The notes under the pieces: generated by a model | Told to the model about the DNA's origin: nothing | The model's input: the letters and a program-made list of their open reading frames with translations, nothing else | Databases searched by the model: none | Part shown: one piece after another, positions 1 through 64,000 of the stretch | Numbering within the stretch: position 1 is the first letter of the stretch | Layout of the letters: every line of letters begins with the position of its first letter | Origin: an uncultured Methanomassiliicoccus sp. | GTDB lineage: Archaea; Thermoplasmatota; Thermoplasmata; Methanomassiliicoccales; Methanomassiliicoccaceae | Length of the DNA: 64,000 nucleotides | Direction: 5' to 3' | Assembly (NCBI GenBank): GCA_944319735.1 | Contig: CALUEU010000007.1 | Coordinates: 1,189-65,188 of the forward strand | Made by a program: the position numbers and the translations under genes

Positions 1-1
1 T

Positions 2-280
2 GATGCAATAATGAATTATGGTGAAAAACCCGGAGATGTTATGATTCTAGACCGTGAGGCCTTCAGCAACAGCGTCCACGGCATCAATGCTCACGAGGCA
101 AACATACCTTCCACAATTGAACTCGGCTTGAAGCTGGCTCCAGATACATTTCCCAGAGACATAAAATTCGTGGCTGTGGAGGTAAATGATGTGTTTACAG
201 TAAATGACAAGATGACTCCAGAAATTGAAGCCGCCTTGCCTGAAGCTGTAAACACAGTTTTGAAACTGATTAAAGAGTAA
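2..280 (+). CDS. Ni-Fe hydrogenase maturation endopeptidase-like (HycI/FrhD type), C-terminal part; 5' end outside window
   Basis: Frame is open from the window edge. DAIMNYGEKPGDVMILD and SNSVHG resemble the Asp and His ligand regions of hydrogenase maturation proteases. TAA stop at 278-280. Confidence 0.45.
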   Translation, partial: DAIMNYGEKPGDVMILDREAFSNSVHGINAHEANIPSTIELGLKLAPDTFPRDIKFVAVEVNDVFTVNDKMTPEIEAALPEAVNTVLKLIKE

Positions 281-1552
281 TCAGAAGTCAAGGTCTTCTA
301 GACTTTTGACTGCTTTTTTACTCTCTTTCTCAGGTGCATGGATCGCTATGCTCAGTTTGCTTCTGTCAAGCAGCTGGTCTGCGATCTTTGACACATCTTC
401 TTCTGTCACTGCATCCATCTTTTTAAGAAGATCTTCAATGCTCGTGACCTTTCCTGTAGCCATGTAGGATTCTCCAAGCCTCATCATGCGGGCCTCGCTT
501 GATTCAAACCTTCTCACATATGCGCCTTTCATCATGTGTTTGGCTCTATCAAGCTCTCCCGGTTTCAGCCCTTCTTCCTTCAGTTTCTTTATTTCTGCTG
601 CTACAAGCCTTATGATCTCTTCTTCTTTCTTTACGTCAGTGTTGAACAGAATGTCTAAAGTTCCGCAGTCTGTGTATGCTGTGCCGCTCGAATAGATCTC
701 ATAGACCATTCCGGTTTTTTCTCTTATTTCCTGAAACAGGCGTGATGACATTCCCGCTCCGAACACTGCAGACATAAGTCTCTGTGCATGTCTCTCAGGA
801 TCTGCGGATTTCAGGCCGGGAAATCCCATGCAGATGTACGCCTGCGGATCTTTCTTTGGATAAACCATGAATCTGGCATTTGGTGCAGGTGCAGTTCTTT
901 CTCTTTCCTGAGCCTTTGCAAGATCATCGAAGTTTTCTGACGCCCAGGAGACGATTTTATCTTCATCTATGTTGCCTGTTGCAATCACTGCCATTCTGGG
1001 AGGCCTGTAGTTAGCTTCAAAGAATTCTCTGAGGTCTTCAGCGTTGAGTGCCTTAACAGTCTCTACAAAACCTGCTTCCGATCTTCCAAGAGGGTGTCCT
1101 CCCCAGATGGTCTGTGAAAATAAAGTGTGGATATAATCGTCAGGATCGTTTTCCATCATCCTGATTTCCTGAATTACTACATTTCTCTCAGTGTCAAGAT
1201 CGCTCTGTTTCAGCAGGGGATTCTTAACCATGTCTGAAAGTATGTCTGCGCTGTTGTGAAACGTCTCGTCTAAGGAAGAGATGTGGTAACATGTAACCTC
1301 ATAAGTGGTGTATCCGTTATGTTCCCCGCCGGCTGCTTCAATTTCTTCGGCAATGTCTTTGGAACTTCTTTTAGGAGTTCCTTTGAACATCATATGCTCC
1401 AGAAGGTGAGCTATGCCTGCTTTATCATCAGTTTCGTCTCTTGAACCTGTTCCAAAGTATACAGCGGCTGAAGCTGAATGAGAATGTGAAATTGACTCCG
1501 TGATTACTGGAATGCCTGCAGAAGTGTGTAGTAATTTTATATCATCACTCAT
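281..1552 (-). CDS. M16 (pitrilysin) family zinc peptidase
   Basis: 423-aa ORF with the inverted zinc motif HLLEH (HxxEH) and a downstream GGEHNGYT glutamate region typical of M16 peptidases. Confidence 0.85.
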   Translation of the reverse strand: MSDDIKLLHTSAGIPVITESISHSHSASAAVYFGTGSRDETDDKAGIAHLLEHMMFKGTPKRSSKDIAEEIEAAGGEHNGYTTYEVTCYHISSLDETFHNSADILSDMVKNPLLKQSDLDTERNVVIQEIRMMENDPDDYIHTLFSQTIWGGHPLGRSEAGFVETVKALNAEDLREFFEANYRPPRMAVIATGNIDEDKIVSWASENFDDLAKAQERERTAPAPNARFMVYPKKDPQAYICMGFPGLKSADPERHAQRLMSAVFGAGMSSRLFQEIREKTGMVYEIYSSGTAYTDCGTLDILFNTDVKKEEEIIRLVAAEIKKLKEEGLKPGELDRAKHMMKGAYVRRFESSEARMMRLGESYMATGKVTSIEDLLKKMDAVTEEDVSKIADQLLDRSKLSIAIHAPEKESKKAVKSLEDLDF

Positions 1553-1647
1553 ACCTGCACTTACACTCTATTGGAGATATCTCTTTTTCCCTTAAATTTC
1601 GAAAAGTAAGTATAGCATTTGCTCCCAAAATGTTCTGAGGCGTAGAT

Positions 1648-2406
1648 ATGGTTTCAGAACTTAAGATCCATGAGTACCGCGATAATATCTTTGAAAGCGG
1701 AATGATGATCGTCGGATTTCCGTCAGTCGGGCTGGTCAGTTCGATAGCAACCAACTATATTGTCAGGACATCCAATTTAAACAGAATCGCTGGAATTCTT
1801 TCTCCTGACTTTCCCCCCTACACTTTGATCAATCAGGGTGTGCCTTCACCTCCTGTAAGGATTTACGCCGGCGACAGGAAATGCACAAACACCGAGCTGT
1901 GCAAACAGATTGTAGCCGTCGTTGCAGAGTTTATGCCCAAGCCTGAGACGATCAAGCCTCTTGCCGACTCACTTCTGGATTACTGTGATGAAAAAGGAAT
2001 CAAGACTGTAGTGACTTTGGAAGGAGTTGCCAAACCAGGTTCTTCCGACCTCAATCCCATGGGAGTAGGAAGTACACAGGCTGCAAGGGACATGCTCTCC
2101 AGATATGGCGTGGAAGAAATGAAGGAGGGAATAATCAGCGGAATATCCGGTGTGCTGCTTTATGAGGGCGAGAGAAGAGACATAGATGTCATGTGTCTCC
2201 TGGGTGCTGCCAGAGCCGAATTCCCCGATGCCCGCGGGTCTGCAAAACTCTTAGAAGTAGTTGCAAAAATGCTTCCAGAACTAAAAATTGATCCTGATCC
2301 GCTGTACCGTGAAGCTGAAGAAATGGAGAAACAGCTTAAAAAGGCTCAGGAGAGCACAAACCCTCAGCACAAATCTTCCTTTGAAGATTCGGTCATTTAT
2401 GGCTGA
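1648..2406 (+). CDS. PAC2-family proteasome assembly chaperone-like protein
   Basis: 252-aa ORF. N-terminal MIVGFPSVGLVSSIATNYIV and overall layout match archaeal COG1938/PAC2 proteins. Confidence 0.6.
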   Translation: MVSELKIHEYRDNIFESGMMIVGFPSVGLVSSIATNYIVRTSNLNRIAGILSPDFPPYTLINQGVPSPPVRIYAGDRKCTNTELCKQIVAVVAEFMPKPETIKPLADSLLDYCDEKGIKTVVTLEGVAKPGSSDLNPMGVGSTQAARDMLSRYGVEEMKEGIISGISGVLLYEGERRDIDVMCLLGAARAEFPDARGSAKLLEVVAKMLPELKIDPDPLYREAEEMEKQLKKAQESTNPQHKSSFEDSVIYG

Positions 2407-2493
2407 GCTGTTTCATCAAAAGGCCGCCTCTCTGGATTAATAAGGGGGCGGCTGATGCAAACGCTTAAATTAGTAGTTCTGGTTACATCGCGC

Positions 2494-2964
2494 ATGCATC
2501 TTGTTCCGAAGAAGTTCTTCGTTTCATCTGGCTGCGCAGTAAGTAAAGTTTCAGACCTCAATGCATTTGATAAGGCATTACTTGAGGCAGGTATCGGAGA
2601 GCTTAACATAGTTTCAGTATCATCCATTTTACCAATTGGTGCCGAACAGGTAAGCATCAGAGAGCTGCCTATGGGCGCAATCACTCATTGTGTCTTGGCT
2701 CAAATGCGTGGCGGCGAGGGTGAAATGATCTCCGCAGGTATCGCATATGGTCTCCGCAAAGACGGAAAGGGAGGCTATGTAGCTGAAGGTCACATCCACG
2801 GAAGCAAAAAAGCCCTTCGTGAAATCATGGAATGGAAAATGGATGAAATGTCAAAACTTCGTGGAATCGAGATGGAAAAAATCGAGTACCGCTTAGAAGA
2901 ATTGTCAGTTCCCATGGACCATTACGGTGCATGCTTAGCAGCACTAGTATTCGTTGAGTACTGA
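2494..2964 (+). CDS. pdaD: pyruvoyl-dependent arginine decarboxylase
   Basis: MHLVPKKFFVSSG start and the VSVSSILP self-cleavage serine region are typical of PdaD. ATG 2494 is preferred over the upstream ORF-track start at 2455. Confidence 0.85.
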   Translation: MHLVPKKFFVSSGCAVSKVSDLNAFDKALLEAGIGELNIVSVSSILPIGAEQVSIRELPMGAITHCVLAQMRGGEGEMISAGIAYGLRKDGKGGYVAEGHIHGSKKALREIMEWKMDEMSKLRGIEMEKIEYRLEELSVPMDHYGACLAALVFVEY

Positions 2965-3401
2965 TGTTAGGTGTAATCGTCTGCTCCAAGTGCTCTACAG
3001 TACAAGGAGCAGATCTAAAATCCGCCCATGTGACCTGTCCCCGCTGCGGTGCGAGGATTGAGGTAAAACGGGCGAAAGTATATTTTTCTACTGAATCACC
3101 GAAAGAGCTAGCTGAAGCTGTACGTCAGATCAGCGAGCAGATGAAATACGATATTGAAAACCCTCCTGAAAAACCTAGAAAACGCATCAGGGTCAAAAAG
3201 TCAAAACCAAAGCCTGAGGATGAGGCGGCTGTACGATCTGCTCTTATGAAAATTCAGGAAAAGAAAGAGACATTGACAAAAGCGGATATCGGCAAAGCGC
3301 TGCAGATCAAAGATAGCATCGAACTTGATGAAACGATCTCTAAGATGCTCCTTGCCGGAATATTGTGTGAAGTGTCTCCTGAATGCTACCGGCTTGTTTA
3401 A
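2964..3401 (+). CDS. zinc-ribbon protein (DUF1922-like N-terminus), unknown function
   Basis: CSKC..(17)..CPRCG zinc ribbon followed by a basic linker and a helical C-terminus. The start overlaps the pdaD stop (TGATG). Confidence 0.5.
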   Translation: MLGVIVCSKCSTVQGADLKSAHVTCPRCGARIEVKRAKVYFSTESPKELAEAVRQISEQMKYDIENPPEKPRKRIRVKKSKPKPEDEAAVRSALMKIQEKKETLTKADIGKALQIKDSIELDETISKMLLAGILCEVSPECYRLV

Positions 3402-3964
3402 TCAATTTTTATTTCATAGGTGATGATTTCTATTTCGTAAATAATCATCATTAAAAACAATGATGAATAAACAAACTCGTCTGGAATTACAAATATATTC
3501 AATATCAGCAACAGTATAGAAAATACGATGAGGGTGAGTCCGTAGTTCCAGCGTCTCCACTTCTTGTCATCCGAATCCAGATTTTTATCCATACAGGTAA
3601 TAGTTCCGATAATGCCTAAGCAGATGCATATGAAGATTATTGGAATTTCGACTATGTTTCCGAGTGTTATAGCGATTATAAATGCGATTAGTACCAAACT
3701 GTAAAGTATAACTCTCTGTGCAGATTCTTTAATTTCAGGGTCTTTTATTGGTATGTTTCTTGATATCAGTATAGCAACTGTGCTGAATGTAATAAGATAT
3801 ACAGGAGCAATCAAAACATCGAATTTAGTGTATGTGTTATGGATTGAAGAATATATGATGTTTTGAGGAATAAACAGTAGCATAAGCAACGCTGCAATTA
3901 AAAACGCCAGATTACACGCTATTGTTGCCAAATAAAGACGTTTGTTGTTTATCCCGACTGTCAT
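3398..3964 (-). CDS. hypothetical multi-pass membrane protein
   Basis: 188-aa ORF that is almost entirely hydrophobic helices. AT-rich. No recognisable motif. Confidence 0.5.
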   Translation of the reverse strand: MTVGINNKRLYLATIACNLAFLIAALLMLLFIPQNIIYSSIHNTYTKFDVLIAPVYLITFSTVAILISRNIPIKDPEIKESAQRVILYSLVLIAFIIAITLGNIVEIPIIFICICLGIIGTITCMDKNLDSDDKKWRRWNYGLTLIVFSILLLILNIFVIPDEFVYSSLFLMMIIYEIEIITYEIKID

Positions 3965-4017
3965 CTTCCCATAATTGCTTTTTAAGTATGTAATATTATT
4001 CTTAATTATTTAATACA

Positions 4018-4674
4018 TTATTTCTTACCGACTGCACAGAGCCAGTCATCCTTTGTATCTGTATTAATATCTGAAAATCCAGCCTTTTCCAGCTCTTCTT
4101 TAATTCCTTTTTCACTGGGAATGTGCATATCAACAATGTCCCGGTAATCTTTCCAGATTTCTAGGTTGTTATCGCTCCTTGCTTCGAATATCAAAAGAAT
4201 TGAACCGTGAGGTTTTAAAGTTCTTTTCACTTCTTTTAAATCTTCAATAGGATTGGGCCAGAAATAGTAAGTTTCAATTCCAGTAACTAAATCAAAAGAG
4301 CCGTCATCATATGGAAGATTTGACACAGAACCCTGTCTTATCTCGATTTTTCCACTTTTAACATCTTCTTTATTTTTCTTTTTAGACTCTTTTACACTGA
4401 CATCCGAATGATCAATTCCGCAGAGTTTTCCCTCAACTGCTATCTTTGACATTTTCGACAGCGCGTTTCCTCCTCCGCATCCTACGTCTAAAATATGAAA
4501 TTGCGGCTCGATGCTTACATGGCTGAGACCCCAGTCTGTCAGAGAATTGTGATGAATATTCATTGATGATATTATGCGGGATCCCCAGAAGCCGGTTGGT
4601 TTCTTTGCGTTAGTTATTGTTCTCTTTGCATTGCCGCTCATTCTATTATCTCTCCCTTTCACTCTCCTATCCAT
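4018..4674 (-). CDS. class I SAM-dependent methyltransferase
   Basis: Motif I ILDVGCGGGN and the later acidic loop are typical of the Rossmann-fold methyltransferase_11/25 type. Confidence 0.8.
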   Translation of the reverse strand: MDRRVKGRDNRMSGNAKRTITNAKKPTGFWGSRIISSMNIHHNSLTDWGLSHVSIEPQFHILDVGCGGGNALSKMSKIAVEGKLCGIDHSDVSVKESKKKNKEDVKSGKIEIRQGSVSNLPYDDGSFDLVTGIETYYFWPNPIEDLKEVKRTLKPHGSILLIFEARSDNNLEIWKDYRDIVDMHIPSEKGIKEELEKAGFSDINTDTKDDWLCAVGKK

Positions 4675-5094
4675 CTTGTTAGTCTTAGCTTTTTCTGAAA
4701 ATCATCTACACCTTTCTTTAACGATCTAAGCTGATGGTCATTTGATATTACAAGCTAGTCAAGATCACATTCATCATAAGAATTATGATTTTTTTCTTTT
4801 TAATAACTAATTTTGTTGATATTGTCCACTCTCACAAACAACAATATTTCTGTGTTGTGAATCCACCCCACAATCTAAAAATTCAAAGTATGCTGATAAA
4901 TGTCTTATTCTAAAAGTGATATTGTTCTCTTTCAAGACAGATTATAAAAATTTTCATCTTTTGTTATAGAGCAGTTTTCATAATCAATCATAATTTGCAA
5001 GTGATTATGAGAATTTTTGATAACTGCATCTAATCATTCAGCAAATACGAATGCATTAAATTTTACAAAACATCAATCTAAAAAATATCAAAAG

Positions 5095-5167
5095 TGGACA
5101 GGGGGGGATTTGAACCCCCGGCCTCTACCATGCCAAGGTAGCGATCTTCCAACTGATCTACCTGCCC
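5095..5167 (-). tRNA. tRNA-Ala (anticodon GGC)
   Basis: 73-nt cloverleaf read by hand: acceptor GGGCAGG/CCTGTCC with G3:U70, anticodon loop TTGGCAT, T-arm GGGGG-TTCAAAT-CCCCC, discriminator A. CCA is not encoded. Confidence 0.95.
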
Positions 5168-5203
5168 GAGTATGACCGCCAAAGTTATCTTACTTATTAA
5201 AGC

Positions 5204-6640
5204 TTACTGTTGAGTCTTCTCTTTGAATGAATCCAGGGTGTGTTGTGTTCTGCACTTTTCCCCGGGAACATTTGTCGGATACTCGCCGTTTAAGCATGCA
5301 ACGCACAGTTTGCTTGCTGGCATGCCTATGGCTTCCTCAACATCACAGATAGTGGTGTACTTTACGCTGTCTGCAGTAAGATACTCTGCAATCTCGTCAA
5401 TGCTTCTGTTTGTAGCTATGAATTGGTCCCTTGTACGCATATCCACGCCGTAATAGCATGGAGCTATGACTGGAGGACATCCAATGCGTACATGAACCTC
5501 TTTAGCGCCTGCTTTCCTAAGGAGCTGTATGATTTTCCTTAAGGTAGTTCCTCTTACAATTGAGTCATCTACAACAACAATGCGTTTGCCGGCAACTGTT
5601 GATTTGATTGGATTCAGTTTGAGACCGACTCCTTCCTCTCTCATAGATTGCTCGGGAAGAATGAAAGTACGCTCCACATAGCGGTTCTTCATGAATCCTT
5701 CTTCATAGGGAATACCTGATTCTGCAGCATATCCTATTGCATGAGCCCTTCCGGAATCCGGAACAGGAATGACAACATCTGCATCCACAGGGTGTTCTCT
5801 TGCCAGGATCATTCCCAGCCTCTTTCTTACATCATAGACTTCTCTGCCGTCAAGGACTGAATCAGGACGTGCAAAATAAATCCATTCAAACATGCAGTAA
5901 GCACTGCTCTCCTTTGAGCTGGATGGATAAACTGTGTATCCGTCTGAAGAAATCTCAACAATTTCACCAGGGTTTACATCTCTTACAAATTGACCTTGCA
6001 AAATATCAAAAACAGCGGATTCAGACGCAAGTCCGTATCCCTTGTCTAATTTCCCTATGCTTAAGGGGTGGAATCCCAGAGGATCACGCACTCCAAAAAT
6101 TCTGTTTTTAATCATTATCACAAGAGAGTATGCACCATCCAATGAGCGCATTACATTCCTGATGGCTTTTATTGGATCTACACCTTCTTTCAGTTCATTT
6201 ACAAGCAGTCTGATAATTATTTCAGAATCAGTAGTTGTCAGGAATGCCCATCCTATATTCTGGAGCTTTTCTCTCATGGCTTCAGAATTTACAAGATCTC
6301 CATTATGTCCTACAGCTACATCGCCTATGGCAGAAGTGACTACAATTGGCTGACAATTTTGGGCTACTGAACGACCGGTAGTGGAATATCGAACATGTCC
6401 GATTCCATAGTTACCTTCAATTTCGTTGTAATGTGGCCCGCTTAAAACTTCATGTACTAACCCTATATTAGCTAGGGATTGTATTTTATCATCTTTATAT
6501 ACAGCTATGCCAGCTCCTTCCTGACCACGGTGTTGAATAACTCTTAATGCCCGCTTCAGAGAAGGAACAGCATCTGAAGTCAATGCCATGGCGACAACCC
6601 CGCAATAATGTCCGGGCATGTCGACCATGTAATCCTCCAT
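5204..6640 (-). CDS. purF: amidophosphoribosyltransferase
   Basis: N-terminal propeptide then catalytic Cys (GHYCGVVAM), a PRPP-binding loop (VVVDDSIVRGTT) and a C-terminal Cys cluster. Confidence 0.95.
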   Translation of the reverse strand: MEDYMVDMPGHYCGVVAMALTSDAVPSLKRALRVIQHRGQEGAGIAVYKDDKIQSLANIGLVHEVLSGPHYNEIEGNYGIGHVRYSTTGRSVAQNCQPIVVTSAIGDVAVGHNGDLVNSEAMREKLQNIGWAFLTTTDSEIIIRLLVNELKEGVDPIKAIRNVMRSLDGAYSLVIMIKNRIFGVRDPLGFHPLSIGKLDKGYGLASESAVFDILQGQFVRDVNPGEIVEISSDGYTVYPSSSKESSAYCMFEWIYFARPDSVLDGREVYDVRKRLGMILAREHPVDADVVIPVPDSGRAHAIGYAAESGIPYEEGFMKNRYVERTFILPEQSMREEGVGLKLNPIKSTVAGKRIVVVDDSIVRGTTLRKIIQLLRKAGAKEVHVRIGCPPVIAPCYYGVDMRTRDQFIATNRSIDEIAEYLTADSVKYTTICDVEEAIGMPASKLCVACLNGEYPTNVPGEKCRTQHTLDSFKEKTQQ

Positions 6641-6807
6641 TAGTGCTGTTTAGCCCAGGAATAGGATCTAATCCTGGTGGTCTTGCCATATCCGCAGGAG
6701 GCGCATGTGCCTTTTACGATGTTGTATGCGCTCCTTCCGCAACGGCGGCAAGGTATGTGAGACTTGCCGCTTGATCTCTTACCCATAGAGGGAGTACCTT
6801 TTCCCAT
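6640..6807 (-). CDS. rpl37e: 50S ribosomal protein L37e
   Basis: 55-aa ORF translated by hand: [55 protein letters not shown] (C4 zinc ribbon). AAGGAG sits upstream. Its TAA overlaps the purF ATG (TAATG). Below the ORF-track size cutoff. Confidence 0.9.
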
Positions 6808-6832
6808 ATCTTCATCTCCTTAGTAAATCTGA

Positions 6833-7057
6833 TTACGGTGAAATATAGATCACATTGTCCCCGCGCACGATTGTCAAATCGAGCTTTCTCACCACTTCGT
6901 TGTTCACAAGTTCTTCAGCGTTTTTAAGCACTAAATTCATGTGTGGGTCATATCCGTCAAGGATTCCCCTGTATTCTCTGCCTGCCTTTAGCTCAACGAT
7001 TACGGGACGATTAATCGTCTGATTCAGAACGGTGAGAGGTTTCTGCATTACATCCAC
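6833..7057 (-). CDS. Sm-like archaeal protein (LSm/SmAP1)
   Basis: 74-aa ORF with Sm1/Sm2 motifs ([24 protein letters not shown]). It lies immediately upstream of L37e, as in many archaea. Confidence 0.9.
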
Positions 7058-7106
7058 CAGGGAACCCCATAAATCCAGGGACTATTTGAAGCTAACTACA
7101 CTCCTT

Positions 7107-8231
7107 TTACAGAAATGCTCCAATCGTAGGTGCATCTAAACGGTCCATATCATAGGCAATTATGCCTTCCGTCATACCTCTGGCATCAAGCTTCCATCCG
7201 TTGATGTGAGCTATCAGAGAGGCTCTCCACAGCACATCGAGTGCTGAGGTAGCTATCATGCCGTAGTAGGCGTTTGCTAAGTAATCTTCGTAGCCGTAGT
7301 CATCTACGAGGTAGTAGGTGTAGCCCATGGAACTGTCTCTGTTGTTGAGTGTGTTGAGATATTCAAGGAATATCTGTATGCCGTCTCCCTCAGGGGCCAG
7401 CAGTTCTATTTTCTGAGGATCAATCTTGCCTGCCGGGGTCAGAACACCGTCGTCGCCCATGATTGCCCATTCAATCTCGTTGTCTTCGGCCATGAACACG
7501 TTCCATCTGTTGAGGGGGTCGCAGTACACCGGAGCTGAGTAAATATCTTCAGCGATGAGGGACTCCATTCCCGTTTCCATCGTTGAAATCTCCAGATCTT
7601 TCTTTGAGTACTCTCTGCCTTCAACATCTTCTGGGAATTCCATTTCCTCATCTTCGCAGGACATATCGAGAATCTTAGCGAGATACTGCAGGTTCATCAT
7701 CTGCGGAATTTTTTCTCTGACTTTCTTGCGCAGATGGTCAGGAGTGCGGTAAGTGCCTGCCTCCTTGCAGTTGTTCTCAAATTCACGATACACTTCTTTT
7801 GACTGAGCCAGATATTCTCTTAGTTCGTCCATGTGATCGGAGACCATGTTGGCTCCTACAACTAGAGCGTCTTCGCCGGTCTTTCCCCAGACTCCGCGGC
7901 AGGAGAGATCTAATTCCACCTGTATTCTGTCTCCAGAGTAGAGATGGAACGGAAACTGTCTGCAGTAATGCGGTCTGTTGTTGTAGATGGTGCACCTTCT
8001 ATTAGGTGCGAGAAATATGCATGGTCCTTCTTTGTTCTTAAGGGCCAGAGCTGTGTATCTGTGAGGTTCTGTCTTCTGCACGATGTTTTTTGGATAGTTC
8101 TTTTTGAAGAACGGAACTTCTTCAGGCAGCACCTCTGCTTGGCACAGGCAGCATAACCCGCATTCTTCGTAGCAGGTAAACATCTTGCCCTCAAGCTCAG
8201 ACAAATCCACATCAAGATTTTGAATAGACAA
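7107..8231 (-). CDS. YkgJ-type cysteine-cluster protein with large C-terminal extension
   Basis: N-terminal CYEECGLCCLC and CIFL..RRCTIYNNRPHYCRQFP match the CxxCxxCC (UPF0153/YkgJ) pattern. The remainder is unassigned. Confidence 0.5.
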   Translation of the reverse strand: MSIQNLDVDLSELEGKMFTCYEECGLCCLCQAEVLPEEVPFFKKNYPKNIVQKTEPHRYTALALKNKEGPCIFLAPNRRCTIYNNRPHYCRQFPFHLYSGDRIQVELDLSCRGVWGKTGEDALVVGANMVSDHMDELREYLAQSKEVYREFENNCKEAGTYRTPDHLRKKVREKIPQMMNLQYLAKILDMSCEDEEMEFPEDVEGREYSKKDLEISTMETGMESLIAEDIYSAPVYCDPLNRWNVFMAEDNEIEWAIMGDDGVLTPAGKIDPQKIELLAPEGDGIQIFLEYLNTLNNRDSSMGYTYYLVDDYGYEDYLANAYYGMIATSALDVLWRASLIAHINGWKLDARGMTEGIIAYDMDRLDAPTIGAFL

Positions 8232-9477
8232 TTACATCCTTCCCAGCTCTGTCTCCGACGATGCTCCCCTCATCAATGAGCAGATTTCCGCCAAGCATTA
8301 CCGCCTGAGGAAACAGAGCATCAAATCCTTCAAACAAGCTCCAGCCGCACTTGCTATGCAGGTTCTTAACCTTTATGGCTTCAATGCGCCCAGGATCTAC
8401 AATCATAAAGTCGGCGTCTTTTCCTAGCTCGATGAAACCTTTGTTGAAGCCAAAGATTTCCGCCGGTTTTTCTGAAACAGCATTAACGAATCTCTCTAAG
8501 GGGAACTGCCCTCTTTTCACCATTGCAAGCAGGATCGGAACAGAAGTTTCTACGCCTGGCATTCCTGAAGGGGCATAACCGAACTCCTGCTCTTTGTTCT
8601 CGATGGTGTGAGGTGCGTGATCGGAACCCAGCATGCTTATTTTACCTTCTGCGAACGCTTTCATCAATGCAAAGCGGTCTTCCCTTGTCCTTAGAGGAGG
8701 ATTGACCTTAGCATAGGTGCCTTTTCCCACGCTGTCTTTATCAAAAAATAAGTGGTGGGCTGTGACTTCAGATGTGAAGCTGGTGTCCTGCAGAGCTTCC
8801 AGACCTGGAGATGAGGAGACATGGCAGATGTTTACTCTGCACTCGGCTCCCTTAAGTCTGTTTATTGCCGCCACCTCAGCTTCAGGCGGCCTGTTTTTAG
8901 CATGATCTGAAAGATTTTTCTCAGGGTCTTTAGAAATTAGTTTCTCATCTTCCGCATGCACGCTGAGAACCTTTTCGCACTCATTTGCATCAGCCAGAAT
9001 ATTCTGGATATCTGCATCTTCCGTGATAAGCAGCTTGCCTGTTGATGATCCCATGAAGAGCTTGAAACCAACAGCATGCGGAGCCATGCTCTTGAGGTCT
9101 GATCCGGGAACACAGCCTGCAAAAAGGCCGTAATCTATCCAGGATTTTCTGGAGACAATCTCTTTCTTTTCCAAAAGAGAAGCTTTGGAGATGCTCGGAG
9201 GAACAGTATTCGGCATATCCAGAACACAGGTGATGCCTGCGAATGCCGCTGCCAGGGAACCGCTTGAGAAGTCTTCCTTATCTGTCAGGCCAGGATCTCT
9301 GAAATGTACATGAGGATCAATTGAGCCAGGGAAGATTATGCTGTCTTTGAAATTTATATGGTCGTCTCCTCTGAGATTCTTTCCTATTTCTGAGATCTTA
9401 CCGTCATCTATCCCTATGCACCAGTTGGATATGCTTCCTTTGATGTATGCTCTGCCTTCAATTACCAGTTCGCTCAT
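8212..9477 (-). CDS. pyrC: dihydroorotase
   Basis: DPHVHFRDPG metal-ligand motif and amidohydrolase fold signatures (SDHAPH). Confidence 0.9.
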   Translation of the reverse strand: MSELVIEGRAYIKGSISNWCIGIDDGKISEIGKNLRGDDHINFKDSIIFPGSIDPHVHFRDPGLTDKEDFSSGSLAAAFAGITCVLDMPNTVPPSISKASLLEKKEIVSRKSWIDYGLFAGCVPGSDLKSMAPHAVGFKLFMGSSTGKLLITEDADIQNILADANECEKVLSVHAEDEKLISKDPEKNLSDHAKNRPPEAEVAAINRLKGAECRVNICHVSSSPGLEALQDTSFTSEVTAHHLFFDKDSVGKGTYAKVNPPLRTREDRFALMKAFAEGKISMLGSDHAPHTIENKEQEFGYAPSGMPGVETSVPILLAMVKRGQFPLERFVNAVSEKPAEIFGFNKGFIELGKDADFMIVDPGRIEAIKVKNLHSKCGWSLFEGFDALFPQAVMLGGNLLIDEGSIVGDRAGKDVIVYSKS

Positions 9478-10058
9478 TTTTCCTCATACCTCCTGATCTC
9501 TCCTCTTGGCGAGACTTCAGAGTATATCTCCGCCTGAAAAGTAAACACGCGGGTTTCACTGCTTTTCCATGCGTTGGCTCTGAGACCGGCTTTAGCGCAG
9601 GCATGTGAGAGAAACTCTTCATTGTTCCATTCCCATTCTACAGCGACCTGAGGAAGCAGAAGCCCTCTGTAGTATCCCTTCTCCATGATCAACCCGTCCT
9701 TTCCTATTTGTATTGCTTTGGGTCTGTCTTCCGCTTTAACTGTCAGAAGCTCTGGAACTGTCAGTATAGACACTTCTACGGTGACGGTCTCATCTTTCTG
9801 GAGGTCATTGAAGCGGGGATCATGACATGCATGCTTTGCTGCCTGAATTATCGCCTCGCCCAGAGGATATACGGGTTCAGGAAATCCTATACATCCCCTC
9901 AGCTCTCCGTCGGGATAGGTATTCAGAGTGACGAACACTCCTCTCTTTTCATCAAATGATGCGGGGGCCATGCCAGCATCTGGTGCTTCGTTGCCAACTT
10001 CGGCGTCCACAGCACATCTGGCCAATTTGACTGCAAATATCCCTTCGGCTTCTTCCAT
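9474..10058 (-). CDS. AMMECR1 domain protein
   Basis: LRGCIGFPEP and DPRF motifs are characteristic of AMMECR1. 4-nt overlap with pyrC. Confidence 0.85.
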   Translation of the reverse strand: MEEAEGIFAVKLARCAVDAEVGNEAPDAGMAPASFDEKRGVFVTLNTYPDGELRGCIGFPEPVYPLGEAIIQAAKHACHDPRFNDLQKDETVTVEVSILTVPELLTVKAEDRPKAIQIGKDGLIMEKGYYRGLLLPQVAVEWEWNNEEFLSHACAKAGLRANAWKSSETRVFTFQAEIYSEVSPRGEIRRYEEK

Positions 10059-10314
10059 GAAAATACAATATATCTATTTTGAATAACAACCTACCGATAG
10101 CTGCCGGACTATTCACAGAATGTTAGGAAATATGTATCTCGGACAGTTGGGAAAAATAAAATACAAACCGCTGCATCACTGGACAAGCGTTGCCATATGT
10201 TGTTAAAGGGTGGTATTTTCTGTTTGGAAGTGAGGAATTCTATTGCTTCTAACAACAGTGTTCCGAACTCAGATGCCGCCTTTAGCAGACAGGCACATTG
10301 GGGAGTTATTCGTC

Positions 10315-11292
10315 ATGACATATGAATCTCTGTTGAGTCAGATATCGGAGTGGCATACCAATCAACAGCATGAAGAGATAATCAGTGCAGTCAGGTCACT
10401 GCCTCAACAGAAACAGACAAGCGAACTCGTTTGCCTTTTGGCACGTGCACTCATCAATACTGATGACTTCTCCGGTGCATTGGGTTTGCTAGATGGCACT
10501 AAAGAAACATCTCAGGACGGCTATTATTGCGTACGTTATGGGCTTGCATTATACTGCCTCCATAGGGAGGATGAGGCACTCCAGTGGTTTAAGCAGGCGC
10601 AAGAAAAAGGGATTGAAGAAATCAATGAACTGCCTGGCACATATTATCCGAAAAGTGTATCGGCATGGGTAGAACGTGCAGAAAGATGGGCGCCCCGGCG
10701 CATAGAAAAAAACGCTTTTGAAGAAGAACGCCGAAAGAAGAGAAATAAGCAGGCGCAAGAAAATGCAGTTTTTGAAGCTGATGTTCTTGAAGGCCTGTGG
10801 GACGACTGCGGCTATTCTCTTGAGAAATATGTGGGAGAAACACCAACTGACGCAGATTTTGAAAATGTTGAAGCTTCACTCGGATATCGTTTGCCAGCGT
10901 CATATAAGACGCTTATGAAGAAGCATAATGGCGGAATATTGTCAAAAAACATTTTTGAAAATCCCCTGCAGCGTGACTGGACACCGAGGTCATTCAGCGC
11001 AGAAAGCATTTATGGCATTGACTGTAAAAAGCCCTACTCATTATGCGGTGAAATGGGCAGCAAGTTTTGGATTGATGAATGGAAGTATCCTGATATCGGC
11101 ATCGTAATCTGTGATACGATGAGCGGAGGACACGATCTGATCTTTTTGGATTATTCTGACTGCGGACCGGAAGGTGAACCGTGTGTTGTCCACATAGATC
11201 AGGAAAGCGACTATGAACGCACCTATCTGGCAGACAATTTTAAGGATTTTATAGAGGGGCTTTTTTCAGAAGATGAATCATCAGAAGATTAA
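10315..11292 (+). CDS. TPR-like N-terminus plus SMI1/KNR4 (SUKH-1) domain protein
   Basis: LGYRLPASYKTLMKKHNGG is the SMI1/KNR4 signature. Acidic C-terminus. ATG 10315, preceded by GGGGAG, is preferred over the TTG at 10243. Confidence 0.7.
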   Translation: MTYESLLSQISEWHTNQQHEEIISAVRSLPQQKQTSELVCLLARALINTDDFSGALGLLDGTKETSQDGYYCVRYGLALYCLHREDEALQWFKQAQEKGIEEINELPGTYYPKSVSAWVERAERWAPRRIEKNAFEEERRKKRNKQAQENAVFEADVLEGLWDDCGYSLEKYVGETPTDADFENVEASLGYRLPASYKTLMKKHNGGILSKNIFENPLQRDWTPRSFSAESIYGIDCKKPYSLCGEMGSKFWIDEWKYPDIGIVICDTMSGGHDLIFLDYSDCGPEGEPCVVHIDQESDYERTYLADNFKDFIEGLFSEDESSED

Positions 11293-11340
11293 TCAGTGCA
11301 GAAAGCATAGCCAGTTCAGCTTTGATGAGGAGTAATAACT

Positions 11341-11694
11341 ATGGAGATTACTGAACAGTTTACAAAAGAAATTGCCCCGTTTTTCTGGGTGGAACACAGC
11401 TCTGGGGCTTCTGTCTGCTTGAATGTGGGTACGTACTTGCAAGATGTATTCGACACCAGAGCCGACGAGGGTTTCGAAGGCGGCGGTTATGACTGGGGCA
11501 GTTTGGCTCAGGTATTCTTGGAAGAGAAATGTTCCGATCTGTCAGAAAAAATCAAGTTCGATCCGGAAGCCAGTATGTTCTGTGCTTATTCAGATGATAA
11601 GACCGCTTTGATGGAGTTTATCCGGCGCTTCAAAGCAGCATGTGAGGACAAACCGCTGATTCTGGATATATTCAGCCGTGCAGAGCTGGACTGA
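11341..11694 (+). CDS. small acidic cytoplasmic protein, immunity-protein-like (Imm51-like from memory only)
   Basis: 117 aa with no TM segment or signal peptide. EGFEGGGYDWGSLAQVFLEE and FCAYSDD resemble bacterial polymorphic-toxin immunity families. Needs an HMM check. Confidence 0.45.
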   Translation: MEITEQFTKEIAPFFWVEHSSGASVCLNVGTYLQDVFDTRADEGFEGGGYDWGSLAQVFLEEKCSDLSEKIKFDPEASMFCAYSDDKTALMEFIRRFKAACEDKPLILDIFSRAELD

Positions 11695-11745
11695 TGAAAA
11701 AATACACTTTGAGATATGATGGATGAATGAAGGGGAAAATACGTT

Positions 11746-12282
11746 ATGGTTGCTATAAGATATCCAACCTGGCTGGAAGGCCATGTCAAAGACTTAACAT
11801 CTGAAGATTCCACCACAGTGACGCTTTGCTCTACCACAGGCAGCGAACTGTTGGAAGTATGGTTTTATGGAGACTTACCTGAGGATGAAGCACATCCATA
11901 TATCGAAAGCACTGAACAAGCGCCCTGTAGAATTGTTGCCAGAGTTTCAGAAAGTGGCGAGGAATTTTTGATTTTTGACGGTGCTAAACACGGCTACGAC
12001 AGCATGTTCTGCGATACTTATGAATCAGATGTTCTGGAAAATCGTCCTCCCAAAAGATATGCAATCCCGGCTTCCAAGTTGATTTTGGAAATAGGATACG
12101 GCATTGACTATGAGAGCGAGCGGGATGAATATGACATCGACGAAAACGGATTAGTGGAACTTGTCGATGGGCGCAAGATGCACTGGGAGACTGTAAAGCG
12201 GGATGGTATTGACTACATCGCCCTCTTCTTTGTAAATGACAAGGGAGAGAAAACTCAGATCCTGGATGCGGAGCTGGCATAA
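11746..12282 (+). CDS. hypothetical acidic cytoplasmic protein
   Basis: 178-aa ORF on the same strand, directly after the two immunity-like genes. No recognisable motif. Confidence 0.4.
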   Translation: MVAIRYPTWLEGHVKDLTSEDSTTVTLCSTTGSELLEVWFYGDLPEDEAHPYIESTEQAPCRIVARVSESGEEFLIFDGAKHGYDSMFCDTYESDVLENRPPKRYAIPASKLILEIGYGIDYESERDEYDIDENGLVELVDGRKMHWETVKRDGIDYIALFFVNDKGEKTQILDAELA

Positions 12283-12476
12283 TTTAGCTCATCTTAGTCG
12301 TAAACACATCGGCAGACATTCAAGGTTTTTAGATTCACTAAGAATCTTTGAAATCAACATAGCAGCTGATTGAAGTTGCAACTGCCCCCATCCGCTATGT
12401 TGCAGCGAAAGGGTTTTTGATCCCGCTGGGTCTGCCGGTCAAGCTATTTGTACCTCTTGAATGCAAATTTGACCAT

Positions 12477-13058
12477 ATGGTATTCGAATCAAATATTCGT
12501 GTTTCTGACATAATGGGAGAAGTCGTCACTTGTGTAAGAGATTCTACTGTGCGAGAGGCTGCTACACTGATGAACTCTTTCAACAGCCGCGGAGTAGTCA
12601 TCGTTGAGGGAACAAATCCTATCGGAATACTTACGGAAACAGATTTTGTTGAAAAGATCGCTGCTGAACGCAGAGATTCTGAAACCACCCTGGTCTGTGA
12701 CATCATGACTTCTCCTGTAATAACAACCGCTCCAGAAGAGCTGCTTTCTTCAGCAGGCAAAAAAATGTCCAGCATGAAAATCAGATGTATGCCCGTAATT
12801 GCAAATGGTGAACTTGTCGGCATAGTTTCAGAAGGAGATCTTGCAAAACTCTCTCCCATCTTGATTGAAAATGCTGCTGAGCGGAGCGGCATCTGTTCTG
12901 ACGCCCACTTTGAAAAAGATCCGGTTTCATTAGCCGGCTACTGTGAAAACTGTGAAAATTATTCTTATGATCTAAGGCAGACAGGGGCGGTTTCTGGCCG
13001 CGGTCCCCTGTTGTGTGCCGAATGCAGAGATTTGTTTGTAAAAGATCCAATTGATTAG
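12477..13058 (+). CDS. CBS-pair domain protein with C-terminal zinc ribbon
   Basis: Two CBS repeats (VSDIMGEVVTC..., VCDIMTSPVIT...) and a C-terminal CENCEN...CAEC. ATG 12477 is preferred. Stop is TAG. Confidence 0.75.
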   Translation: MVFESNIRVSDIMGEVVTCVRDSTVREAATLMNSFNSRGVVIVEGTNPIGILTETDFVEKIAAERRDSETTLVCDIMTSPVITTAPEELLSSAGKKMSSMKIRCMPVIANGELVGIVSEGDLAKLSPILIENAAERSGICSDAHFEKDPVSLAGYCENCENYSYDLRQTGAVSGRGPLLCAECRDLFVKDPID

Positions 13059-13390
13059 GAAAATTCAATCTTCTGCAAACCCTTCTCTTCTTTTTCTTCA
13101 GATTTTGACTCACCATCTGGATGCTGCGGATTAGCTGCTGCATTAACCATTGTTTTTACCAATGTAACTGTTTCTTTCCTCACTACTTCGTATTGGTCTT
13201 TGACTTCCTGAGGAACAAGTCCTTTTGGCATTGCTGCATCCACAGCAAGAATCATTTCAGTGGCAGCCCTCATCACATGCTGTCTGGATTCCGGTGGAAA
13301 CAAGACATTAACAACTTTTTCAATGTCTTTTTTCAGACCGGGATCATGCTGTGTGCACTTTTCATCACCCTGTGTGTTTTCGTTCTCCAC
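13055..13390 (-). CDS. hypothetical small helical protein
   Basis: 111-aa ORF whose start overlaps the 3' end of the ArsA-like gene by 26 nt. No motif. Charged Lys/Glu-rich C-terminus. Confidence 0.4.
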   Translation of the reverse strand: MENENTQGDEKCTQHDPGLKKDIEKVVNVLFPPESRQHVMRAATEMILAVDAAMPKGLVPQEVKDQYEVVRKETVTLVKTMVNAAANPQHPDGESKSEEKEEKGLQKIEFS

Positions 13391-14558
13391 TTACATCATC
13401 TCCTGGGAATACGATTCTTAACATGCCGTCCGTAAACTCTGCTTTTTCTGGCTCCTTCTTTATGAATGTAAATGGTAGAGACATCGATCTACGGTACTGG
13501 CCTGCTTCTACTACAAGGCTGTCCGAGGATTTATAGAGTTGCACTTTTTCTTTCGGCATGAATGGCAGCCTCAGTGCAATTATGTCTTTTCCGTTCTCGC
13601 TGTAAATCTCGATAGGTCTGTCGGTTGTGAATCTGCTAGTCGGGTCTTCATCTTCAAAGAGCATATCTCCCAGATACTCCAGTGATTTCATTCCCACAAG
13701 CTCTACAGGCAGTTGCTGGGCTTTCAGCATCTTTAAGGGATCAAATGATTCCTGAATGATTTTCATGTATTTTTCCTGTTCAGCTCTTTTCTGTGCAAAG
13801 TAATCATCATTGCCATCAGGGAGCAATCTGTTAATTACCAGGCATTCCACAGTAAGGCCGTAAAGGCAGAGATAAGTGTAAGCACGCTTAGTCTCGTTGA
13901 TTACCATCTTTTCAGGATTCACTACCAGACGGATTGAGGTGATTTCCGGATCTTCTAATATTTGCTGCACATTTTTCATTCTTCCAATCAACATCTCCAG
14001 ATCCTTGAGCAGCTCCTCTGAAGGCAGCGGAGTGGACATGACCTTTCCAATCGTCATCCTAGCTACTTTGATGAGGTTGTGAATTATGCGGTAAAGCTTA
14101 TCGGAATACCATTCCGATGACTCTGGAAACGACAGCAGTTTAATGGTCTCTCCAGTCGGAGCAGTGTCCATCACTATCACGTCATATGTTCCTTTTTTGT
14201 TAAAGTCATCTAAGTAAAATAATGCAGACATCAGTTCCATTCCGGGGATTACTGACATTTCTTTTGAGGTGATGCCGTCAAGACCCTGAGACACAAGGAA
14301 ATCTGAAATGTACTTTTGAATCTCGTTCCAGCGAGTTTCTAATTCATACAGCATGTCTATTTCAATTGCATCTAGGTTTTCCTCGACTCTTGTAGGCTGT
14401 CCGCAAAGTTCAGTTTCCAGAGAGTCTGACACTGAGTGTGCAGCGTCAGTTGACATAATCAATGTCTTGTAACCTTTTCTAGCACATTTGAGAGCAGTTG
14501 CAGCCGCGACAGAAGTCTTTCCGACTCCTCCTTTGCCTGTATATATGATGAGCCTCAT
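13365..14558 (-). CDS. ArsA/GET3-family ATPase with C-terminal Hsp20-like domain
   Basis: Deviant Walker A GKGGVGKTS, DTAPTG switch, and a C-terminal alpha-crystallin-like segment (ALRLPFMPKEKVQL...FTDGMLRIVFPG). ATG 14558 is preferred over the TTG at 14585. Confidence 0.85.
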   Translation of the reverse strand: MRLIIYTGKGGVGKTSVAAATALKCARKGYKTLIMSTDAAHSVSDSLETELCGQPTRVEENLDAIEIDMLYELETRWNEIQKYISDFLVSQGLDGITSKEMSVIPGMELMSALFYLDDFNKKGTYDVIVMDTAPTGETIKLLSFPESSEWYSDKLYRIIHNLIKVARMTIGKVMSTPLPSEELLKDLEMLIGRMKNVQQILEDPEITSIRLVVNPEKMVINETKRAYTYLCLYGLTVECLVINRLLPDGNDDYFAQKRAEQEKYMKIIQESFDPLKMLKAQQLPVELVGMKSLEYLGDMLFEDEDPTSRFTTDRPIEIYSENGKDIIALRLPFMPKEKVQLYKSSDSLVVEAGQYRRSMSLPFTFIKKEPEKAEFTDGMLRIVFPGDDVSGERKHTG

Positions 14559-15008
14559 CCCGTCACCAGGCGTTTTAGGGTTCAACCAGTACTTGAATGA
14601 TGCGCATGTTTTGCAGTTTTTATGAGGAAAACTGCTTTTTCTGCACTAATTTACGCTTATTCTGAGAGTCTTCTCAAATCTCTGCTCATATCATTCTTCA
14701 GCAGTCTACGAGTATTGCATTTAGATATTATTTGATTTTAAATAAATGAAATTCTGAAATTTCCTACCATTGCTGATTTAGTTGGCATTATTGAATATTT
14801 CATAATAAACAGCGCCACAGTTTTGTTTTGCATTATATGCTTTCAAAATAGGATTTAAAGCATTTATCTCAAAATATATGCTCAGAACAATGATAGCGGA
14901 AAAACCCGATCTGGTTGAGGTTGACCGATAGAAAGAAATATAAGTAACAAAGCTTTGGAGGCAGTAGTACCGCATGATATATCCAAACGTGTGGTATGTT
15001 GAATCCGT

Positions 15009-15086
15009 GGGCTCGTGGCTTAGCCTGGATATAGCACTGGCCTTCTAAGTCAGTGGTCGGGGGTTCGAATCCCCCCGAGCTCGCCA
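15009..15086 (+). tRNA. tRNA-Arg (anticodon TCT), CCA encoded
   Basis: Acceptor GGGCTCG/CGAGCTC, anticodon arm CTGGC-CTTCTAA-GTCAG, T-arm GGGGG-TTCGAAT-CCCCC, discriminator G then CCA. Confidence 0.95.
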
Positions 15087-15148
15087 TTCAAACAAAAGCT
15101 TCATATCTAACTACCGGTTCACGGTGGAAATAAATTAGGAGATTCACG

Positions 15149-15256
15149 ATGAAACGAAGTTCACGCGCTTGGAAAAAGCGAGGTAAACAAAGATGGAAAT
15201 GGCGCAAAAAGAAAATGAGGCGCCGAAAGAGACAACAACGCATGCGTAAGGCATAA
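15149..15256 (+). CDS. rpl41e: 50S ribosomal protein L41e
   Basis: 35-aa ORF translated by hand: MKRSSRAWKKRGKQRWKWRKKKMRRRKRQQRMRKA. The extremely basic KRSSR.WKK...RWKW pattern is that of archaeal L41e. GGAG lies 8 nt upstream. Below the ORF-track cutoff. Confidence 0.85.
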   Translation: MKRSSRAWKKRGKQRWKWRKKKMRRRKRQQRMRKA

Positions 15257-15267
15257 GGCTGATCCCT

Positions 15268-15437
15268 GGGGGTATGGGGTAACACGGCATCCTCGCGGGC
15301 TCCAGTTATCGAGAATGACTGCGAACGGGTTTGCTGACCGGTGATGACTAACTGGAGCGCTGACTCGTTAATTCGCATGGGGTCGCTCCCCATGTGGTGG
15401 AAACCCGCTGATCTGGGTTCAAATCCCAGTGCCCCCA
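15268..15437 (+). tRNA. tRNA-Trp (anticodon CCA) interrupted by a ~97-nt intron
   Basis: Acceptor GGGGGTA/TGCCCCC. Anticodon stem GCGGG (15295-99) pairs with CCCGC (15404-08). Loop CTCCAG then the intron. T-arm CTGGG-TTCAAAT-CCCAG, discriminator A. Confidence 0.9.
15306..15402 (+). ncRNA. box C/D guide RNA inside the tRNA-Trp intron
   Basis: Box C AGAATGA 15312-18, D' CTGA 15334-37, C' GTGATGA 15341-47, D CTGA 15360-63. The 12-nt D guide pairs 10/10 with GCTCCAGTTA (15299-15308). The D' guide pairs with AAACCCG (15401-07). Confidence 0.8.
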
Positions 15438-15515
15438 CTTACCGCATCAATCGTTGTATCTTTTTAAATTAATTAACTAAACTTCTTAACCTAGTCACTG
15501 AAACGCTGTATATAT

Positions 15516-15589
15516 GGCCCGGTTGGGGTAGCCTGGCATCCTGTGGGACTGTGGATCCCTAGACTCGAGTTCAAATCTCGGACCGGGCC
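15516..15589 (+). tRNA. tRNA-His (anticodon GTG) with encoded G-1
   Basis: Extra 5' G (15516) opposite discriminator C73. Acceptor GCCCGGT/ACCGGGC, anticodon loop CTGTGGA, T-arm TCGAG-TTCAAAT-CTCGG. Confidence 0.9.
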
Positions 15590-15669
15590 CCTTCATTACA
15601 GTTTTGATTTGTCATATTGTATCTTGCGTTCTTTTATTATTTTAGCTTTTTAATCTATCAAACAATTAC

Positions 15670-16794
15670 TCATATCCAATCTGTGTCTCCTAGAGTTATG
15701 TGACATTTTATATATTGATTTTTTAGCATTTTTTTAATACCATCATCTAACTCTGGACCTTTCCAGATCATGCTCATTTTTACGTCTCCTGTGTATCTTT
15801 CTTCTGCAAGAAATCCTGCTGCAGACATTCTTCTGCCGTACGGGTGTTCATTCGGTAAAAGACATAGCAGACTGCACGCTTCTGTTTCTGCAGCATATTG
15901 TATTGCTCTTGCAATCAAGGAATCCAGGGCCTTAGTATCCTTAGGAGCTATCAGCAAGTCGGCTACTGAAGCGTCGTTTCCTCTTCTTCCTATTACTATA
16001 TAGCCGGCCAGCTCTCCGTTTCTTCTTGCACAGAAGGCTTTGAACTGCCCTGCTCTAGGGTCTAAGTATCTCCAGTTGAGATTACCTGGCCTTCTTGCAG
16101 CGATAAGATCAAAGTTCTTAGAACATTTTTCAAATAATTCCTGAAACTCTTTTCTAAATTCTGTTATTTCTTCAATCTCAATTTCGGGTGATGAAGAAAC
16201 TTTTCTCATTGATTTGATTGCTGAGTAGGCCATACGCTTAGCTTTACCGACACTGCCCTGAAAAAACTCGTCTAAATCAATAACGTATCTAAACTGAATG
16301 AATTTCAGAGGTACGATTTCAAAACCTCTTTTTTCCAAACTTACATATGAGGATGCTTTATTGGGAAATCCGTAATCCAGTTTCACTCCCAGATCTTCTT
16401 TTATCTTATCTCTGCAGTCTGAAACTTTACCTATCAATCCCTTTCCTCTGAATTCAGGACTGGTGCAGAGGTCTGTTCCCTGGGCTGAAAGAACAGGTTT
16501 TCCTCGAAGGAGGATCTCAGATGGTATCGAGGCTGCAGCAGATATTAAATTACCATTAAACTCAGCTATACAGACGGCAGCATCACTCACTGGGTTATTC
16601 AGATATTTCCATTTCCAGTGTTCGGCAGGTACAACTCCTCTCGGTGCCCTCCATCCCATATACATCTCCAGAAAGGGAACTATCTTTTCCTCATCCCCAT
16701 GGCAGTATGGTCTTACAAAGATCTCGTCATTGATTATTTTATCAGGCATCTGCAGATCCCGAATAGTCTCTGCAACATGTGGGATATATACCAA
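15670..16794 (-). CDS. GNAT-family N-acetyltransferase (two-lobed, ~370 aa)
   Basis: The PEFRGKGLIGK acetyl-CoA loop (Q/RxxGxG/A) and a second GNAT-like half. The start is uncertain (TTG 16794 or ATG 16749). Confidence 0.6.
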   Translation of the reverse strand: MVYIPHVAETIRDLQMPDKIINDEIFVRPYCHGDEEKIVPFLEMYMGWRAPRGVVPAEHWKWKYLNNPVSDAAVCIAEFNGNLISAAASIPSEILLRGKPVLSAQGTDLCTSPEFRGKGLIGKVSDCRDKIKEDLGVKLDYGFPNKASSYVSLEKRGFEIVPLKFIQFRYVIDLDEFFQGSVGKAKRMAYSAIKSMRKVSSSPEIEIEEITEFRKEFQELFEKCSKNFDLIAARRPGNLNWRYLDPRAGQFKAFCARRNGELAGYIVIGRRGNDASVADLLIAPKDTKALDSLIARAIQYAAETEACSLLCLLPNEHPYGRRMSAAGFLAEERYTGDVKMSMIWKGPELDDGIKKMLKNQYIKCHITLGDTDWI

Positions 16795-16834
16795 CCGGCA
16801 AGAGGTTATAGCACATTGTTATTTGCTGTTTTGA

Positions 16835-18286
16835 ATGAGCTACGAAGGTCCACTTGAAAAAATAGACGACTTCCGCTGGAAGATTCCCCGCAGTTACAAA
16901 TCGGGGATGAATACAGACGCAGTCATATATTCTGGAGGTGAAATGCTCCAGGCGCTGAGGGAAGATGATGCACCAGAGCAGGCCGCAAACGTTTCATGCC
17001 TGCCGGGAATTGTGGGTAATTCTTTGGCAATGCCAGACATTCACTGGGGATATGGTTTCCCCATAGGAGGCGTGGCAGCCATGGATGCAGATGAAGGAGT
17101 CATTTCTCCCGGTGGAATTGGATTTGACATAAACTGTGGAGTCAGGCTGGTGCGTACAGATTTGGAAATTGCAGATGTTCAGCCTTACATCAAAGAACTG
17201 ATCTCCACACTTTTCAAAAACGTGCCTTCCGGAGTAGGTTCTGAAGGGCTCATTAACCTCACCAAAAGCCAGATTGACGAAGTTCTGGTCGAAGGAGGAG
17301 AATGGGCTGTCAGGAACGGTTACGGCTGGGAAGAAGACCTGCTCGTTACTGAAGAAGAAGGCAGAATGAAAAATGCAGATCCTTCCAAGGTAAGCGACAA
17401 ATCAAGAAAAAGAGGAATTCCCCAGCTGGGTTCTTTAGGATCTGGAAATCACTTTTTAGAAGTTGATTATGTTGAGGAAGTTTTTGATGAAGAAGCTGCC
17501 AAATCTTTCGGGCTCAGGAAAGGGCAGATAACCGTGACGGTCCACTGCGGTTCCAGAGGCTGCGGTCATCAAATTGCAACTGACTACCTGCAGGTAATGG
17601 AAAAAAATGTGAAGCAGGTTGGACTTCAGCTGCCGGATCGACAACTGGCATGTGCTCCTGTAAACAGCAGAGACGGGGAAGATTACTTCAAAGCCATGGC
17701 CTGCGGAGCCAACTACGCCTGGGCAAACCGTCAGATGATTCTGCATTGGATAAGGGAATCATTTGAAGAGTGCTTCAAACGCGATGCAGAGAACATGGGT
17801 ATGCATCAGGTGTATGATGTAGCCCACAACATTGCCAAGCTGGAAGAGCACAATGTAGATGGACAACGCAGAAAAGTGTATGTACACCGCAAAGGTGCAA
17901 CCAGGGCTTTTCCGAAGGAACATCCTGAGATTCCGGCATGCTACTCTTCTGTAGGTCAGCCCGTACTCATCCCCGGCGACATGGGCCATGGGAGTTATGT
18001 GCTGGTGGGCACAGAATGCGGAATGTCTGAAACATTCGGTTCTACCTGCCACGGTGCTGGAAGAATAATGTCCCGTTCAGAAGCAATGCGCAAATTTACA
18101 GTGCAGGGCATAAAAACAAACATGGAAGGAAGAGGAATCTTCCTGAAATCAGCTACAAAAGACGGAATTCTTGAGGAAGCCCCGGATGCCTACAAGAGCA
18201 TTGAAAACGTCATAGACGTTGTTGCTGGAGCCGGACTTTCGAAGAAAGTAGCTAAACTGGTTCCCTTAGGTGTAATGAAGGGTTAA
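16835..18286 (+). CDS. rtcB: RNA-splicing ligase RtcB
   Basis: 483 aa with canonical RtcB motifs (PDIHWGYGFPIGG, GFDINCGVR, GSGNHF, HRKGAT, HGAGR). No intein. Confidence 0.95.
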   Translation: MSYEGPLEKIDDFRWKIPRSYKSGMNTDAVIYSGGEMLQALREDDAPEQAANVSCLPGIVGNSLAMPDIHWGYGFPIGGVAAMDADEGVISPGGIGFDINCGVRLVRTDLEIADVQPYIKELISTLFKNVPSGVGSEGLINLTKSQIDEVLVEGGEWAVRNGYGWEEDLLVTEEEGRMKNADPSKVSDKSRKRGIPQLGSLGSGNHFLEVDYVEEVFDEEAAKSFGLRKGQITVTVHCGSRGCGHQIATDYLQVMEKNVKQVGLQLPDRQLACAPVNSRDGEDYFKAMACGANYAWANRQMILHWIRESFEECFKRDAENMGMHQVYDVAHNIAKLEEHNVDGQRRKVYVHRKGATRAFPKEHPEIPACYSSVGQPVLIPGDMGHGSYVLVGTECGMSETFGSTCHGAGRIMSRSEAMRKFTVQGIKTNMEGRGIFLKSATKDGILEEAPDAYKSIENVIDVVAGAGLSKKVAKLVPLGVMKG

Positions 18287-19593
18287 TCAAACAGTACCTT
18301 GGCTGCGGCCTTTCTGACATCTTCAACGCAGCGCTGCGGAGAAGATACAAGGAATGCCCAGTCATGGACGCTTCTTGCTTGAATCGCCCTAGCCAGCGGA
18401 CTGTATTTTGACAAGGTCCTCACACGCCCGTTATCTAAGATGGGAACTTCAGTCTTGCCGATTGTAAGCTCTGAAAGAAGGATAGACTTGCTTGGAATAT
18501 CCAGTGTAACATCGGAATGCGGAACTCCGGCCCTGTCAGCAATTTCTATCTCTTTCTGCTTTCTTTTTTTGTAGTCAGCTACCTCTATGAGTCTTTTCTT
18601 CTGTTCATCATCAAGGGATGATACCGTCTCGCTGAGCGCTTTTTTATACAATCTGCGGTAGTTGAGAAGAGTCATAATCCTCTGTGCATCCTCATTGTCA
18701 TTCATCAGCTCAAGGCTCAGTTCAGCATCTGTATTCAGATGTGCATTTTGCAGAATTGAAGGCGGCGCAGTGTCTATTGCCTTGCAGAGCATCATTTCTG
18801 CAATTCTCACAGTTTTATGGAAGTAAACAGAAGTATACATCAGAGAGCGGGCCACCATCAAGCCTTCTACGGCTACCAATCCGCTTTTGTCTATTGCCAG
18901 GCAGCCGTGGGATATCGCCACAGTCTGCATGAGTCTGTCTACGTCGATGGTTCCATGTGCTACACCTGTGTAATATGCATCTCTCTGCAGGTAATCCATC
19001 TGATCTATGTCTAGCGGTCCAGAGATCATGTTTTTGAGATATGTCTTCTCTCTAAAGCTTCCCTGGCCGTTTTCTAACTGAAAATAGGTCTGCCCGTTGG
19101 GCGACTCAGTACTGGATGCAGAGATGAGGCTGCAGACATCCTCTGCAGAAATTCCTTCATTTTCCAGTACTTCTGAGATGGGAGCGATTTCCCCCATCGT
19201 CTTTGTATACCTCTCTGGCACAAAAGGAATCTTCCCCATGATGGCATCACATGTAGTATACATGTGGTCCATTCCAGTGATGTTCTCTATTACTTCCTCT
19301 AAAGTGTGAGAGAAAGGCGCATGTCCTAAGTCATGAAGCATAGCCGCTGCACAGACAGTCATCGTGTCTTCTTTGCTGAGTTCCAGAGATGCAGCCATTG
19401 TTTTAGCCATATGGTATGTGCCGAGAGAATGCTCTAATCTGGTGTGATTAGCTCCTGGAAAAACATAATAGGCCAAGCCCAGTTGGTGAATTGACTGCAG
19501 ACGCTGAATCTCTGGTCTTTGAAGCAGCTCTAAAAAAATACCCTCTACCTTTACGCTGCCATGCACACTGTCATTGATGACTTTAGATGACAC
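18283..19593 (-). CDS. HD-domain phosphohydrolase (SAMHD1/dGTPase-like, COG1078)
   Basis: RLEHSLGT and HDLGHAPFSH HD motifs. GTG start. Confidence 0.8.
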   Translation of the reverse strand: MSSKVINDSVHGSVKVEGIFLELLQRPEIQRLQSIHQLGLAYYVFPGANHTRLEHSLGTYHMAKTMAASLELSKEDTMTVCAAAMLHDLGHAPFSHTLEEVIENITGMDHMYTTCDAIMGKIPFVPERYTKTMGEIAPISEVLENEGISAEDVCSLISASSTESPNGQTYFQLENGQGSFREKTYLKNMISGPLDIDQMDYLQRDAYYTGVAHGTIDVDRLMQTVAISHGCLAIDKSGLVAVEGLMVARSLMYTSVYFHKTVRIAEMMLCKAIDTAPPSILQNAHLNTDAELSLELMNDNEDAQRIMTLLNYRRLYKKALSETVSSLDDEQKKRLIEVADYKKRKQKEIEIADRAGVPHSDVTLDIPSKSILLSELTIGKTEVPILDNGRVRTLSKYSPLARAIQARSVHDWAFLVSSPQRCVEDVRKAAAKVLFD

Positions 19594-19658
19594 GTTCTAA
19601 AGATGTAAAATTTGTATATTAAATGTTGGAGACTAAGCGCCTGTTGGCGCTCAATTGA

Positions 19659-20108
19659 TCAGCTAAATCCTCCTTTGATTTTGCTGCGGTCGATCTTTAT
19701 CCCGTTTGGAGCAAGAATCAGTATGTTGTTGTCGATGGCGGCAACATCTCCGTTGACGTCTCTGGCTACTGCCTTTAGTTCACTGGTGATCCTTCTAAGG
19801 GAATCATGATCGTTTGCAATTGGAGAATAATCAATCAAAATGATATTTCCATCATATGCGCCCTGTATGATTTTGTTAAGATCTTCATATCTGTAAATTT
19901 CAGCTAATTTGATTGTATTTCCTGAATTTGCTTCGCCTTCGAAGTACATGCTTCCAAGGTCCAGATACTCAATCTCGCCTTCTCCATTTCCTTTTTTGTC
20001 TCCTTTACCAAATCTCGGAAAAGCCAACTTGCATCCCTCTCGACTCGCAATGCCATCATCTATATATATCTCATTCGGAAAAAGTATCAGTCTTCTCCAG
20101 CTTTCCAC
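19659..20108 (-). CDS. sepF: archaeal SepF-like cell division protein (DUF552)
   Basis: The C-terminal core IKLAEIYRYEDLNKIIQGAYDGNIILIDYSPI...LRRITSELKAVARDVNGDVAAID matches the SepF fold pattern. The true start may be the internal TTG at 20027 (GAGGGA upstream). Confidence 0.7.
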   Translation of the reverse strand: MESWRRLILFPNEIYIDDGIASREGCKLAFPRFGKGDKKGNGEGEIEYLDLGSMYFEGEANSGNTIKLAEIYRYEDLNKIIQGAYDGNIILIDYSPIANDHDSLRRITSELKAVARDVNGDVAAIDNNILILAPNGIKIDRSKIKGGFS

Positions 20109-20584
20109 AGTTTGTCTGTTACATGATGAATGTTTTTTATTGCTTTTCCCGGAGATTTGCTGCGCATTTGCTCTCCGCTGATGAGAGCCTGCCCTACCGC
20201 TAGCGGCACACCGTTCTTAATATCCTTGATCCAAACAAGATCACCCGGAACTATGTCTGGATCTGCGTCTGTTATTCCAGGTCCCATGATATCAGCACCC
20301 TTTGTGACAAATGGCACGGCTCCCATATCTACTGTAATTCCGTATTTCGAAGCGGGATACTTCAACAGCCCGCGGACGCTGAGGAAAGCTTTGCCTTCGT
20401 ATATGATGCCCAGAATTTCATTGTTGACGTAAAGAACATCGAATTCAGGTCCTTCAGCACGGTCCACAGGAACGTTTGTACCAAAGAGCTGCTCAATTCC
20501 CAGACGCTGTTTTATCTCTTCTTCTACGACCTTTACCTCTTTTTCTCTAAGCCTGTGACGTTTTCTGATTCTGATTTCACTCAT
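20087..20584 (-). CDS. PUA-domain RNA-binding protein (Tma20/MCT-1 homologue)
   Basis: 165 aa with the C-terminal PUA signature (GADIMGPGI...GDLVWIKD...PLAVGQALISGEQM). Confidence 0.75.
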   Translation of the reverse strand: MSEIRIRKRHRLREKEVKVVEEEIKQRLGIEQLFGTNVPVDRAEGPEFDVLYVNNEILGIIYEGKAFLSVRGLLKYPASKYGITVDMGAVPFVTKGADIMGPGITDADPDIVPGDLVWIKDIKNGVPLAVGQALISGEQMRSKSPGKAIKNIHHVTDKLWKAGED

Positions 20585-20668
20585 GTTTACACCATGATAT
20601 CAAGGGTAAGCTTTCTTACTCTAGCCATTGTGCTATTGCTTATCCCCTAATATATTTTTCAGCAACGA

Positions 20669-21190
20669 TTACACAGCTCTCATGCCCGTTTTTTCTCTGA
20701 TTTCATTAATGTTCATCATTTCGTCATTTTTGAGCAGAGAGATCGAGGCGGTGTCTCCGACGGCCCGTACCACAATCTTCACATCGCCGCCTTCATGCGA
20801 CATGCCTTCAAACACTTCCGTAATTCTGCTTGAGTCAGAACTGCAGGTGTGAAGCATCCTGACATCCACACTTGCATTCTCTCCAGCTTGTTCTGCATAC
20901 TTTTTGACTGCAGAGTTTACTGTATCAATATCTGATGATATCCATTCATCCACGGGAATCCATTGCAGGGTGTAGGCAAAAACATCTGGAAAATGCTCTG
21001 CCAGCCTGGAGATCTTCTGTACTGCTTTTTTGGGATCACCACTGACTCTTACAAGATAAAGTTCCGGATCCATTGAAACATTCCAGTCTTCAACTGTCTC
21101 ACCGGCATCCATTGACCTTTTGACTATCTCATCTTCAGCTTCCCTTTCTTTTCCAGGTCTGAACGAAACCAGCAGGTTGTAGTCTAGCAT
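20669..21190 (-). CDS. THUMP-domain-like RNA-binding protein
   Basis: 173-aa ORF. The N-terminal ferredoxin-like half plus C-terminal half resemble stand-alone archaeal THUMP proteins. Weak assignment. Confidence 0.5.
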   Translation of the reverse strand: MLDYNLLVSFRPGKEREAEDEIVKRSMDAGETVEDWNVSMDPELYLVRVSGDPKKAVQKISRLAEHFPDVFAYTLQWIPVDEWISSDIDTVNSAVKKYAEQAGENASVDVRMLHTCSSDSSRITEVFEGMSHEGGDVKIVVRAVGDTASISLLKNDEMMNINEIREKTGMRAV

Positions 21191-21216
21191 GCTACTTATG
21201 TTCCATCATCATGGTG

Positions 21217-22467
21217 TTAATCCTTTTCAGCTCTAGTCAGGATTAGATAGGTCGCGACACCTATGGCAATTATTATTGCCGAGGTAACTGCAATTTCGAC
21301 TGAGAATGTAAACAACATTACTGCTGATGATACTGCTCCCACAGCAGATATGGGAACTGCCCATCTTCCTATTTTTATGCCTTTTCTTGCTAAGCCGAGC
21401 ACAGAGATATTTACAGCCAGAAACACCAGGAAAAGTGTAAAGTTTGTCAGATATGCCGCTGCCTCAATCCCGCCGACAAAGCAGAATGCTGCAGCTACAA
21501 GCATTGCTGTGATTACAGCAGTGGTAGGGGTCTTTCTTTTATGATTGACTTTTCTGAAAATCTTTGGAATAGCTTCCTCTTCAGCCATGCCGTAGATCAT
21601 TCTTGAAGTGGCAATGAGAACTATCAGCACAGTGTTGGATGTTGAAATCAGCGCGATAATTGTCATTAGCAGAGCTGCGCCGCTTCCTCCTGCCGCATAG
21701 GCAGCATCTGAGAGGGGAGCTGAAGAGTTTGCCAGATCAGAGTAGGGCACAAGGCTTACTGCCGTTACTGCCACGGCCACATACACCAGCGTTGAGATTA
21801 CCAATGCCAGAACAAGCGCCCTGGGGATAGTTTTCTCAGCATTCTTTGTTTCCTCACTTATTCTGACTATCCCTTCAAATCCGATCATGGCAAAGAAAAC
21901 TATGCCGACTGCGCTCAAAACTCCTGCAATTCCATGCGGAGACTGAAAGTAATCTACGCTGCCTATGTTCGGAAATCCCAGTATGACTACTGCTGCAATT
22001 CCGATCAGCTCTACGACAGTCATTATCGAAGCTGCGACAATAGACTCCTTTATTCCTTTTATATTTATTAACGAAACAATAACAATTAAGATAATGGCTG
22101 AAATTTCTTTTGGTATCGGCAGCAGCACAGACAGATACCCGCCGAATCCCAGGGCGATTGCAGAAATAGAAACAACACTGGAAAATATTACCAGCCAGCC
22201 TGTAATAAACGGCAGAACTCCTTTGCCGAATGCAGATTCAACATAGACATATTCTGCACCGCTGTGTGGATAGTGTGAAGACAGCCTTGCGTAGCTCAAA
22301 GCTGTGAACATGGCGATTGCAGAAGCAAATATAAATGTGAGCCAGACTGCATTACCTGCTTCTCCTGCCGCTGCACCTATGAGTGCATAAACTCCGGCAC
22401 CTACTATTGTGCCTATACCGTATGCAGTCGCCCCGAAGAGCCCTACGCTTTTCTTCAGCTCACTCAA
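21217..22467 (-). CDS. APC-superfamily amino acid permease
   Basis: 416 aa with about 12 TM helices. N-terminal GLFGATAYGIGTIVGAGVY is typical of APC transporters. Confidence 0.85.
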   Translation of the reverse strand: MSELKKSVGLFGATAYGIGTIVGAGVYALIGAAAGEAGNAVWLTFIFASAIAMFTALSYARLSSHYPHSGAEYVYVESAFGKGVLPFITGWLVIFSSVVSISAIALGFGGYLSVLLPIPKEISAIILIVIVSLINIKGIKESIVAASIMTVVELIGIAAVVILGFPNIGSVDYFQSPHGIAGVLSAVGIVFFAMIGFEGIVRISEETKNAEKTIPRALVLALVISTLVYVAVAVTAVSLVPYSDLANSSAPLSDAAYAAGGSGAALLMTIIALISTSNTVLIVLIATSRMIYGMAEEEAIPKIFRKVNHKRKTPTTAVITAMLVAAAFCFVGGIEAAAYLTNFTLFLVFLAVNISVLGLARKGIKIGRWAVPISAVGAVSSAVMLFTFSVEIAVTSAIIIAIGVATYLILTRAEKD

Positions 22468-22505
22468 GACTTAGCTCTTTTCAAGTGAGAATATTAAAAG
22501 AACTC

Positions 22506-23627
22506 TCAATTTCCTTTTGGTTCAGGAGGATTTTTTGTAAGAATTATGTTGCTGCTACTTACGAAGGCGCTTTCATTTTTGTAGTGTTCGCCTCTTTCTC
22601 TTTCAGCTCTGCACAGGGCCAACTGGGCTTCAAGCTCTTCTGAATTGAAGTTTGCCACACCCTTCGCAAAGTCTCCGATTCTGATGATTTCTCCTCTCTT
22701 GAATGTACCTTCAACAGAAGTTATGCCGCATGGCAGGAGGGAGTTTCCGCTTCTGATCGCTTCCTCTGCTCCTTTGTCCACACAGACTGTTCCATGAGGA
22801 AAAGCGTATGCCAGCCAGCGCTCTCTATTTGAGTAATGAGAGCTGGGTGTAAACATAGTTCCGATTTCTTCAGATGAAACCACCCTCAGGATGACATTCT
22901 CTTCTTTTCCGTTGGCTATGATCATGGTGAAGCCGCATTCCATGGCGATCATTGCTGCATTTATCTTAGTGCGCATTCCTCCTGTGGAACGCTCATTTTT
23001 CTTTGATCCAGCAATTCTCAGAATGTCCTCTGTGATTTCATCCACCACTGGAATCAGCAGTGCATGCGGATCAGCGTCAGGATTTCGGTCATAGAGGCCG
23101 TCTACGTCTGTCAGGAGAAGAAGCAGGTCTGAGTCAGTGCTTCCCGCCACTAATGCTGATAGCTTGTCATTGTCTCCGAAGATCTCTTCGATTTCGTCTG
23201 TAGCGATGACATCATTCTCATTCACGATCGGCACGGCGTTAAGTCTGAACAGCTCATCAATCGCCTTCTTGAGGTTCAGATGTCTGGTGCGGTCAGAAAA
23301 TGCCCCGTATGTCAAGAGGACCTGTCCGACCTTTTTTCCGTATATGCTGAAAGCTTCTCTCCAGGCCCTCATCAGCAGACTCTGCCCGACAGCGGCACAG
23401 GCCTGTTTCATTGCCACGTCTTTCTGGATGCCGTCAAGTCCTAATTCAGTCGAGCCGGCTCCGATGGCGCCGGAGCTGACCACTATGCACTGAATGCCTT
23501 TAGACTGAAGTTCCACAACCTGCCTGGCTACCTCTTCCAGATATGCAGAATTAATGCCACCGTCTTCCCTGCACAGTGTGTTGGTGCCTATCTTGACAAC
23601 CATCCTTTTAACTTCCAGATTTCTCAT
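22506..23627 (-). CDS. proB: glutamate 5-kinase (with C-terminal PUA domain)
   Basis: VVKIGTNTL, VVSSGAIGAG and GDNDKLSA kinase motifs. PUA-like C-terminus. Confidence 0.9.
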   Translation of the reverse strand: MRNLEVKRMVVKIGTNTLCREDGGINSAYLEEVARQVVELQSKGIQCIVVSSGAIGAGSTELGLDGIQKDVAMKQACAAVGQSLLMRAWREAFSIYGKKVGQVLLTYGAFSDRTRHLNLKKAIDELFRLNAVPIVNENDVIATDEIEEIFGDNDKLSALVAGSTDSDLLLLLTDVDGLYDRNPDADPHALLIPVVDEITEDILRIAGSKKNERSTGGMRTKINAAMIAMECGFTMIIANGKEENVILRVVSSEEIGTMFTPSSHYSNRERWLAYAFPHGTVCVDKGAEEAIRSGNSLLPCGITSVEGTFKRGEIIRIGDFAKGVANFNSEELEAQLALCRAERERGEHYKNESAFVSSSNIILTKNPPEPKGN

Positions 23628-24925
23628 AGTAATTTCCTGTGGGTGTACTTCCTGCCGTCTTTTCCTGAGTATTCCGCTACAGTCTGACCTTTACCACGGA
23701 GTTTGTACTTGTAAATTGTCAGGCCTTCTAATCCTACAGGGCCGCGGGCATGAGTCTTATTTGTCGATACTCCCACTTCTGCCCCCAGGCCGTAGCGGTA
23801 TCCGTCTGAAAACCTCGTGGAGGCATTCCACATGATGGATGAGGAATCAACATCATCCATGAATTCGTCTGCCGCTGCTTCGTTAGATGTTATGATGGCA
23901 TCTGTATGGTGAGAGGAATATCTATTGATGTGGTCTATTGCTTCTCTCAGAGAATCAACGATCTTTATCGAGATCACCAGATCATTGTACTCCTCAGACC
24001 AGTCATCTTCAGACGCCGCCTTCATTTTCGTTATGGCTGTGGACCTTTCGTCTCCGCGCATCTCTACGCCTGCTTTCTCATATTCTTCGGCTATGACTGG
24101 CAGGAATTTTTCTGCTATATTGGAATGAATCAGGAGTGTCTCGGTGGCATTGCAGACTGCTGGATACTGCACTTTTGCATCGAAGCAGACTTTCGCAGCC
24201 ATCTCCAGGTCTGCATCCTTATCTACGTAAGTGTGGCAGATTCCTGCTGCATGTCCCATGACTGGAATTCTCGTAGACTCCATGATCGACCTTACAAGCT
24301 GGTTCGATCCTCTGGGGATAATCAGATCAATCAGGTCGTCATGCTTCAGCAGGCTCTGGAATTCTTCTCTTGTGGACAGGAGCTGCACAGCACCTTCAAA
24401 TCTTTCATCCACCGAGATGATTGCTTTATTAATCAAGTCTGCCAGGATGATATTGGTATTCTTAGCCTCAGACCCGCCTTTCAGCAGAACTGCATTTCCT
24501 GATTTCAGACACAGGCATGAAATCTGCACCAGAGCGTCTGGACGGGATTCGAAGACTACGCCAATGACGCCTATCGGACAGGAGACTTTGTCAAGGATCA
24601 GGCCTTCATCCAGCTCTGTTCTTGACAGCACTTTGCCAATTACATCTTCCTGCTGCATGATTGATCTTATCGATGTCACAGACTCAGCAATCTTATCCTG
24701 TGAGTATTTCAGACGCTTTATGAGTGCCTGAGGCAGCTTCATCTCCTCTGCAGCTTTCATGTCTTTAGCGTTGGCTTCTGTGATCTCTTCAGAATTTAAT
24801 TCCAAAGCCAGAGCTATCGACTCAAGCGCAGCATTTCTGACATCAAGCGGAATTGACGACAGGCTGTACGATGATTTTCTAGCCTTCTCTGCGGCGGCTC
24901 TTATAGCGTCCATGTGAAGGTTCAA
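23624..24925 (-). CDS. proA: gamma-glutamyl phosphate reductase
   Basis: Aldehyde dehydrogenase fold with ESRPD, LKGGSEA and catalytic-Cys region VCNATETLL. 4-nt overlap with proB. Confidence 0.9.
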   Translation of the reverse strand: MNLHMDAIRAAAEKARKSSYSLSSIPLDVRNAALESIALALELNSEEITEANAKDMKAAEEMKLPQALIKRLKYSQDKIAESVTSIRSIMQQEDVIGKVLSRTELDEGLILDKVSCPIGVIGVVFESRPDALVQISCLCLKSGNAVLLKGGSEAKNTNIILADLINKAIISVDERFEGAVQLLSTREEFQSLLKHDDLIDLIIPRGSNQLVRSIMESTRIPVMGHAAGICHTYVDKDADLEMAAKVCFDAKVQYPAVCNATETLLIHSNIAEKFLPVIAEEYEKAGVEMRGDERSTAITKMKAASEDDWSEEYNDLVISIKIVDSLREAIDHINRYSSHHTDAIITSNEAAADEFMDDVDSSSIMWNASTRFSDGYRYGLGAEVGVSTNKTHARGPVGLEGLTIYKYKLRGKGQTVAEYSGKDGRKYTHRKLL

Positions 24926-25087
24926 ACAGTCTCATTAAAAAATACTTTTCCATACAATGTTTGATATACAAGTAATGAGGGCAATCTCTGAATCTTGTTT
25001 TTAGTTCCTATGTAAAAATATTTATCGGCATTGTCCAAACTTTGAGCGGAGAAAATACTAGTTCCAAAAGTTACACACTTCGTTGCT

Positions 25088-25231
25088 ATGTTAATGAAAC
25101 TGATGACCACAGTATTGTCGTTTATTCTGACGATGGCATTCGCAGCCGTAATCGCTGCAGGCGTGAGCGGCATCATGAACTGGTTTAGATCTCCAGAACC
25201 CTCCGCATCAAACATTGAAGAAGCAAAATGA
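25088..25231 (+). CDS. possible 47-aa single-pass membrane micro-protein
   Basis: Hand-translated MLMKLMTTVLSFILTMAFAAVIAAGVSGIMNWFRSPEPSASNIEEAK in an otherwise empty 313-nt gap. No homology claim. Confidence 0.25.
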   Translation: MLMKLMTTVLSFILTMAFAAVIAAGVSGIMNWFRSPEPSASNIEEAK

Positions 25232-25238
25232 AGAAGTT

Positions 25239-25871
25239 TTATTGAATGACTGGCGCTACAGGAATGCACTTCATGCAGTCATTTTCAATAGTAAATAAAA
25301 TCCCACTCAGGTAGCCCGGCCACCCCACATTTCTGTAGTCTACTCCTGCCAGCTCTTTCCACATGAGGCTTATATCCCAGTCATGTGAAACATGAATATC
25401 TAATTCTCCCTTTCCAATTTCACTCAGACTTTTCAACACAGGTCCTGCTATCATCTTTACTGAGTCTTTTACATCATATATCCATTCTGAATTAAGATTT
25501 GAATTGAACCATTCGCTGATGAAATCATGTCCGAGTTTAGAGACTTCTTCCATAACTCGCTGGTCTTTTACATATGGGGCGCAGAGACTCGTCCTCTCTT
25601 CAATTCCGGCCACCTTAATTCCGTTAGATTCCAGACCTTTTGCAATGCACTCTGCAGTCTGTCTGCATCTGAGAGCCGGGCTGTGAAACAATCTGACAGA
25701 TGAAAATCCTTTGAGTTTTTCCCCAAGCTCTCTTGACTCAACCATGCCGATTTCAGTCAGACCGATCGACATTTCATTTTCTAAATCAGTTGCTGGATAT
25801 CGCGCCCCATGTCTGATCACCACTGCTGCCGGCGTAGGAGCGTTATTTAACGTTTCTAGGAGTGACTCCAT
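25239..25871 (-). CDS. histidine phosphatase (phosphoglycerate mutase-like) family protein
   Basis: N-terminal RHG motif (VVIRHGARYP) and a later HD (VSHDWD). Confidence 0.75.
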   Translation of the reverse strand: MESLLETLNNAPTPAAVVIRHGARYPATDLENEMSIGLTEIGMVESRELGEKLKGFSSVRLFHSPALRCRQTAECIAKGLESNGIKVAGIEERTSLCAPYVKDQRVMEEVSKLGHDFISEWFNSNLNSEWIYDVKDSVKMIAGPVLKSLSEIGKGELDIHVSHDWDISLMWKELAGVDYRNVGWPGYLSGILFTIENDCMKCIPVAPVIQ

Positions 25872-25968
25872 AATTCTTCATTCGTTTGTAACTATTAGGA
25901 AATATCTTTTTGCTTCTCGTGAAAGCTCAAAACTACATATAGACAAATGCTATTCCAGTGTGAAATCT

Positions 25969-26712
25969 ATGAAAAAGATCGGATGGTTTACTACTGCTCG
26001 TGGTCCCGGATCCTTGAATCTCTATAACACAATGATTGAGCGCATAGACTCTGGAGACATAAAAGCAGAGCTGGCCTTTGTGTTTATAAACAGAGACATC
26101 AAAGACAATTCATACAGGGCAGAAATCGTAAACTCCGCTGAGGAACGCGGCATTCCGGTTGTAATACTTCCTTCAGATACTTTTGAGCCTGACTTGAAAA
26201 AGAGAGACATGACAGCATGGAGAAACAAATACGGGGAAAAACTGAGGGAGAAGATAGACTGCTACCAGATGGACTTCGGTGTTTTAGCAGGCTACATGCT
26301 GATATTCGATGACGCCACCTGCATTAAGTATCCGCTGATCAACCTGCACCCTGCTCTGCCTGACACCTATAAAGGAACGTGGATGGAGATAGTCGGACAG
26401 GTAATCGACAACAATGATGAATGCTATGGCTCAATGGTTCACATCTGCAGTCCTGAGCTTGACCGCGGTGACACTATTGCTTATGACAGTTTTCCAGTTT
26501 CATCCGTTGTAGGAGATGGAAGCAGGGATGAGAGAATACAGAATGTCCGTGCAGAAGAATCCAGAAGAGAAGCTCCTCTGCTGATGGAGACAATCAAAAT
26601 GCTCGTCAACGGTGAAATTTCTCTCAGAGACGGACATTTATACGACTCGGAAGGCAGGAGAATGAAGGAGTATCCGTGCTTGGCAGATCGTATAAATTCT
26701 AAAATAAATTGA
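25969..26712 (+). CDS. formyltransferase-family protein (PurN-like)
   Basis: INLHPALP (N-x-H) and ELDRGDTI (Asp) match the PurN catalytic triad pattern. ATG 25969 is preferred, because the ORF-track start at 25711 overlaps the upstream gene in antisense. Confidence 0.65.
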   Translation: MKKIGWFTTARGPGSLNLYNTMIERIDSGDIKAELAFVFINRDIKDNSYRAEIVNSAEERGIPVVILPSDTFEPDLKKRDMTAWRNKYGEKLREKIDCYQMDFGVLAGYMLIFDDATCIKYPLINLHPALPDTYKGTWMEIVGQVIDNNDECYGSMVHICSPELDRGDTIAYDSFPVSSVVGDGSRDERIQNVRAEESRREAPLLMETIKMLVNGEISLRDGHLYDSEGRRMKEYPCLADRINSKIN

Positions 26713-26867
26713 GTTTCTTTTTCAACTCTTTTTTCGAAAAACGTATTTTTTTAGTATATTCCATAGAAAATAGTGGCAAAATCGTAAAATACCATTTGAT
26801 ATTCTGCTATTACCTAAGATAGAGTTATATATTCTCAATCATACCGTCAAACACGCGAGGGACTGTC

Positions 26868-27428
26868 TTGAGTACATTAGAAGTTAGATGGCATGGCAGA
26901 GGCGGACAAGGTATCGTCACTGCTAATGAAATTCTAGCAGGCGCAGCCCTTTATGAAGGTAAATTCATGAAGGCTTTCCCGGAATTTGGTCCGGAAAGAA
27001 TGGGGGCGCCCATCCGTGCATTTGCTAGAGTGTCCGATGATCCCATAAAAGTGCACAGCCAGGTCTATTTCCCAGACTATGTTGCTGTTTTGGATCCAAC
27101 TCTGATTGGAAACATCAACGTGCTGGAAGGACTGAAGGAGAGTGGTTCTTTAATCATCAACAATACAGCTTCTGTAAGTGAATTAAAGAAGACGCTCAAC
27201 ACAGACATGGATGTCCATGTTGTAGATGCAACCAAGATTGCTCTTGAGACCATCGGTAAGCCATTGGCTAACACCGCTATGCTCGGTGCTTTGGTTAAAG
27301 TTTCAGGAATCGTTGGATTAGACAGCGTCATTGCTGAAATGCAGATCAAACTGGGAGGAAAACTTCCAGCACCAGTCGTTGAGAAGAATGTTCTCAGCGT
27401 GAAACGTGCATATGAGGAGGTACAGTAA
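26868..27428 (+). CDS. porG: pyruvate:ferredoxin oxidoreductase gamma subunit
   Basis: RWHGRGGQG N-terminus. First gene of the porGDAB order. TTG start with GAGGGA upstream. Confidence 0.9.
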   Translation: MSTLEVRWHGRGGQGIVTANEILAGAALYEGKFMKAFPEFGPERMGAPIRAFARVSDDPIKVHSQVYFPDYVAVLDPTLIGNINVLEGLKESGSLIINNTASVSELKKTLNTDMDVHVVDATKIALETIGKPLANTAMLGALVKVSGIVGLDSVIAEMQIKLGGKLPAPVVEKNVLSVKRAYEEVQ

Positions 27429-27704
27429 ATGGTAGAATATGAGACAACAGCTACCTCTGCAATTATTCCTGCAGGCACCGCAAAATCATATGAAACAGGG
27501 TCATGGCGTTCTCACCGCCCCGTTCTGGACAAAGAACAGTGCGTGAACTGTATGACTTGCTGGGTATTCTGTCCTGATAACTCCATAGTTGTTGAAAACG
27601 GTGAAGTTTTAGGATTCAAATTAACTCACTGCAAAGGTTGCGGAATCTGCGCGCAGGATTGTCCCAAAAAGGCAATCACAATGGTCCCGGAGGGACGTCA
27701 ATGA
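27429..27704 (+). CDS. porD: pyruvate:ferredoxin oxidoreductase delta subunit (2x[4Fe-4S])
   Basis: Two CxxCxxCxxxCP clusters (CVNCMTCWVFCP, CKGCGICAQDCP). Confidence 0.9.
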   Translation: MVEYETTATSAIIPAGTAKSYETGSWRSHRPVLDKEQCVNCMTCWVFCPDNSIVVENGEVLGFKLTHCKGCGICAQDCPKKAITMVPEGRQ

Positions 27705-28867
27705 AACGGTTAGCAATTAATGGTGATCAAGCAGTCGCACTGTCTTGGAAACAGGTAAATCCTGATTTCTGTGCTTCATACCCAATCACACCTCAGACGA
27801 TTATTGTAGAAGCTTTCTCAGACTATGTTGCCGACGGAGAAGTAGATACTGAATACGTGTGCAGCGAATCTGAGCACAGTTCTATGAGTATGTGCATCGG
27901 TGCAGCAGCTGCAGGTGCCCGTTCAGTCACTGCCACCGCTTCTGCAGGTCTCGCTTTCATGTGGGAAACACTGTACATCGCTTCCTCTATGAGAATGCCG
28001 ATTGTAATGACTGTAGCCAACAGAGCCCTGTCTGGACCAATCAACATCCACTGCGATCACTCAGATGCAATGGGTGCCAGAGACAGCGGCTGGATACAGA
28101 TCTTCGGGGAAAACGTGCAGGAAGCCTATGACAACTCAATCATGTCTTTCCGTATCGCAGAAGATTTAAGAGTCAGACTTCCCGTGATGAACTGCCTTGA
28201 CGGTTTTATCGTCACCCATGCTATCGAATCACTTCAGCCCATTGAGACAGAAGACGTTAAGAAATTCGTTGGAGAATACAAGGCTCTACTGCCCCTTCTG
28301 GATTACAAAAACCCTCACACATATGGACCATTCGACATGCCTGAAGTTTACTTTGAGCACAAGTATGACCAGGCAATGGCCATGCTGAAAGCCAAAGAAG
28401 TCATTATGGAAGTTGCCGCCGAGTTCGAGAAACTCACGGGCCGCAAATACGGATTCATCGAGGAATACAAAACGGAAGATGCAGACTTCGTTGCAATTGC
28501 CATGGGATCTACAGCCGGTACACTGAAACAGGTGGTAGACGACCTCAGGGAAGAAGGCCTGAAAGTCGGATGCATCAAAGTAAGAGTATTCCGTCCGTTC
28601 CCCTATGAAGAAATTTCAAAAGCTGTCAAAGGCAAAAAATGCGTTGCAGTCATGGATCGTGCATTAAGCATTGGAGCCGCCGGCCCTCTGTTTGCTGATG
28701 TATGCTCTGCAGAAATGTGTGCCGCTGACGCAAAATCACCCAAGATCGTGAACTTCATCTACGGTCTTGGAGGAAGAGATGTCAACGTGGAAGACCTGAA
28801 GAAAGTCTACCGCGCAATGATTGATGGAAGTGCACACAAAGTTAACTATCTGGGGGTGAAGAAATGA
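27701..28867 (+). CDS. porA: pyruvate:ferredoxin oxidoreductase alpha subunit
   Basis: MKRLAINGDQAVA start overlaps the porD stop (ATGA). Typical 2-oxoacid:ferredoxin oxidoreductase alpha sequence. Confidence 0.9.
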   Translation: MKRLAINGDQAVALSWKQVNPDFCASYPITPQTIIVEAFSDYVADGEVDTEYVCSESEHSSMSMCIGAAAAGARSVTATASAGLAFMWETLYIASSMRMPIVMTVANRALSGPINIHCDHSDAMGARDSGWIQIFGENVQEAYDNSIMSFRIAEDLRVRLPVMNCLDGFIVTHAIESLQPIETEDVKKFVGEYKALLPLLDYKNPHTYGPFDMPEVYFEHKYDQAMAMLKAKEVIMEVAAEFEKLTGRKYGFIEEYKTEDADFVAIAMGSTAGTLKQVVDDLREEGLKVGCIKVRVFRPFPYEEISKAVKGKKCVAVMDRALSIGAAGPLFADVCSAEMCAADAKSPKIVNFIYGLGGRDVNVEDLKKVYRAMIDGSAHKVNYLGVKK

Positions 28868-29805
28868 TCACCTTAGAAGAGCTTCAGGAAAAACCAGACA
28901 AACTCACGGAAGGACACAGGCTCTGCGCAGGCTGCGGAGAACCGACAATTGTAAGACAAGTCCTAATGGCCACAGATCTGCCGGTAGTGGTATCCAACGC
29001 AACAGGATGCTTTGAAGTTTCAACTTCAGGATTCCCCTATTCTGCATGGAACGTCCCATGGATACACAGCGCCTTTGAGAATGCAGCAGCTACCATTGCA
29101 GGTGTCGAGTCTGCATACAGGGTCCTAAAAAGGAAAGGCAAGATCCAGGATGAAATGAGGTTTGCTGCTTTTGCAGGAGACGGCGGTACATACGATATCG
29201 GATTCCAGGCCTTGTCTGGTGCAATCGAGCGCGGACATCAGTTCCTGTTCGTATGCATGAACAATGAGGCTTACATGAACACTGGTATTCAGAGAAGCGG
29301 TGCCACAGGCAAAGGTGCTTCCACTACTACCAGCCCTGCAGGATCCGTCATTCCAGGAAAGAAAGAGTTCCCGAAAGACATCACCAAGATCATCGCTGCC
29401 CACGAACTTCCTTATGCTGCCCAGGCCTCTCCGCACAACTGGAAAGACCTTCACGAGAAAGCAAAGAAAGGATTCGAAGCTGGCGGACCAGCCTTTATGA
29501 ATGTCATATCCCCCTGCCCGAGAGGATGGAGACACGATTCCTCCCAGACAATCGCTATTGCAAGACTTGCTGTAGAAACCTGCGTCTGGCCTCTCTATGA
29601 GTACGACCATGGAAAATGGAATCTCACCGGCGAAAGCAAACGCATCGCCGAGGGCAAGAAAGACAAACTCCCGATCGACGACTGGATCAAATCCCAGGGA
29701 AGGTTCAAACACCTTCAGAGTGCAAAATGGGAAAACGTCGCTGATGAGATCCAGGAAAACGTTGACAAAAAATGGGATGAACTCGTCAGGCTGTCTCAAC
29801 TCTAA
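28864..29805 (+). CDS. porB: pyruvate:ferredoxin oxidoreductase beta subunit (TPP-binding)
   Basis: CAGCGE, GDGGTYDIG TPP motif, NNEAYMNTG. 4-nt overlap with porA. Confidence 0.9.
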   Translation: MITLEELQEKPDKLTEGHRLCAGCGEPTIVRQVLMATDLPVVVSNATGCFEVSTSGFPYSAWNVPWIHSAFENAAATIAGVESAYRVLKRKGKIQDEMRFAAFAGDGGTYDIGFQALSGAIERGHQFLFVCMNNEAYMNTGIQRSGATGKGASTTTSPAGSVIPGKKEFPKDITKIIAAHELPYAAQASPHNWKDLHEKAKKGFEAGGPAFMNVISPCPRGWRHDSSQTIAIARLAVETCVWPLYEYDHGKWNLTGESKRIAEGKKDKLPIDDWIKSQGRFKHLQSAKWENVADEIQENVDKKWDELVRLSQL

Positions 29806-30023
29806 AACATCTTTCAACCAAACCTCTTTTTTCTTATTTTTCGTTGATCCAGTACTAGAAAATCAAAAGATACTAAGTTGCTGCAAATATATGATTTTGC
29901 AGTAGGGTTAATTAGCAGCACATTCAACAAGTCAAATAAATTGCATATACCGACTTAAAAACACTCAACACAAAGACGGTGATGTCTATCATTTATCGAA
30001 ACAATAATTAAAAACCACACCCC

Positions 30024-30047
30024 CAGATCCGCAGAAATGCGGATCTG
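30024..30047 (+). other. perfect 10-bp hairpin with GAAA loop downstream of porB
   Basis: CAGATCCGCA-GAAA-TGCGGATCTG read directly. It lies 220 nt after the porB stop with no adjoining T-run, so its terminator role is uncertain. Confidence 0.4.
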
Positions 30048-30193
30048 ATAATGCCAATAATGTCCTGACTCTGAACCCATCATCGCACGTAACTAGGGCC
30101 GCACGACCTCTCGGCGGATGCGCAACTAGTAATTACATTTGCCATATTTATTCAATCCCTCAAGCAAATGTGATAAATCATAAAAACTTAAAA

Positions 30194-30262
30194 ACTTCTT
30201 AAAACCTATTTTATGAACTATGTGAAAGTTGACACTTCTTAAAATCTGTTTTATGAACTATG
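30194..30262 (+). repeat. two 29-nt direct repeats (27/29 identical), 40-nt period
   Basis: ACTTCTTAAAACCTATTTTATGAACTATG (30194-30222) and ACTTCTTAAAATCTGTTTTATGAACTATG (30234-30262), just upstream of the ATPase gene. Confidence 0.9.
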
Positions 30263-30307
30263 AATTTAGGGATAGTTTATTAAATGTAATTGCATCTTTA
30301 CACATGA

Positions 30308-31522
30308 ATGCAGAAGATGATCGATAGACCCGATTATTTAAACAAACTCATCAGCTTCCGAGATAAGCAGTTGATAAAAGTTGTAACTGGAATCCGCCGT
30401 TGTGGAAAATCAACGCTCTTTGATATTTACTGCAATCATCTCCGAGACAGCGGAGTCTCTGAAGAGCAGATCATCCGTATAAATCTGGAAGATCCTGATT
30501 ATCACGATATCAAAAACTACATGCAGTTATATGGTCTGATCAAAAGCCGACTGCATCCAGATGCTATGAATTATATATTTATTGATGAAGTTCAAGTAGT
30601 TCCAGATTTTCAAAAAGCAGTGGATGGACTTTTCATCAAAAACAACTGTGATGTGTACATTACAGGATCAAATGCTTACATAATGTCTGGGGAACTCGCA
30701 ACCCTTCTTTCAGGGCGTTATGTGGAAATAAAAATGCTTCCCTTATCATTTGGTGAATACATCTCTGCATTAGAAGATAATACAGATCTGATGAGGAAGT
30801 ATCAGAGATATGTACAGAACGGTTCATTTCCTTATATTCTGCAGCTGAATGATAAAAAATCCATTCGCACTTACCTAGACGGCTTGTATAATTCAATAGT
30901 TCTCAAAGATATAATGGCCCGCCATAATTTTTCAGATGTTAACATGTTAGACAGTGTGATACGTTTTATGTTTGACAACGTGGGAAACATCTGCTCTGCA
31001 GCAAAGATAGCCAATACTATGAGTGCAAACGGACGTAAAATTTCTGTTCCTACTGTAGAATCATATCTATCGGCACTTGTCAACAGCTTCGTGCTGTACA
31101 AAGTGGAAAGATATGATGTGAAAGGCAGACAGCATCTCGCCACTCTTGCAAAGTATTATCTTTCTGACACCGGGCTGCGATACTACTTACTTGGAAGCAA
31201 ACGGGCTGATGATGGGCACATCTTAGAAAATATCGTTTATCTTGAACTTCTGCGCCGCGGCTATGAAGTGTATGTTGGCAAAGTAGGATCTGCAGAAGTT
31301 GACTTTATTGCAATTGGAGAAGAAGGTGAAGAGTACTATCAGGTTGCATACACTGTAATTGATGCCGATGGAAAAACTCTACAAAGAGAATTGGCGCCTC
31401 TGGAACAAATACAAGACCACAATCCGAAGTATCTGCTGACTTTAGACTATTCGCCGCTCACATCCCACAACGGCATAAAACAGATCAATGTTTTAGATTG
31501 GCTTTTAAGCGCGAAGCAGTAA
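30308..31522 (+). CDS. AAA-family ATPase with DUF4143-type C-terminus (COG1373)
   Basis: Walker A GIRRCGKST, Walker B IFIDEVQ, and a C-terminal restriction-endonuclease-like region typical of this family. Confidence 0.8.
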   Translation: MQKMIDRPDYLNKLISFRDKQLIKVVTGIRRCGKSTLFDIYCNHLRDSGVSEEQIIRINLEDPDYHDIKNYMQLYGLIKSRLHPDAMNYIFIDEVQVVPDFQKAVDGLFIKNNCDVYITGSNAYIMSGELATLLSGRYVEIKMLPLSFGEYISALEDNTDLMRKYQRYVQNGSFPYILQLNDKKSIRTYLDGLYNSIVLKDIMARHNFSDVNMLDSVIRFMFDNVGNICSAAKIANTMSANGRKISVPTVESYLSALVNSFVLYKVERYDVKGRQHLATLAKYYLSDTGLRYYLLGSKRADDGHILENIVYLELLRRGYEVYVGKVGSAEVDFIAIGEEGEEYYQVAYTVIDADGKTLQRELAPLEQIQDHNPKYLLTLDYSPLTSHNGIKQINVLDWLLSAKQ

Positions 31523-31616
31523 CTGCTGGATCAGATTATTCTATCCTCTTCTGATTAATATATAAATCTAGATCGTTAGGGAGAGTATTTATCTTGTTAC
31601 TTGTGCATTCACAATT

Positions 31617-32276
31617 ATGGTAGACAAAACTATTTTTCCAAAATGTGACCAGTGTGGAGATGTAGGCTGCAAGCTAGGATCTCCAGGAAAATTCCCAAGA
31701 TGCCCCACTAACATTTCAGAGCATACACTCGAAGAGATTAAAAACCGCTATATGGAAGAAGACGTGAACAAGATCATGCAAGCCGGTGCGGAGACTGAGC
31801 GCGGCACCATAAAAATGATCGACGGTGTTCCAACTCCCATCAGGCCGAGAATCTCCGAGATTATGGCTTTTGCTCGTTCTATGGGCTGGAATAAGTTGGG
31901 AGTAGCTTTCTGCCTTGCCACTCGCGAAGAGGCAATCAAATTGATCAGGGTGCTGGAAGCCAATGAATTTGAAGTTCATTCTGTGATCTGCCGTGCATTC
32001 TCAATGAAGAAGGGTGACATAGGCATCCCCGACAAAAACTGCCTGTCTAGTCCTCTGGAAACAGTATGCAATCCTGTTTATCAGGCTGAACTTCTCAATG
32101 AGGCAGAGACTGATCTTAACATCGTTGTAGGTTTGTGTGTAGGCCATGATATGCTTTTCAATAAATTCTCTAAGGCATATACAACCACACTGATGGTCAA
32201 AGACCGTATGACTGCCAACAACCCGATGGATGTCTTGAATTCACCATTCTTCAAAGGCATCTTAGTAAAAAAGTAA
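31617..32276 (+). CDS. DUF1847-like metal-binding protein
   Basis: N-terminal CDQCGDVGC...CP cysteines and the GLCVGHD motif recalled from DUF1847 proteins. Confidence 0.55.
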   Translation: MVDKTIFPKCDQCGDVGCKLGSPGKFPRCPTNISEHTLEEIKNRYMEEDVNKIMQAGAETERGTIKMIDGVPTPIRPRISEIMAFARSMGWNKLGVAFCLATREEAIKLIRVLEANEFEVHSVICRAFSMKKGDIGIPDKNCLSSPLETVCNPVYQAELLNEAETDLNIVVGLCVGHDMLFNKFSKAYTTTLMVKDRMTANNPMDVLNSPFFKGILVKK

Positions 32277-32311
32277 ACATCTTCTGATGGCTGTTCTGCA
32301 GCCATCTATCT

Positions 32312-33244
32312 TTATAACACATTTTGTTCAATGTCTGATTCAGTCTGAACCTTGCTTTTCTTCTTTTCAGACATGAACAGACCTGCTAAGGTAAGCACGA
32401 TTCCGCAGACTATCATTCCCGTTATCTGTTCCCCAAGAATAATTGCCGATGAGACAGTAGTTACCACAGGAACCAAGTAGATGTACACGCTGGTTTTTAC
32501 TGATCCCAGCACTTTCAATGCAAAGTTCCAGGTTACGAAACACAGGGCTGAGGCACCTAATCCCAGGAACAGGATGTTGACCATGTTGCCTGCATTCAGG
32601 AATGCCGACACTTCTGGATGAAAATCCATCATGCAGACTGCCGGCAGCATGAATACTAAGCCGTAAGTGAAGATGATCTTTGTAGCCTGTACTGTGTCAT
32701 ATCCAAAGCTCCCAATTTTTTTGCTTAGGGTAGAGTAGGCAGCCCAGATGATCGAAGCAATGATTGCTAAAATGTCTCCAAGTGGATTCAATTTAAGATT
32801 TGCCTCAGTGTTGTATCCGATCAGGAATATGCCGACCATGGCAATTGCAAATCCTACAAAGAAAATGACACCTGGACGCTCGTCTTTGAGGAACAGGTAG
32901 CCGAAGATGGCGGTGAAAAACGGAGCCACTGAGAGGATGATTCCTACATTTGATGCCAGCGTGTATGTCAAGGCAATATTTTCAAACAGATAGTACAGGG
33001 TAACTCCGCACAAACCGGCTGCTGCAAAGTACCAGTGATGCTTTTTGTTGCTGACATGCATAATCCGCGGACATATCAGCCAGAGTGCTGCATAACCGAT
33101 TACAAAACGAATAAAAAGAATTTCAATCGGGGTGAAGTACTCAAGCAAACTTTTGGTGGAGACATAAGTAATTCCCCAGATTATAACCGTGATGAATGCC
33201 GCAATGTGCCCTTTTGACTCATTTCGTATTTCCATTGCATCCAT
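32312..33244 (-). CDS. EamA/DMT-family transporter
   Basis: 310 aa with 10 TM helices in a duplicated EamA arrangement. Confidence 0.85.
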   Translation of the reverse strand: MDAMEIRNESKGHIAAFITVIIWGITYVSTKSLLEYFTPIEILFIRFVIGYAALWLICPRIMHVSNKKHHWYFAAAGLCGVTLYYLFENIALTYTLASNVGIILSVAPFFTAIFGYLFLKDERPGVIFFVGFAIAMVGIFLIGYNTEANLKLNPLGDILAIIASIIWAAYSTLSKKIGSFGYDTVQATKIIFTYGLVFMLPAVCMMDFHPEVSAFLNAGNMVNILFLGLGASALCFVTWNFALKVLGSVKTSVYIYLVPVVTTVSSAIILGEQITGMIVCGIVLTLAGLFMSEKKKSKVQTESDIEQNVL

Positions 33245-33369
33245 CTCGATCTTATTGTTTTCAACTGAAGAGTAAACACTCCTTTATGAAGTATGCGACT
33301 CAAGGATGCTTTGTATTAAAATATTGCTGCACACAGTTCAGATGATCTGCATAGCTTACGCTCTAATCG

Positions 33370-34692
33370 TCAAATGTTAGTGTATGCTGAAAACACGTAC
33401 ATCAGCACGAATAATGCAGAGATTATGTACATCAGAATCGGAACTTCTTTGGCTTTTCCGCGGAAGATCTTAAGGACGGTGTATGCAATGAAACCGAAGC
33501 CTATACCGTCAGATATGGAATAGGTGAAGGGCATAACCGCTATCGTCAGAAAACAGGGAAGCGCGATCTCGAAATCATGCCAGTCAATGTTCTTTATGGC
33601 ACTCATCATTGAGACTCCCACAATAATAAGTGCAGGAGCAGTTGCTGCGCTGGGAATCATCAGGGCAAGCGGCCCCAACAGGATGGCTACCAGAAACAGC
33701 AGGCCTACAACGATGGAAGTAAGACCTGTGCGGCCCCCTTCTTTAATTCCCGTTGAAGATTCCATGTAAGTTGAGACTGTAGATGTACCTACCAGCGCTC
33801 CTGCGCAAGTAGCGACTGCATCAGCAATAAGTGCCTTGTCTCCTCTTTTGAAGTTACCGTCCTCATCAGCCATTCCCGAAGCGTTTGCCGTTCCTACCAG
33901 CGTTCCGACAGTGTCAAACATGTCTACCATGGTGAGTGTGACTATTGCCGTCAGCAGAGGCAGCACTCCGGCACTGAGCAGATTAAAGTCCAGCTGCAGG
34001 AAGGTAGGTGCAAGGCTGAAGTTGCTGTAGGTGAAAGCAGAAGGAACATCGGTAACTCCCAAGGGAATTCCGATTATTGTCGTGGCTATGATTCCAATGA
34101 AAATGGAACCTTTCACTTTCCATGCCATCAAAACTGCTGTTATGATGATTCCAATAATTACTAGCAGCACTTCAGGACTGGCTAAGTTTCCCATGTCTGT
34201 GACATTGCTTTCTCCCATGACGACGACAAGTCCAGAATTAAGCATGCCGATGAATGCTATGAAAAGACCTATTCCGGCCGCTATGGCGCTTTTAAGTGAT
34301 TTTGGTATTGATTCAATAATCTTTCCTCTCAGAGGCGTAATCGTGATTATTAAGAAAATCACACCGGAAATGAACACAATTGCCAGCGCTTGATGCCAAC
34401 TATATCCCATTCCCTGGCAGAGTGTAAACGTAAACAGGGCATTCAGACCCATTCCCGGCGCCTGAGCAAAAGGAATGTTGGCGATGAATGCCGTCAAAAA
34501 ACATCCTATGGCTGAAGCCACGCATGTGGCTATCATCACAGAGGCAAAATCCATCCCTGTGATCTTAAGCATGTCCGGATTGACAAATATGATATAGGAC
34601 ATGGCGAAGAATGTGGTGAATCCAGCTATTATCTCGGTACGAACATTTGTATTGTTTTCCTTCAGTTTAAACATCCGTTCCAATAGCAACAA
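33370..34692 (-). CDS. NCS2/AzgA-family purine (adenine/guanine/hypoxanthine) permease
   Basis: FKLKENNTNVRTEIIAGFTTF N-terminus and the TM layout are typical of AzgA-like permeases. ATG 34674 is an alternative start. Confidence 0.85.
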   Translation of the reverse strand: MLLLERMFKLKENNTNVRTEIIAGFTTFFAMSYIIFVNPDMLKITGMDFASVMIATCVASAIGCFLTAFIANIPFAQAPGMGLNALFTFTLCQGMGYSWHQALAIVFISGVIFLIITITPLRGKIIESIPKSLKSAIAAGIGLFIAFIGMLNSGLVVVMGESNVTDMGNLASPEVLLVIIGIIITAVLMAWKVKGSIFIGIIATTIIGIPLGVTDVPSAFTYSNFSLAPTFLQLDFNLLSAGVLPLLTAIVTLTMVDMFDTVGTLVGTANASGMADEDGNFKRGDKALIADAVATCAGALVGTSTVSTYMESSTGIKEGGRTGLTSIVVGLLFLVAILLGPLALMIPSAATAPALIIVGVSMMSAIKNIDWHDFEIALPCFLTIAVMPFTYSISDGIGFGFIAYTVLKIFRGKAKEVPILMYIISALFVLMYVFSAYTNI

Positions 34693-34902
34693 TTCTTACA
34701 TCTCCTCACACTGAACGATTGCTACACTGGTCTGTGCGACAGACTAATCAGCCTGCCCTAATATCTTTAATAAAATATAATGGTTACTTTCGAAAAATAC
34801 AATCTAAGATTGCATAATGTTGTTTTTATCTGAGATAATTACGAACATTCCGCCGATATGTCAGAATGATTTTTAGGACTGCATCCAGGCAAAAACATTT
34901 GT

Positions 34903-35112
34903 ATGGATTTACTAAACACTGCCGGGTTATTTCCTACTATTCAAATGGTGTTTTACATCCCGGCATTGCTTCTTATCTCGGGATATATTCTATACTATGC
35001 AGCTTCGGAAGTTGACAGCAGATCAATCAGACAAGTGGCGATGTCTTTATGGGTGCTGTCCTTTTCATTCACGATTCTGTCGTTTATGAATCTTGCTTTA
35101 AATATCTCATGA
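34903..35112 (+). CDS. hypothetical small 2-TM membrane protein
   Basis: 69-aa ORF with two hydrophobic helices. No homology claim. Confidence 0.3.
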   Translation: MDLLNTAGLFPTIQMVFYIPALLLISGYILYYAASEVDSRSIRQVAMSLWVLSFSFTILSFMNLALNIS

Positions 35113-35261
35113 TTTTTTTATTTTATTGAATCTTTAAGCTCTGTCACTATCGTTTAGATATTATAATCTTAATTCAGATGTGAGATGCATATTCGGCATA
35201 GTCTTTATCTGCAAACCCTAGTATTACTGCCATAGCATTTACAATATGCTCAAATGTACAA

Positions 35262-36023
35262 GTGACCGTCATGACTTTTGAAGAAAAATCAATCTGTGAA
35301 GAAAAAGGCCTGCTGGAAGAGAATATACAATCACATAAAGTTAACTTTATTTCTGAAATTGTTGCAGAATACGACATCAATCGTCCTAAACAATACGATC
35401 TGCAATTGAACTCGGGAGCTAAAAAGATTGTATTGTCCAGTTATGATGGTGAAAAAGTCTGTGTCAGGCTTGCTTCTGATACTGTGACAATGCTGCAGGA
35501 TGATTTTAAATTAAAAAACAAGGATGTGAGAAGCCGTTTTGATCTGACACTTAAATTGCAAAATGACCTCAATGCAGCGGTGATTGAAAGTTCACTATAT
35601 GTATTTATTATGTTACCAAAAAAATACATTTATGGAATTGAACTAGCAGCTAATGCTGAAAACATCGAGTTGTCTATGCTGGAATGCGATAAGATTGAAC
35701 TTGATGTAAAAACACAAAACATCTGTCTGGAAAATGTAGTCGGCAGTGTAGAAGTTAACTGCAACCAAAATATGAACATTAACTGCCATACTTTGAACGG
35801 TTCAATCGAAATTAATCAGTTATCTGCAGCTTCTAGGATTATGGTGCCGAATGGTTTATCATTCACTACTCTGGTAAAAGGCCGTGAAACAAGCGTATCT
35901 TACGAAATAGATGGTAAAGCCGCAGCAGATTTCAGCGTTGCTGAATCAGATAATATAATTGAGATCAATGGAAGAAAGAGTGAACTTGTTATCTGTACCA
36001 CAACCCCGCAGATGCAGGAATGA
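35262..36023 (+). CDS. DUF4097-like beta-strand repeat protein (putative adhesin fold)
   Basis: Repetitive short beta-strand units (VEVNCNQNMNINCHTLNGSIEINQ...) resemble DUF4097 proteins of Firmicutes. Weak assignment. Confidence 0.4.
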   Translation: MTVMTFEEKSICEEKGLLEENIQSHKVNFISEIVAEYDINRPKQYDLQLNSGAKKIVLSSYDGEKVCVRLASDTVTMLQDDFKLKNKDVRSRFDLTLKLQNDLNAAVIESSLYVFIMLPKKYIYGIELAANAENIELSMLECDKIELDVKTQNICLENVVGSVEVNCNQNMNINCHTLNGSIEINQLSAASRIMVPNGLSFTTLVKGRETSVSYEIDGKAAADFSVAESDNIIEINGRKSELVICTTTPQMQE

Positions 36024-36137
36024 GAAACATATCTGGCTGGTATGCGACCATACCGGCTTATTTTTTAGATTCAGTATCTGTGTATTTGTATGATTATAAC
36101 TGATTCCAAAACAAAATTGTACTTTGCTGCAATATGC

Positions 36138-36536
36138 TTAATCTGTTTCGTCTGGTTCCCAGGACAACACGCCGGTTTTCACAGCTCTTTCGTATCTGCT
36201 GATCTTAAAATTGAGCCGCTCTAACATCTCATCTATTGCTGCTTTCTGTTCCAGCAGCTTATCGCGCTGTTCTATCAAAAGGTCCAGCCTGGCGGGTATG
36301 GTTTCATCGCCTTCCTTATACAGTTTAATGTATTCAACAATCACCTCTACGGGAAGTCCAGCATTTCTCATACATGTGGCCTGCTCTACCCATTTGCAGT
36401 CTTCTTCGGTATAGTCGCGGGACCCACCCTTTGCGCGGTTGACAGGCGGAATGACTCCTACCCGTTCATAATAGCGCAGTGTATCCTGCGAGACACCGTA
36501 TTTCTTGCTGACCTCGGTGATTTTCATTCGATTCAC
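36138..36536 (-). CDS. MerR-family transcriptional regulator
   Basis: N-terminal HTH ITEVSKKYGVSQDTLRYYERVGVIPP followed by a coiled-coil dimerisation helix. Confidence 0.9.
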   Translation of the reverse strand: MNRMKITEVSKKYGVSQDTLRYYERVGVIPPVNRAKGGSRDYTEEDCKWVEQATCMRNAGLPVEVIVEYIKLYKEGDETIPARLDLLIEQRDKLLEQKAAIDEMLERLNFKISRYERAVKTGVLSWEPDETD

Positions 36537-36560
36537 CCCGTATCTGATTCTTTCTAAGAC

Positions 36561-37436
36561 TTATGAAATATTCAAGCTATTTGCTGATATCGGAGCACAG
36601 TTTTCTGTATTCTCCTCAGCTTTCATACTGCATTCTGACTTGCAGATCTTGTCAGTATCATAAGTTTCGTCTTTAATGATCATGGCCCGGAGAATCCCTG
36701 ACATCTCAGAAACTCTCTTTCCTCCGCCCATTCCTATTTTCTGAATGGAAAACCTCTGCGGTAGTTTGTTTAGAGTTTTTACCGCCGCCGCAATGGCCGC
36801 TCCTGTGGGGGTTACATGCTCTCCTGCAGCATCAGTAATGTGCAGGGTCAATCCGTAATCTGATGCAATGTTTGATACTGCCGGTGCAGGAATGGGAATC
36901 AAACCATGCTGGCATCTTACGGATCCCTTTCCTTCATACATGTCAGAAATTACTGCATCAGTTATTCCTAGATTATCTAGGCATACAGCTGCAGAAATTA
37001 TGTCCACTATGGAATCAACTGCTCCCACTTCATGGAAGTGAACTTCCTCTGGAACTACTCCATGAGCCTTAGCTTCAGCTTCTGCCAGTATCATGAATAT
37101 ATTCTTAGCTATGGCATTCGCTTCTGCTGTAATCTCAGCTTCATCAATTATCTCATATATGTCCTGCAGGCCGCGCTGATGCCCATGCATATGAAGGTTT
37201 TTCTTTCCATAGAGGTAATCCATATCATGATCATGATTTTCATTTAAAATAACATTAAAATCACAAACATCTAATCCAGACTTTCTTACACGGCTGATCT
37301 TTATCTCAAAATCTTTGAGGGGCAGACTGTCCAGTGCATTTTTTAGAACTTCTGCATCAGCTCCGATATCCAACAATGCTGCTACAGCCATGTCTCCGCT
37401 GATGCCGGCATAGCATTCTAGATACAGTATGCTCAT
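36561..37436 (-). CDS. LarC-like (DUF111) nickel-insertion protein, N-terminal (LarC1-like) portion only
   Basis: LYLECYAGISGDM, a His-rich stretch (NHDHDMD..HMHGH), HFHEVGAVDSIVDI and TPTGAAI. About 290 aa versus about 400 aa for full LarC. ATG 37436 preferred. Confidence 0.7.
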   Translation of the reverse strand: MSILYLECYAGISGDMAVAALLDIGADAEVLKNALDSLPLKDFEIKISRVRKSGLDVCDFNVILNENHDHDMDYLYGKKNLHMHGHQRGLQDIYEIIDEAEITAEANAIAKNIFMILAEAEAKAHGVVPEEVHFHEVGAVDSIVDIISAAVCLDNLGITDAVISDMYEGKGSVRCQHGLIPIPAPAVSNIASDYGLTLHITDAAGEHVTPTGAAIAAAVKTLNKLPQRFSIQKIGMGGGKRVSEMSGILRAMIIKDETYDTDKICKSECSMKAEENTENCAPISANSLNIS

Positions 37437-37523
37437 TTTATCCCTCAGTGTTTTAGCAGCTCTGCCATTCCTTTCAGGTATTTTATGATCTCGATATTCT
37501 GAACAGTCATCTCTTTGCAACTC

Positions 37524-38051
37524 TTAATTGATTAATTCTTCTTCTTTTAAATAAAATTCAATTTTCATAGATATCTCTGGGGAGCCAGCTTCACTGCCGC
37601 GGACCGCTATGCCTTCTAGAATTTTTGAGTTAGGACATAATCTCTGAATGTCATATACGCTGCCGCCAAATCCGCTTCCTTCATGAGTGCAGAATGGAAT
37701 TATTTTCTTTCCTGAAAAATCATATGACTCTAGAAACTTAAAAACAGCCATCGGCATCGTGCCGCACCAGTTGGGATATCCGATATAAATTGTATCATAG
37801 TCATTTATATCATTCAGTGTTTCAGCCAGATCTGGTCTTGAATCATTATTCAGTTCTTCTCTTGCAATTTCTACAGTTTTACGATAATCTTCAGGATAGG
37901 GATTTAAAGTTCTGATCTGAAATATATCACTGCCTGTAAGTTCTTTGATTTTATTTGCAATTATTTCTGTATTCCCTTTGTTGAGATTAACAATGTTGCC
38001 GCCGGCATAGTTTCCGCCGGCACGGGAAAAATAAGCTACAAGACTTTTCAT
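37524..38051 (-). CDS. flavodoxin-family protein
   Basis: SLVAYFSRAGGNY N-terminus and FMN-binding loops of the flavodoxin_4 type common in Firmicutes. Confidence 0.8.
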   Translation of the reverse strand: MKSLVAYFSRAGGNYAGGNIVNLNKGNTEIIANKIKELTGSDIFQIRTLNPYPEDYRKTVEIAREELNNDSRPDLAETLNDINDYDTIYIGYPNWCGTMPMAVFKFLESYDFSGKKIIPFCTHEGSGFGGSVYDIQRLCPNSKILEGIAVRGSEAGSPEISMKIEFYLKEEELIN

Positions 38052-38060
38052 GCATCCACC

Positions 38061-38597
38061 TCATATTTTCTTTCCCATTTCATATGCCTGTTCCAGTACA
38101 GGACTGTTCTGAACATCTCCTATTTCTGTGAGGCCAGTTCCGTACACTACTCCCCTTTCCTCCACATTGGAAAGGCAGGATGTAAATCCCCTCAGACTTT
38201 CAAGAGTTCTTTTCAGTGCTGATTTGTTGGGATCTGAAGCAGTCATTATGAAATAGAATTCTTTATTTTCAATTTCCATGTATCTTGCACATGTCCTGTC
38301 AATCAAAGTTTTCATCTGAGCTGACATTGTGTAAAAGTATACAGGGGTAGCCATAACGATTACATCAGAATCTATTATTTTCTGCACTATCTCTGCAGCA
38401 TCATCTTTCTGAGGACATGGTTTACCTTTGATGCATACGCTGCAACCGTTACAGTAGTCAATCTTCTTGTCCCTGAGGCAGATTTTTTCTACTGTATTTC
38501 CTGATCCTTCTGCACCTTTTGCAAACTGGTCGCAGAGCACATCTGAATTTCCACCCTTTCTGGGGCTTGATGAAATGATCAATACATTTTTGCTCAT
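38061..38597 (-). CDS. iron-sulfur flavoprotein-like NADPH-dependent FMN reductase
   Basis: ISSSPRKGGNS FMN loop plus a compact Cys cluster, CNGCSVCIKGKPC. Confidence 0.8.
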   Translation of the reverse strand: MSKNVLIISSSPRKGGNSDVLCDQFAKGAEGSGNTVEKICLRDKKIDYCNGCSVCIKGKPCPQKDDAAEIVQKIIDSDVIVMATPVYFYTMSAQMKTLIDRTCARYMEIENKEFYFIMTASDPNKSALKRTLESLRGFTSCLSNVEERGVVYGTGLTEIGDVQNSPVLEQAYEMGKKI

Positions 38598-38610
38598 TGT
38601 AAATCCTCAA

Positions 38611-38632
38611 ACTTAGAGTTTGATCTAAGTTA
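38611..38632. promoter_or_regulatory. perfect palindrome AACTTAGA-N6-TCTAAGTT, candidate MerR-type operator
   Basis: Read directly. It sits 14-35 nt upstream of the start codon (38597) of the flavoprotein-flavodoxin-LarC-MerR gene string. The dyad resembles NmlR/AdhR-type MerR sites. Confidence 0.35.
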
Positions 38633-38732
38633 AGGTACTTTGGTTATATAATGATTATTAGCTTTTTCAAATCTTATAAAATTCATTCATCTTTAGAATA
38701 ACAATGTTGGTTATAAAAAAAGTAGATATTGA

Positions 38733-38773
38733 CCGATGGGGACACCATATGGCACGGTGTCCCCATATATCGG
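38733..38773. other. strong interrupted hairpin (14 bp) in a 510-nt gene-free gap
   Basis: CCGAT-GGGGACACC-ATATGGCAC-GGTGTCCCC-ATAT-ATCGG read directly. Confidence 0.5.
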
Positions 38774-39107
38774 ACCGGATCAATCCATCAGGGGGATAGA
38801 GTTGAACGATCTTTCAGAAGAATGCTACCTTGTGGGAGATGACTTGGAAGTGTCTAGTCTGCATTCTTCCTATGTATTGGATGGAATATCCAATATAAAT
38901 AGATAATGGAGAACTATGCTAACTAAGATAATCTTCGTTAAACATATTCCAGATATCTATTGTAGGCTTCGCATGCAGACAAAACTAATAGAAAAACATT
39001 ACGGTTGTTTCAATAAATGCCCAACGGAGATTCGTTTGAGCCAGTGAAAAATCTTCTAAGTTGTAAGTATGAGAAGCTTAAACACCGCTAAGCTTCTTTT
39101 GTTTGGT

Positions 39108-39344
39108 TTACTCAGACTTTTCGAGTTCTTCTTCCATTTCCAGAAGTTCCTTCCATGTCTGCAGAGTCTCTTGCGCTTCCTCTTCATCCATCGTTTCGAT
39201 GGCGAATCCGGCATGCACAACAACCCAGTCTCCGACATGTCCTTCGATCAGAGAGACGTTGACTTTTTTGAGTACTCCTCCAAAGTCAACCTCTGCCTGA
39301 GGACCTTCAATAGAGACTATTTGTCCTGGTACGGCTAAACACAT
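39108..39344 (-). CDS. hypC: hydrogenase assembly chaperone HypC/HupF
   Basis: The MCLAVPGQIV N-terminus (essential Cys2) and an OB-fold-length ORF (78 aa). Confidence 0.85.
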   Translation of the reverse strand: MCLAVPGQIVSIEGPQAEVDFGGVLKKVNVSLIEGHVGDWVVVHAGFAIETMDEEEAQETLQTWKELLEMEEELEKSE

Positions 39345-39353
39345 GATTATGCC

Positions 39354-39716
39354 TCATGACATAAGTTTAATAATGGCTTCAGCAGGCTGTCCGTCACAGT
39401 CCTTTAATGCTTGGATTGCTGCCTCTCGGGAAGCACCAGTCTGATCCATGATGAGCTGGATATCTTCTTCGGGAATGATTTCTTCAGCAGGTGCAGATGA
39501 CTGAGACGCTCCTCTTGGCCTAATCTCCGTATCGCCCATCACCTGATATGTTTTTTGTCCCTTTACATCCATCATTGTGACGGATGCATTCGTTATCACA
39601 TACTCTTCTGTCTTAGTACGGATTATGACTTCATCCACGTCAGTGATGTCTTTGGTTTTAATTCCCGCTTGTCTCATGGCGCGTTCGATCTGGCGGGGGT
39701 TCACTCCTCTCATCAT
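39354..39716 (-). CDS. nac: nascent polypeptide-associated complex protein (NAC + UBA)
   Basis: Archaeal NAC domain followed by a C-terminal UBA-like segment (IQLIMDQTGASREAAIQALKDCDGQPAEAI). Confidence 0.9.
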   Translation of the reverse strand: MMRGVNPRQIERAMRQAGIKTKDITDVDEVIIRTKTEEYVITNASVTMMDVKGQKTYQVMGDTEIRPRGASQSSAPAEEIIPEEDIQLIMDQTGASREAAIQALKDCDGQPAEAIIKLMS

Positions 39717-39841
39717 AATGCTTTTTGTGATGTTACTTAAATAGTTAAATCTTGCGAGAAGAAATGTAGTGTTTTTAACAAAGAAGTGAAAATGTGAATG
39801 TTTCCATCAGAACAGCTGCGAATATGATTACCTTCATCAAA

Positions 39842-39885
39842 AGACAGGGGGATTTGAACCCCCCGCTACCCTGCGGGAAGCGGGG
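39842..39885 (-). pseudogene. tRNA-Ala-like 3' fragment (no acceptor 5' strand or D-arm)
   Basis: Minus strand reads CGCTTCCCGCAGGGTAGCGGGGGGTTCAAATCCCCCTGTCT. Its T-arm is identical to tRNA-Ala at 5095-5167, and GCA.GGTAG matches that tRNA's anticodon arm. No complementary 5' acceptor was found. Confidence 0.4.
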
Positions 39886-39936
39886 CGGAGAGAATTGAAA
39901 GGGTTTGGAAATGGTTTGCGAGTAGACTGAAGTACT

Positions 39937-41280
39937 TCAGAGTCTTTTCAGTGAGTTTATGATCTCCCAGTCAGTGACATACGTCCTGTAACTGTCCCAG
40001 TCATCGTTTTTGATCTTGAGATAGTGGCAGAATATATGGTTTCCCAGAGTCTCTTTCATCAAGTCGCTTTTAGACATGATCTCAAGAGCTTCTCCGAGGT
40101 TCGCTGGCAGTGAAGTAATTCCATTTTCAATACGCTCTTTCGGAGACATGTGGAAAATATCCCTTTCCATCGGTTCCGACGGTTCGATTTTCTTCTCGAT
40201 ACCGTCCAGTCCGGCGGCGAGCATTACTGCAAATTGCAGGTAAGGGTTTCCGGCTGGATCTGGATTGCGTATTTCAATGCGCGTCTTCATTCCTCTGCCC
40301 GCAGGAACTCTGATGAGAGCGCTGCGATTCATATTTGCCCAAGATATGTAGCAGGGGGCTTCGTATCCTGGTACTAAGCGTTTATAGGAGTTGACTTGTG
40401 AGTTTAGGATAGCACTCATCTCTGGAGCGTGAGCCAGAAGACCACCTAGATAGTAGTATGCTTCTTTGCTCAGACCAAACTTGTCGCTCGGATCGTCAAA
40501 CAAGTTTTTATCCTCGGACGCAAGGCTCTGATGCACATGCATTCCAGATCCATTACACCCAAACATGGGCTTAGGCATAAAACTAGCGTAGAAACCATGC
40601 TGTTTTGCAATCGTTTTTACTGCTAGTTTAAATGTCATTATCCTGTCTGCGACTGTCAGTGCCTTGTTAAACCTCATTCCGATTTCATGCTGCCCAGGTG
40701 CAACTTCGTGGTGAGACGCTTCAGTGTCGAATCCTATCTCATCCAGTTTTAGCGTGATCTCCTTGCGGACTTCTTCTCCCCTGTCCAGTTCCAACAGGTC
40801 AAAGTACCCTGCAGCATCAGATGGCTTTGTGATAGGTTCGCCGTTTGCATCCAGGTTGAAGAGGAAGAACTCAAATTCCGGACCGACGAAATACTCCAGT
40901 CCTTTTGAGTTGGCTTTCTCGACCATTTTTTCGAGTACCCATCTCGGGTCTCCTTTGAACCTGTTTCCGCAGTGATCATATATTTGGCACAGCAGACGTG
41001 CTGTTTTTACATGAGTACCGTTAGTCCAAGGATAAATCTGGAAAGAAGACGGTATCGGCTGGGCCCTCATGTCAGACTCATCAATCGTAGCGTAACCCAG
41101 GATTGAAGACCCGTCGATGAAGATCCCCTCAGCTAATGCCCTTTCCAGTTTTGAAGATGGAATAGCGACAGACTTCACCGTTCCAAGGATGTCTGAGAAC
41201 TGCATCTCAATGAATTTGACGCCTTCTTTTTCGACTTCCTTCAAGACGGCCTCTCTTGCCTCACTCTCGTCTTTAGGCAT
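39937..41280 (-). CDS. glnA: glutamine synthetase type I
   Basis: 447 aa with GS-I signatures (FSDILGT, GPEFEFFLF, HHEVAPGQHEI, NGSGMHVH, NRSALIRVP). Confidence 0.95.
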   Translation of the reverse strand: MPKDESEAREAVLKEVEKEGVKFIEMQFSDILGTVKSVAIPSSKLERALAEGIFIDGSSILGYATIDESDMRAQPIPSSFQIYPWTNGTHVKTARLLCQIYDHCGNRFKGDPRWVLEKMVEKANSKGLEYFVGPEFEFFLFNLDANGEPITKPSDAAGYFDLLELDRGEEVRKEITLKLDEIGFDTEASHHEVAPGQHEIGMRFNKALTVADRIMTFKLAVKTIAKQHGFYASFMPKPMFGCNGSGMHVHQSLASEDKNLFDDPSDKFGLSKEAYYYLGGLLAHAPEMSAILNSQVNSYKRLVPGYEAPCYISWANMNRSALIRVPAGRGMKTRIEIRNPDPAGNPYLQFAVMLAAGLDGIEKKIEPSEPMERDIFHMSPKERIENGITSLPANLGEALEIMSKSDLMKETLGNHIFCHYLKIKNDDWDSYRTYVTDWEIINSLKRL

Positions 41281-41369
41281 AATTAATCGTATGACTACCT
41301 TATTTATATTATTTTCGGTAGAACCTGATCAAATAGCTAATTTTTCTTGGAAAATTAGACAAACCGCTA

Positions 41370-42560
41370 TTATTCATTTTTTGTTAAGTACATTTGTAGG
41401 ATTTTTGTTGCCCTCTCGACTGCCTTGCTAGCCCCGCATCCTCCAGAAGCGCCGCCTGATGCAAAATTGGGCTTTCCGCCGCCTCTGCCTCCGTCTTCTG
41501 CCAGAACTTCATTGAGAATCTTGGCACAGTCTATCTGTATGTCTGGACTGCAGGCGATTGTCAATGAATACCTTCCACTGCCGGAGCCGATTATGCAGAC
41601 GCATTTTTCCTTTACAGCCTCGTTGACGTAGTCGGCACACATCTTCTTATCCAGTTCTGGAAAGGAACCTATGTATGCAGGAACTCCACCGATTTCTACT
41701 GACTGGATTGATTTAAGGGAGCTGTCCATATATTGCTTTAATGCTGCGTCTGCCTGTTCTTTGGAGATTTTTAAATTCTCTACCGTACTGACAACATTTC
41801 CTTTCTGCGCTCCCGTCAGCAATACAAGCTTCATGAACTGGGCAGAGCGTTCAGCCGCCTCTTTTTTAGCTGCATTTCCGGTCATGAACTCAATCTCCCA
41901 GTCTCCTTCAGGTCTGGCAGAGTTTATTCTTGAAATGATAAGAAACTCCACTTCTGAAGTGGATTTTACATGAATGCCGGAACAGGCGGAAGCATCCACA
42001 TCTCCTATCTTGATGACTCTGATCTCATTATCTGAGATTCTCTCTCTTTTTATCCTGATTTCATCCAGCAGCGGGTCTTCTTTTGATACGATCTGCTCTG
42101 TGATTTCTAAGTCATCCGCAATCCAGCCGAGAATCTGCTCCTGCGCTTTCAGAGCCATATCCCAGTCGACATCGCCTTTGACGATGAGATACTTTTTATC
42201 TTCTGAAATTGAGATTTTGACAAGCTCCAGCTCTTCATTGAAACGTTTCAGGGAGGAAAACAGCATATGTTCGCCAGTGTGTCCTTTCATCAGCTCATAG
42301 CGTCTTTTCCAGGAGATCTCTCCTTTGACTACGTCTCCTTCTCTGAGCATATGTCCAGGCACTTTGTGGACAATCCTGCTGTTCTCTTTCAGGACTTCTT
42401 TAACTTTGATGCCGTTGATTGAACCCTTATCATGTTCCTGACCGCCTCCGCCTGGGTAGAAAAGTGTCTGGTCGAGGACTATCCAGTCATCTCCAGCTTC
42501 TGTAACTTTGGCAGAAAATTCTACAGCATACGGCTCACGATGGTAGAGTTCAGTTTTCAT
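41370..42560 (-). CDS. alaX: alanyl-tRNA editing protein AlaX-L (editing domain + DHHA1)
   Basis: HTGEH zinc motif, a CSGIH-like second motif and a C-terminal GGGKPNFASGG (DHHA1). ATG 42560 (MKTELYH) is preferred over 42608. Confidence 0.8.
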   Translation of the reverse strand: MKTELYHREPYAVEFSAKVTEAGDDWIVLDQTLFYPGGGGQEHDKGSINGIKVKEVLKENSRIVHKVPGHMLREGDVVKGEISWKRRYELMKGHTGEHMLFSSLKRFNEELELVKISISEDKKYLIVKGDVDWDMALKAQEQILGWIADDLEITEQIVSKEDPLLDEIRIKRERISDNEIRVIKIGDVDASACSGIHVKSTSEVEFLIISRINSARPEGDWEIEFMTGNAAKKEAAERSAQFMKLVLLTGAQKGNVVSTVENLKISKEQADAALKQYMDSSLKSIQSVEIGGVPAYIGSFPELDKKMCADYVNEAVKEKCVCIIGSGSGRYSLTIACSPDIQIDCAKILNEVLAEDGGRGGGKPNFASGGASGGCGASKAVERATKILQMYLTKNE

Positions 42561-42658
42561 CAGCCCTCTTAATTTCCCGCTTGCATATATACTCCTCCAT
42601 AGACTCATCTATATATCCCATTAGACATTTGTCTACTCAATTCAGGAAGGAGATAACA

Positions 42659-43138
42659 ATGCTAGATGAATTGGATTCTAGAATCATTGAGGAGCTCTGC
42701 ATTTCTAGCCAGGGTTCTTACCGTCAAATTGCTAAGCGACTCGGGGTACATCCTACCACTCTGATCCAGAGAATAAAAGCTCTGGAGGATGCAGGAATAA
42801 TCTGCGGGTACCGCGCTACCATTGATTATCTTAAGCTGGGCTATGAGTTCATGGCTTTAGTTCACGTTTACGTTGAAGGCGACGTTCTGGATGTACAGGG
42901 AAAAATCAAGGCGATGGACAACGTACTGGCGATCTTCGATGTCACAGGAGAATGCGATTCCATCATCTGGGTTGCCTGCAAAGACCGGGATGAGTTCTCA
43001 GATATGGTAAAAAGGATAGTTGCCATCCACGGCGTGAAAAAGACCAACACCTATGTGATTCTAAATCTCATCAAAGATCCGAATCAATTCATTCCGAGCG
43101 TTCCCCACATCGATTCTGCTCCTACAGAAGAGGAATGA
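42659..43138 (+). CDS. Lrp/AsnC-family transcriptional regulator
   Basis: MLDELDSRIIEEL...SYRQIAKRLGVHPTTLIQRIKALEDAGII HTH plus a RAM domain. ATG 42659 has AGGAG upstream. Divergent from alaX. Confidence 0.85.
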   Translation: MLDELDSRIIEELCISSQGSYRQIAKRLGVHPTTLIQRIKALEDAGIICGYRATIDYLKLGYEFMALVHVYVEGDVLDVQGKIKAMDNVLAIFDVTGECDSIIWVACKDRDEFSDMVKRIVAIHGVKKTNTYVILNLIKDPNQFIPSVPHIDSAPTEEE

Positions 43139-43201
43139 CGACCGAATGATTTATCAAAGCAATCACTATAGACAGGGCATCATTTCCATGAGGAAAGAAT
43201 C

Positions 43202-45031
43202 ATGATGAGAACACACACTTGCGGAGAACTCAGGTCAGGCGACATCGGAAAAGATGTTACTATCGCGGGCTGGATCCGCTTCTCAAGAGATCATGGCGGC
43301 GTTTTATTCTTTGACGTTGCTGATACGTATGGAATTACTCAGGCAGTTTACGATCCTGAATCAATAACTGCAGACGGCTATGCTGAACTGGGAGACATTC
43401 TCAAGACATTCAGCAGAGAGTCTGTGATTAAAGTCATAGGGACTGTTAGAAACCGTGTTCCCGGAACCGAAGACGGCAGGAATCCTACCGGCGAGGTAGA
43501 GGTTCTGATCAAAACCGCTGAGCTGTTGAATTCTTCAAAGCCTCTGCCGTTTGAAGTGGCTGAGCAGAAAGGCTCAATGCTTCCTTCCGAGGATCTGAGA
43601 CTTAAGTATCGCTATCTGGACCTCAGAAGGCACGTAATGGCTGAGAATCTGCGTTTCCGCCATCGTGTGGTTACCTCATTAAGGACAGCTTTGAACTCTC
43701 GCGGATTTACTGAGATTGAGACGCCTATGCTCGTGCGCAGCACTCCTGAAGGTGCAAGAGACTTCATCGTACCTTCCCGCAGTTCACCGGGAGATTTCTA
43801 TGCCCTTCCACAGTCTCCTCAGATGTACAAGCAGATGCTGATGGTAGGCGGTATGGACAGATATTTCCAGCTGGCCCGCTGTTTCAGAGATGAAGACTCT
43901 CGTTCCGACAGGCAGCCGGAATTCACACAGATTGATATGGAAATGTCATTTGTCGATGTGTCTGACATTCAGGAGACTATTGAGTTCATGCTTTCTGAGA
44001 TGTGGAAGAACGTCTACGGAGAAGAGCTGAAGACGCCTTTCCCGCGCGTGAGCTTCTATGATGCGATGCACAAATACGGTACAGACGCTCCTGATATCCG
44101 ATATGGTCTCGAACTTCACGACGTTACTGAAATTGTCAGGAACGCAAACTATGAGATTTTTAAGAGGATTCTTTCCAAAAATGGAAAGGTGGAATGCGTC
44201 AACGTTAAGGCTGAATATACCAAGGGCGGCTCTGAGGAAGGCGGTGTCGGACGTAATGAAGTCGACCGTCTGATTGAGTGGGCCAAGTCTCAGGGAATGG
44301 GCGGCCTCACCTGGATGAGGATGACACCTGAAGGTCTGCAGAGCAACATTGTGAAATATTTCCCCGATGAGGTGAAAGATGCTTTAGTTGCTGAGATGGA
44401 TGCCAAAGAAGGAGATCTTCTCCTGTACCTGGCAGGATCTGAGATCGCTGCTCTGAAGGCCGGGGGAGAACTTCGCCGCAAACTTGCTGCAGATTTAGGT
44501 CTGCTGGAAGGAAAGCCCCACCAGTTTGTCTGGCTTGTCGACTGTCCTCTGTTCCAGAGGGACTCCGCCACTGGTCAAATCGAAGCTTTCCATCACATGT
44601 TCGTATGTCCTGAAAACATGGATCTGTCCGGTGAGATTACTGACATCAAAGGTCTGAGCTATGACTTAGTTCTCGACGGGTCTGAAATCGGTTCCGGTTC
44701 CATGAGATGTCATGATCCAGAAGTTCAGCACAAGATCCTAGAAATGATAGGCATGTCTGAAGAAAAGATCCAAGACGAGTTTGGATTCTTCCTTGAAGCT
44801 CTCAGCTTCGGTGCCCCTCCACACGGCGGAATTGCACTCGGAGTCGATCGTTTGATTTCTCTGTTACTTGGATGTGAATCCATCAGGGATGTCATTGCTT
44901 TCCCGAAGAATAAGAAATTCCAGTCTCTTGTCGACGGAGCTCCTGCAAGCGTAGAGGAAGAAAAACTCTCAGAACTGCAGCTCCTTTCTCTTGCCGGTGA
45001 AGACTTCGACGATTCAGATTTCGAGGAATGA
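43202..45031 (+). CDS. aspS: aspartyl-tRNA synthetase, bacterial type (with GAD insertion)
   Basis: 609 aa with LPQSPQ, FRDEDSRSDRQPEFTQID, a long insertion between motifs 2 and 3, and GGIALGVDR motif 3. Archaeal-type AspRS is about 430 aa. Confidence 0.95.
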   Translation: MMRTHTCGELRSGDIGKDVTIAGWIRFSRDHGGVLFFDVADTYGITQAVYDPESITADGYAELGDILKTFSRESVIKVIGTVRNRVPGTEDGRNPTGEVEVLIKTAELLNSSKPLPFEVAEQKGSMLPSEDLRLKYRYLDLRRHVMAENLRFRHRVVTSLRTALNSRGFTEIETPMLVRSTPEGARDFIVPSRSSPGDFYALPQSPQMYKQMLMVGGMDRYFQLARCFRDEDSRSDRQPEFTQIDMEMSFVDVSDIQETIEFMLSEMWKNVYGEELKTPFPRVSFYDAMHKYGTDAPDIRYGLELHDVTEIVRNANYEIFKRILSKNGKVECVNVKAEYTKGGSEEGGVGRNEVDRLIEWAKSQGMGGLTWMRMTPEGLQSNIVKYFPDEVKDALVAEMDAKEGDLLLYLAGSEIAALKAGGELRRKLAADLGLLEGKPHQFVWLVDCPLFQRDSATGQIEAFHHMFVCPENMDLSGEITDIKGLSYDLVLDGSEIGSGSMRCHDPEVQHKILEMIGMSEEKIQDEFGFFLEALSFGAPPHGGIALGVDRLISLLLGCESIRDVIAFPKNKKFQSLVDGAPASVEEEKLSELQLLSLAGEDFDDSDFEE

Positions 45032-45040
45032 AACTCCAGG

Positions 45041-45080
45041 CTGCATAGGTTTGACCCTATGCAGTAATCTATTATTTTTA
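45041..45080 (+). terminator. hairpin plus T-rich tract after aspS
   Basis: CTGCATAGG-TTTGAC-CCTATGCAG (9 bp) followed by TAATCTATTATTTTTAAT. Confidence 0.5.
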
Positions 45081-45264
45081 ATCTCAAACGTCTGTATTTT
45101 ATAATTTCTCACGTATGAGAATCTCAACCTCACTAGCATATATATTTTTCAAATATGCCGCTTCGTAATATTTGCAACTGTGGATTAAGGAGACATCAAT
45201 ACTGTGAAAAATAACTAATCCAGTGTTTCTTTGAATCCACACTATGTAATTTAATGGTGAGCAA

Positions 45265-46389
45265 ATGAAAAATAAGGCTAAGTTAATACTAGCGTCAGCT
45301 GTTTTTGTTGCAGCTTTGATGCTGCTTGTACCCTTGGCCCAGACTGACATGTCTGGGGGGGGGGGGATCGGAAATTCTGACTCTGATCCAATTGTTTTGA
45401 GTGACCCAACAAACTCTAATCTAACTTCTGTTGGTGATAGAGATAGTTTAAAGAGCAATTTAGAGGCTGGGACAAGTGTTCAACTGTCAGATAATATATC
45501 ACTTAGTCTCACAGACTCTATCGAAATTGGCAAGAGTAATAAAACAGACAACATCATTCTTGATCTCAATGGTAAAACTCTAACAATCAACAAAATTGAT
45601 GACAGTAATTCTAACAGACTCGTTGTTGCAGATGGCGCAACAGTAACAATTCAGAATGGTACGATCGTTTACAATAAATCTGCTGGTTCAGCAGAAGGTA
45701 AATCTCCGATCAGAGTAGGATCACTTGCAAAAGACAATCTTAATGGTATACAGTTTTCTACTTTGAATGTTAATAATGTAAATATAATCAGCGGAGAATA
45801 TGGTATAGCAGTTTTTGCTAAAGCCAACCTTAATGTCGAAAATTCAACAATAATCGCTAGGAGTTCTGCTATAGCAACAAATGGATCAACACCATCAGTT
45901 GCATCTGGATCTTCATATGATTCTTCAATAACAATCGGTAGTGGAAACTATGTTTCTACGCAATCATCTGCAATATTTTTCCCTGGTGGTAAAACATTAG
46001 ACATCAATGGCGGAACATTCACAGGAAAAACAGGATTTGACATAAGGTCAGGTACTGTAACCATTGATAATGCAACAATCAATGTTACTGGGAACCCCAG
46101 TGAAACAAAACTAAACAAAGATGGCAGTGCAGAAATGAGTGGACCCACCCCGTGGGGAATGGGAATCGCTGTTTTTGACAGAAAAGATTATGGAATGACT
46201 TTAAATTCTGATAATAATGGAGCAGAATACGCACTCATTAGCATCACAATAGGCACTACAACGAAGATCAACAATGCATGTTACAACTTATATGCTGGAG
46301 ATTACACAATAGGTGTTGCAGCTGATGATGATTGTGGTAAGTTTACAGGTGCTTCTGAACACACCTTTACTCCAATTCATGATATATAG
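45265..46389 (+). CDS. adhesin-like surface protein, N-terminal piece (signal peptide, beta-helix-like repeats)
   Basis: The signal peptide MKNKAKLILASAVFVAALMLLVPLAQT. Asn/Thr/Gly-rich strands. Ends at TAG 46387-89, with the next ORF's frame already open from 46383. Confidence 0.7.
   Translation: MKNKAKLILASAVFVAALMLLVPLAQTDMSGGGGIGNSDSDPIVLSDPTNSNLTSVGDRDSLKSNLEAGTSVQLSDNISLSLTDSIEIGKSNKTDNIILDLNGKTLTINKIDDSNSNRLVVADGATVTIQNGTIVYNKSAGSAEGKSPIRVGSLAKDNLNGIQFSTLNVNNVNIISGEYGIAVFAKANLNVENSTIIARSSAIATNGSTPSVASGSSYDSSITIGSGNYVSTQSSAIFFPGGKTLDINGGTFTGKTGFDIRSGTVTIDNATINVTGNPSETKLNKDGSAEMSGPTPWGMGIAVFDRKDYGMTLNSDNNGAEYALISITIGTTTKINNACYNLYAGDYTIGVAADDDCGKFTGASEHTFTPIHDI
45355..45366 (+). repeat. 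G12 homopolymer inside the coding region
   Basis: Counted directly as 12 consecutive G. It encodes GGGG just after the predicted signal-peptide cleavage region. Confidence 0.95.
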
Positions 46390-46496
46390 CTATATCGGGA
46401 TCTTCTAATTATGAGTGGTCTGCTACGCAATGTACCAACACCTCTTCAAAATTAATAGCGGGTGATCGTACTAGCACTACTGGTGAATTTGATGAA

Positions 46497-49400
46497 GTGC
46501 CGTTAGATATAATGGATAACCGCATATTCGCCAATGGAAATGCAATCACTATTTCAGATGGAACAAACAACAATACTTCAAAGATAACTTATGGAAATAA
46601 CATAATATTTGTTGATAATTTCGATCTTTCAATATTTTCAGTGTTTGGGGGATCAAAGAATGCTTCTGTTAATTCTACAAGTATCACAATGACTGGTGGA
46701 ACTGTCAAAAGTATTTTTGCTGGCGGGTCTGGAGCTGATGCAAGCAATGTCGCAGGTGTAGGAGGCAATACTCTTAGCTATGATGCTGTATCAAAACCAG
46801 ATGCTAATGAGGCCTATAATGCTAATGTAATCATCTCAGGCGGAAAAGTCACAACCAAAGTTGCTGGCGGGGGAGTTGATTATGCATATGTAGGCTCTGT
46901 GAATATTGAAATTTCAGGAAATGCCAAAGTCGGAAATGTAACTGGTGGTGGAAACAATCTCAATACCGGTGTTACTGAAAACACAAACATTGTTGGATAT
47001 GCAAACATCATGATAAAAGATGGTGCTGAAATTAAATATATGGATGGTGAAATAGATTACGGATCTGTATATGGTGGCGGTTTCTCATATGCCTATGTCG
47101 GAGAAGCAGAGATAACAGTCGGAGGCAATGCTTCTGCAGCATACGTCACTGGAGGCGGTATGAATGGTGTCACCAATAAATCCACAATAAATGTACTTGC
47201 TAGTGCAAAGATTGGTTTGCTGTCTGGTGTGAACAGAGGAATAGTTAATGAAATGGAATTTAATATTTTAGACAGCTTCCAAGGAACAATTGATCAGATT
47301 GCATTGGGTGGATGTTCTTCATACGAAGATTCTAACACTCAATTTCATGCAAACACATCTGACGGAGCGATTATAGGGTCAGTAACACTAAACGTTCCTA
47401 ATTCTGCATTAAAATCTTCTGATGAAAATGAACCAACCAAATTCTTCCTTGGAAGGGGATTATATTCCAACTATGGCAAAGGAGGATTTACTTGCAATGG
47501 TGTACAATATTATCAGCATTATACATATTCTTCCACTGCAATTGGTGGAGCAGAAGCCTTGACCTCTGTGATTTCTGTAGATGTTACTGTTAACGGAAAT
47601 GCACTTGTTATTGCAGATGTAGGCGAGACTCACAAATCATACGATCCAACAACATTCATCATTGGAAATGATAAAACATGGACATTTGAAAACGGAGCAA
47701 TTATCTCTTTTACTGCTAGTGAGATTACTACAGAACTTCAAAACGGTGGCAAACTGATTTTTGACGGTGCTAATGTAGGTGAAGATGGATTAGTTCTTAC
47801 TTGTGGTGGAGACATTGAAATTAAAAACACAGATTTCACAAAGAAAGGTCTGTACATCAAGGGCGCTAATAATGTAACAATTCAAAATTGTGAATTTACG
47901 GGCATAATTGAAGATCTGCAATTAGCTAATAATTCTCCACATATGCATCATCCTTCTGCTATTCATGTAGATTCTGCAAAAGGAATCGTAACTATCAAAG
48001 GAAACATCCTTGACAATATACACTCTGAGAGTTTATTGGACAGTATATCTGGTGAAAACAAGAATAAATTCATGGGAATATCAGTAACTTCCAATGACGA
48101 TTCTCCAGGATCCATTACAATCTCAGATAACAAAATCACAGATGTTCTGCACAATGCTATCTACACTATCGGTAAATTCAGTTCTATATCGATTACTAAC
48201 AATGTAATTGAAAACTGGGCATCTCAGTCTACTGAAGATAAAGGACGTGCCATCAGAATTGATATGAAATTGGCATCAAACAATATAGAGGTCTCTGGAA
48301 ACACATTTGTAAAGTCTTATACAGACATAGTTGGATTTGGTAATTCTGGAAAATATGATGACGGAAACATCTTGAAAATTGATGTAGATGCAGCATTCAA
48401 AGACAATGTCTTAGTTCTGTCAGGTATTGACAGCTACAGTTATGCAGATTTATTCATAATTGGATCAGATGAGAACAAGAAGATGGTTACTTTTGATCCC
48501 AATGGTGGATACTACTACACTTCTTCAGAACCAGGAGTATTGTGTTCAATAATTACTGCTGATAGCACAGTTTCTGAACCAGCCGATCCTTTAAGATCTG
48601 GCTCATACTCATTCGACGGATGGTATGATGCAGCAACAGGCGGAAACAAACTAACATTCCCATTAAACATAACTGAAAACACAACTCTCTACGCTAAATG
48701 GACATACACAGGTGGATCAGGAATACCCGTAACACCTCCAACAGACGATCCAGAACCAGAACCGATCGTTCCTGATGAAAACAATAACGTCACTGTTCCT
48801 TCAATTGATGACAAAAAAGCAGATGAGTTAGTTCACAAAGCAGTTTCATCCGGATCAGACTCAATATCAATCATTGATACAAGCGATGTAAAAGGAGAAT
48901 ACACAGAAGTTACTGTTTCTAAATCAGACTTAGAAACAATTTCTAAGAAGATCGAGAACAATAACAACATCAACTCTGTCTCAATCGAAACTTCAGAAGG
49001 AGACATAATCATAGAAAAAGAAGTTCTCAACTCAATCTTAAAAAACACAGACGCAGATTCAGTTTCATTTGAAATAGAAGATGCTAAAGATAAACTGACA
49101 GAAGAACAAAAGAAAGCTGTAGGAGACAGGCCTGTTTACGATATCAACATCAAAGCAGGAAATGAGAACATAACATCATTCGATGGAAAAACAATAACAA
49201 TCTCATTACCTTACACACTCAAACCAGGCGAGGATCCTGAAAATATCGTAGTATACTACGTCAAAGAAGACGGTTCATTAGAAAAGATGAACTGTACTTA
49301 CAAAGACGGTAAAGTAATCTTTGAAACTGATCACCTTTCAAAGTATGTCATAGGATACGAGGAATCGGACAAACCGGTAACTCCTGATACGCCAGACAAT

Positions 49401-49502
49401 AAGAAAGATGATAACAACACAATATACTACGCTGTTGCAGCAATCGTAGTTATTCTGATCATCATTGCTTTAGCATATTACTTCATGAAGAAGAAGCAGT
49501 GA
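46497..49502 (+). CDS. adhesin-like surface protein, C-terminal piece (GG-rung repeats, parallel beta-helix, Listeria-Bacteroides repeat, TM anchor)
   Basis: No signal peptide. Periodic ..I.ISGG.V...V.GGG.. units. VTFDPNGG...FDGWYDA..G.....F....ENTTLYAKW (about 48480-48702). Pro/Glu linker. C-terminal TM IYYAVAAIVVILIIIALAYYF + KKKQ. Confidence 0.75.
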   Translation: MPLDIMDNRIFANGNAITISDGTNNNTSKITYGNNIIFVDNFDLSIFSVFGGSKNASVNSTSITMTGGTVKSIFAGGSGADASNVAGVGGNTLSYDAVSKPDANEAYNANVIISGGKVTTKVAGGGVDYAYVGSVNIEISGNAKVGNVTGGGNNLNTGVTENTNIVGYANIMIKDGAEIKYMDGEIDYGSVYGGGFSYAYVGEAEITVGGNASAAYVTGGGMNGVTNKSTINVLASAKIGLLSGVNRGIVNEMEFNILDSFQGTIDQIALGGCSSYEDSNTQFHANTSDGAIIGSVTLNVPNSALKSSDENEPTKFFLGRGLYSNYGKGGFTCNGVQYYQHYTYSSTAIGGAEALTSVISVDVTVNGNALVIADVGETHKSYDPTTFIIGNDKTWTFENGAIISFTASEITTELQNGGKLIFDGANVGEDGLVLTCGGDIEIKNTDFTKKGLYIKGANNVTIQNCEFTGIIEDLQLANNSPHMHHPSAIHVDSAKGIVTIKGNILDNIHSESLLDSISGENKNKFMGISVTSNDDSPGSITISDNKITDVLHNAIYTIGKFSSISITNNVIENWASQSTEDKGRAIRIDMKLASNNIEVSGNTFVKSYTDIVGFGNSGKYDDGNILKIDVDAAFKDNVLVLSGIDSYSYADLFIIGSDENKKMVTFDPNGGYYYTSSEPGVLCSIITADSTVSEPADPLRSGSYSFDGWYDAATGGNKLTFPLNITENTTLYAKWTYTGGSGIPVTPPTDDPEPEPIVPDENNNVTVPSIDDKKADELVHKAVSSGSDSISIIDTSDVKGEYTEVTVSKSDLETISKKIENNNNINSVSIETSEGDIIIEKEVLNSILKNTDADSVSFEIEDAKDKLTEEQKKAVGDRPVYDINIKAGNENITSFDGKTITISLPYTLKPGEDPENIVVYYVKEDGSLEKMNCTYKDGKVIFETDHLSKYVIGYEESDKPVTPDTPDNKKDDNNTIYYAVAAIVVILIIIALAYYFMKKKQ

Positions 49503-49788
49503 TGATAACAAACAAAACAAATTACTGAACATCAATAGATGTCAGTAAACTCCTTTTTATTTTATCCTTTTCTATTTCTGTAATGTTACTTTATGAAAAG
49601 ATGTATATTGATTGCCCATTCATACAAAATAAGCATTAATCCAAGCGCATTTGATTTTTGAACTAATCTCCATTTGGAATTATAAGTGATATAGCAAATT
49701 CTACAATAGCAATCACAACAGAATAACAATAATACAGTCTTGCATATGCTATTCTTATTGAGATATTTCAAATACTGTATTTGGTATT

Positions 49789-50928
49789 GTGATGCATATG
49801 TCCAATGAGTTTTTGACAGTTAAACTGTCAGGGAAACGATTCAATTCTCATATACTACCAATGGACATTCTATCGGATTTTAAAATTTTAGAAAATATGA
49901 TTGTAGCTCAGGCAAAAGCTTATTATTTCGAAACACACCCCGATCGTAAGAGGCTTCCTAAAGGTTTTATCAACAATATTACTATGGGCTTATCAAACAT
50001 TGAAAAAGGGTCTGTTGTATGTGATGTGGAAATAGCATATGATGCCCAATCCACATACGTTCTAGAAGTTGAAGAGTACTACAGGCACTCAGTCAACGAT
50101 ATTATTCGCATAATTAAAATGGGAGAAAATGACGATTTAAACGATCTCAATCTTTCCGATCAAAAAATTCTTAAAAATTTTGATAAATTTGGATGCAATC
50201 TGAAAGATGACGAATCTATGAGTTTTCTTTCTGCAAACAATAATGTAGCAATCTTGACAAAATCGTCTAGGCAAAAAATGATACTTGCTTCAAAAAATGT
50301 GGAATATAATGAGATTTTAGAAGACTATGGCATTATCTCTGCAGTTGATATAAAAACATCCATTTTTAAAATATCATTTTTCGATAATGAAGACCGTCGC
50401 ATAGATGCACCCTTATCTGATGAATATTCAAAGGCTGTAGGTGATGCTATTTTTGACTCTGAAAAAGGTCATATTGTATGGGTCAAAGGCACAGGGCTAT
50501 TTGACAGAAATGGAAAATTAGTAAAATTGGAATCTATAGATGAATTAGTTTTGTTAGACTCTTTAGATATTCAGGCTAGGCTCCATGAACTGTCATTTCT
50601 CAAAGATGGATGGTATGATGGTATTGGATTAGCCCCTTCGAGTACGTCATTGAAAGAACTCTCATCAATGTTTTCGGAACATTATCCAGAAAACGCACCT
50701 CTTCCACGAATATATCCTACTCCAGAAGGAAATGTGTCTGTAGAATGGACTATAGGCAATTGGGAAATTAGTCTTGAAATTGAATTATGCAGCCTAGTCG
50801 GAACATTTCTTGCAATAGATGTACTAACTAATAAAGAACTTGAAAAAGAAATAAATCTTAAAGAACCAGCTGCATGGAAAGACCTTACTAATTTCATCAC
50901 AAATCTGAATGAGGGTGTAAATGAATAA
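49789..50928 (+). CDS. hypothetical protein (379 aa), unknown family
   Basis: Long ORF at roughly 25-30% GC by spot counts, with no enzymatic motif. The C-terminal module is FLKDGWYDGIGLAP...PRIYPTPEGNVSVEW. The start is GTG 49789 or ATG 49792/49798. Confidence 0.65.
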   Translation: MMHMSNEFLTVKLSGKRFNSHILPMDILSDFKILENMIVAQAKAYYFETHPDRKRLPKGFINNITMGLSNIEKGSVVCDVEIAYDAQSTYVLEVEEYYRHSVNDIIRIIKMGENDDLNDLNLSDQKILKNFDKFGCNLKDDESMSFLSANNNVAILTKSSRQKMILASKNVEYNEILEDYGIISAVDIKTSIFKISFFDNEDRRIDAPLSDEYSKAVGDAIFDSEKGHIVWVKGTGLFDRNGKLVKLESIDELVLLDSLDIQARLHELSFLKDGWYDGIGLAPSSTSLKELSSMFSEHYPENAPLPRIYPTPEGNVSVEWTIGNWEISLEIELCSLVGTFLAIDVLTNKELEKEINLKEPAAWKDLTNFITNLNEGVNE

Positions 50929-51304
50929 TGATACATTTCTTCTAAGACATGTTCATAGAAATTTCATTCAGGCAGGTGTGCCAACTAGACAAGTATTCAG
51001 ACCAACTCCTAAGGATGAGAAACGCCTTTCTGTCTATGATGGGGATATGATTCTACCCGCAGATGCATACAACCATTATACCAAGGAGCTGAAGCAATCT
51101 TCAGCTGGCATAGTTGCAGTAACTTTTAGTGAGTGTGCCTCAGAAAATTTGTCCATATTGGAGGATCGCGCTCCGTTTTCTGAACATGTATCCATTGATT
51201 TCTCTGAGATAAGTAGCAATAATAAGATTGATAAAATTGCACTCAAATTAAAGAATTATGCTAATAAGCGCGGATGGCTATACGGACCCATTTTTGAAAA
51301 ATGA
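50921..51304 (+). CDS. hypothetical protein (127 aa), unknown family
   Basis: ATG 50921 lies inside the stop region of the upstream ORF (8-nt overlap), with GAGGGTG upstream. N-terminal LLRHVHRNF...FRPTPKDEKRLSVYDG. Confidence 0.6.
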   Translation: MNNDTFLLRHVHRNFIQAGVPTRQVFRPTPKDEKRLSVYDGDMILPADAYNHYTKELKQSSAGIVAVTFSECASENLSILEDRAPFSEHVSIDFSEISSNNKIDKIALKLKNYANKRGWLYGPIFEK

Positions 51305-51421
51305 TATTATTTCATTGACTTTGGAAAGATGAATTTAAATTTATAAAGAATTTAAATATAAATCAATCCAACTGAATACATCTTTGATGTTTTTATAACT
51401 TGTTAATTATTAACTGGTGGA

Positions 51422-51898
51422 TTATGACATATCAGTCAACTGCTTCATACACCTTTCAACAAACTTCATGGTCTGTTGAGTAATTTCTGCAGTTTCAGCA
51501 GGAGAACAACCTTCTTTAAGGCATCTTTTGACAACGACGCTCATAGGTTCTCCCACCTCAATAATATGGTGATCGGGATCGTAAATGCGGATAACTCTCT
51601 GCTTCCAGTCATGTGTTTTCATCTTGTGAACATATTCAATCGGATATTTTTCTAACTTATCTATGAATTCATCCAAATCTTCAGTTTCAAAATAAAGTTC
51701 CATATTATTTGACTTTTCAAATATCTCTTCGGGAGAAACATCAATCAGCCATGCAAAATCTTCCTGTATTGCAAATCCTCCGCTGAACGTTACATTCTTG
51801 CCATAATCACAGACGACACGCTGACCAAATATTTCTTTATAGAATTTTTTAGAGACTTCAATGTCTTTCACGGCTAACAAAGGTAGTTTGAATTTCAT
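51422..51898 (-). CDS. VOC (glyoxalase/bleomycin-resistance) family protein
   Basis: MKFKLPLLAVKDIEVSKKFY and the paired beta-alpha-beta-beta-beta layout. ATG 51898 preferred. Confidence 0.7.
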   Translation of the reverse strand: MKFKLPLLAVKDIEVSKKFYKEIFGQRVVCDYGKNVTFSGGFAIQEDFAWLIDVSPEEIFEKSNNMELYFETEDLDEFIDKLEKYPIEYVHKMKTHDWKQRVIRIYDPDHHIIEVGEPMSVVVKRCLKEGCSPAETAEITQQTMKFVERCMKQLTDMS

Positions 51899-51962
51899 AA
51901 GATCACATTTTAATGTATAAAAAGAAATTAACACTCCCTTCAGAGAAGGAAGTGCTGTTTAT

Positions 51963-53309
51963 TTAAAGTCTGTTTTCCAGCTCTTTTTTAGCTTTTTCTG
52001 CAATCTCCTGAGATGAGAATTTTCCTTTAGTTTCTTTCATCACTCTGCCGATGATGAAGTTCGCTGCTTTCGGGTTGTTTCTATAATCCTCAACTACTTC
52101 AGGATGCTCGTCAGCAATTTGAGCTATCAGGCCGTCGACATCTATGTCTAAATCATCAACAGACGCCATTTCTTTACCTTTGGAAAGCGCCTCGATACGC
52201 AGTTTAGCGTCACTGTCAGTAATCCTTCCTTCTGCAGCTTCGGTAACTATCTGCAGCAGAGTTTCATGAAGTTTATCAGACATCTTTTCCTGCAGGCCCT
52301 TCCATCTTGATGACAGAGCACCTAAACACCAGCTTGCAGCCTTTTCCGCTCCGATCTTAGCAGCCAGTTCTTCAAAGATGTCTGCCAGATCCCATGATGT
52401 AGCTACAAGCTGCTTGGCAGTGGAGAACTGCATGCCATACTCTTTCTCAAAGCGTTTAGCTCTGGTCAGAGGAGTCTCTGGAACTTTCAAGGCGGCGGCC
52501 ATTTCTGTGATGGTATATGTTCCCAGGTCGGGCTCGCCGATGTAGCCGTAGTCTTCTTCAAACTCTTTTTCTCTTCCCGGAGTGGTAACGCCGCGCTCCT
52601 CATCGAAGTGCCTGGTCTCACGCACTATTTTCTTTTTAGCGGCAAGCATCTTTGTCTGTCGTATGACTTCAAACTTGAGGCCGCGTTCCACGTTCTTCAC
52701 GCCCGTGATGTTCTTAATCTCCACTCTTTCAACACCTACAGAGATGTTGGCGTCAACCCTCATCGTCTGTTCCTGCCCTGAGACTCCGATAAGCTGCCTC
52801 AGTTCAGTCATCAGGCTGGTAAGGAACTCCCTTGCTTCTGCAGGAGAGCTCATGTCCGGAGCTGTCACGATCTCTACCAGCGGAATGCCGGAACGGTCAT
52901 AGTCAACAAGCGCCAGCTCAGAGCCGGCCTTGCCGACGCGCTTTATCCTTCCCGGGTCTTCTTCAATGTGAACTCTGTTAATGTGAATCTCTTTGCCGCC
53001 GACTACAAACACGCCGTCTGTTCCTACCGGAGACTCATACTGCGTAGTCTGGAAGTTTTTCGGCAAGTCTGGATAGAAGTAAGTCTTTCTGGAAAACCAG
53101 ATTCTGTCAGTTATCGTGCAGCCCATGAATTTAGCAATCAGTATGCCCATCTCCAGAGCTTTGCGGTTGAGAGACGGCTTGGAACCGGGAAATCCCAAAC
53201 AGACCGGGCAGATTGAACCGTTGGGGCCGTTCTCGCTTCCTGTGGGGCAGGAGCAGAAAAGCTTGCTTTTGGTCGGCAGCTGCACATGAACTTCCAATCC
53301 GATCTTCAT
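51963..53309 (-). CDS. gatB: Asp/Glu-tRNA amidotransferase subunit B
   Basis: IGLEVHVQL, CPVCLGFPG and a C-terminal YqeY-like tail. Confidence 0.9.
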   Translation of the reverse strand: MKIGLEVHVQLPTKSKLFCSCPTGSENGPNGSICPVCLGFPGSKPSLNRKALEMGILIAKFMGCTITDRIWFSRKTYFYPDLPKNFQTTQYESPVGTDGVFVVGGKEIHINRVHIEEDPGRIKRVGKAGSELALVDYDRSGIPLVEIVTAPDMSSPAEAREFLTSLMTELRQLIGVSGQEQTMRVDANISVGVERVEIKNITGVKNVERGLKFEVIRQTKMLAAKKKIVRETRHFDEERGVTTPGREKEFEEDYGYIGEPDLGTYTITEMAAALKVPETPLTRAKRFEKEYGMQFSTAKQLVATSWDLADIFEELAAKIGAEKAASWCLGALSSRWKGLQEKMSDKLHETLLQIVTEAAEGRITDSDAKLRIEALSKGKEMASVDDLDIDVDGLIAQIADEHPEVVEDYRNNPKAANFIIGRVMKETKGKFSSQEIAEKAKKELENRL

Positions 53310-54616
53310 AAGCTCACCTCCGGAAACTTGTATTCAAAGTTTGATTCCCAGTTCTCTGCAAATTGCACTAATTTTCCTTCATTCCACTGTGCTGCCACAG
53401 CCTGCAGACCCACAGGCAGGTTGTCATAGTATCCGCATGGTACAGATAGATGAGGCATTCCTGTAAGGTTCGGCGGTACAGTCAGGAAGTCAGCCTGATA
53501 GATCTCCAGCGGAGCCATCGAGGCAATCTCGTCGAAACGTTTGGGGAGGAAAGGCATAGTGGGACTGACAACCGCGTCGCATTCCTCGAAGACTTTATTG
53601 TACTCCCTTATAATCAACTGCCTGACCTGCAGAGCCTTGATGTAATACTTGTTTCTGAAGCCGACCATTCTGGAGAATGTTCCCAGAAGCACTCTTCTTT
53701 TAGCCTCGTCGCCGAACTCTTCCGATCTCGGCTTGGAAAAGAACTCATTGAAGCTTTTGTCGAAATCTTCATTCATTACGCCGAATCTCATTCCGCAGTA
53801 CCTTGCTAAGTTGGTTGAGGCTTCAGATGTTGCCAGGATGTAATAGGCAGGGGTTGCATACTTCAGAGAAGGCATGCTGATCCTGCGGACTTTTATTCCC
53901 ATCTCTTCAAGCTTTTTCAATGCGTTTTCGAAGCATGTCATCACTTCTGCGCTGATGTTCTGCGTCAGCTCTGACGGCACTGCTACTTCTGCCACCTTTC
54001 CGCTCATGTCCAGCTGAGGCTGGGCGCATGATGTTGGGTCTCTTTCATCTTTACCTGATATAACTGGCAGGAACTTTCTCACATCCTTAGATGTTCTGGA
54101 GAGAATGCCCACCTTGTCAAGCGAGTTGCCGTAATCGATAAGACCATATCTTGAAACTCTGCCGTATGTTGGCGTAAAACCGACAACACCGCAGAAAGAG
54201 GCAGGACAGGCAATTGAGCCTCCTGTGCTGACTCCCAATGCCACATGGTCAGGAATAATGCAGGCTGCAGCAGCAGCTCCTCCGGAAGATCCGCCGCAGC
54301 TTCTCTCAGGATCAAAGGGATTCTTGGGAACACCGTATGCAGAATTGACGCTGAATGTTCCGAAGCCGAACTCATCCATGTTCGTCTTGCCGATCAACAG
54401 GCCGCCTTCTTCTCTCATTTTCTTTATCGGGGTGGCGTCAAAAGGAGGTCTGTAGCCTTCCAATATCCTGCTGCCCGCTCTGGCCTGAAATTCTGTAGAG
54501 CATAAGTTGTCCTTAGCTGAAAAATGAAATTTGCAGCCGTCTAATCCTATTTCCTTCAGGCGGTCGGCGAACACCTCGTGCTTGTCAGCGGCCTCTATGA
54601 ACCTCTCTAAGCTCAT
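53306..54616 (-). CDS. gatA: Asp/Glu-tRNA amidotransferase subunit A
   Basis: Amidase signature GGSSGGAAAA with the Ser-cisSer-Lys context. 4-nt overlaps with gatB and gatC. Confidence 0.9.
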   Translation of the reverse strand: MSLERFIEAADKHEVFADRLKEIGLDGCKFHFSAKDNLCSTEFQARAGSRILEGYRPPFDATPIKKMREEGGLLIGKTNMDEFGFGTFSVNSAYGVPKNPFDPERSCGGSSGGAAAAACIIPDHVALGVSTGGSIACPASFCGVVGFTPTYGRVSRYGLIDYGNSLDKVGILSRTSKDVRKFLPVISGKDERDPTSCAQPQLDMSGKVAEVAVPSELTQNISAEVMTCFENALKKLEEMGIKVRRISMPSLKYATPAYYILATSEASTNLARYCGMRFGVMNEDFDKSFNEFFSKPRSEEFGDEAKRRVLLGTFSRMVGFRNKYYIKALQVRQLIIREYNKVFEECDAVVSPTMPFLPKRFDEIASMAPLEIYQADFLTVPPNLTGMPHLSVPCGYYDNLPVGLQAVAAQWNEGKLVQFAENWESNFEYKFPEVSL

Positions 54617-54891
54617 ATTACTCTCGGCCCCCTGACTCTGTCATCCACAGTGTGCATCAAGTCCCTGAGGACTGCCGGATCGATTTCCAGACAAGGCTCG
54701 TCATCTCTGAGGATATTCTCTACGTTGACAGGATTGAAGTCAAAGCTGTCGCATTCCGGAGCCTCATCAAGAATTGAAAATGCTTCCAGAATCTCTTCCA
54801 GATCCTCTGAGTATCTCTTCAGCTCTTCTTCTGTGAGATTTATTCTGGCTACTTTAGCCACCCTCTCTACGGTCTTGGGATCTATTGCCAT
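54613..54891 (-). CDS. gatC: Asp/Glu-tRNA amidotransferase subunit C
   Basis: MAIDPKTVERVAKVARINLTEEE is the typical GatC N-terminus. ATG 54891 is preferred over 54915. Confidence 0.85.
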   Translation of the reverse strand: MAIDPKTVERVAKVARINLTEEELKRYSEDLEEILEAFSILDEAPECDSFDFNPVNVENILRDDEPCLEIDPAVLRDLMHTVDDRVRGPRVI

Positions 54892-54964
54892 TAACGATAC
54901 CTCATGAAACTTCACACTGGACGTGCTGCCTTTTTGGAGAACACATAATTCCTAATATATTGTA

Positions 54965-54986
54965 CTATGCCCCACAGGGGGCATAG
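54965..54986. other. perfect 9-bp GC-rich hairpin upstream of gatC
   Basis: CTATGCCCC-ACAG-GGGGCATAG read directly. No flanking T-run. Confidence 0.5.
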
Positions 54987-55099
54987 CGTAAAAACAACAG
55001 CATCAGACTTGCATTTTTATAGTCATTTCATAAAAAGTCAGTTTATAATAAACATCTTTCAGACGCCATGTATTTACGTTTAAAATTTTCATTTATGCT

Positions 55100-55336
55100 T
55101 TATCTTTTCTTTTCTTCTTCTTTCTCCATAAGTTCTATCATTCTCGCCATCAGAGGAATCATCCTCTCCATTATGTATAAGACTCTTAACAGCTGCCTTA
55201 CTATCCTGAAACATATGAGGAACGCATCGCCTCTGCCGCTGAGATGATAGTCTCTCACAAATTTGTCTATTTCAGGTAACATGTCTGTCGGTACACTTGA
55301 CTTAACTGGGCTTTTTCTCTGACTCTTTTTAGTCAT
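55100..55336 (-). CDS. hypothetical small protein (78 aa)
   Basis: ORF with a basic N-terminus and a helical, Met/Leu-rich C-terminus. No motif. Confidence 0.4.
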   Translation of the reverse strand: MTKKSQRKSPVKSSVPTDMLPEIDKFVRDYHLSGRGDAFLICFRIVRQLLRVLYIMERMIPLMARMIELMEKEEEKKR

Positions 55337-55484
55337 AGCCCCTTACCAACACAATAATAACTTAACTCTGATGAGATGCATAAATTTTTATTTTTATATG
55401 ACATATTATTTAATATACCATTTTCTACTTGTTTTTGCAATAATTTGGCGACACGCTATTAACCACCTTTGTGCCTAAGATATA

Positions 55485-55967
55485 TTGATTAACATGCCAT
55501 GCGGTCAAAATTCTAAAGGATGCAGCAGTGCAGACGGAAAATGTAGCATTCCCAAAACAAACGATGGAAGCAAGGAAAGCAGAGAGCGTGCCGATAAAGC
55601 AGTTGAAGATATGAAAAACTGCATGGGTGGATATGTGCCCTGTGCTCTGGATCACATAAGACAGTATCATCCTGATCTGGCTGTAACGATTAAAGAAATG
55701 GATAAAGTGCTTATGGAAGATGGGGCACTGGACCGCAAAACGAAGAGGCTGATTGCTTTAGCCTGCGTAGCCGTCCGTATGTGTGAAGACTGCGTATATC
55801 CTCAGGCCAGAGTAGCAGCCAACTATGGTGCTACCAGCGAAGAGATCATTGAAGCGATGCATGTCGCTGTTGTTGTCGGAGGAGTTCCTTCCTGGTCAAT
55901 GGCAAAAAGAGGACTGACTCAGATTCTGGAAGAACTCAAAGTCGAAGAGGCTGAAAAGTCAGAGTGA
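55485..55967 (+). CDS. carboxymuconolactone decarboxylase (AhpD-like) family protein
   Basis: LDRKTKRLIALACVAVRMCEDCVYPQARVAANYGATSEEIIEAMHVA matches the CMD family core with CxxC. Confidence 0.75.
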   Translation: MINMPCGQNSKGCSSADGKCSIPKTNDGSKESRERADKAVEDMKNCMGGYVPCALDHIRQYHPDLAVTIKEMDKVLMEDGALDRKTKRLIALACVAVRMCEDCVYPQARVAANYGATSEEIIEAMHVAVVVGGVPSWSMAKRGLTQILEELKVEEAEKSE

Positions 55968-56082
55968 GATTCTTTATCTGTTCAAATAGATATATGTTGC
56001 TATTCACAGCAGCATTTTTTCCTTCTTTTTAGCAGAAAGTTTATTTCCAAGTCAATTTATTGGCACTTTAACGTGATAATCT

Positions 56083-56583
56083 ATGGCGGAAGAAGTTGAT
56101 AAACTCATAAAGCAGGCTAATCAGCTGATGGAAAAAGAGGAGTTTGCAAAAGCTATGTCTAAATTTGACAAAGCTGCTAAAACAGAACCCTCTAATGCTG
56201 AAGCATGGTTCGGAAAGGCTGAGGCAGCCATCTTAGTCCCTAAAGCTAAGCTCGAGGACATTCTGGAAGCCTACAACAAAGCTGCAGAGCTGGACCCGAA
56301 GAATCCAGTGTATCAGAGCAGCATGGGTTCCTTCTGTATAGATGCCGGTATGTTCACCGAGGCAGAAGCAGCTTATTCCAAGGCCGCAGAGATTGATCCT
56401 GACAACGCTCCTTATTACTACTCAGAATATGCAGTTGAGCTGTTCAAAAGGGCGCCGATTGTGTTGGAAGATACAATGGATGACGCTACTGAAGAGATGA
56501 TCATGAAAAAATCTCTCAGATTCCTGCTCAAATCCATCGGTCTCGAAGAAAGCGACGCTCTGGAACTTTTGCAGAGAAAGTAA
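56083..56583 (+). CDS. TPR-repeat protein
   Basis: Three to four 34-aa repeats (..AWFGKAEA.., ..AYNKAAELDPKN.., ..AYSKAAEIDPDN..). Confidence 0.7.
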   Translation: MAEEVDKLIKQANQLMEKEEFAKAMSKFDKAAKTEPSNAEAWFGKAEAAILVPKAKLEDILEAYNKAAELDPKNPVYQSSMGSFCIDAGMFTEAEAAYSKAAEIDPDNAPYYYSEYAVELFKRAPIVLEDTMDDATEEMIMKKSLRFLLKSIGLEESDALELLQRK

Positions 56584-56585
56584 GA

Positions 56586-57269
56586 TTACAGCAGACCCAG
56601 TCTGCTCAAACCCTCTATAACTCCGGTTCCGTATTTTTCTTTGCAGACATAGTCTGCTGAAGCGCATGCTTCAACGGAACCGTTGGCAACGGCTATGCCG
56701 TAGCCGCATTCTTTCAGCATTTCCTTGTCATTGTCAGAATCGCCGAAAGCTGCAATCTCGTTCATTTTTATGTTTAACAGCTCGGCAGCCTTTTTCACTC
56801 CGACAGCTTTATTCTGTCCTTTGTTCAGAAGATGAATGGCGAAACCGGTTTCTTCTATTGCAATGTCAAAATCTTTCAGTGCCGCCTTTACTTTTTCAAT
56901 ACTCATGCAGTTGTCCAATGAGACCGCGCTCAATCTCCACTGGTCTGAGAATAATCTGGTCACGGGCATCTGCGATTCCAGATATGCCAATGCCTTTCTC
57001 GGCAGTTCTGAACTGAAAAGCTGGTAGTTCTTCTTTTTGTAACTGACAACTCCGCCGTTTTCTGCAATTACCGGTCCTCTGAGACCGATATAGTTTGAAA
57101 CGGCATAAGCCACCGGGACCACATTTCCAGAGGCTATGCAGACATGAATGCCCTTTGCCTGCACTTTTCTCAGTGCTAAGATAACATTCACATCAATCAG
57201 CTGGTGTTTGTCGGTAATGGTCCCGTCTATGTCAGTGACAACCGCCTTTATTTCAGTCTCTGGAATCAT
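56586..57269 (-). CDS. HAD-IIB hydrolase, archaeal phosphoglycolate phosphatase-like
   Basis: DIDGTIT motif I, a SGN motif II region and GDSDNDKEM motif IV. Confidence 0.75.
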   Translation of the reverse strand: MIPETEIKAVVTDIDGTITDKHQLIDVNVILALRKVQAKGIHVCIASGNVVPVAYAVSNYIGLRGPVIAENGGVVSYKKKNYQLFSSELPRKALAYLESQMPVTRLFSDQWRLSAVSLDNCMSIEKVKAALKDFDIAIEETGFAIHLLNKGQNKAVGVKKAAELLNIKMNEIAAFGDSDNDKEMLKECGYGIAVANGSVEACASADYVCKEKYGTGVIEGLSRLGLL

Positions 57270-57352
57270 CCAATGACATATACTAAGCTGAAGATTTCAT
57301 AGTTTTGATTGTTTTTGTCTGAGATCTAAACATCTTTTGGTCATAGTACAAA

Positions 57353-57673
57353 TTATTCTTTCTTGCAGAACTTGCTGTTCATCAAGGGAATGCCTATCAG
57401 CATGGGCAAGAAAGGTATAATTATTGCATAGGCCACACCAAAGAATCTAAGATCATACAGATAAAATGTTATTATAAGCAAGATGCCAACTGAAAATACT
57501 GTTAAACCAGATACGCGTAACAATCTCTTTTCATTGTATTTGCTGCGCTCTTCATCACTTGCAGTATTATATCCGGCAAGTAGTTCTTTTCCGTATCCAA
57601 ACATCATGATGATTCCGAAAATAATCATTGGAATTGCACCAAATGCCAATACCATCCAGAAAGCTATAGACAT
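57353..57673 (-). CDS. DUF3784-like small membrane protein
   Basis: Two N-terminal TM helices, LLAGYNTASDEERSKYNEK, and two C-terminal TM helices. Confidence 0.6.
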   Translation of the reverse strand: MSIAFWMVLAFGAIPMIIFGIIMMFGYGKELLAGYNTASDEERSKYNEKRLLRVSGLTVFSVGILLIITFYLYDLRFFGVAYAIIIPFLPMLIGIPLMNSKFCKKE

Positions 57674-57751
57674 CTATCTATCAATATTTAAATGAATATA
57701 TTTTGTTATTGCATCTTCCGTTTTGCACAGCGGAACTCTAGACATCATAAC

Positions 57752-57800
57752 CTTACCAATAATCTAAAAATTGGTAAGCTATTGGTAAGGTATTGGTAAG
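57752..57800. repeat. ATTGGTAAG motif: one inverted copy plus three direct copies at 11-nt period
   Basis: CTTACCAAT at 57752-60. ATTGGTAAG at 57770-78, 57781-89 and 57792-800. A fifth copy lies at 58794-58802. Confidence 0.9.
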
Positions 57801-57892
57801 CAATATTTCAAAAATATCGTCAAAATTCTGCTGCCCTCTTGCATTAACATTTCACAGAAGTTATAAAAATTAAGAATGCAATAGTGAACGAT

Positions 57893-58122
57893 GTAGGAGT
57901 TACCGCCCTCTTGCGAGGACGGGGTTCGTAACATGAACCACATGGACTGGATTATTACATACAGTCAAGGATTGCCACGTTGATGCTATCAACTGTGACA
58001 ATCGTCCATAATGAGATGCGCGATTGGCAACTCGTTCGAATCACCTCCTGCGACAAATCTCCGGACACGGTAGGATCGTTTACCAGACTACCCCTACCGA
58101 GTCTGGCTCAGACTTACCGCAA
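57893..58122 (+). other. about 230-nt structured non-coding block, GC-richer than its surroundings (candidate ncRNA, family unknown)
   Basis: Several long helices read by hand (GATTGCCAC-GTTGAT-GCT-ATCAAC-T-GTGACAATC, CGGTAGG...CCTACCG, AGTCTG-GCT-CAGACT, GTAGGAG...CTCCTGC). No credible ORF. Confidence 0.25.
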
Positions 58123-58164
58123 AAGGGACCAACGAGTCCCTTTCACTAGTTTTTTCTGTTTTTA
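58122..58164. terminator. bidirectional-looking terminator hairpin
   Basis: AAAGGGAC-CAACGA-GTCCCTTT followed by TTTTTTCTGTTTTT on the plus strand. On the minus strand it follows the stop of the 58194-58718 gene. Confidence 0.5.
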
Positions 58165-58193
58165 TAATCTGAAGAGTTTGATCTTACTAACAT

Positions 58194-58718
58194 TCAAATC
58201 TTCACTTTCTCCAGATTCTCTTTTACTTCTTGAAAATTGTAAGTTTTGCAGAGCTGTTCTGCCGCCGCATTCATTTTTTCATCGTTGGAAATACAGGCAT
58301 CCTCCATCAAGAAAGGAATCAAGCCGTTGTCAAATGCTGCAAAATATGTGGACATTACGCAGTACTGAGTGATCATGCCTGCAATCAAGATATTGTCGCA
58401 GCCGCTTTTCTTGATAACATCAGCCAGTTCAGTCTCGCGGAAGCTGTTCATATGCTTCTTGTAAACCGTGATGTCTGACGAATGTGTTTCAATTTTATCG
58501 AAGTATTCATCCCCATCCGGTCCCATGTCTGGATGTCCATGGCTGGCACCTAAGTACTTAACAAAAATTACCGGCCTTTTAGCTTCTCTGAACATCTTGG
58601 TTACTTTATTGATATTTTCAATCTGCTTCTCAAACGGCACGCTGACTGAGAACTTCTTCTGTACATCGATTATCACCAAAGCCAGTCTGCGTTCGTTTTT
58701 GTCAGGGACATCTATCAT
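58194..58718 (-). CDS. isochorismatase-family cysteine hydrolase
   Basis: LALVIIDVQKKF (Asp), a Lys region and the catalytic Cys context ILIAGMITQYCV. Confidence 0.8.
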   Translation of the reverse strand: MIDVPDKNERRLALVIIDVQKKFSVSVPFEKQIENINKVTKMFREAKRPVIFVKYLGASHGHPDMGPDGDEYFDKIETHSSDITVYKKHMNSFRETELADVIKKSGCDNILIAGMITQYCVMSTYFAAFDNGLIPFLMEDACISNDEKMNAAAEQLCKTYNFQEVKENLEKVKI

Positions 58719-58889
58719 TCAAATCCGAAGCTGCATTCCAGCCTAAATATTGTGCTGCTGATCTTTTACCGTGACATTTCTAATATTCAATAAATTGGTA
58801 AGTATTTGGCACGATGTCTGTGGGATGTTCAATTTTTTGATACAAGCAAACTTACAATTATATGAACTTCAAAGTCTCTCGGACATCAA

Positions 58890-59339
58890 ATGTCAGTCAC
58901 AGACAAACAAATTGAACTGCTGTATTCAAAAAATAACACTGAGGCATATGAAGCGCTGAAAGAACTTCAGAATATGAGCTCCGAATCAGACGAAGTCTAC
59001 GCACATCTGGATGAATTCATATCAATGCTCAACAGTGACAATTCTTATCTGCGCAGCAGAGGTCTGACGCTGATTGCTGCTAATGTCAAATGGGATCATG
59101 GCAAAAAGATCGACTCAATCATCGACAGTTATCTGCAGCACATTACCGACGTAAAGCCCATTACCTCAAGACTATGCATCAAGACTCTGCCTGAATTGGC
59201 TGAATCCAAGCCTGAATTGAAAAACAAAATAATCTCTGCTCTGCAGAATGCAGATTTGTCAGAGTATAAAGACAGCATGCGACCGCTGATCCGCAGCGAT
59301 ATCGAAACTGTTCTGGAAAAACTAACGAAAAATCTTTAA
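58890..59339 (+). CDS. hypothetical all-helical (HEAT/ARM-like) protein
   Basis: 149-aa helical-repeat-like ORF. No catalytic motif. Confidence 0.4.
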   Translation: MSVTDKQIELLYSKNNTEAYEALKELQNMSSESDEVYAHLDEFISMLNSDNSYLRSRGLTLIAANVKWDHGKKIDSIIDSYLQHITDVKPITSRLCIKTLPELAESKPELKNKIISALQNADLSEYKDSMRPLIRSDIETVLEKLTKNL

Positions 59340-59375
59340 AATTCTGATTAAGAGAAATAAAGCAGCGTGGGCTGC

Positions 59376-60257
59376 TTATTTCTGTCTTAATTCTCCTAAT
59401 GTGGCGGTGCGCTCAGCAAAGGCATTGTGCTTATGAATGGACTCCTCGCTCTCGCTTTTTACCGTCAGTCTTACTGAATCGGGAAGATCTGTGTACTTTT
59501 CAACGACCTTCATGAGAATTGTGCGCACCACATCTTCTACAAACTTGGGGTTCTGGTGAGCCCGGAGGACTACCGCCGCTTCATCATCTCTCTTGAGAAG
59601 CTCGTGGGTAGAGGAGGAAAATGAGCTCTCCAGAAGGTCTATCATTCCGTCGGCTTCAACATCGCATTCTTCAGGAGTCTCCACAATCAAGGTGGCAACG
59701 TTCCTCTGGTTATGGGTGATGACTGGCAGATCATCAGCGAATACGACTGAGCCTTTGTGAAGCTCCCTCACAGTTTCCATAGCGCAGGGGCAGGCGGTCA
59801 TACCGACAACCTCAACGCCGATGGTTTTCTTCAGTGGTTCTGAACCCTCGCTCACAGACTTGGCAAGTATCTTAAAAGTCTCAAGCGTCTTTTTTCCGCT
59901 GGGTCCTGGACGTTCTGTAAAATATTCCGCCGACATGTTGACTTCGGCATATGTGGCGTATTCATGCTTCTGTCTCAGTTTGTGACAGATGCCGGCAGCA
60001 ACCACTTCAATTCCCTGAGCAGGAGTTTCGAGAGTGGAATTGATGACTTCATTAATGGCTTCCAGATTACGGGAAAGGTGAGATCCTTTTTGAGTAGGAG
60101 GTAGATCTACGAATACATCAATGTTGCAGAATAGTGTTGTAACCCTTCCTGCTCTGGCTACCTTAATGGGCTTTCTGACATTGGTAACACCCACTCGTGT
60201 CAGAAGGTAACTGCCATCAAGTCTGCGGTTCTGAACGTCACTTTTAATGTTAACCAC
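59376..60257 (-). CDS. mptA: GTP cyclohydrolase MptA (FolE2 family)
   Basis: SDVQNRR...LTRVGVTNVRKPIKV N-terminus and a CPC metal site (MTACPCAMET) typical of FolE2/MptA. Confidence 0.8.
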   Translation of the reverse strand: MVNIKSDVQNRRLDGSYLLTRVGVTNVRKPIKVARAGRVTTLFCNIDVFVDLPPTQKGSHLSRNLEAINEVINSTLETPAQGIEVVAAGICHKLRQKHEYATYAEVNMSAEYFTERPGPSGKKTLETFKILAKSVSEGSEPLKKTIGVEVVGMTACPCAMETVRELHKGSVVFADDLPVITHNQRNVATLIVETPEECDVEADGMIDLLESSFSSSTHELLKRDDEAAVVLRAHQNPKFVEDVVRTILMKVVEKYTDLPDSVRLTVKSESEESIHKHNAFAERTATLGELRQK

Positions 60258-60322
60258 CTTACGAAATCTCGCATAGTCTCGGTATCTATATATTATGCGT
60301 ACCTACGCATTTAGACTGTAGC

Positions 60323-61414
60323 TCATTTTATTTTTACAAGCCGGTAGTTTCTTTCTCCCAGTCCTAAAGATTCTGCATATTCCAGCTGCCTATGCCAGTT
60401 GGCGTCGGAAAGAGAGCTGATATTGTCCTCTGCTTTTTTCTTCTGCATAATGAAGTATTTAGAAGAGTTTACTAAGTCAGCAGCGGCCTGGTCTATTGAG
60501 ACAATGTCTCTTGATGCCAGTATGCCGACGTTGGGCATTACCGGCGCCCCGCTGAAGCCGTAGCAGTCACACAATGGAGTAAAGTCCATCAAAAAAGTCA
60601 CATAGCCGACCTTATCCTTCTTTGACTTCAGGATTCCATAGCAGTATTCAACTATCCTTTCTTGTAAATCTTCATAGCCTGTTTCCGCCCCTGGTGAAAT
60701 AGCCTCATAAGGGCAGGTGAGAAAACATTTCCCGCATCCCAGACATATGTCAGAATTAATCGCCGCTCTGCCTGAAGACACTTTGATTGCTGAAGATAAA
60801 CAGACTTCTTCACAGCTTTTGCAGCCTCTGCACAATGCCTGGTTGACATACGGTCTCACAGAATGATGCATCTGCAGCTTTCCACGTCTTGAGCCTAGCC
60901 CCATGCCTACATTTTTCATTGCTCCGCCGAATCCTGTCAGGCCGTGGCCTTTGAAGTGGGAAACTACAATCATGGAGTTGGCATCAGCAACGGCAGAACC
61001 GTAGTGGATTGTTTTGCAGTGCTTGAGATTAACCTCTACTTCTGTATCGTCCGTTCCCAACAGCCCGTCGGCGATGATCACCGGTGCGTTGATGGCTGGA
61101 TAAGTAAATCCGTGCCTGGCTGCAATATTCAGATGGTCCACTGCATTGGTCCTCATTCCTCTGTACAAGGTGTTGCAGTCCGTGAGAAAAGGATTTCCAC
61201 CTTTCTTTGAGATATTGTCTACCACTACCGACACCAACTCCGCTCTCAGAAAAGCTGAGTTTCCCTCCTCACCGAAATGAGTCTTTACTGCTACCAAGTC
61301 GCCTTTGGAAAAGACATCTCCCAGCTCTGCCGCTTTGAACAGTTTGGTTATTTTTCTGGGAACGCTGTCTGAAGGTTTTGAAGCATGAAAGTCAGCGAAG
61401 TAAACATCGGACAT
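60323..61414 (-). CDS. DUF362 domain protein with inserted 2x[4Fe-4S] ferredoxin domain
   Basis: CRGCKSCEEVC and CLGCGKCFLTCP clusters embedded in a DUF362-like scaffold. Confidence 0.75.
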   Translation of the reverse strand: MSDVYFADFHASKPSDSVPRKITKLFKAAELGDVFSKGDLVAVKTHFGEEGNSAFLRAELVSVVVDNISKKGGNPFLTDCNTLYRGMRTNAVDHLNIAARHGFTYPAINAPVIIADGLLGTDDTEVEVNLKHCKTIHYGSAVADANSMIVVSHFKGHGLTGFGGAMKNVGMGLGSRRGKLQMHHSVRPYVNQALCRGCKSCEEVCLSSAIKVSSGRAAINSDICLGCGKCFLTCPYEAISPGAETGYEDLQERIVEYCYGILKSKKDKVGYVTFLMDFTPLCDCYGFSGAPVMPNVGILASRDIVSIDQAAADLVNSSKYFIMQKKKAEDNISSLSDANWHRQLEYAESLGLGERNYRLVKIK

Positions 61415-61738
61415 ATCTGCCGTCTGAATGCGCAGGAGTGATTAAACTTGCTCCCTGTATAATGCAGTTCTAAACTACACAGAACTATGCAGTCCAGAAA
61501 GGTTCCATTGGAGCTGAATATGGAGATGCCTGTGAATTTTACCCCGAGACTTTAAATCAATTGAGGCAGTATTGTGATTGGCGTTCACAACGGCTCCTGA
61601 CAAAACACACTATTAATGATGAATAAAATAGGGTCGGGCAGTTGTTTTTGAAACTAGACCGCTTCATCAGCGTGAGTTAGAACAACTGAAGAAATCTATG
61701 CTTGAATAGATGTTTGTTTAACGGGAAAGGAGATCATT

Positions 61739-62356
61739 ATGGTGTTGGAGAATAAACTCGGCATTACTGATTCGTCAGAACTCGCCCGTGTCGAAGAAAA
61801 GATCAGCAAATCGAAAGCTCTTGAGCTTTTTGAAACAGGTTTGCTTGATACTTTTGAGGTGGGAACTTTTGAAGGACTGGCAAATATTCATAGATATCTG
61901 TTCGATGAGATTTATGACTTCGCTGGAAAAATACGAACTGTGAACATTGCAAAAGGCAGTTTCCGCTTTGCACCTCTCATGTATCTTGAAGCATCTCTTG
62001 ACAACATTGCCAAAATGCCGCAGTCAACATTTGATGAAATCATTGAAAAATATGTGGAGATGAATATTGCTCATCCCTTCCGTGAGGGCAATGGACGCAG
62101 TACAAGAATCTGGCTGAATGCCATTCTCAAAAAAGAATTGAAGATGGTAGTTGATTGGAGCAAAGTCGATAAGGAAGACTATCTGCTCGCTATGGAAAGG
62201 AGTCCTGTTAAGGATGTTGAAATAAAGGTGCTTTTGAAGGCTGCCTTGACTGATAAAGTCAATGACTGTGAAGTTTATATGAAAGGCATCGACGCAAGTT
62301 ATCATTACGAGGGATACAACATCTTTAAAACGGAGACCCTCAGAAACAAACATTAA
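61739..62356 (+). CDS. Fic-family protein (AMPylase-type), class III-like
   Basis: Canonical Fic motif [12 protein letters not shown] (about 62070-62105). C-terminal SYHYEG matches the inhibitory (S/T)xxxE(G/N) motif. GGAAAGGAG upstream of the ATG. Confidence 0.9.
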
Positions 62357-62641
62357 ATGAGTGTAATGATAGCATTTGCAACAGAGGCTGAGTTCGAAAA
62401 TGCCTGATAAAGATGTATAAAGAAAAGCAGTGCCAGTTGTCAGTCTATGCGGTTATCGAAATTGCATTCTCAATTAATATCATTCCAGCATACAAAGCCT
62501 GGTTTCGTGGTGATGTGTGAAAGGAAGTTTTCGCTGATGTTACAAAAACTGCGTTCTTAATATGCATGTCTGTTTGATAATGCCATAACTATTCTAGTCT
62601 TAAGATTGAATATTTTTTTACAACCTGGAATATAAACACCT

Positions 62642-62649
62642 TTTATATA
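62642..62649 (+). promoter_or_regulatory. TATA-box-like TTTATATA about 180 nt upstream of the adhesin start codon
   Basis: Read directly. It would give a long 5' leader containing three hairpins. Confidence 0.3.
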
Positions 62650-62827
62650 CAACTGAGTGCAAAAGAGCATATTCGACGGATGAAACGATGATTGGAGATT
62701 AATGATAACTGCACTTAGGAGGAGTGCAGTCTGCTCTTTTCTGACTTCATCCGCGCGTCTTACGCTTAGGAGGACGCCAAACCTGAAAAATCGGATGGTG
62801 TACAAACCATCCAGGCAAGGTGTATAG

Positions 62828-64000
62828 ATGAAAACTAAGAATACATTAGCGATAGCGCTAGCTCTAGCCTTGGCGATGATCTTGGTGCCTGCGGCATCAA
62901 TCATAGCCGATGACAACAGCGCCGGGGATTCTGAATTTTATAATTCAGGCGTTGTGCTTGGAGCTGATCCGGTAGACCACGTAGAGTGGGAAGATAATGC
63001 TGGATCACAAACGACAACAATCAGATTTTATGCTGACGGCGATGCCATAACGGTCGAGTCAGCAACCTCAAATCCTTTAGATGAGGTCTTGCTGATTACA
63101 TTCTCTGACGGAACTACCCAGACTTTAAATCCGGCAGACTATGGTAACCAGCCTAAGAAATTCGTAAACATCTTCGGCGGAAGTAAAAACGCTTCAGTTG
63201 CTTCTTCCAGCGTAACTGTGAACAGCGGATATATGAACGCAGTATATGCCGGCGGATTCAGCGATGCTGAGGCAACTCCTGCCAACGTTACAACATCTGC
63301 CCTCGTAATGAACGGAGGACACGTTACTAACGCCATTTACGGCGGAGGTCTGCTGTATTCTACAGTGCAGAATGCCACTGTAACAATGAATGACGGCTAC
63401 ACAGAGTTCATAATGGGCGGCGGAGCCTGTTACCTTTCTGCAGCACAGAATATCGGTACACCAGACAACCCGTACCCGAGCATTACTGGAAAAACCACCG
63501 TAAATATAAACGGTGGTAACGCAGACTATGTAATGGGCGGCGGCCAAGGCTATGCTTTGGTAAATAATTCAGAAATAAACTTTAACGACGGAACTGCAGT
63601 GGAAGTAATCGGCAGCGGTTCCAATGGTACAACAGACAACTCTGTCGTGAACATCAGGGGCGGAGAAGTCACAGACTATGTATTCTCTGTCAACAGAGGA
63701 GCAGTTGCAGACAGTGCAACGATAAACATCACAGGCGGAACAGTTGCTAATGCCTATGCAGGAGCATCTCAGGATTCTTCCAACACAACAGGTAAAGTAA
63801 CTGGATCTGTAAGCCTCAACATAAGCGGAGGAGACGTTTCTTCCATATATGTTGGAACAGGAATAAATGACGCAAATGTAAATCTCAACGTAGGCGACAG
63901 AACAATCATCGCCCAGGGCGGATTTGCTGCAAATGCTGACAAAGACTACACTATTGCACCTGGAAAAGAATGGAACATAGAGAGCGGCAGGTTAGTAGTG
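62828..64000 (+). CDS. adhesin-like surface protein, paralogue of 46497-49502; 3' end outside window
   Basis: Absent from the ORF track (no stop in window). The frame was spot-checked over the first ~240 nt and skimmed for stops to 64000. The signal peptide MKTKNTLAIALALALAMILVPAAS. FVNIFGGSKNASVASSS parallels FSVFGGSKNASVNSTS. Repeated ..GG.V....Y.GG.. rungs. AAGGTG upstream. Confidence 0.8.
   Translation, partial: MKTKNTLAIALALALAMILVPAASIIADDNSAGDSEFYNSGVVLGADPVDHVEWEDNAGSQTTTIRFYADGDAITVESATSNPLDEVLLITFSDGTTQTLNPADYGNQPKKFVNIFGGSKNASVASSSVTVNSGYMNAVYAGGFSDAEATPANVTTSALVMNGGHVTNAIYGGGLLYSTVQNATVTMNDGYTEFIMGGGACYLSAAQNIGTPDNPYPSITGKTTVNINGGNADYVMGGGQGYALVNNSEINFNDGTAVEVIGSGSNGTTDNSVVNIRGGEVTDYVFSVNRGAVADSATINITGGTVANAYAGASQDSSNTTGKVTGSVSLNISGGDVSSIYVGTGINDANVNLNVGDRTIIAQGGFAANADKDYTIAPGKEWNIESGRLVV

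Follow-up and report, generated by a model that had tools for sequence, protein, structure and literature searches.

What is a pair of tightly packed genes doing between the housekeeping genes of a human-gut methanogen, and where does it come from? The pair is found in a low-GC insert of a Methanomassiliicoccus intestinalis-like archaeon, a methanogen of the human gut. The analysed stretch of 64,000 nucleotides is called the window in the following, and its features that are relevant here are:

45100 to 51940, no strand assigned: low-GC insert (33–39% GC) between aspS (43202–45031) and gatB/gatA (gatCAB)
49798 to 50928, + strand: gene A, PDC-M32A homologue, 376 aa (379 aa if read from GTG 49789, from where the frame is open)
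49798 to 50214, + strand: N-terminal module of A, approximately residues 1–142, modelled by AlphaFold as a beta-hairpin, long helices and a small sheet; in short variants either exchanged or missing
50215 to 50553, + strand: central beta-barrel of A, modelled by AlphaFold as b1-b2-b3-helix-b4-b5 in residues 172–255
50554 to 50925, + strand: acidic C-terminal 'KDGW' domain of A with K272-D-G-W-Y-D-G-I-G at 50602–50628, the most conserved region of A
50911 to 50917, + strand: GAGGGTG, Shine-Dalgarno-like for B as read from the sequence, within the 3' end of A and 4–10 nt 5' of the ATG
50921 to 50928, + strand: ATGAATAA, 8-nt overlap of the A stop and the B start (ATG 50921–50923, TAA 50926–50928)
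50921 to 51304, + strand: gene B, PDC-M32B homologue of 127 aa with one compact alpha/beta domain

The earlier note on this DNA had described a tightly coupled two-gene module, and both reading frames (49789–50928 and 50921–51304), the 8-nt overlap, the GAGGGTG motif and every peptide motif quoted from the proteins were found as described. The frame of A is indeed open for 379 codons from GTG 49789, but all close homologues as well as the gene callers use ATG 49798 (MSNEF...) and thus a protein of 376 aa; residue numbers in the model of A follow the 379-aa version. Judged from the overlap, A and B are predicted to be translationally coupled, and the close packing is kept across related loci along with the order A-B: a stop/start overlap of 1–11 nt was found in 52 of 63 of them, 44 being of the 4-nt type. 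A has a GC content of 34.0% and B one of 38.0%, compared to 43.2% for the whole window and 49% for gatB/gatA. The AT-rich island proposed before exists as a low-GC stretch from about 45.1 to 52 kb, but the contrast of 25% with 55% GC does not hold; no 1-kb segment of the window exceeds 49.5%.

Using the PADLOC profiles, A was matched over its full length by PDC-M32A (PDLC04575, E 1.2e-106, residues 4–373 on profile positions 1–370 of 375) and by three more M32A models, and B by PDC-M32B (PDLC04579, E 7.9e-45, residues 1–122 on profile positions 1–121 of 123). In PHROGs the two proteins belong to phrog_30544 (E 5e-60) and phrog_31579 (E 3e-30), respectively. Pfam and NCBIfam searches with A, B and every member of both alignments gave nothing above noise, PDB sequence-profile searches with three alignments gave no match at E up to 10 and a tblastn search with A found no match in GenBank phages. 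Thus, the first impression that neither protein can be placed in a family is correct for Pfam and NCBIfam but not for PADLOC and PHROGs, and the module cannot be called undescribed, as PADLOC already catalogues it as PDC-M32.

PDC-M32 stands for phage defence candidate, multi-gene no. 32, and is one of 145 'guilt-by-embedding' candidates (Payne, Hughes, Fineran, Jackson; bioRxiv 10.1101/2024.01.29.577857), the supplementary table of which lists CAS_00128 as PDC-M32 with a count of 98 and the entry 'assign as candidate'. Embedding in BREX, DISARM or type I restriction systems was the basis of this discovery and is not required of each member. The window pair shares with PDC-M32 the full-length matches, the adjacency, the A-then-B order and the single strand, and its relatives are found inside type I restriction-modification operons. 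It differs in being archaeal and in lying outside any BREX, DISARM or type I restriction system between housekeeping genes, with adhesin-like, glyoxalase, gatB/gatA and aspS genes adjoining and no defence gene among its neighbours in the window. In the literature we found no paper that tests PDC-M32, no later validation of antiviral protection and no account of the family in archaea, and it is not among the entries in the accessible part of the supplements of an archaeal defence survey. On the basis of the profile matches we regard the cassette as a new archaeal representative of the already catalogued candidate family PDC-M32. The family is widespread, with 1332 cluster representatives of B at 50% identity from more than 10 bacterial phyla and also from plasmids and proviruses, and is dissected here at the domain level, with the 'KDGW' domain of A as the constant partner of B.

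The genomic surroundings of the relatives include defence systems and mobile elements. In 20 of 80 loci, type I restriction genes are found no more than 6 kb away, and the co-directional order hsdM-A-B-hsdS(-hsdR) is shared by loci from Spirochaetia, Nitrosomonadales, Dehalococcoidia, Lentisphaerae and Nitrospirales; in locus L069 an isolated A C-terminal domain is embedded between hsdM and hsdS. PrrC, an anticodon nuclease consisting of a single ABC-ATPase-type protein, is located in a type I restriction locus (EcoprrI) in a similar way, and the recurrent hsd order would suit a guard of this kind, in which the restriction complex holds A-B latent until a phage anti-restriction protein disables the complex and the pair fires. 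We give such a guard only a slim chance. A and B have no sequence or domain relation to PrrC, and restriction genes are absent from the analysed flanks of at least 56 of the 80 loci; most PDC-M32 copies, that of the window included, have none beside them. The pair is also present on the Limnohabitans plasmid pTEGF4 among three RelE/ParE pairs and VapBC, and in a provirus (L171) it follows directly after a CI-like HTH+S24 repressor; A-B thus appears to be autonomous. A site beside the cI repressor is classic for prophage exclusion genes, and RexAB of phage lambda is likewise a two-gene abortive-infection pair, but there is no homology between the two systems and RexB is a membrane protein, whereas A and B apparently show no sign of membrane association. 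At other loci type III-like methylase/Res genes and a SMODS cyclase adjoin the pair, 11 IMG/VR contigs carry it and it is also found in a Sinorhizobium prophage (PMC12429752). The match to a catalogued defence candidate together with relatives in restriction operons, in a plasmid toxin–antitoxin cluster and beside a prophage repressor agrees with the conflict-type module that had been suspected from the two reading frames.

The earlier note had named co-occurrence and adjacency in other genomes as a check of the two-gene reading. Among related loci B lies immediately 3' of A on the same strand in 71 of 80 found via A and in 90 of 91 found via B (161 of 171 together), which far exceeds chance. 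What is conserved in front of B is not the entire protein A: the C-terminal domain is retained in all 135 complete A-like ORFs that precede an intact B, 12 of them being short (116–235 aa) with unrelated or missing N-termini, and only this domain is constantly found upstream of intact B. It also occurs alone (L069, L078 and L080) and 5' of a mere B remnant (L075). A without B was found in seven complete bacterial ORFs and in three archaeal loci (L089, L090 and L182), and as solo A in archaeal loci is under purifying selection (dN/dS 0.15) it may also work independently of B. B without an A C-terminal domain was not seen among the loci examined, the B-side sample being the 80 best matches and therefore biased to close relatives, with 1182 more distant B representatives outside the check for A. 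Decay strikes B first or both genes, as B is disrupted in L024, missing in L020 with a kinase-like ORF downstream, and both genes carry deletions in L085. An alternative effector in the place of B was considered for L020 and L024 and rejected, both being cases of B loss or disruption without a swap.

This one-way occurrence is in line with the proposed large antidote or sensor protein and small effector, and in terms of comparative evidence it is the pattern of a type II toxin–antitoxin pair, where the toxin is intolerable without the antitoxin and the antitoxin may persist alone. In such systems the two genes are adjacent and co-transcribed, the antitoxin gene coming first and typically overlapping the toxin gene, and the modular antitoxin binds the toxin via its C-terminal region and regulates its own operon through a DNA-binding domain. 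The overlapping co-directional genes, the acidic C-terminal domain of A behind swappable N-termini, the small, better conserved and never solitary B downstream and the plasmid copy next to RelE/ParE and VapBC all resemble this type. In contrast, A with its 376 aa is far above the typical antitoxin size and gave no match in searches for HTH, RHH or AbrB domains, its weakly OB-like central barrel being the one candidate DNA-binding part, and no described toxin or antitoxin family includes either protein. The opposite polarity, with A as effector and B as its inhibitor or regulator, would account for the large multi-domain build of A, which is that of many defence effectors and sensors, and small partners do serve as antitoxins in some systems. 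We nevertheless consider it very improbable, because A is found and selected without B but B never without the A C-terminal domain, because the conserved polar cluster is located in B and the invariant residues of A are mostly Gly, Trp, Pro, Phe and Leu and chiefly structural, and because an upstream gene overlapping a downstream one is the usual antitoxin-then-toxin arrangement.

In A itself, the C-terminal domain holds 10 of the 16 invariant columns and has a pI of about 4.3 (4.05–4.62 in 23 homologues). From its sequence and its constant position we propose it as candidate B-binding, neutralising domain. The central part is probably OB-fold-like in the model because of its strand and helix order b1-b2-b3-helix-b4-b5; Foldseek matches in the PDB were Cdc13 OB1 (3oiq, probability 0.91), Stn1 (3kf6, 0.94), OBody (4gn3, 0.95) and SilF (8bbz, 0.99), all weak with E 0.02–0.13 and low whole-chain TM. 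The N-terminal module gave a weak match to phrog_6603, and the separate A domains and the stand-alone C-terminal-domain proteins matched no PHROG family besides this one and phrog_30544. A homologue search with the C-terminal domain alone resulted in a single match, the decayed archaeal allele P0149.

B is the better conserved partner, with about 50% identity to bacterial homologues compared to about 33–38% for A, and its size is 120–140 aa in nearly all of the 150 listed of the 1332 representatives. Its model is confident (pLDDT 95.2) and contains five strands. Conservation was computed over 41 and 137 sequences, and the best-conserved polar residues are R9 (50945–50947), S37 (51029–51031), E71 (51131–51133) and H89 (51185–51187) in addition to D32, S61, C72 and R117. 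R9 is located on strand 1, S37 on strand 2 with a helix next to it and E71 after strand 3; in the 137 diverse homologues their conservation is 0.97, 0.99 and 0.89, respectively, and that of H89 is 0.95. Since no catalytic fold is recognisable, it is this conservation that suggests an enzyme.

Spacing of Arg, Ser and Glu had been described as loosely reminiscent of small ADP-ribosyltransferase (ART) or RES-type toxins, and the conservation and strand positions of R9, S37 and E71 would allow B to be a minimal toxin that uses NAD+ and relies on Arg, Ser and Glu for catalysis. RES-Xre and DarTG, toxins of the ART fold with dedicated antitoxins, also share with A-B the two-gene layout and the small, here putative, toxin. 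H89 is conserved to an equal degree. B resembled RES, DarT and the other ART families neither in profile searches nor in fold. In Pfam, B had no match at E up to 1 and no consistent one at E up to 10 across 41 members, NCBIfam gave none, the ART, RES and DarT models of PADLOC remained unmatched and the three profiles found no PDB sequence. In the Foldseek search against the PDB the best match had E 0.63 with TM of at most 0.3, and no ART or RES structure was among the 50 matches listed. Against BFVD no match was significant, the best being an unnamed 149-aa viral protein (E 0.087, TM 0.51). An ART core is expected to have more strands than five, the split beta-sheet of this fold was not found in B, and A contains no Xre or macrodomain. 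With a confident model that has no fold neighbour the ART/RES idea is unsupported, and we regard it as quite improbable. B does carry a near-invariant D40-G41-D42, correcting the statement that no DxD is present. Reading this motif as that of a nucleotidyltransferase (NTase) was dropped, as was a papain-like Cys-His reading of C72/H89, as no fold match supported either of them; the residue spacing presumably is also wrong for the two families.

Taken at even chances of being right or wrong, our preferred explanation is that the cassette is an archaeal PDC-M32 copy acting as a module of the toxin–antitoxin or abortive-infection type, with B as effector checked by the C-terminal domain of A. B would be a small enzyme-like effector using the polar cluster around R9, S37, E71 and H89 (with D32, S61, C72 and R117), the output of which is kept in step with A by translational coupling and which is held inactive by binding of the acidic 'KDGW' domain. 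In A, the N-terminal module and OB-like barrel may be accessory, either sensing a trigger such as viral nucleic acid or protein or binding nucleic acid for regulation. If A were removed, titrated or remodelled, B would be freed and could arrest the cell via a nucleic acid or nucleotide substrate. Family membership, the operon layout, the one-way occurrence, the defence and mobile-element surroundings and the purifying selection are shown by the data; that B is toxic and neutralised by the C-terminal domain of A, that A acts as a sensor, and what the trigger and target would be, we infer from these patterns. A bolder version appears possible but doubtful to us, in which B is the first member of a novel fold of enzymatic toxins, has R9/S37/E71/H89 as its active site and is checked by a new modular antitoxin that combines the 'KDGW' neutraliser with an OB-like sensor of viral nucleic acid, the whole being a working abortive-infection module in a gut methanogen. 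If true, this would add to the small number of bacterial-type defence systems that have been shown to work in archaea. The polarity argument from the occurrence asymmetry, the candidate catalytic residues and the archaeal clade described below together with the domain dissection should ease the design of toxicity/rescue and phage-challenge experiments.

The history of the archaeal locus bears on a further explanation, in which A and B are the two subunits of a non-toxic complex with an accessory role, for instance in nucleic-acid binding or stress, and no addiction or defence logic is involved. Besides A and B, the insert contains a 374-aa ORF that could not be assigned, an adhesin-like gene of 1001 aa and a gene of the glyoxalase family. 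Neither an integrase, a tRNA near the cassette, an Rfam match nor flanking repeats other than short chance ones were found, and a mobile element was ruled out on the absence of the latter three. Both genes are under purifying selection (dN/dS 0.11 for A versus L083, 0.09 for B), and relatives at 98% and 89% identity share the same locus; the related archaeal lineages have the cassette at one fixed place in the chromosome. A stable position, selection on both genes and on solo A and the lack of mobile-element signatures would all suit an accessory complex, and co-occurrence is equally expected of obligate subunits. Speaking against it are the patchy distribution with nearly all relatives being non-archaeal, the embedding in restriction operons, in toxin–antitoxin clusters of plasmids, in immunity regions of proviruses and in IMG/VR contigs, the repeated decay in sister lineages and the one-way asymmetry, as of two equal partners B should not be the one that is never alone. 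We therefore consider an accessory function unlikely, though less so than the restriction guard or the ART/RES toxin.

Returning to the toxin–antitoxin or abortive-infection type module, all relatives beyond the archaeal clade are bacterial or on unassigned contigs in the three collections scanned, and together with the low-GC insert this makes the acquisition by transfer, as suspected earlier, plausible. Probably an ancestor of the clade of this Methanomassiliicoccus acquired the cassette from bacteria, and gut methanogens would thus provide one modest case in which an archaeal chromosome retains conflict genes from bacteria. Today the pair belongs to the chromosome but is dispensable: in sister lineages either B or the whole pair has been lost, and the clade shows three natural states, namely the intact pair, A alone and both genes decayed.

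The two-gene cassette is a full-length archaeal member of PDC-M32, a candidate antiviral system already catalogued in PADLOC, and as such it is real and ordinary in kind. The earlier note could place neither protein in a family, which holds for Pfam and NCBIfam, where A and B gave no match and where 41 homologues of B and 23 of A, scanned singly at E values up to 10, returned nothing consistent. It does not hold for PADLOC-DB, in which A matched PDC-M32A (PDLC04575, E 1.2e-106; residues 4-373, profile of 375 positions) and B matched PDC-M32B (PDLC04579, E 7.9e-45), both over the full length, nor for PHROGs, where A corresponds to phrog_30544 (5e-60) and B to phrog_31579 (3e-30), neither with an annotated function. 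Payne, Hughes, Fineran and Jackson obtained PDC-M32 in a 'guilt-by-embedding' screen for gene cassettes that lie inside BREX, DISARM or type I restriction-modification loci, and they retained 145 cassettes as 'phage defence candidates' still to be tested; their supplementary table lists PDC-M32 as CAS_00128 (FAM_01821>>FAM_00608) with a count of 98 (bioRxiv 10.1101/2024.01.29.577857). The sole other paper we found naming PDC-M32 concerns a Sinorhizobium prophage carrying both components (PMC12429752), and our literature search found no experimental test of the system. Sequences identical to A (376 aa) and B are present in a public protein collection, and the 90% cluster of B covers more than 100 contigs and includes TQS82716.1 and WP_400194936.1, 'hypothetical protein [Candidatus Methanomassiliicoccus intestinalis]'.

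Features of the cassette and its flanks (window positions)
43202-45031: aspS, class II Asp-tRNA synthetase with GAD domain
49789-50928, plus strand: A as longest ORF, 379 aa from GTG
50911-50917, plus strand: GAGGGTG, ribosome-binding site of B, 4-10 nt upstream of its ATG (read from the sequence)
50921-50923, plus strand: ATG of B (read from the sequence)
50926-50928, plus strand: TAA of A (read from the sequence)
50921-51304, plus strand: B, ORF of 127 aa
51963-54616: gatB/gatA, just beyond the low-GC insert

According to close homologues and independent gene calls A starts at the ATG at 49798 (MSNEF..., 376 aa), and it overlaps B by 8 nt (ATGAATAA). Reading of the sequence confirmed both this overlap and the ribosome-binding site as described before, and the layout of tight co-translation is shared by relatives: of 63 related loci that allowed scoring, 52 have the start of B overlapping the stop of A, 44 of them in the 4-nt form, so translational coupling is a family trait. 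The GC contrast had been overstated in its figures, with 34.0% for A, 38.0% for B and no 1-kb window at or above 50% (window 43.2%, gatB/gatA 49%), but the low-GC stretch itself is genuine and spans about 45.1 to 52 kb. It contains a 374-aa ORF, a 1001-aa adhesin-like protein (Listeria-Bacteroides repeat), A, B and a glyoxalase-family gene, and past gatB and gatA follow a CMD protein, a TPR protein and a HAD hydrolase, the neighbourhood of the cassette being housekeeping. No tRNA was found near the cassette, no Rfam match was obtained and no meaningful repeats flank the insert. The 374-aa ORF opening the insert (45265-46389, plus strand) has no Pfam match. Since aspS and gatB/gatA are functionally linked through the transamidation route to Asn-tRNA and are now parted by a 6.9-kb low-GC insert, the arrangement suggests that the insert landed between once-adjacent partners. 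A 16-nt near-repeat, GAYGGATGGTATGATG (48615-48630 and 50605-50620), encodes DGWYD in the Listeria-Bacteroides repeat of the adhesin-like protein and in the KDGW motif of A, a similarity that is probably fortuitous. Immediately before A, on the minus strand, lies a 61-aa ORF (49586-49771), a candidate only; at the equivalent place of L083, a related archaeal contig, a 45-aa gene is called (213-350, minus strand).

Co-occurrence and adjacency, which the earlier note had proposed as a check, extend far beyond the window. Scanning the GTDB species representatives for a motif of A returned 80 loci, all bacterial and from more than ten phyla, with B directly 3' of A on the same strand in 71. A B-based search, from which 80 metagenome and 11 IMG/VR loci were fetched, gave A or, at the minimum, the C-terminal domain of A immediately 5' of B in 90 of 91 loci; in the lone exception the sequence available upstream of B is just 3 nt long. 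For B, 1332 cluster representatives were found (E <= 1e-3, library clustered at 50% identity), and among the 150 listed nearly all are stand-alone and of 120-140 aa. The GTDB scan gave no archaeal locus although the KDGWYDGIG of the window fits the search pattern, so representative Methanomassiliicoccus genomes may carry decayed or solo-A states or be without the cassette; KDGWYDGRE of the decayed allele and KDGWCDGKG of the solo-A allele lie outside that pattern.

The model of B (pLDDT 95.2, pTM 0.89) has the element order b-b-a-b-a-b-b-a, and no significant neighbour was found among PDB structures (best E 0.63, TM <=0.3) or in BFVD (best E 0.087), nor did three different profiles match any PDB sequence. 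In a set of 137 diverse homologues, whose median identity to B of the window is 40%, the most conserved residues are R9 (0.97), F26 (0.99), P28, S37 (0.99), S61, G63 and H89 (0.95), followed by E71 (0.89), R117 (0.87), C72 (0.86) and D32 (0.85). Such a cluster of conserved polar residues on a small compact domain suggests that B may be enzymatic or may bind a specific partner at this site. The Arg, Ser and Glu that had prompted the hunch of an ADP-ribosyltransferase or RES-type toxin are indeed among the most conserved residues of B; however, neither profile nor fold searches link it to ADP-ribosyltransferases, and we consider ART/RES-like chemistry quite improbable. It would concern the chemistry of B alone and would be compatible with a toxin-antitoxin model.

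A is predicted (pLDDT 88.4) to consist of an N-terminal module, a central barrel and a C-terminal domain. In the barrel (residues 172-255) the order of strands and helices is that of an OB fold, and Foldseek gave probabilities of 0.91-0.99 to OB proteins, but E values of only 0.02-0.13. The C-terminal domain (256-379), with two helices, a five-stranded sheet and a long helix, bears the KDGWxDGxG motif, holds 10 of the 16 invariant columns of A and is acidic in 23 of 23 homologues (pI 4.05-4.62). From 135 complete A-like ORFs preceding B, 123 have 363-477 aa and 12 just 116-235 aa; the short ones comprise this domain with nothing else, with part of the barrel or with unrelated N-termini, such as a zinc-ribbon-like segment in two loci (L178 and L179). 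At its smallest the pair therefore combines a protein of about 120-150 aa with one of about 125 aa, which matches ordinary toxin-antitoxin pairs in size.

Seven complete bacterial ORFs represent A without B, the C-terminal domain of A also occurs alone (e.g. between hsdM and hsdS in locus L069), and loci with a decayed B keep an intact A. In L024 the first ~35 residues of B are joined to an unrelated tail, and in L020 B is missing and A is followed by a kinase-like ORF. An intact B without the C-terminal domain of A was not found among the loci examined. Such one-way occurrence would follow if B did harm whenever A is lacking, and it is the opposite of what a reversed polarity of A and B predicts, a reading we hold to be very improbable. 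The best-supported model, which we hold with middling confidence, is a module of toxin-antitoxin or abortive-infection type, in which B would act as effector and be neutralised by the acidic C-terminal domain of A, while the N-terminal and OB-like parts of A would be accessory, as a sensor or a nucleic-acid-binding regulator. A non-toxic two-subunit function of A and B appears unlikely to us. In the type I restriction locus L066 (5072-8332) a 224-aa variant of A (barrel and C-terminal domain) without B is flanked by a 191-aa ORF, TIR-like by eye, and a 546-aa AAA_15/AAA_21 ATPase, and this may be a different embedded system re-using the KDGW domain.

ORFs around the 80 bacterial loci were clustered and then checked against Pfam, which gave as neighbours HsdS (17 loci of 80), HsdM (16), HsdR (9), N6_N4 methylase (4), ResIII helicase (3), Fic (3) and ImmA/IrrE (3); in L024 a SMODS cyclase adjoins the pair. 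The single-strand order hsdM-A-B-hsdS(-x-hsdR) recurs across unrelated phyla, and A-B might be a guard of the restriction system like PrrC, to which we assign a low probability. The Limnohabitans plasmid pTEGF4 has the pair (401 and 139 aa) amid VapBC and three RelE/ParE pairs. In provirus L171 a CI-like repressor (HTH_3 and Peptidase_S24) immediately precedes the pair and replication genes lie on the opposite side, and viral contig L177 has it flanked by a large DNA methylase and a UvrD-like helicase.

Outside the Methanomassiliicoccus clade, all relatives in the three collections scanned come from bacteria or from metagenome or viral contigs that are unassigned, the nearest with about 38% identity for A and about 55% for B, and the cassette has a higher AT content than its flanks; on the simplest reading of these comparisons the clade ancestor would have acquired it from bacteria. 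Four contig sets have the same gat locus, three of them with similar flank divergence from the window (gatB ~96% amino-acid identity).

States of the cassette in the four archaeal contig sets
L081/L082: A and B intact; A 98% identical, gatB 99.6% for L081
L083/L084: A and B intact; A 89% identical
L085/L086: ~724 nt lost inside A, leaving a 143-aa ORF (first residues and C-terminal domain); ~233 nt lost in B
L089, L090, L182: intact 375-aa A, just 56% identical; B absent; stop of A abuts the glyoxalase gene

Given the low dN/dS between the window and L083 (A 0.11, B 0.09) and the loss or decay in sister lineages, the pair is functional where intact and dispensable overall, and a dN/dS of 0.15 between two solo-A genes indicates that A is maintained without B. 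The PDC-M32 family is wholly uncharacterised, and B has a confident predicted fold without detected neighbour; the finding is of value for its domain dissection, for the polarity argument and for these natural knock-outs, which together make the system directly testable.

In L085 the decayed cassette occupies 1972-2650 (window 49764-51304), its 143-aa ORF being P0149, and B is left as its two ends alone, in different frames. The solo A of L089 lies at 1993-3120 and has 56% identity although gatB is 96% identical. Silent-site divergence of A/B (49798-51304) is two- to five-fold below that of the flanking genes (51422-54616), with dS against L083 of 0.48 for A and 0.55 for B compared to 1.97 for glyoxalase, 0.96 for gatB and 1.07 for gatA, and against L081 of 0.017 and 0.051 compared to 0.23, 0.095 and 0.096; either a recent exchange of the cassette between related lineages or strong AT-codon constraint may account for this. 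About 6 kb downstream of the cassette, past the HAD hydrolase, a Fic-domain gene of 426-428 aa is present in L083 (8046-9332), L085 and L089, and tblastn found no homologue of it anywhere in the window; the equivalent area (57300-59400) has an isochorismatase-family gene instead (58194-58718, minus strand).
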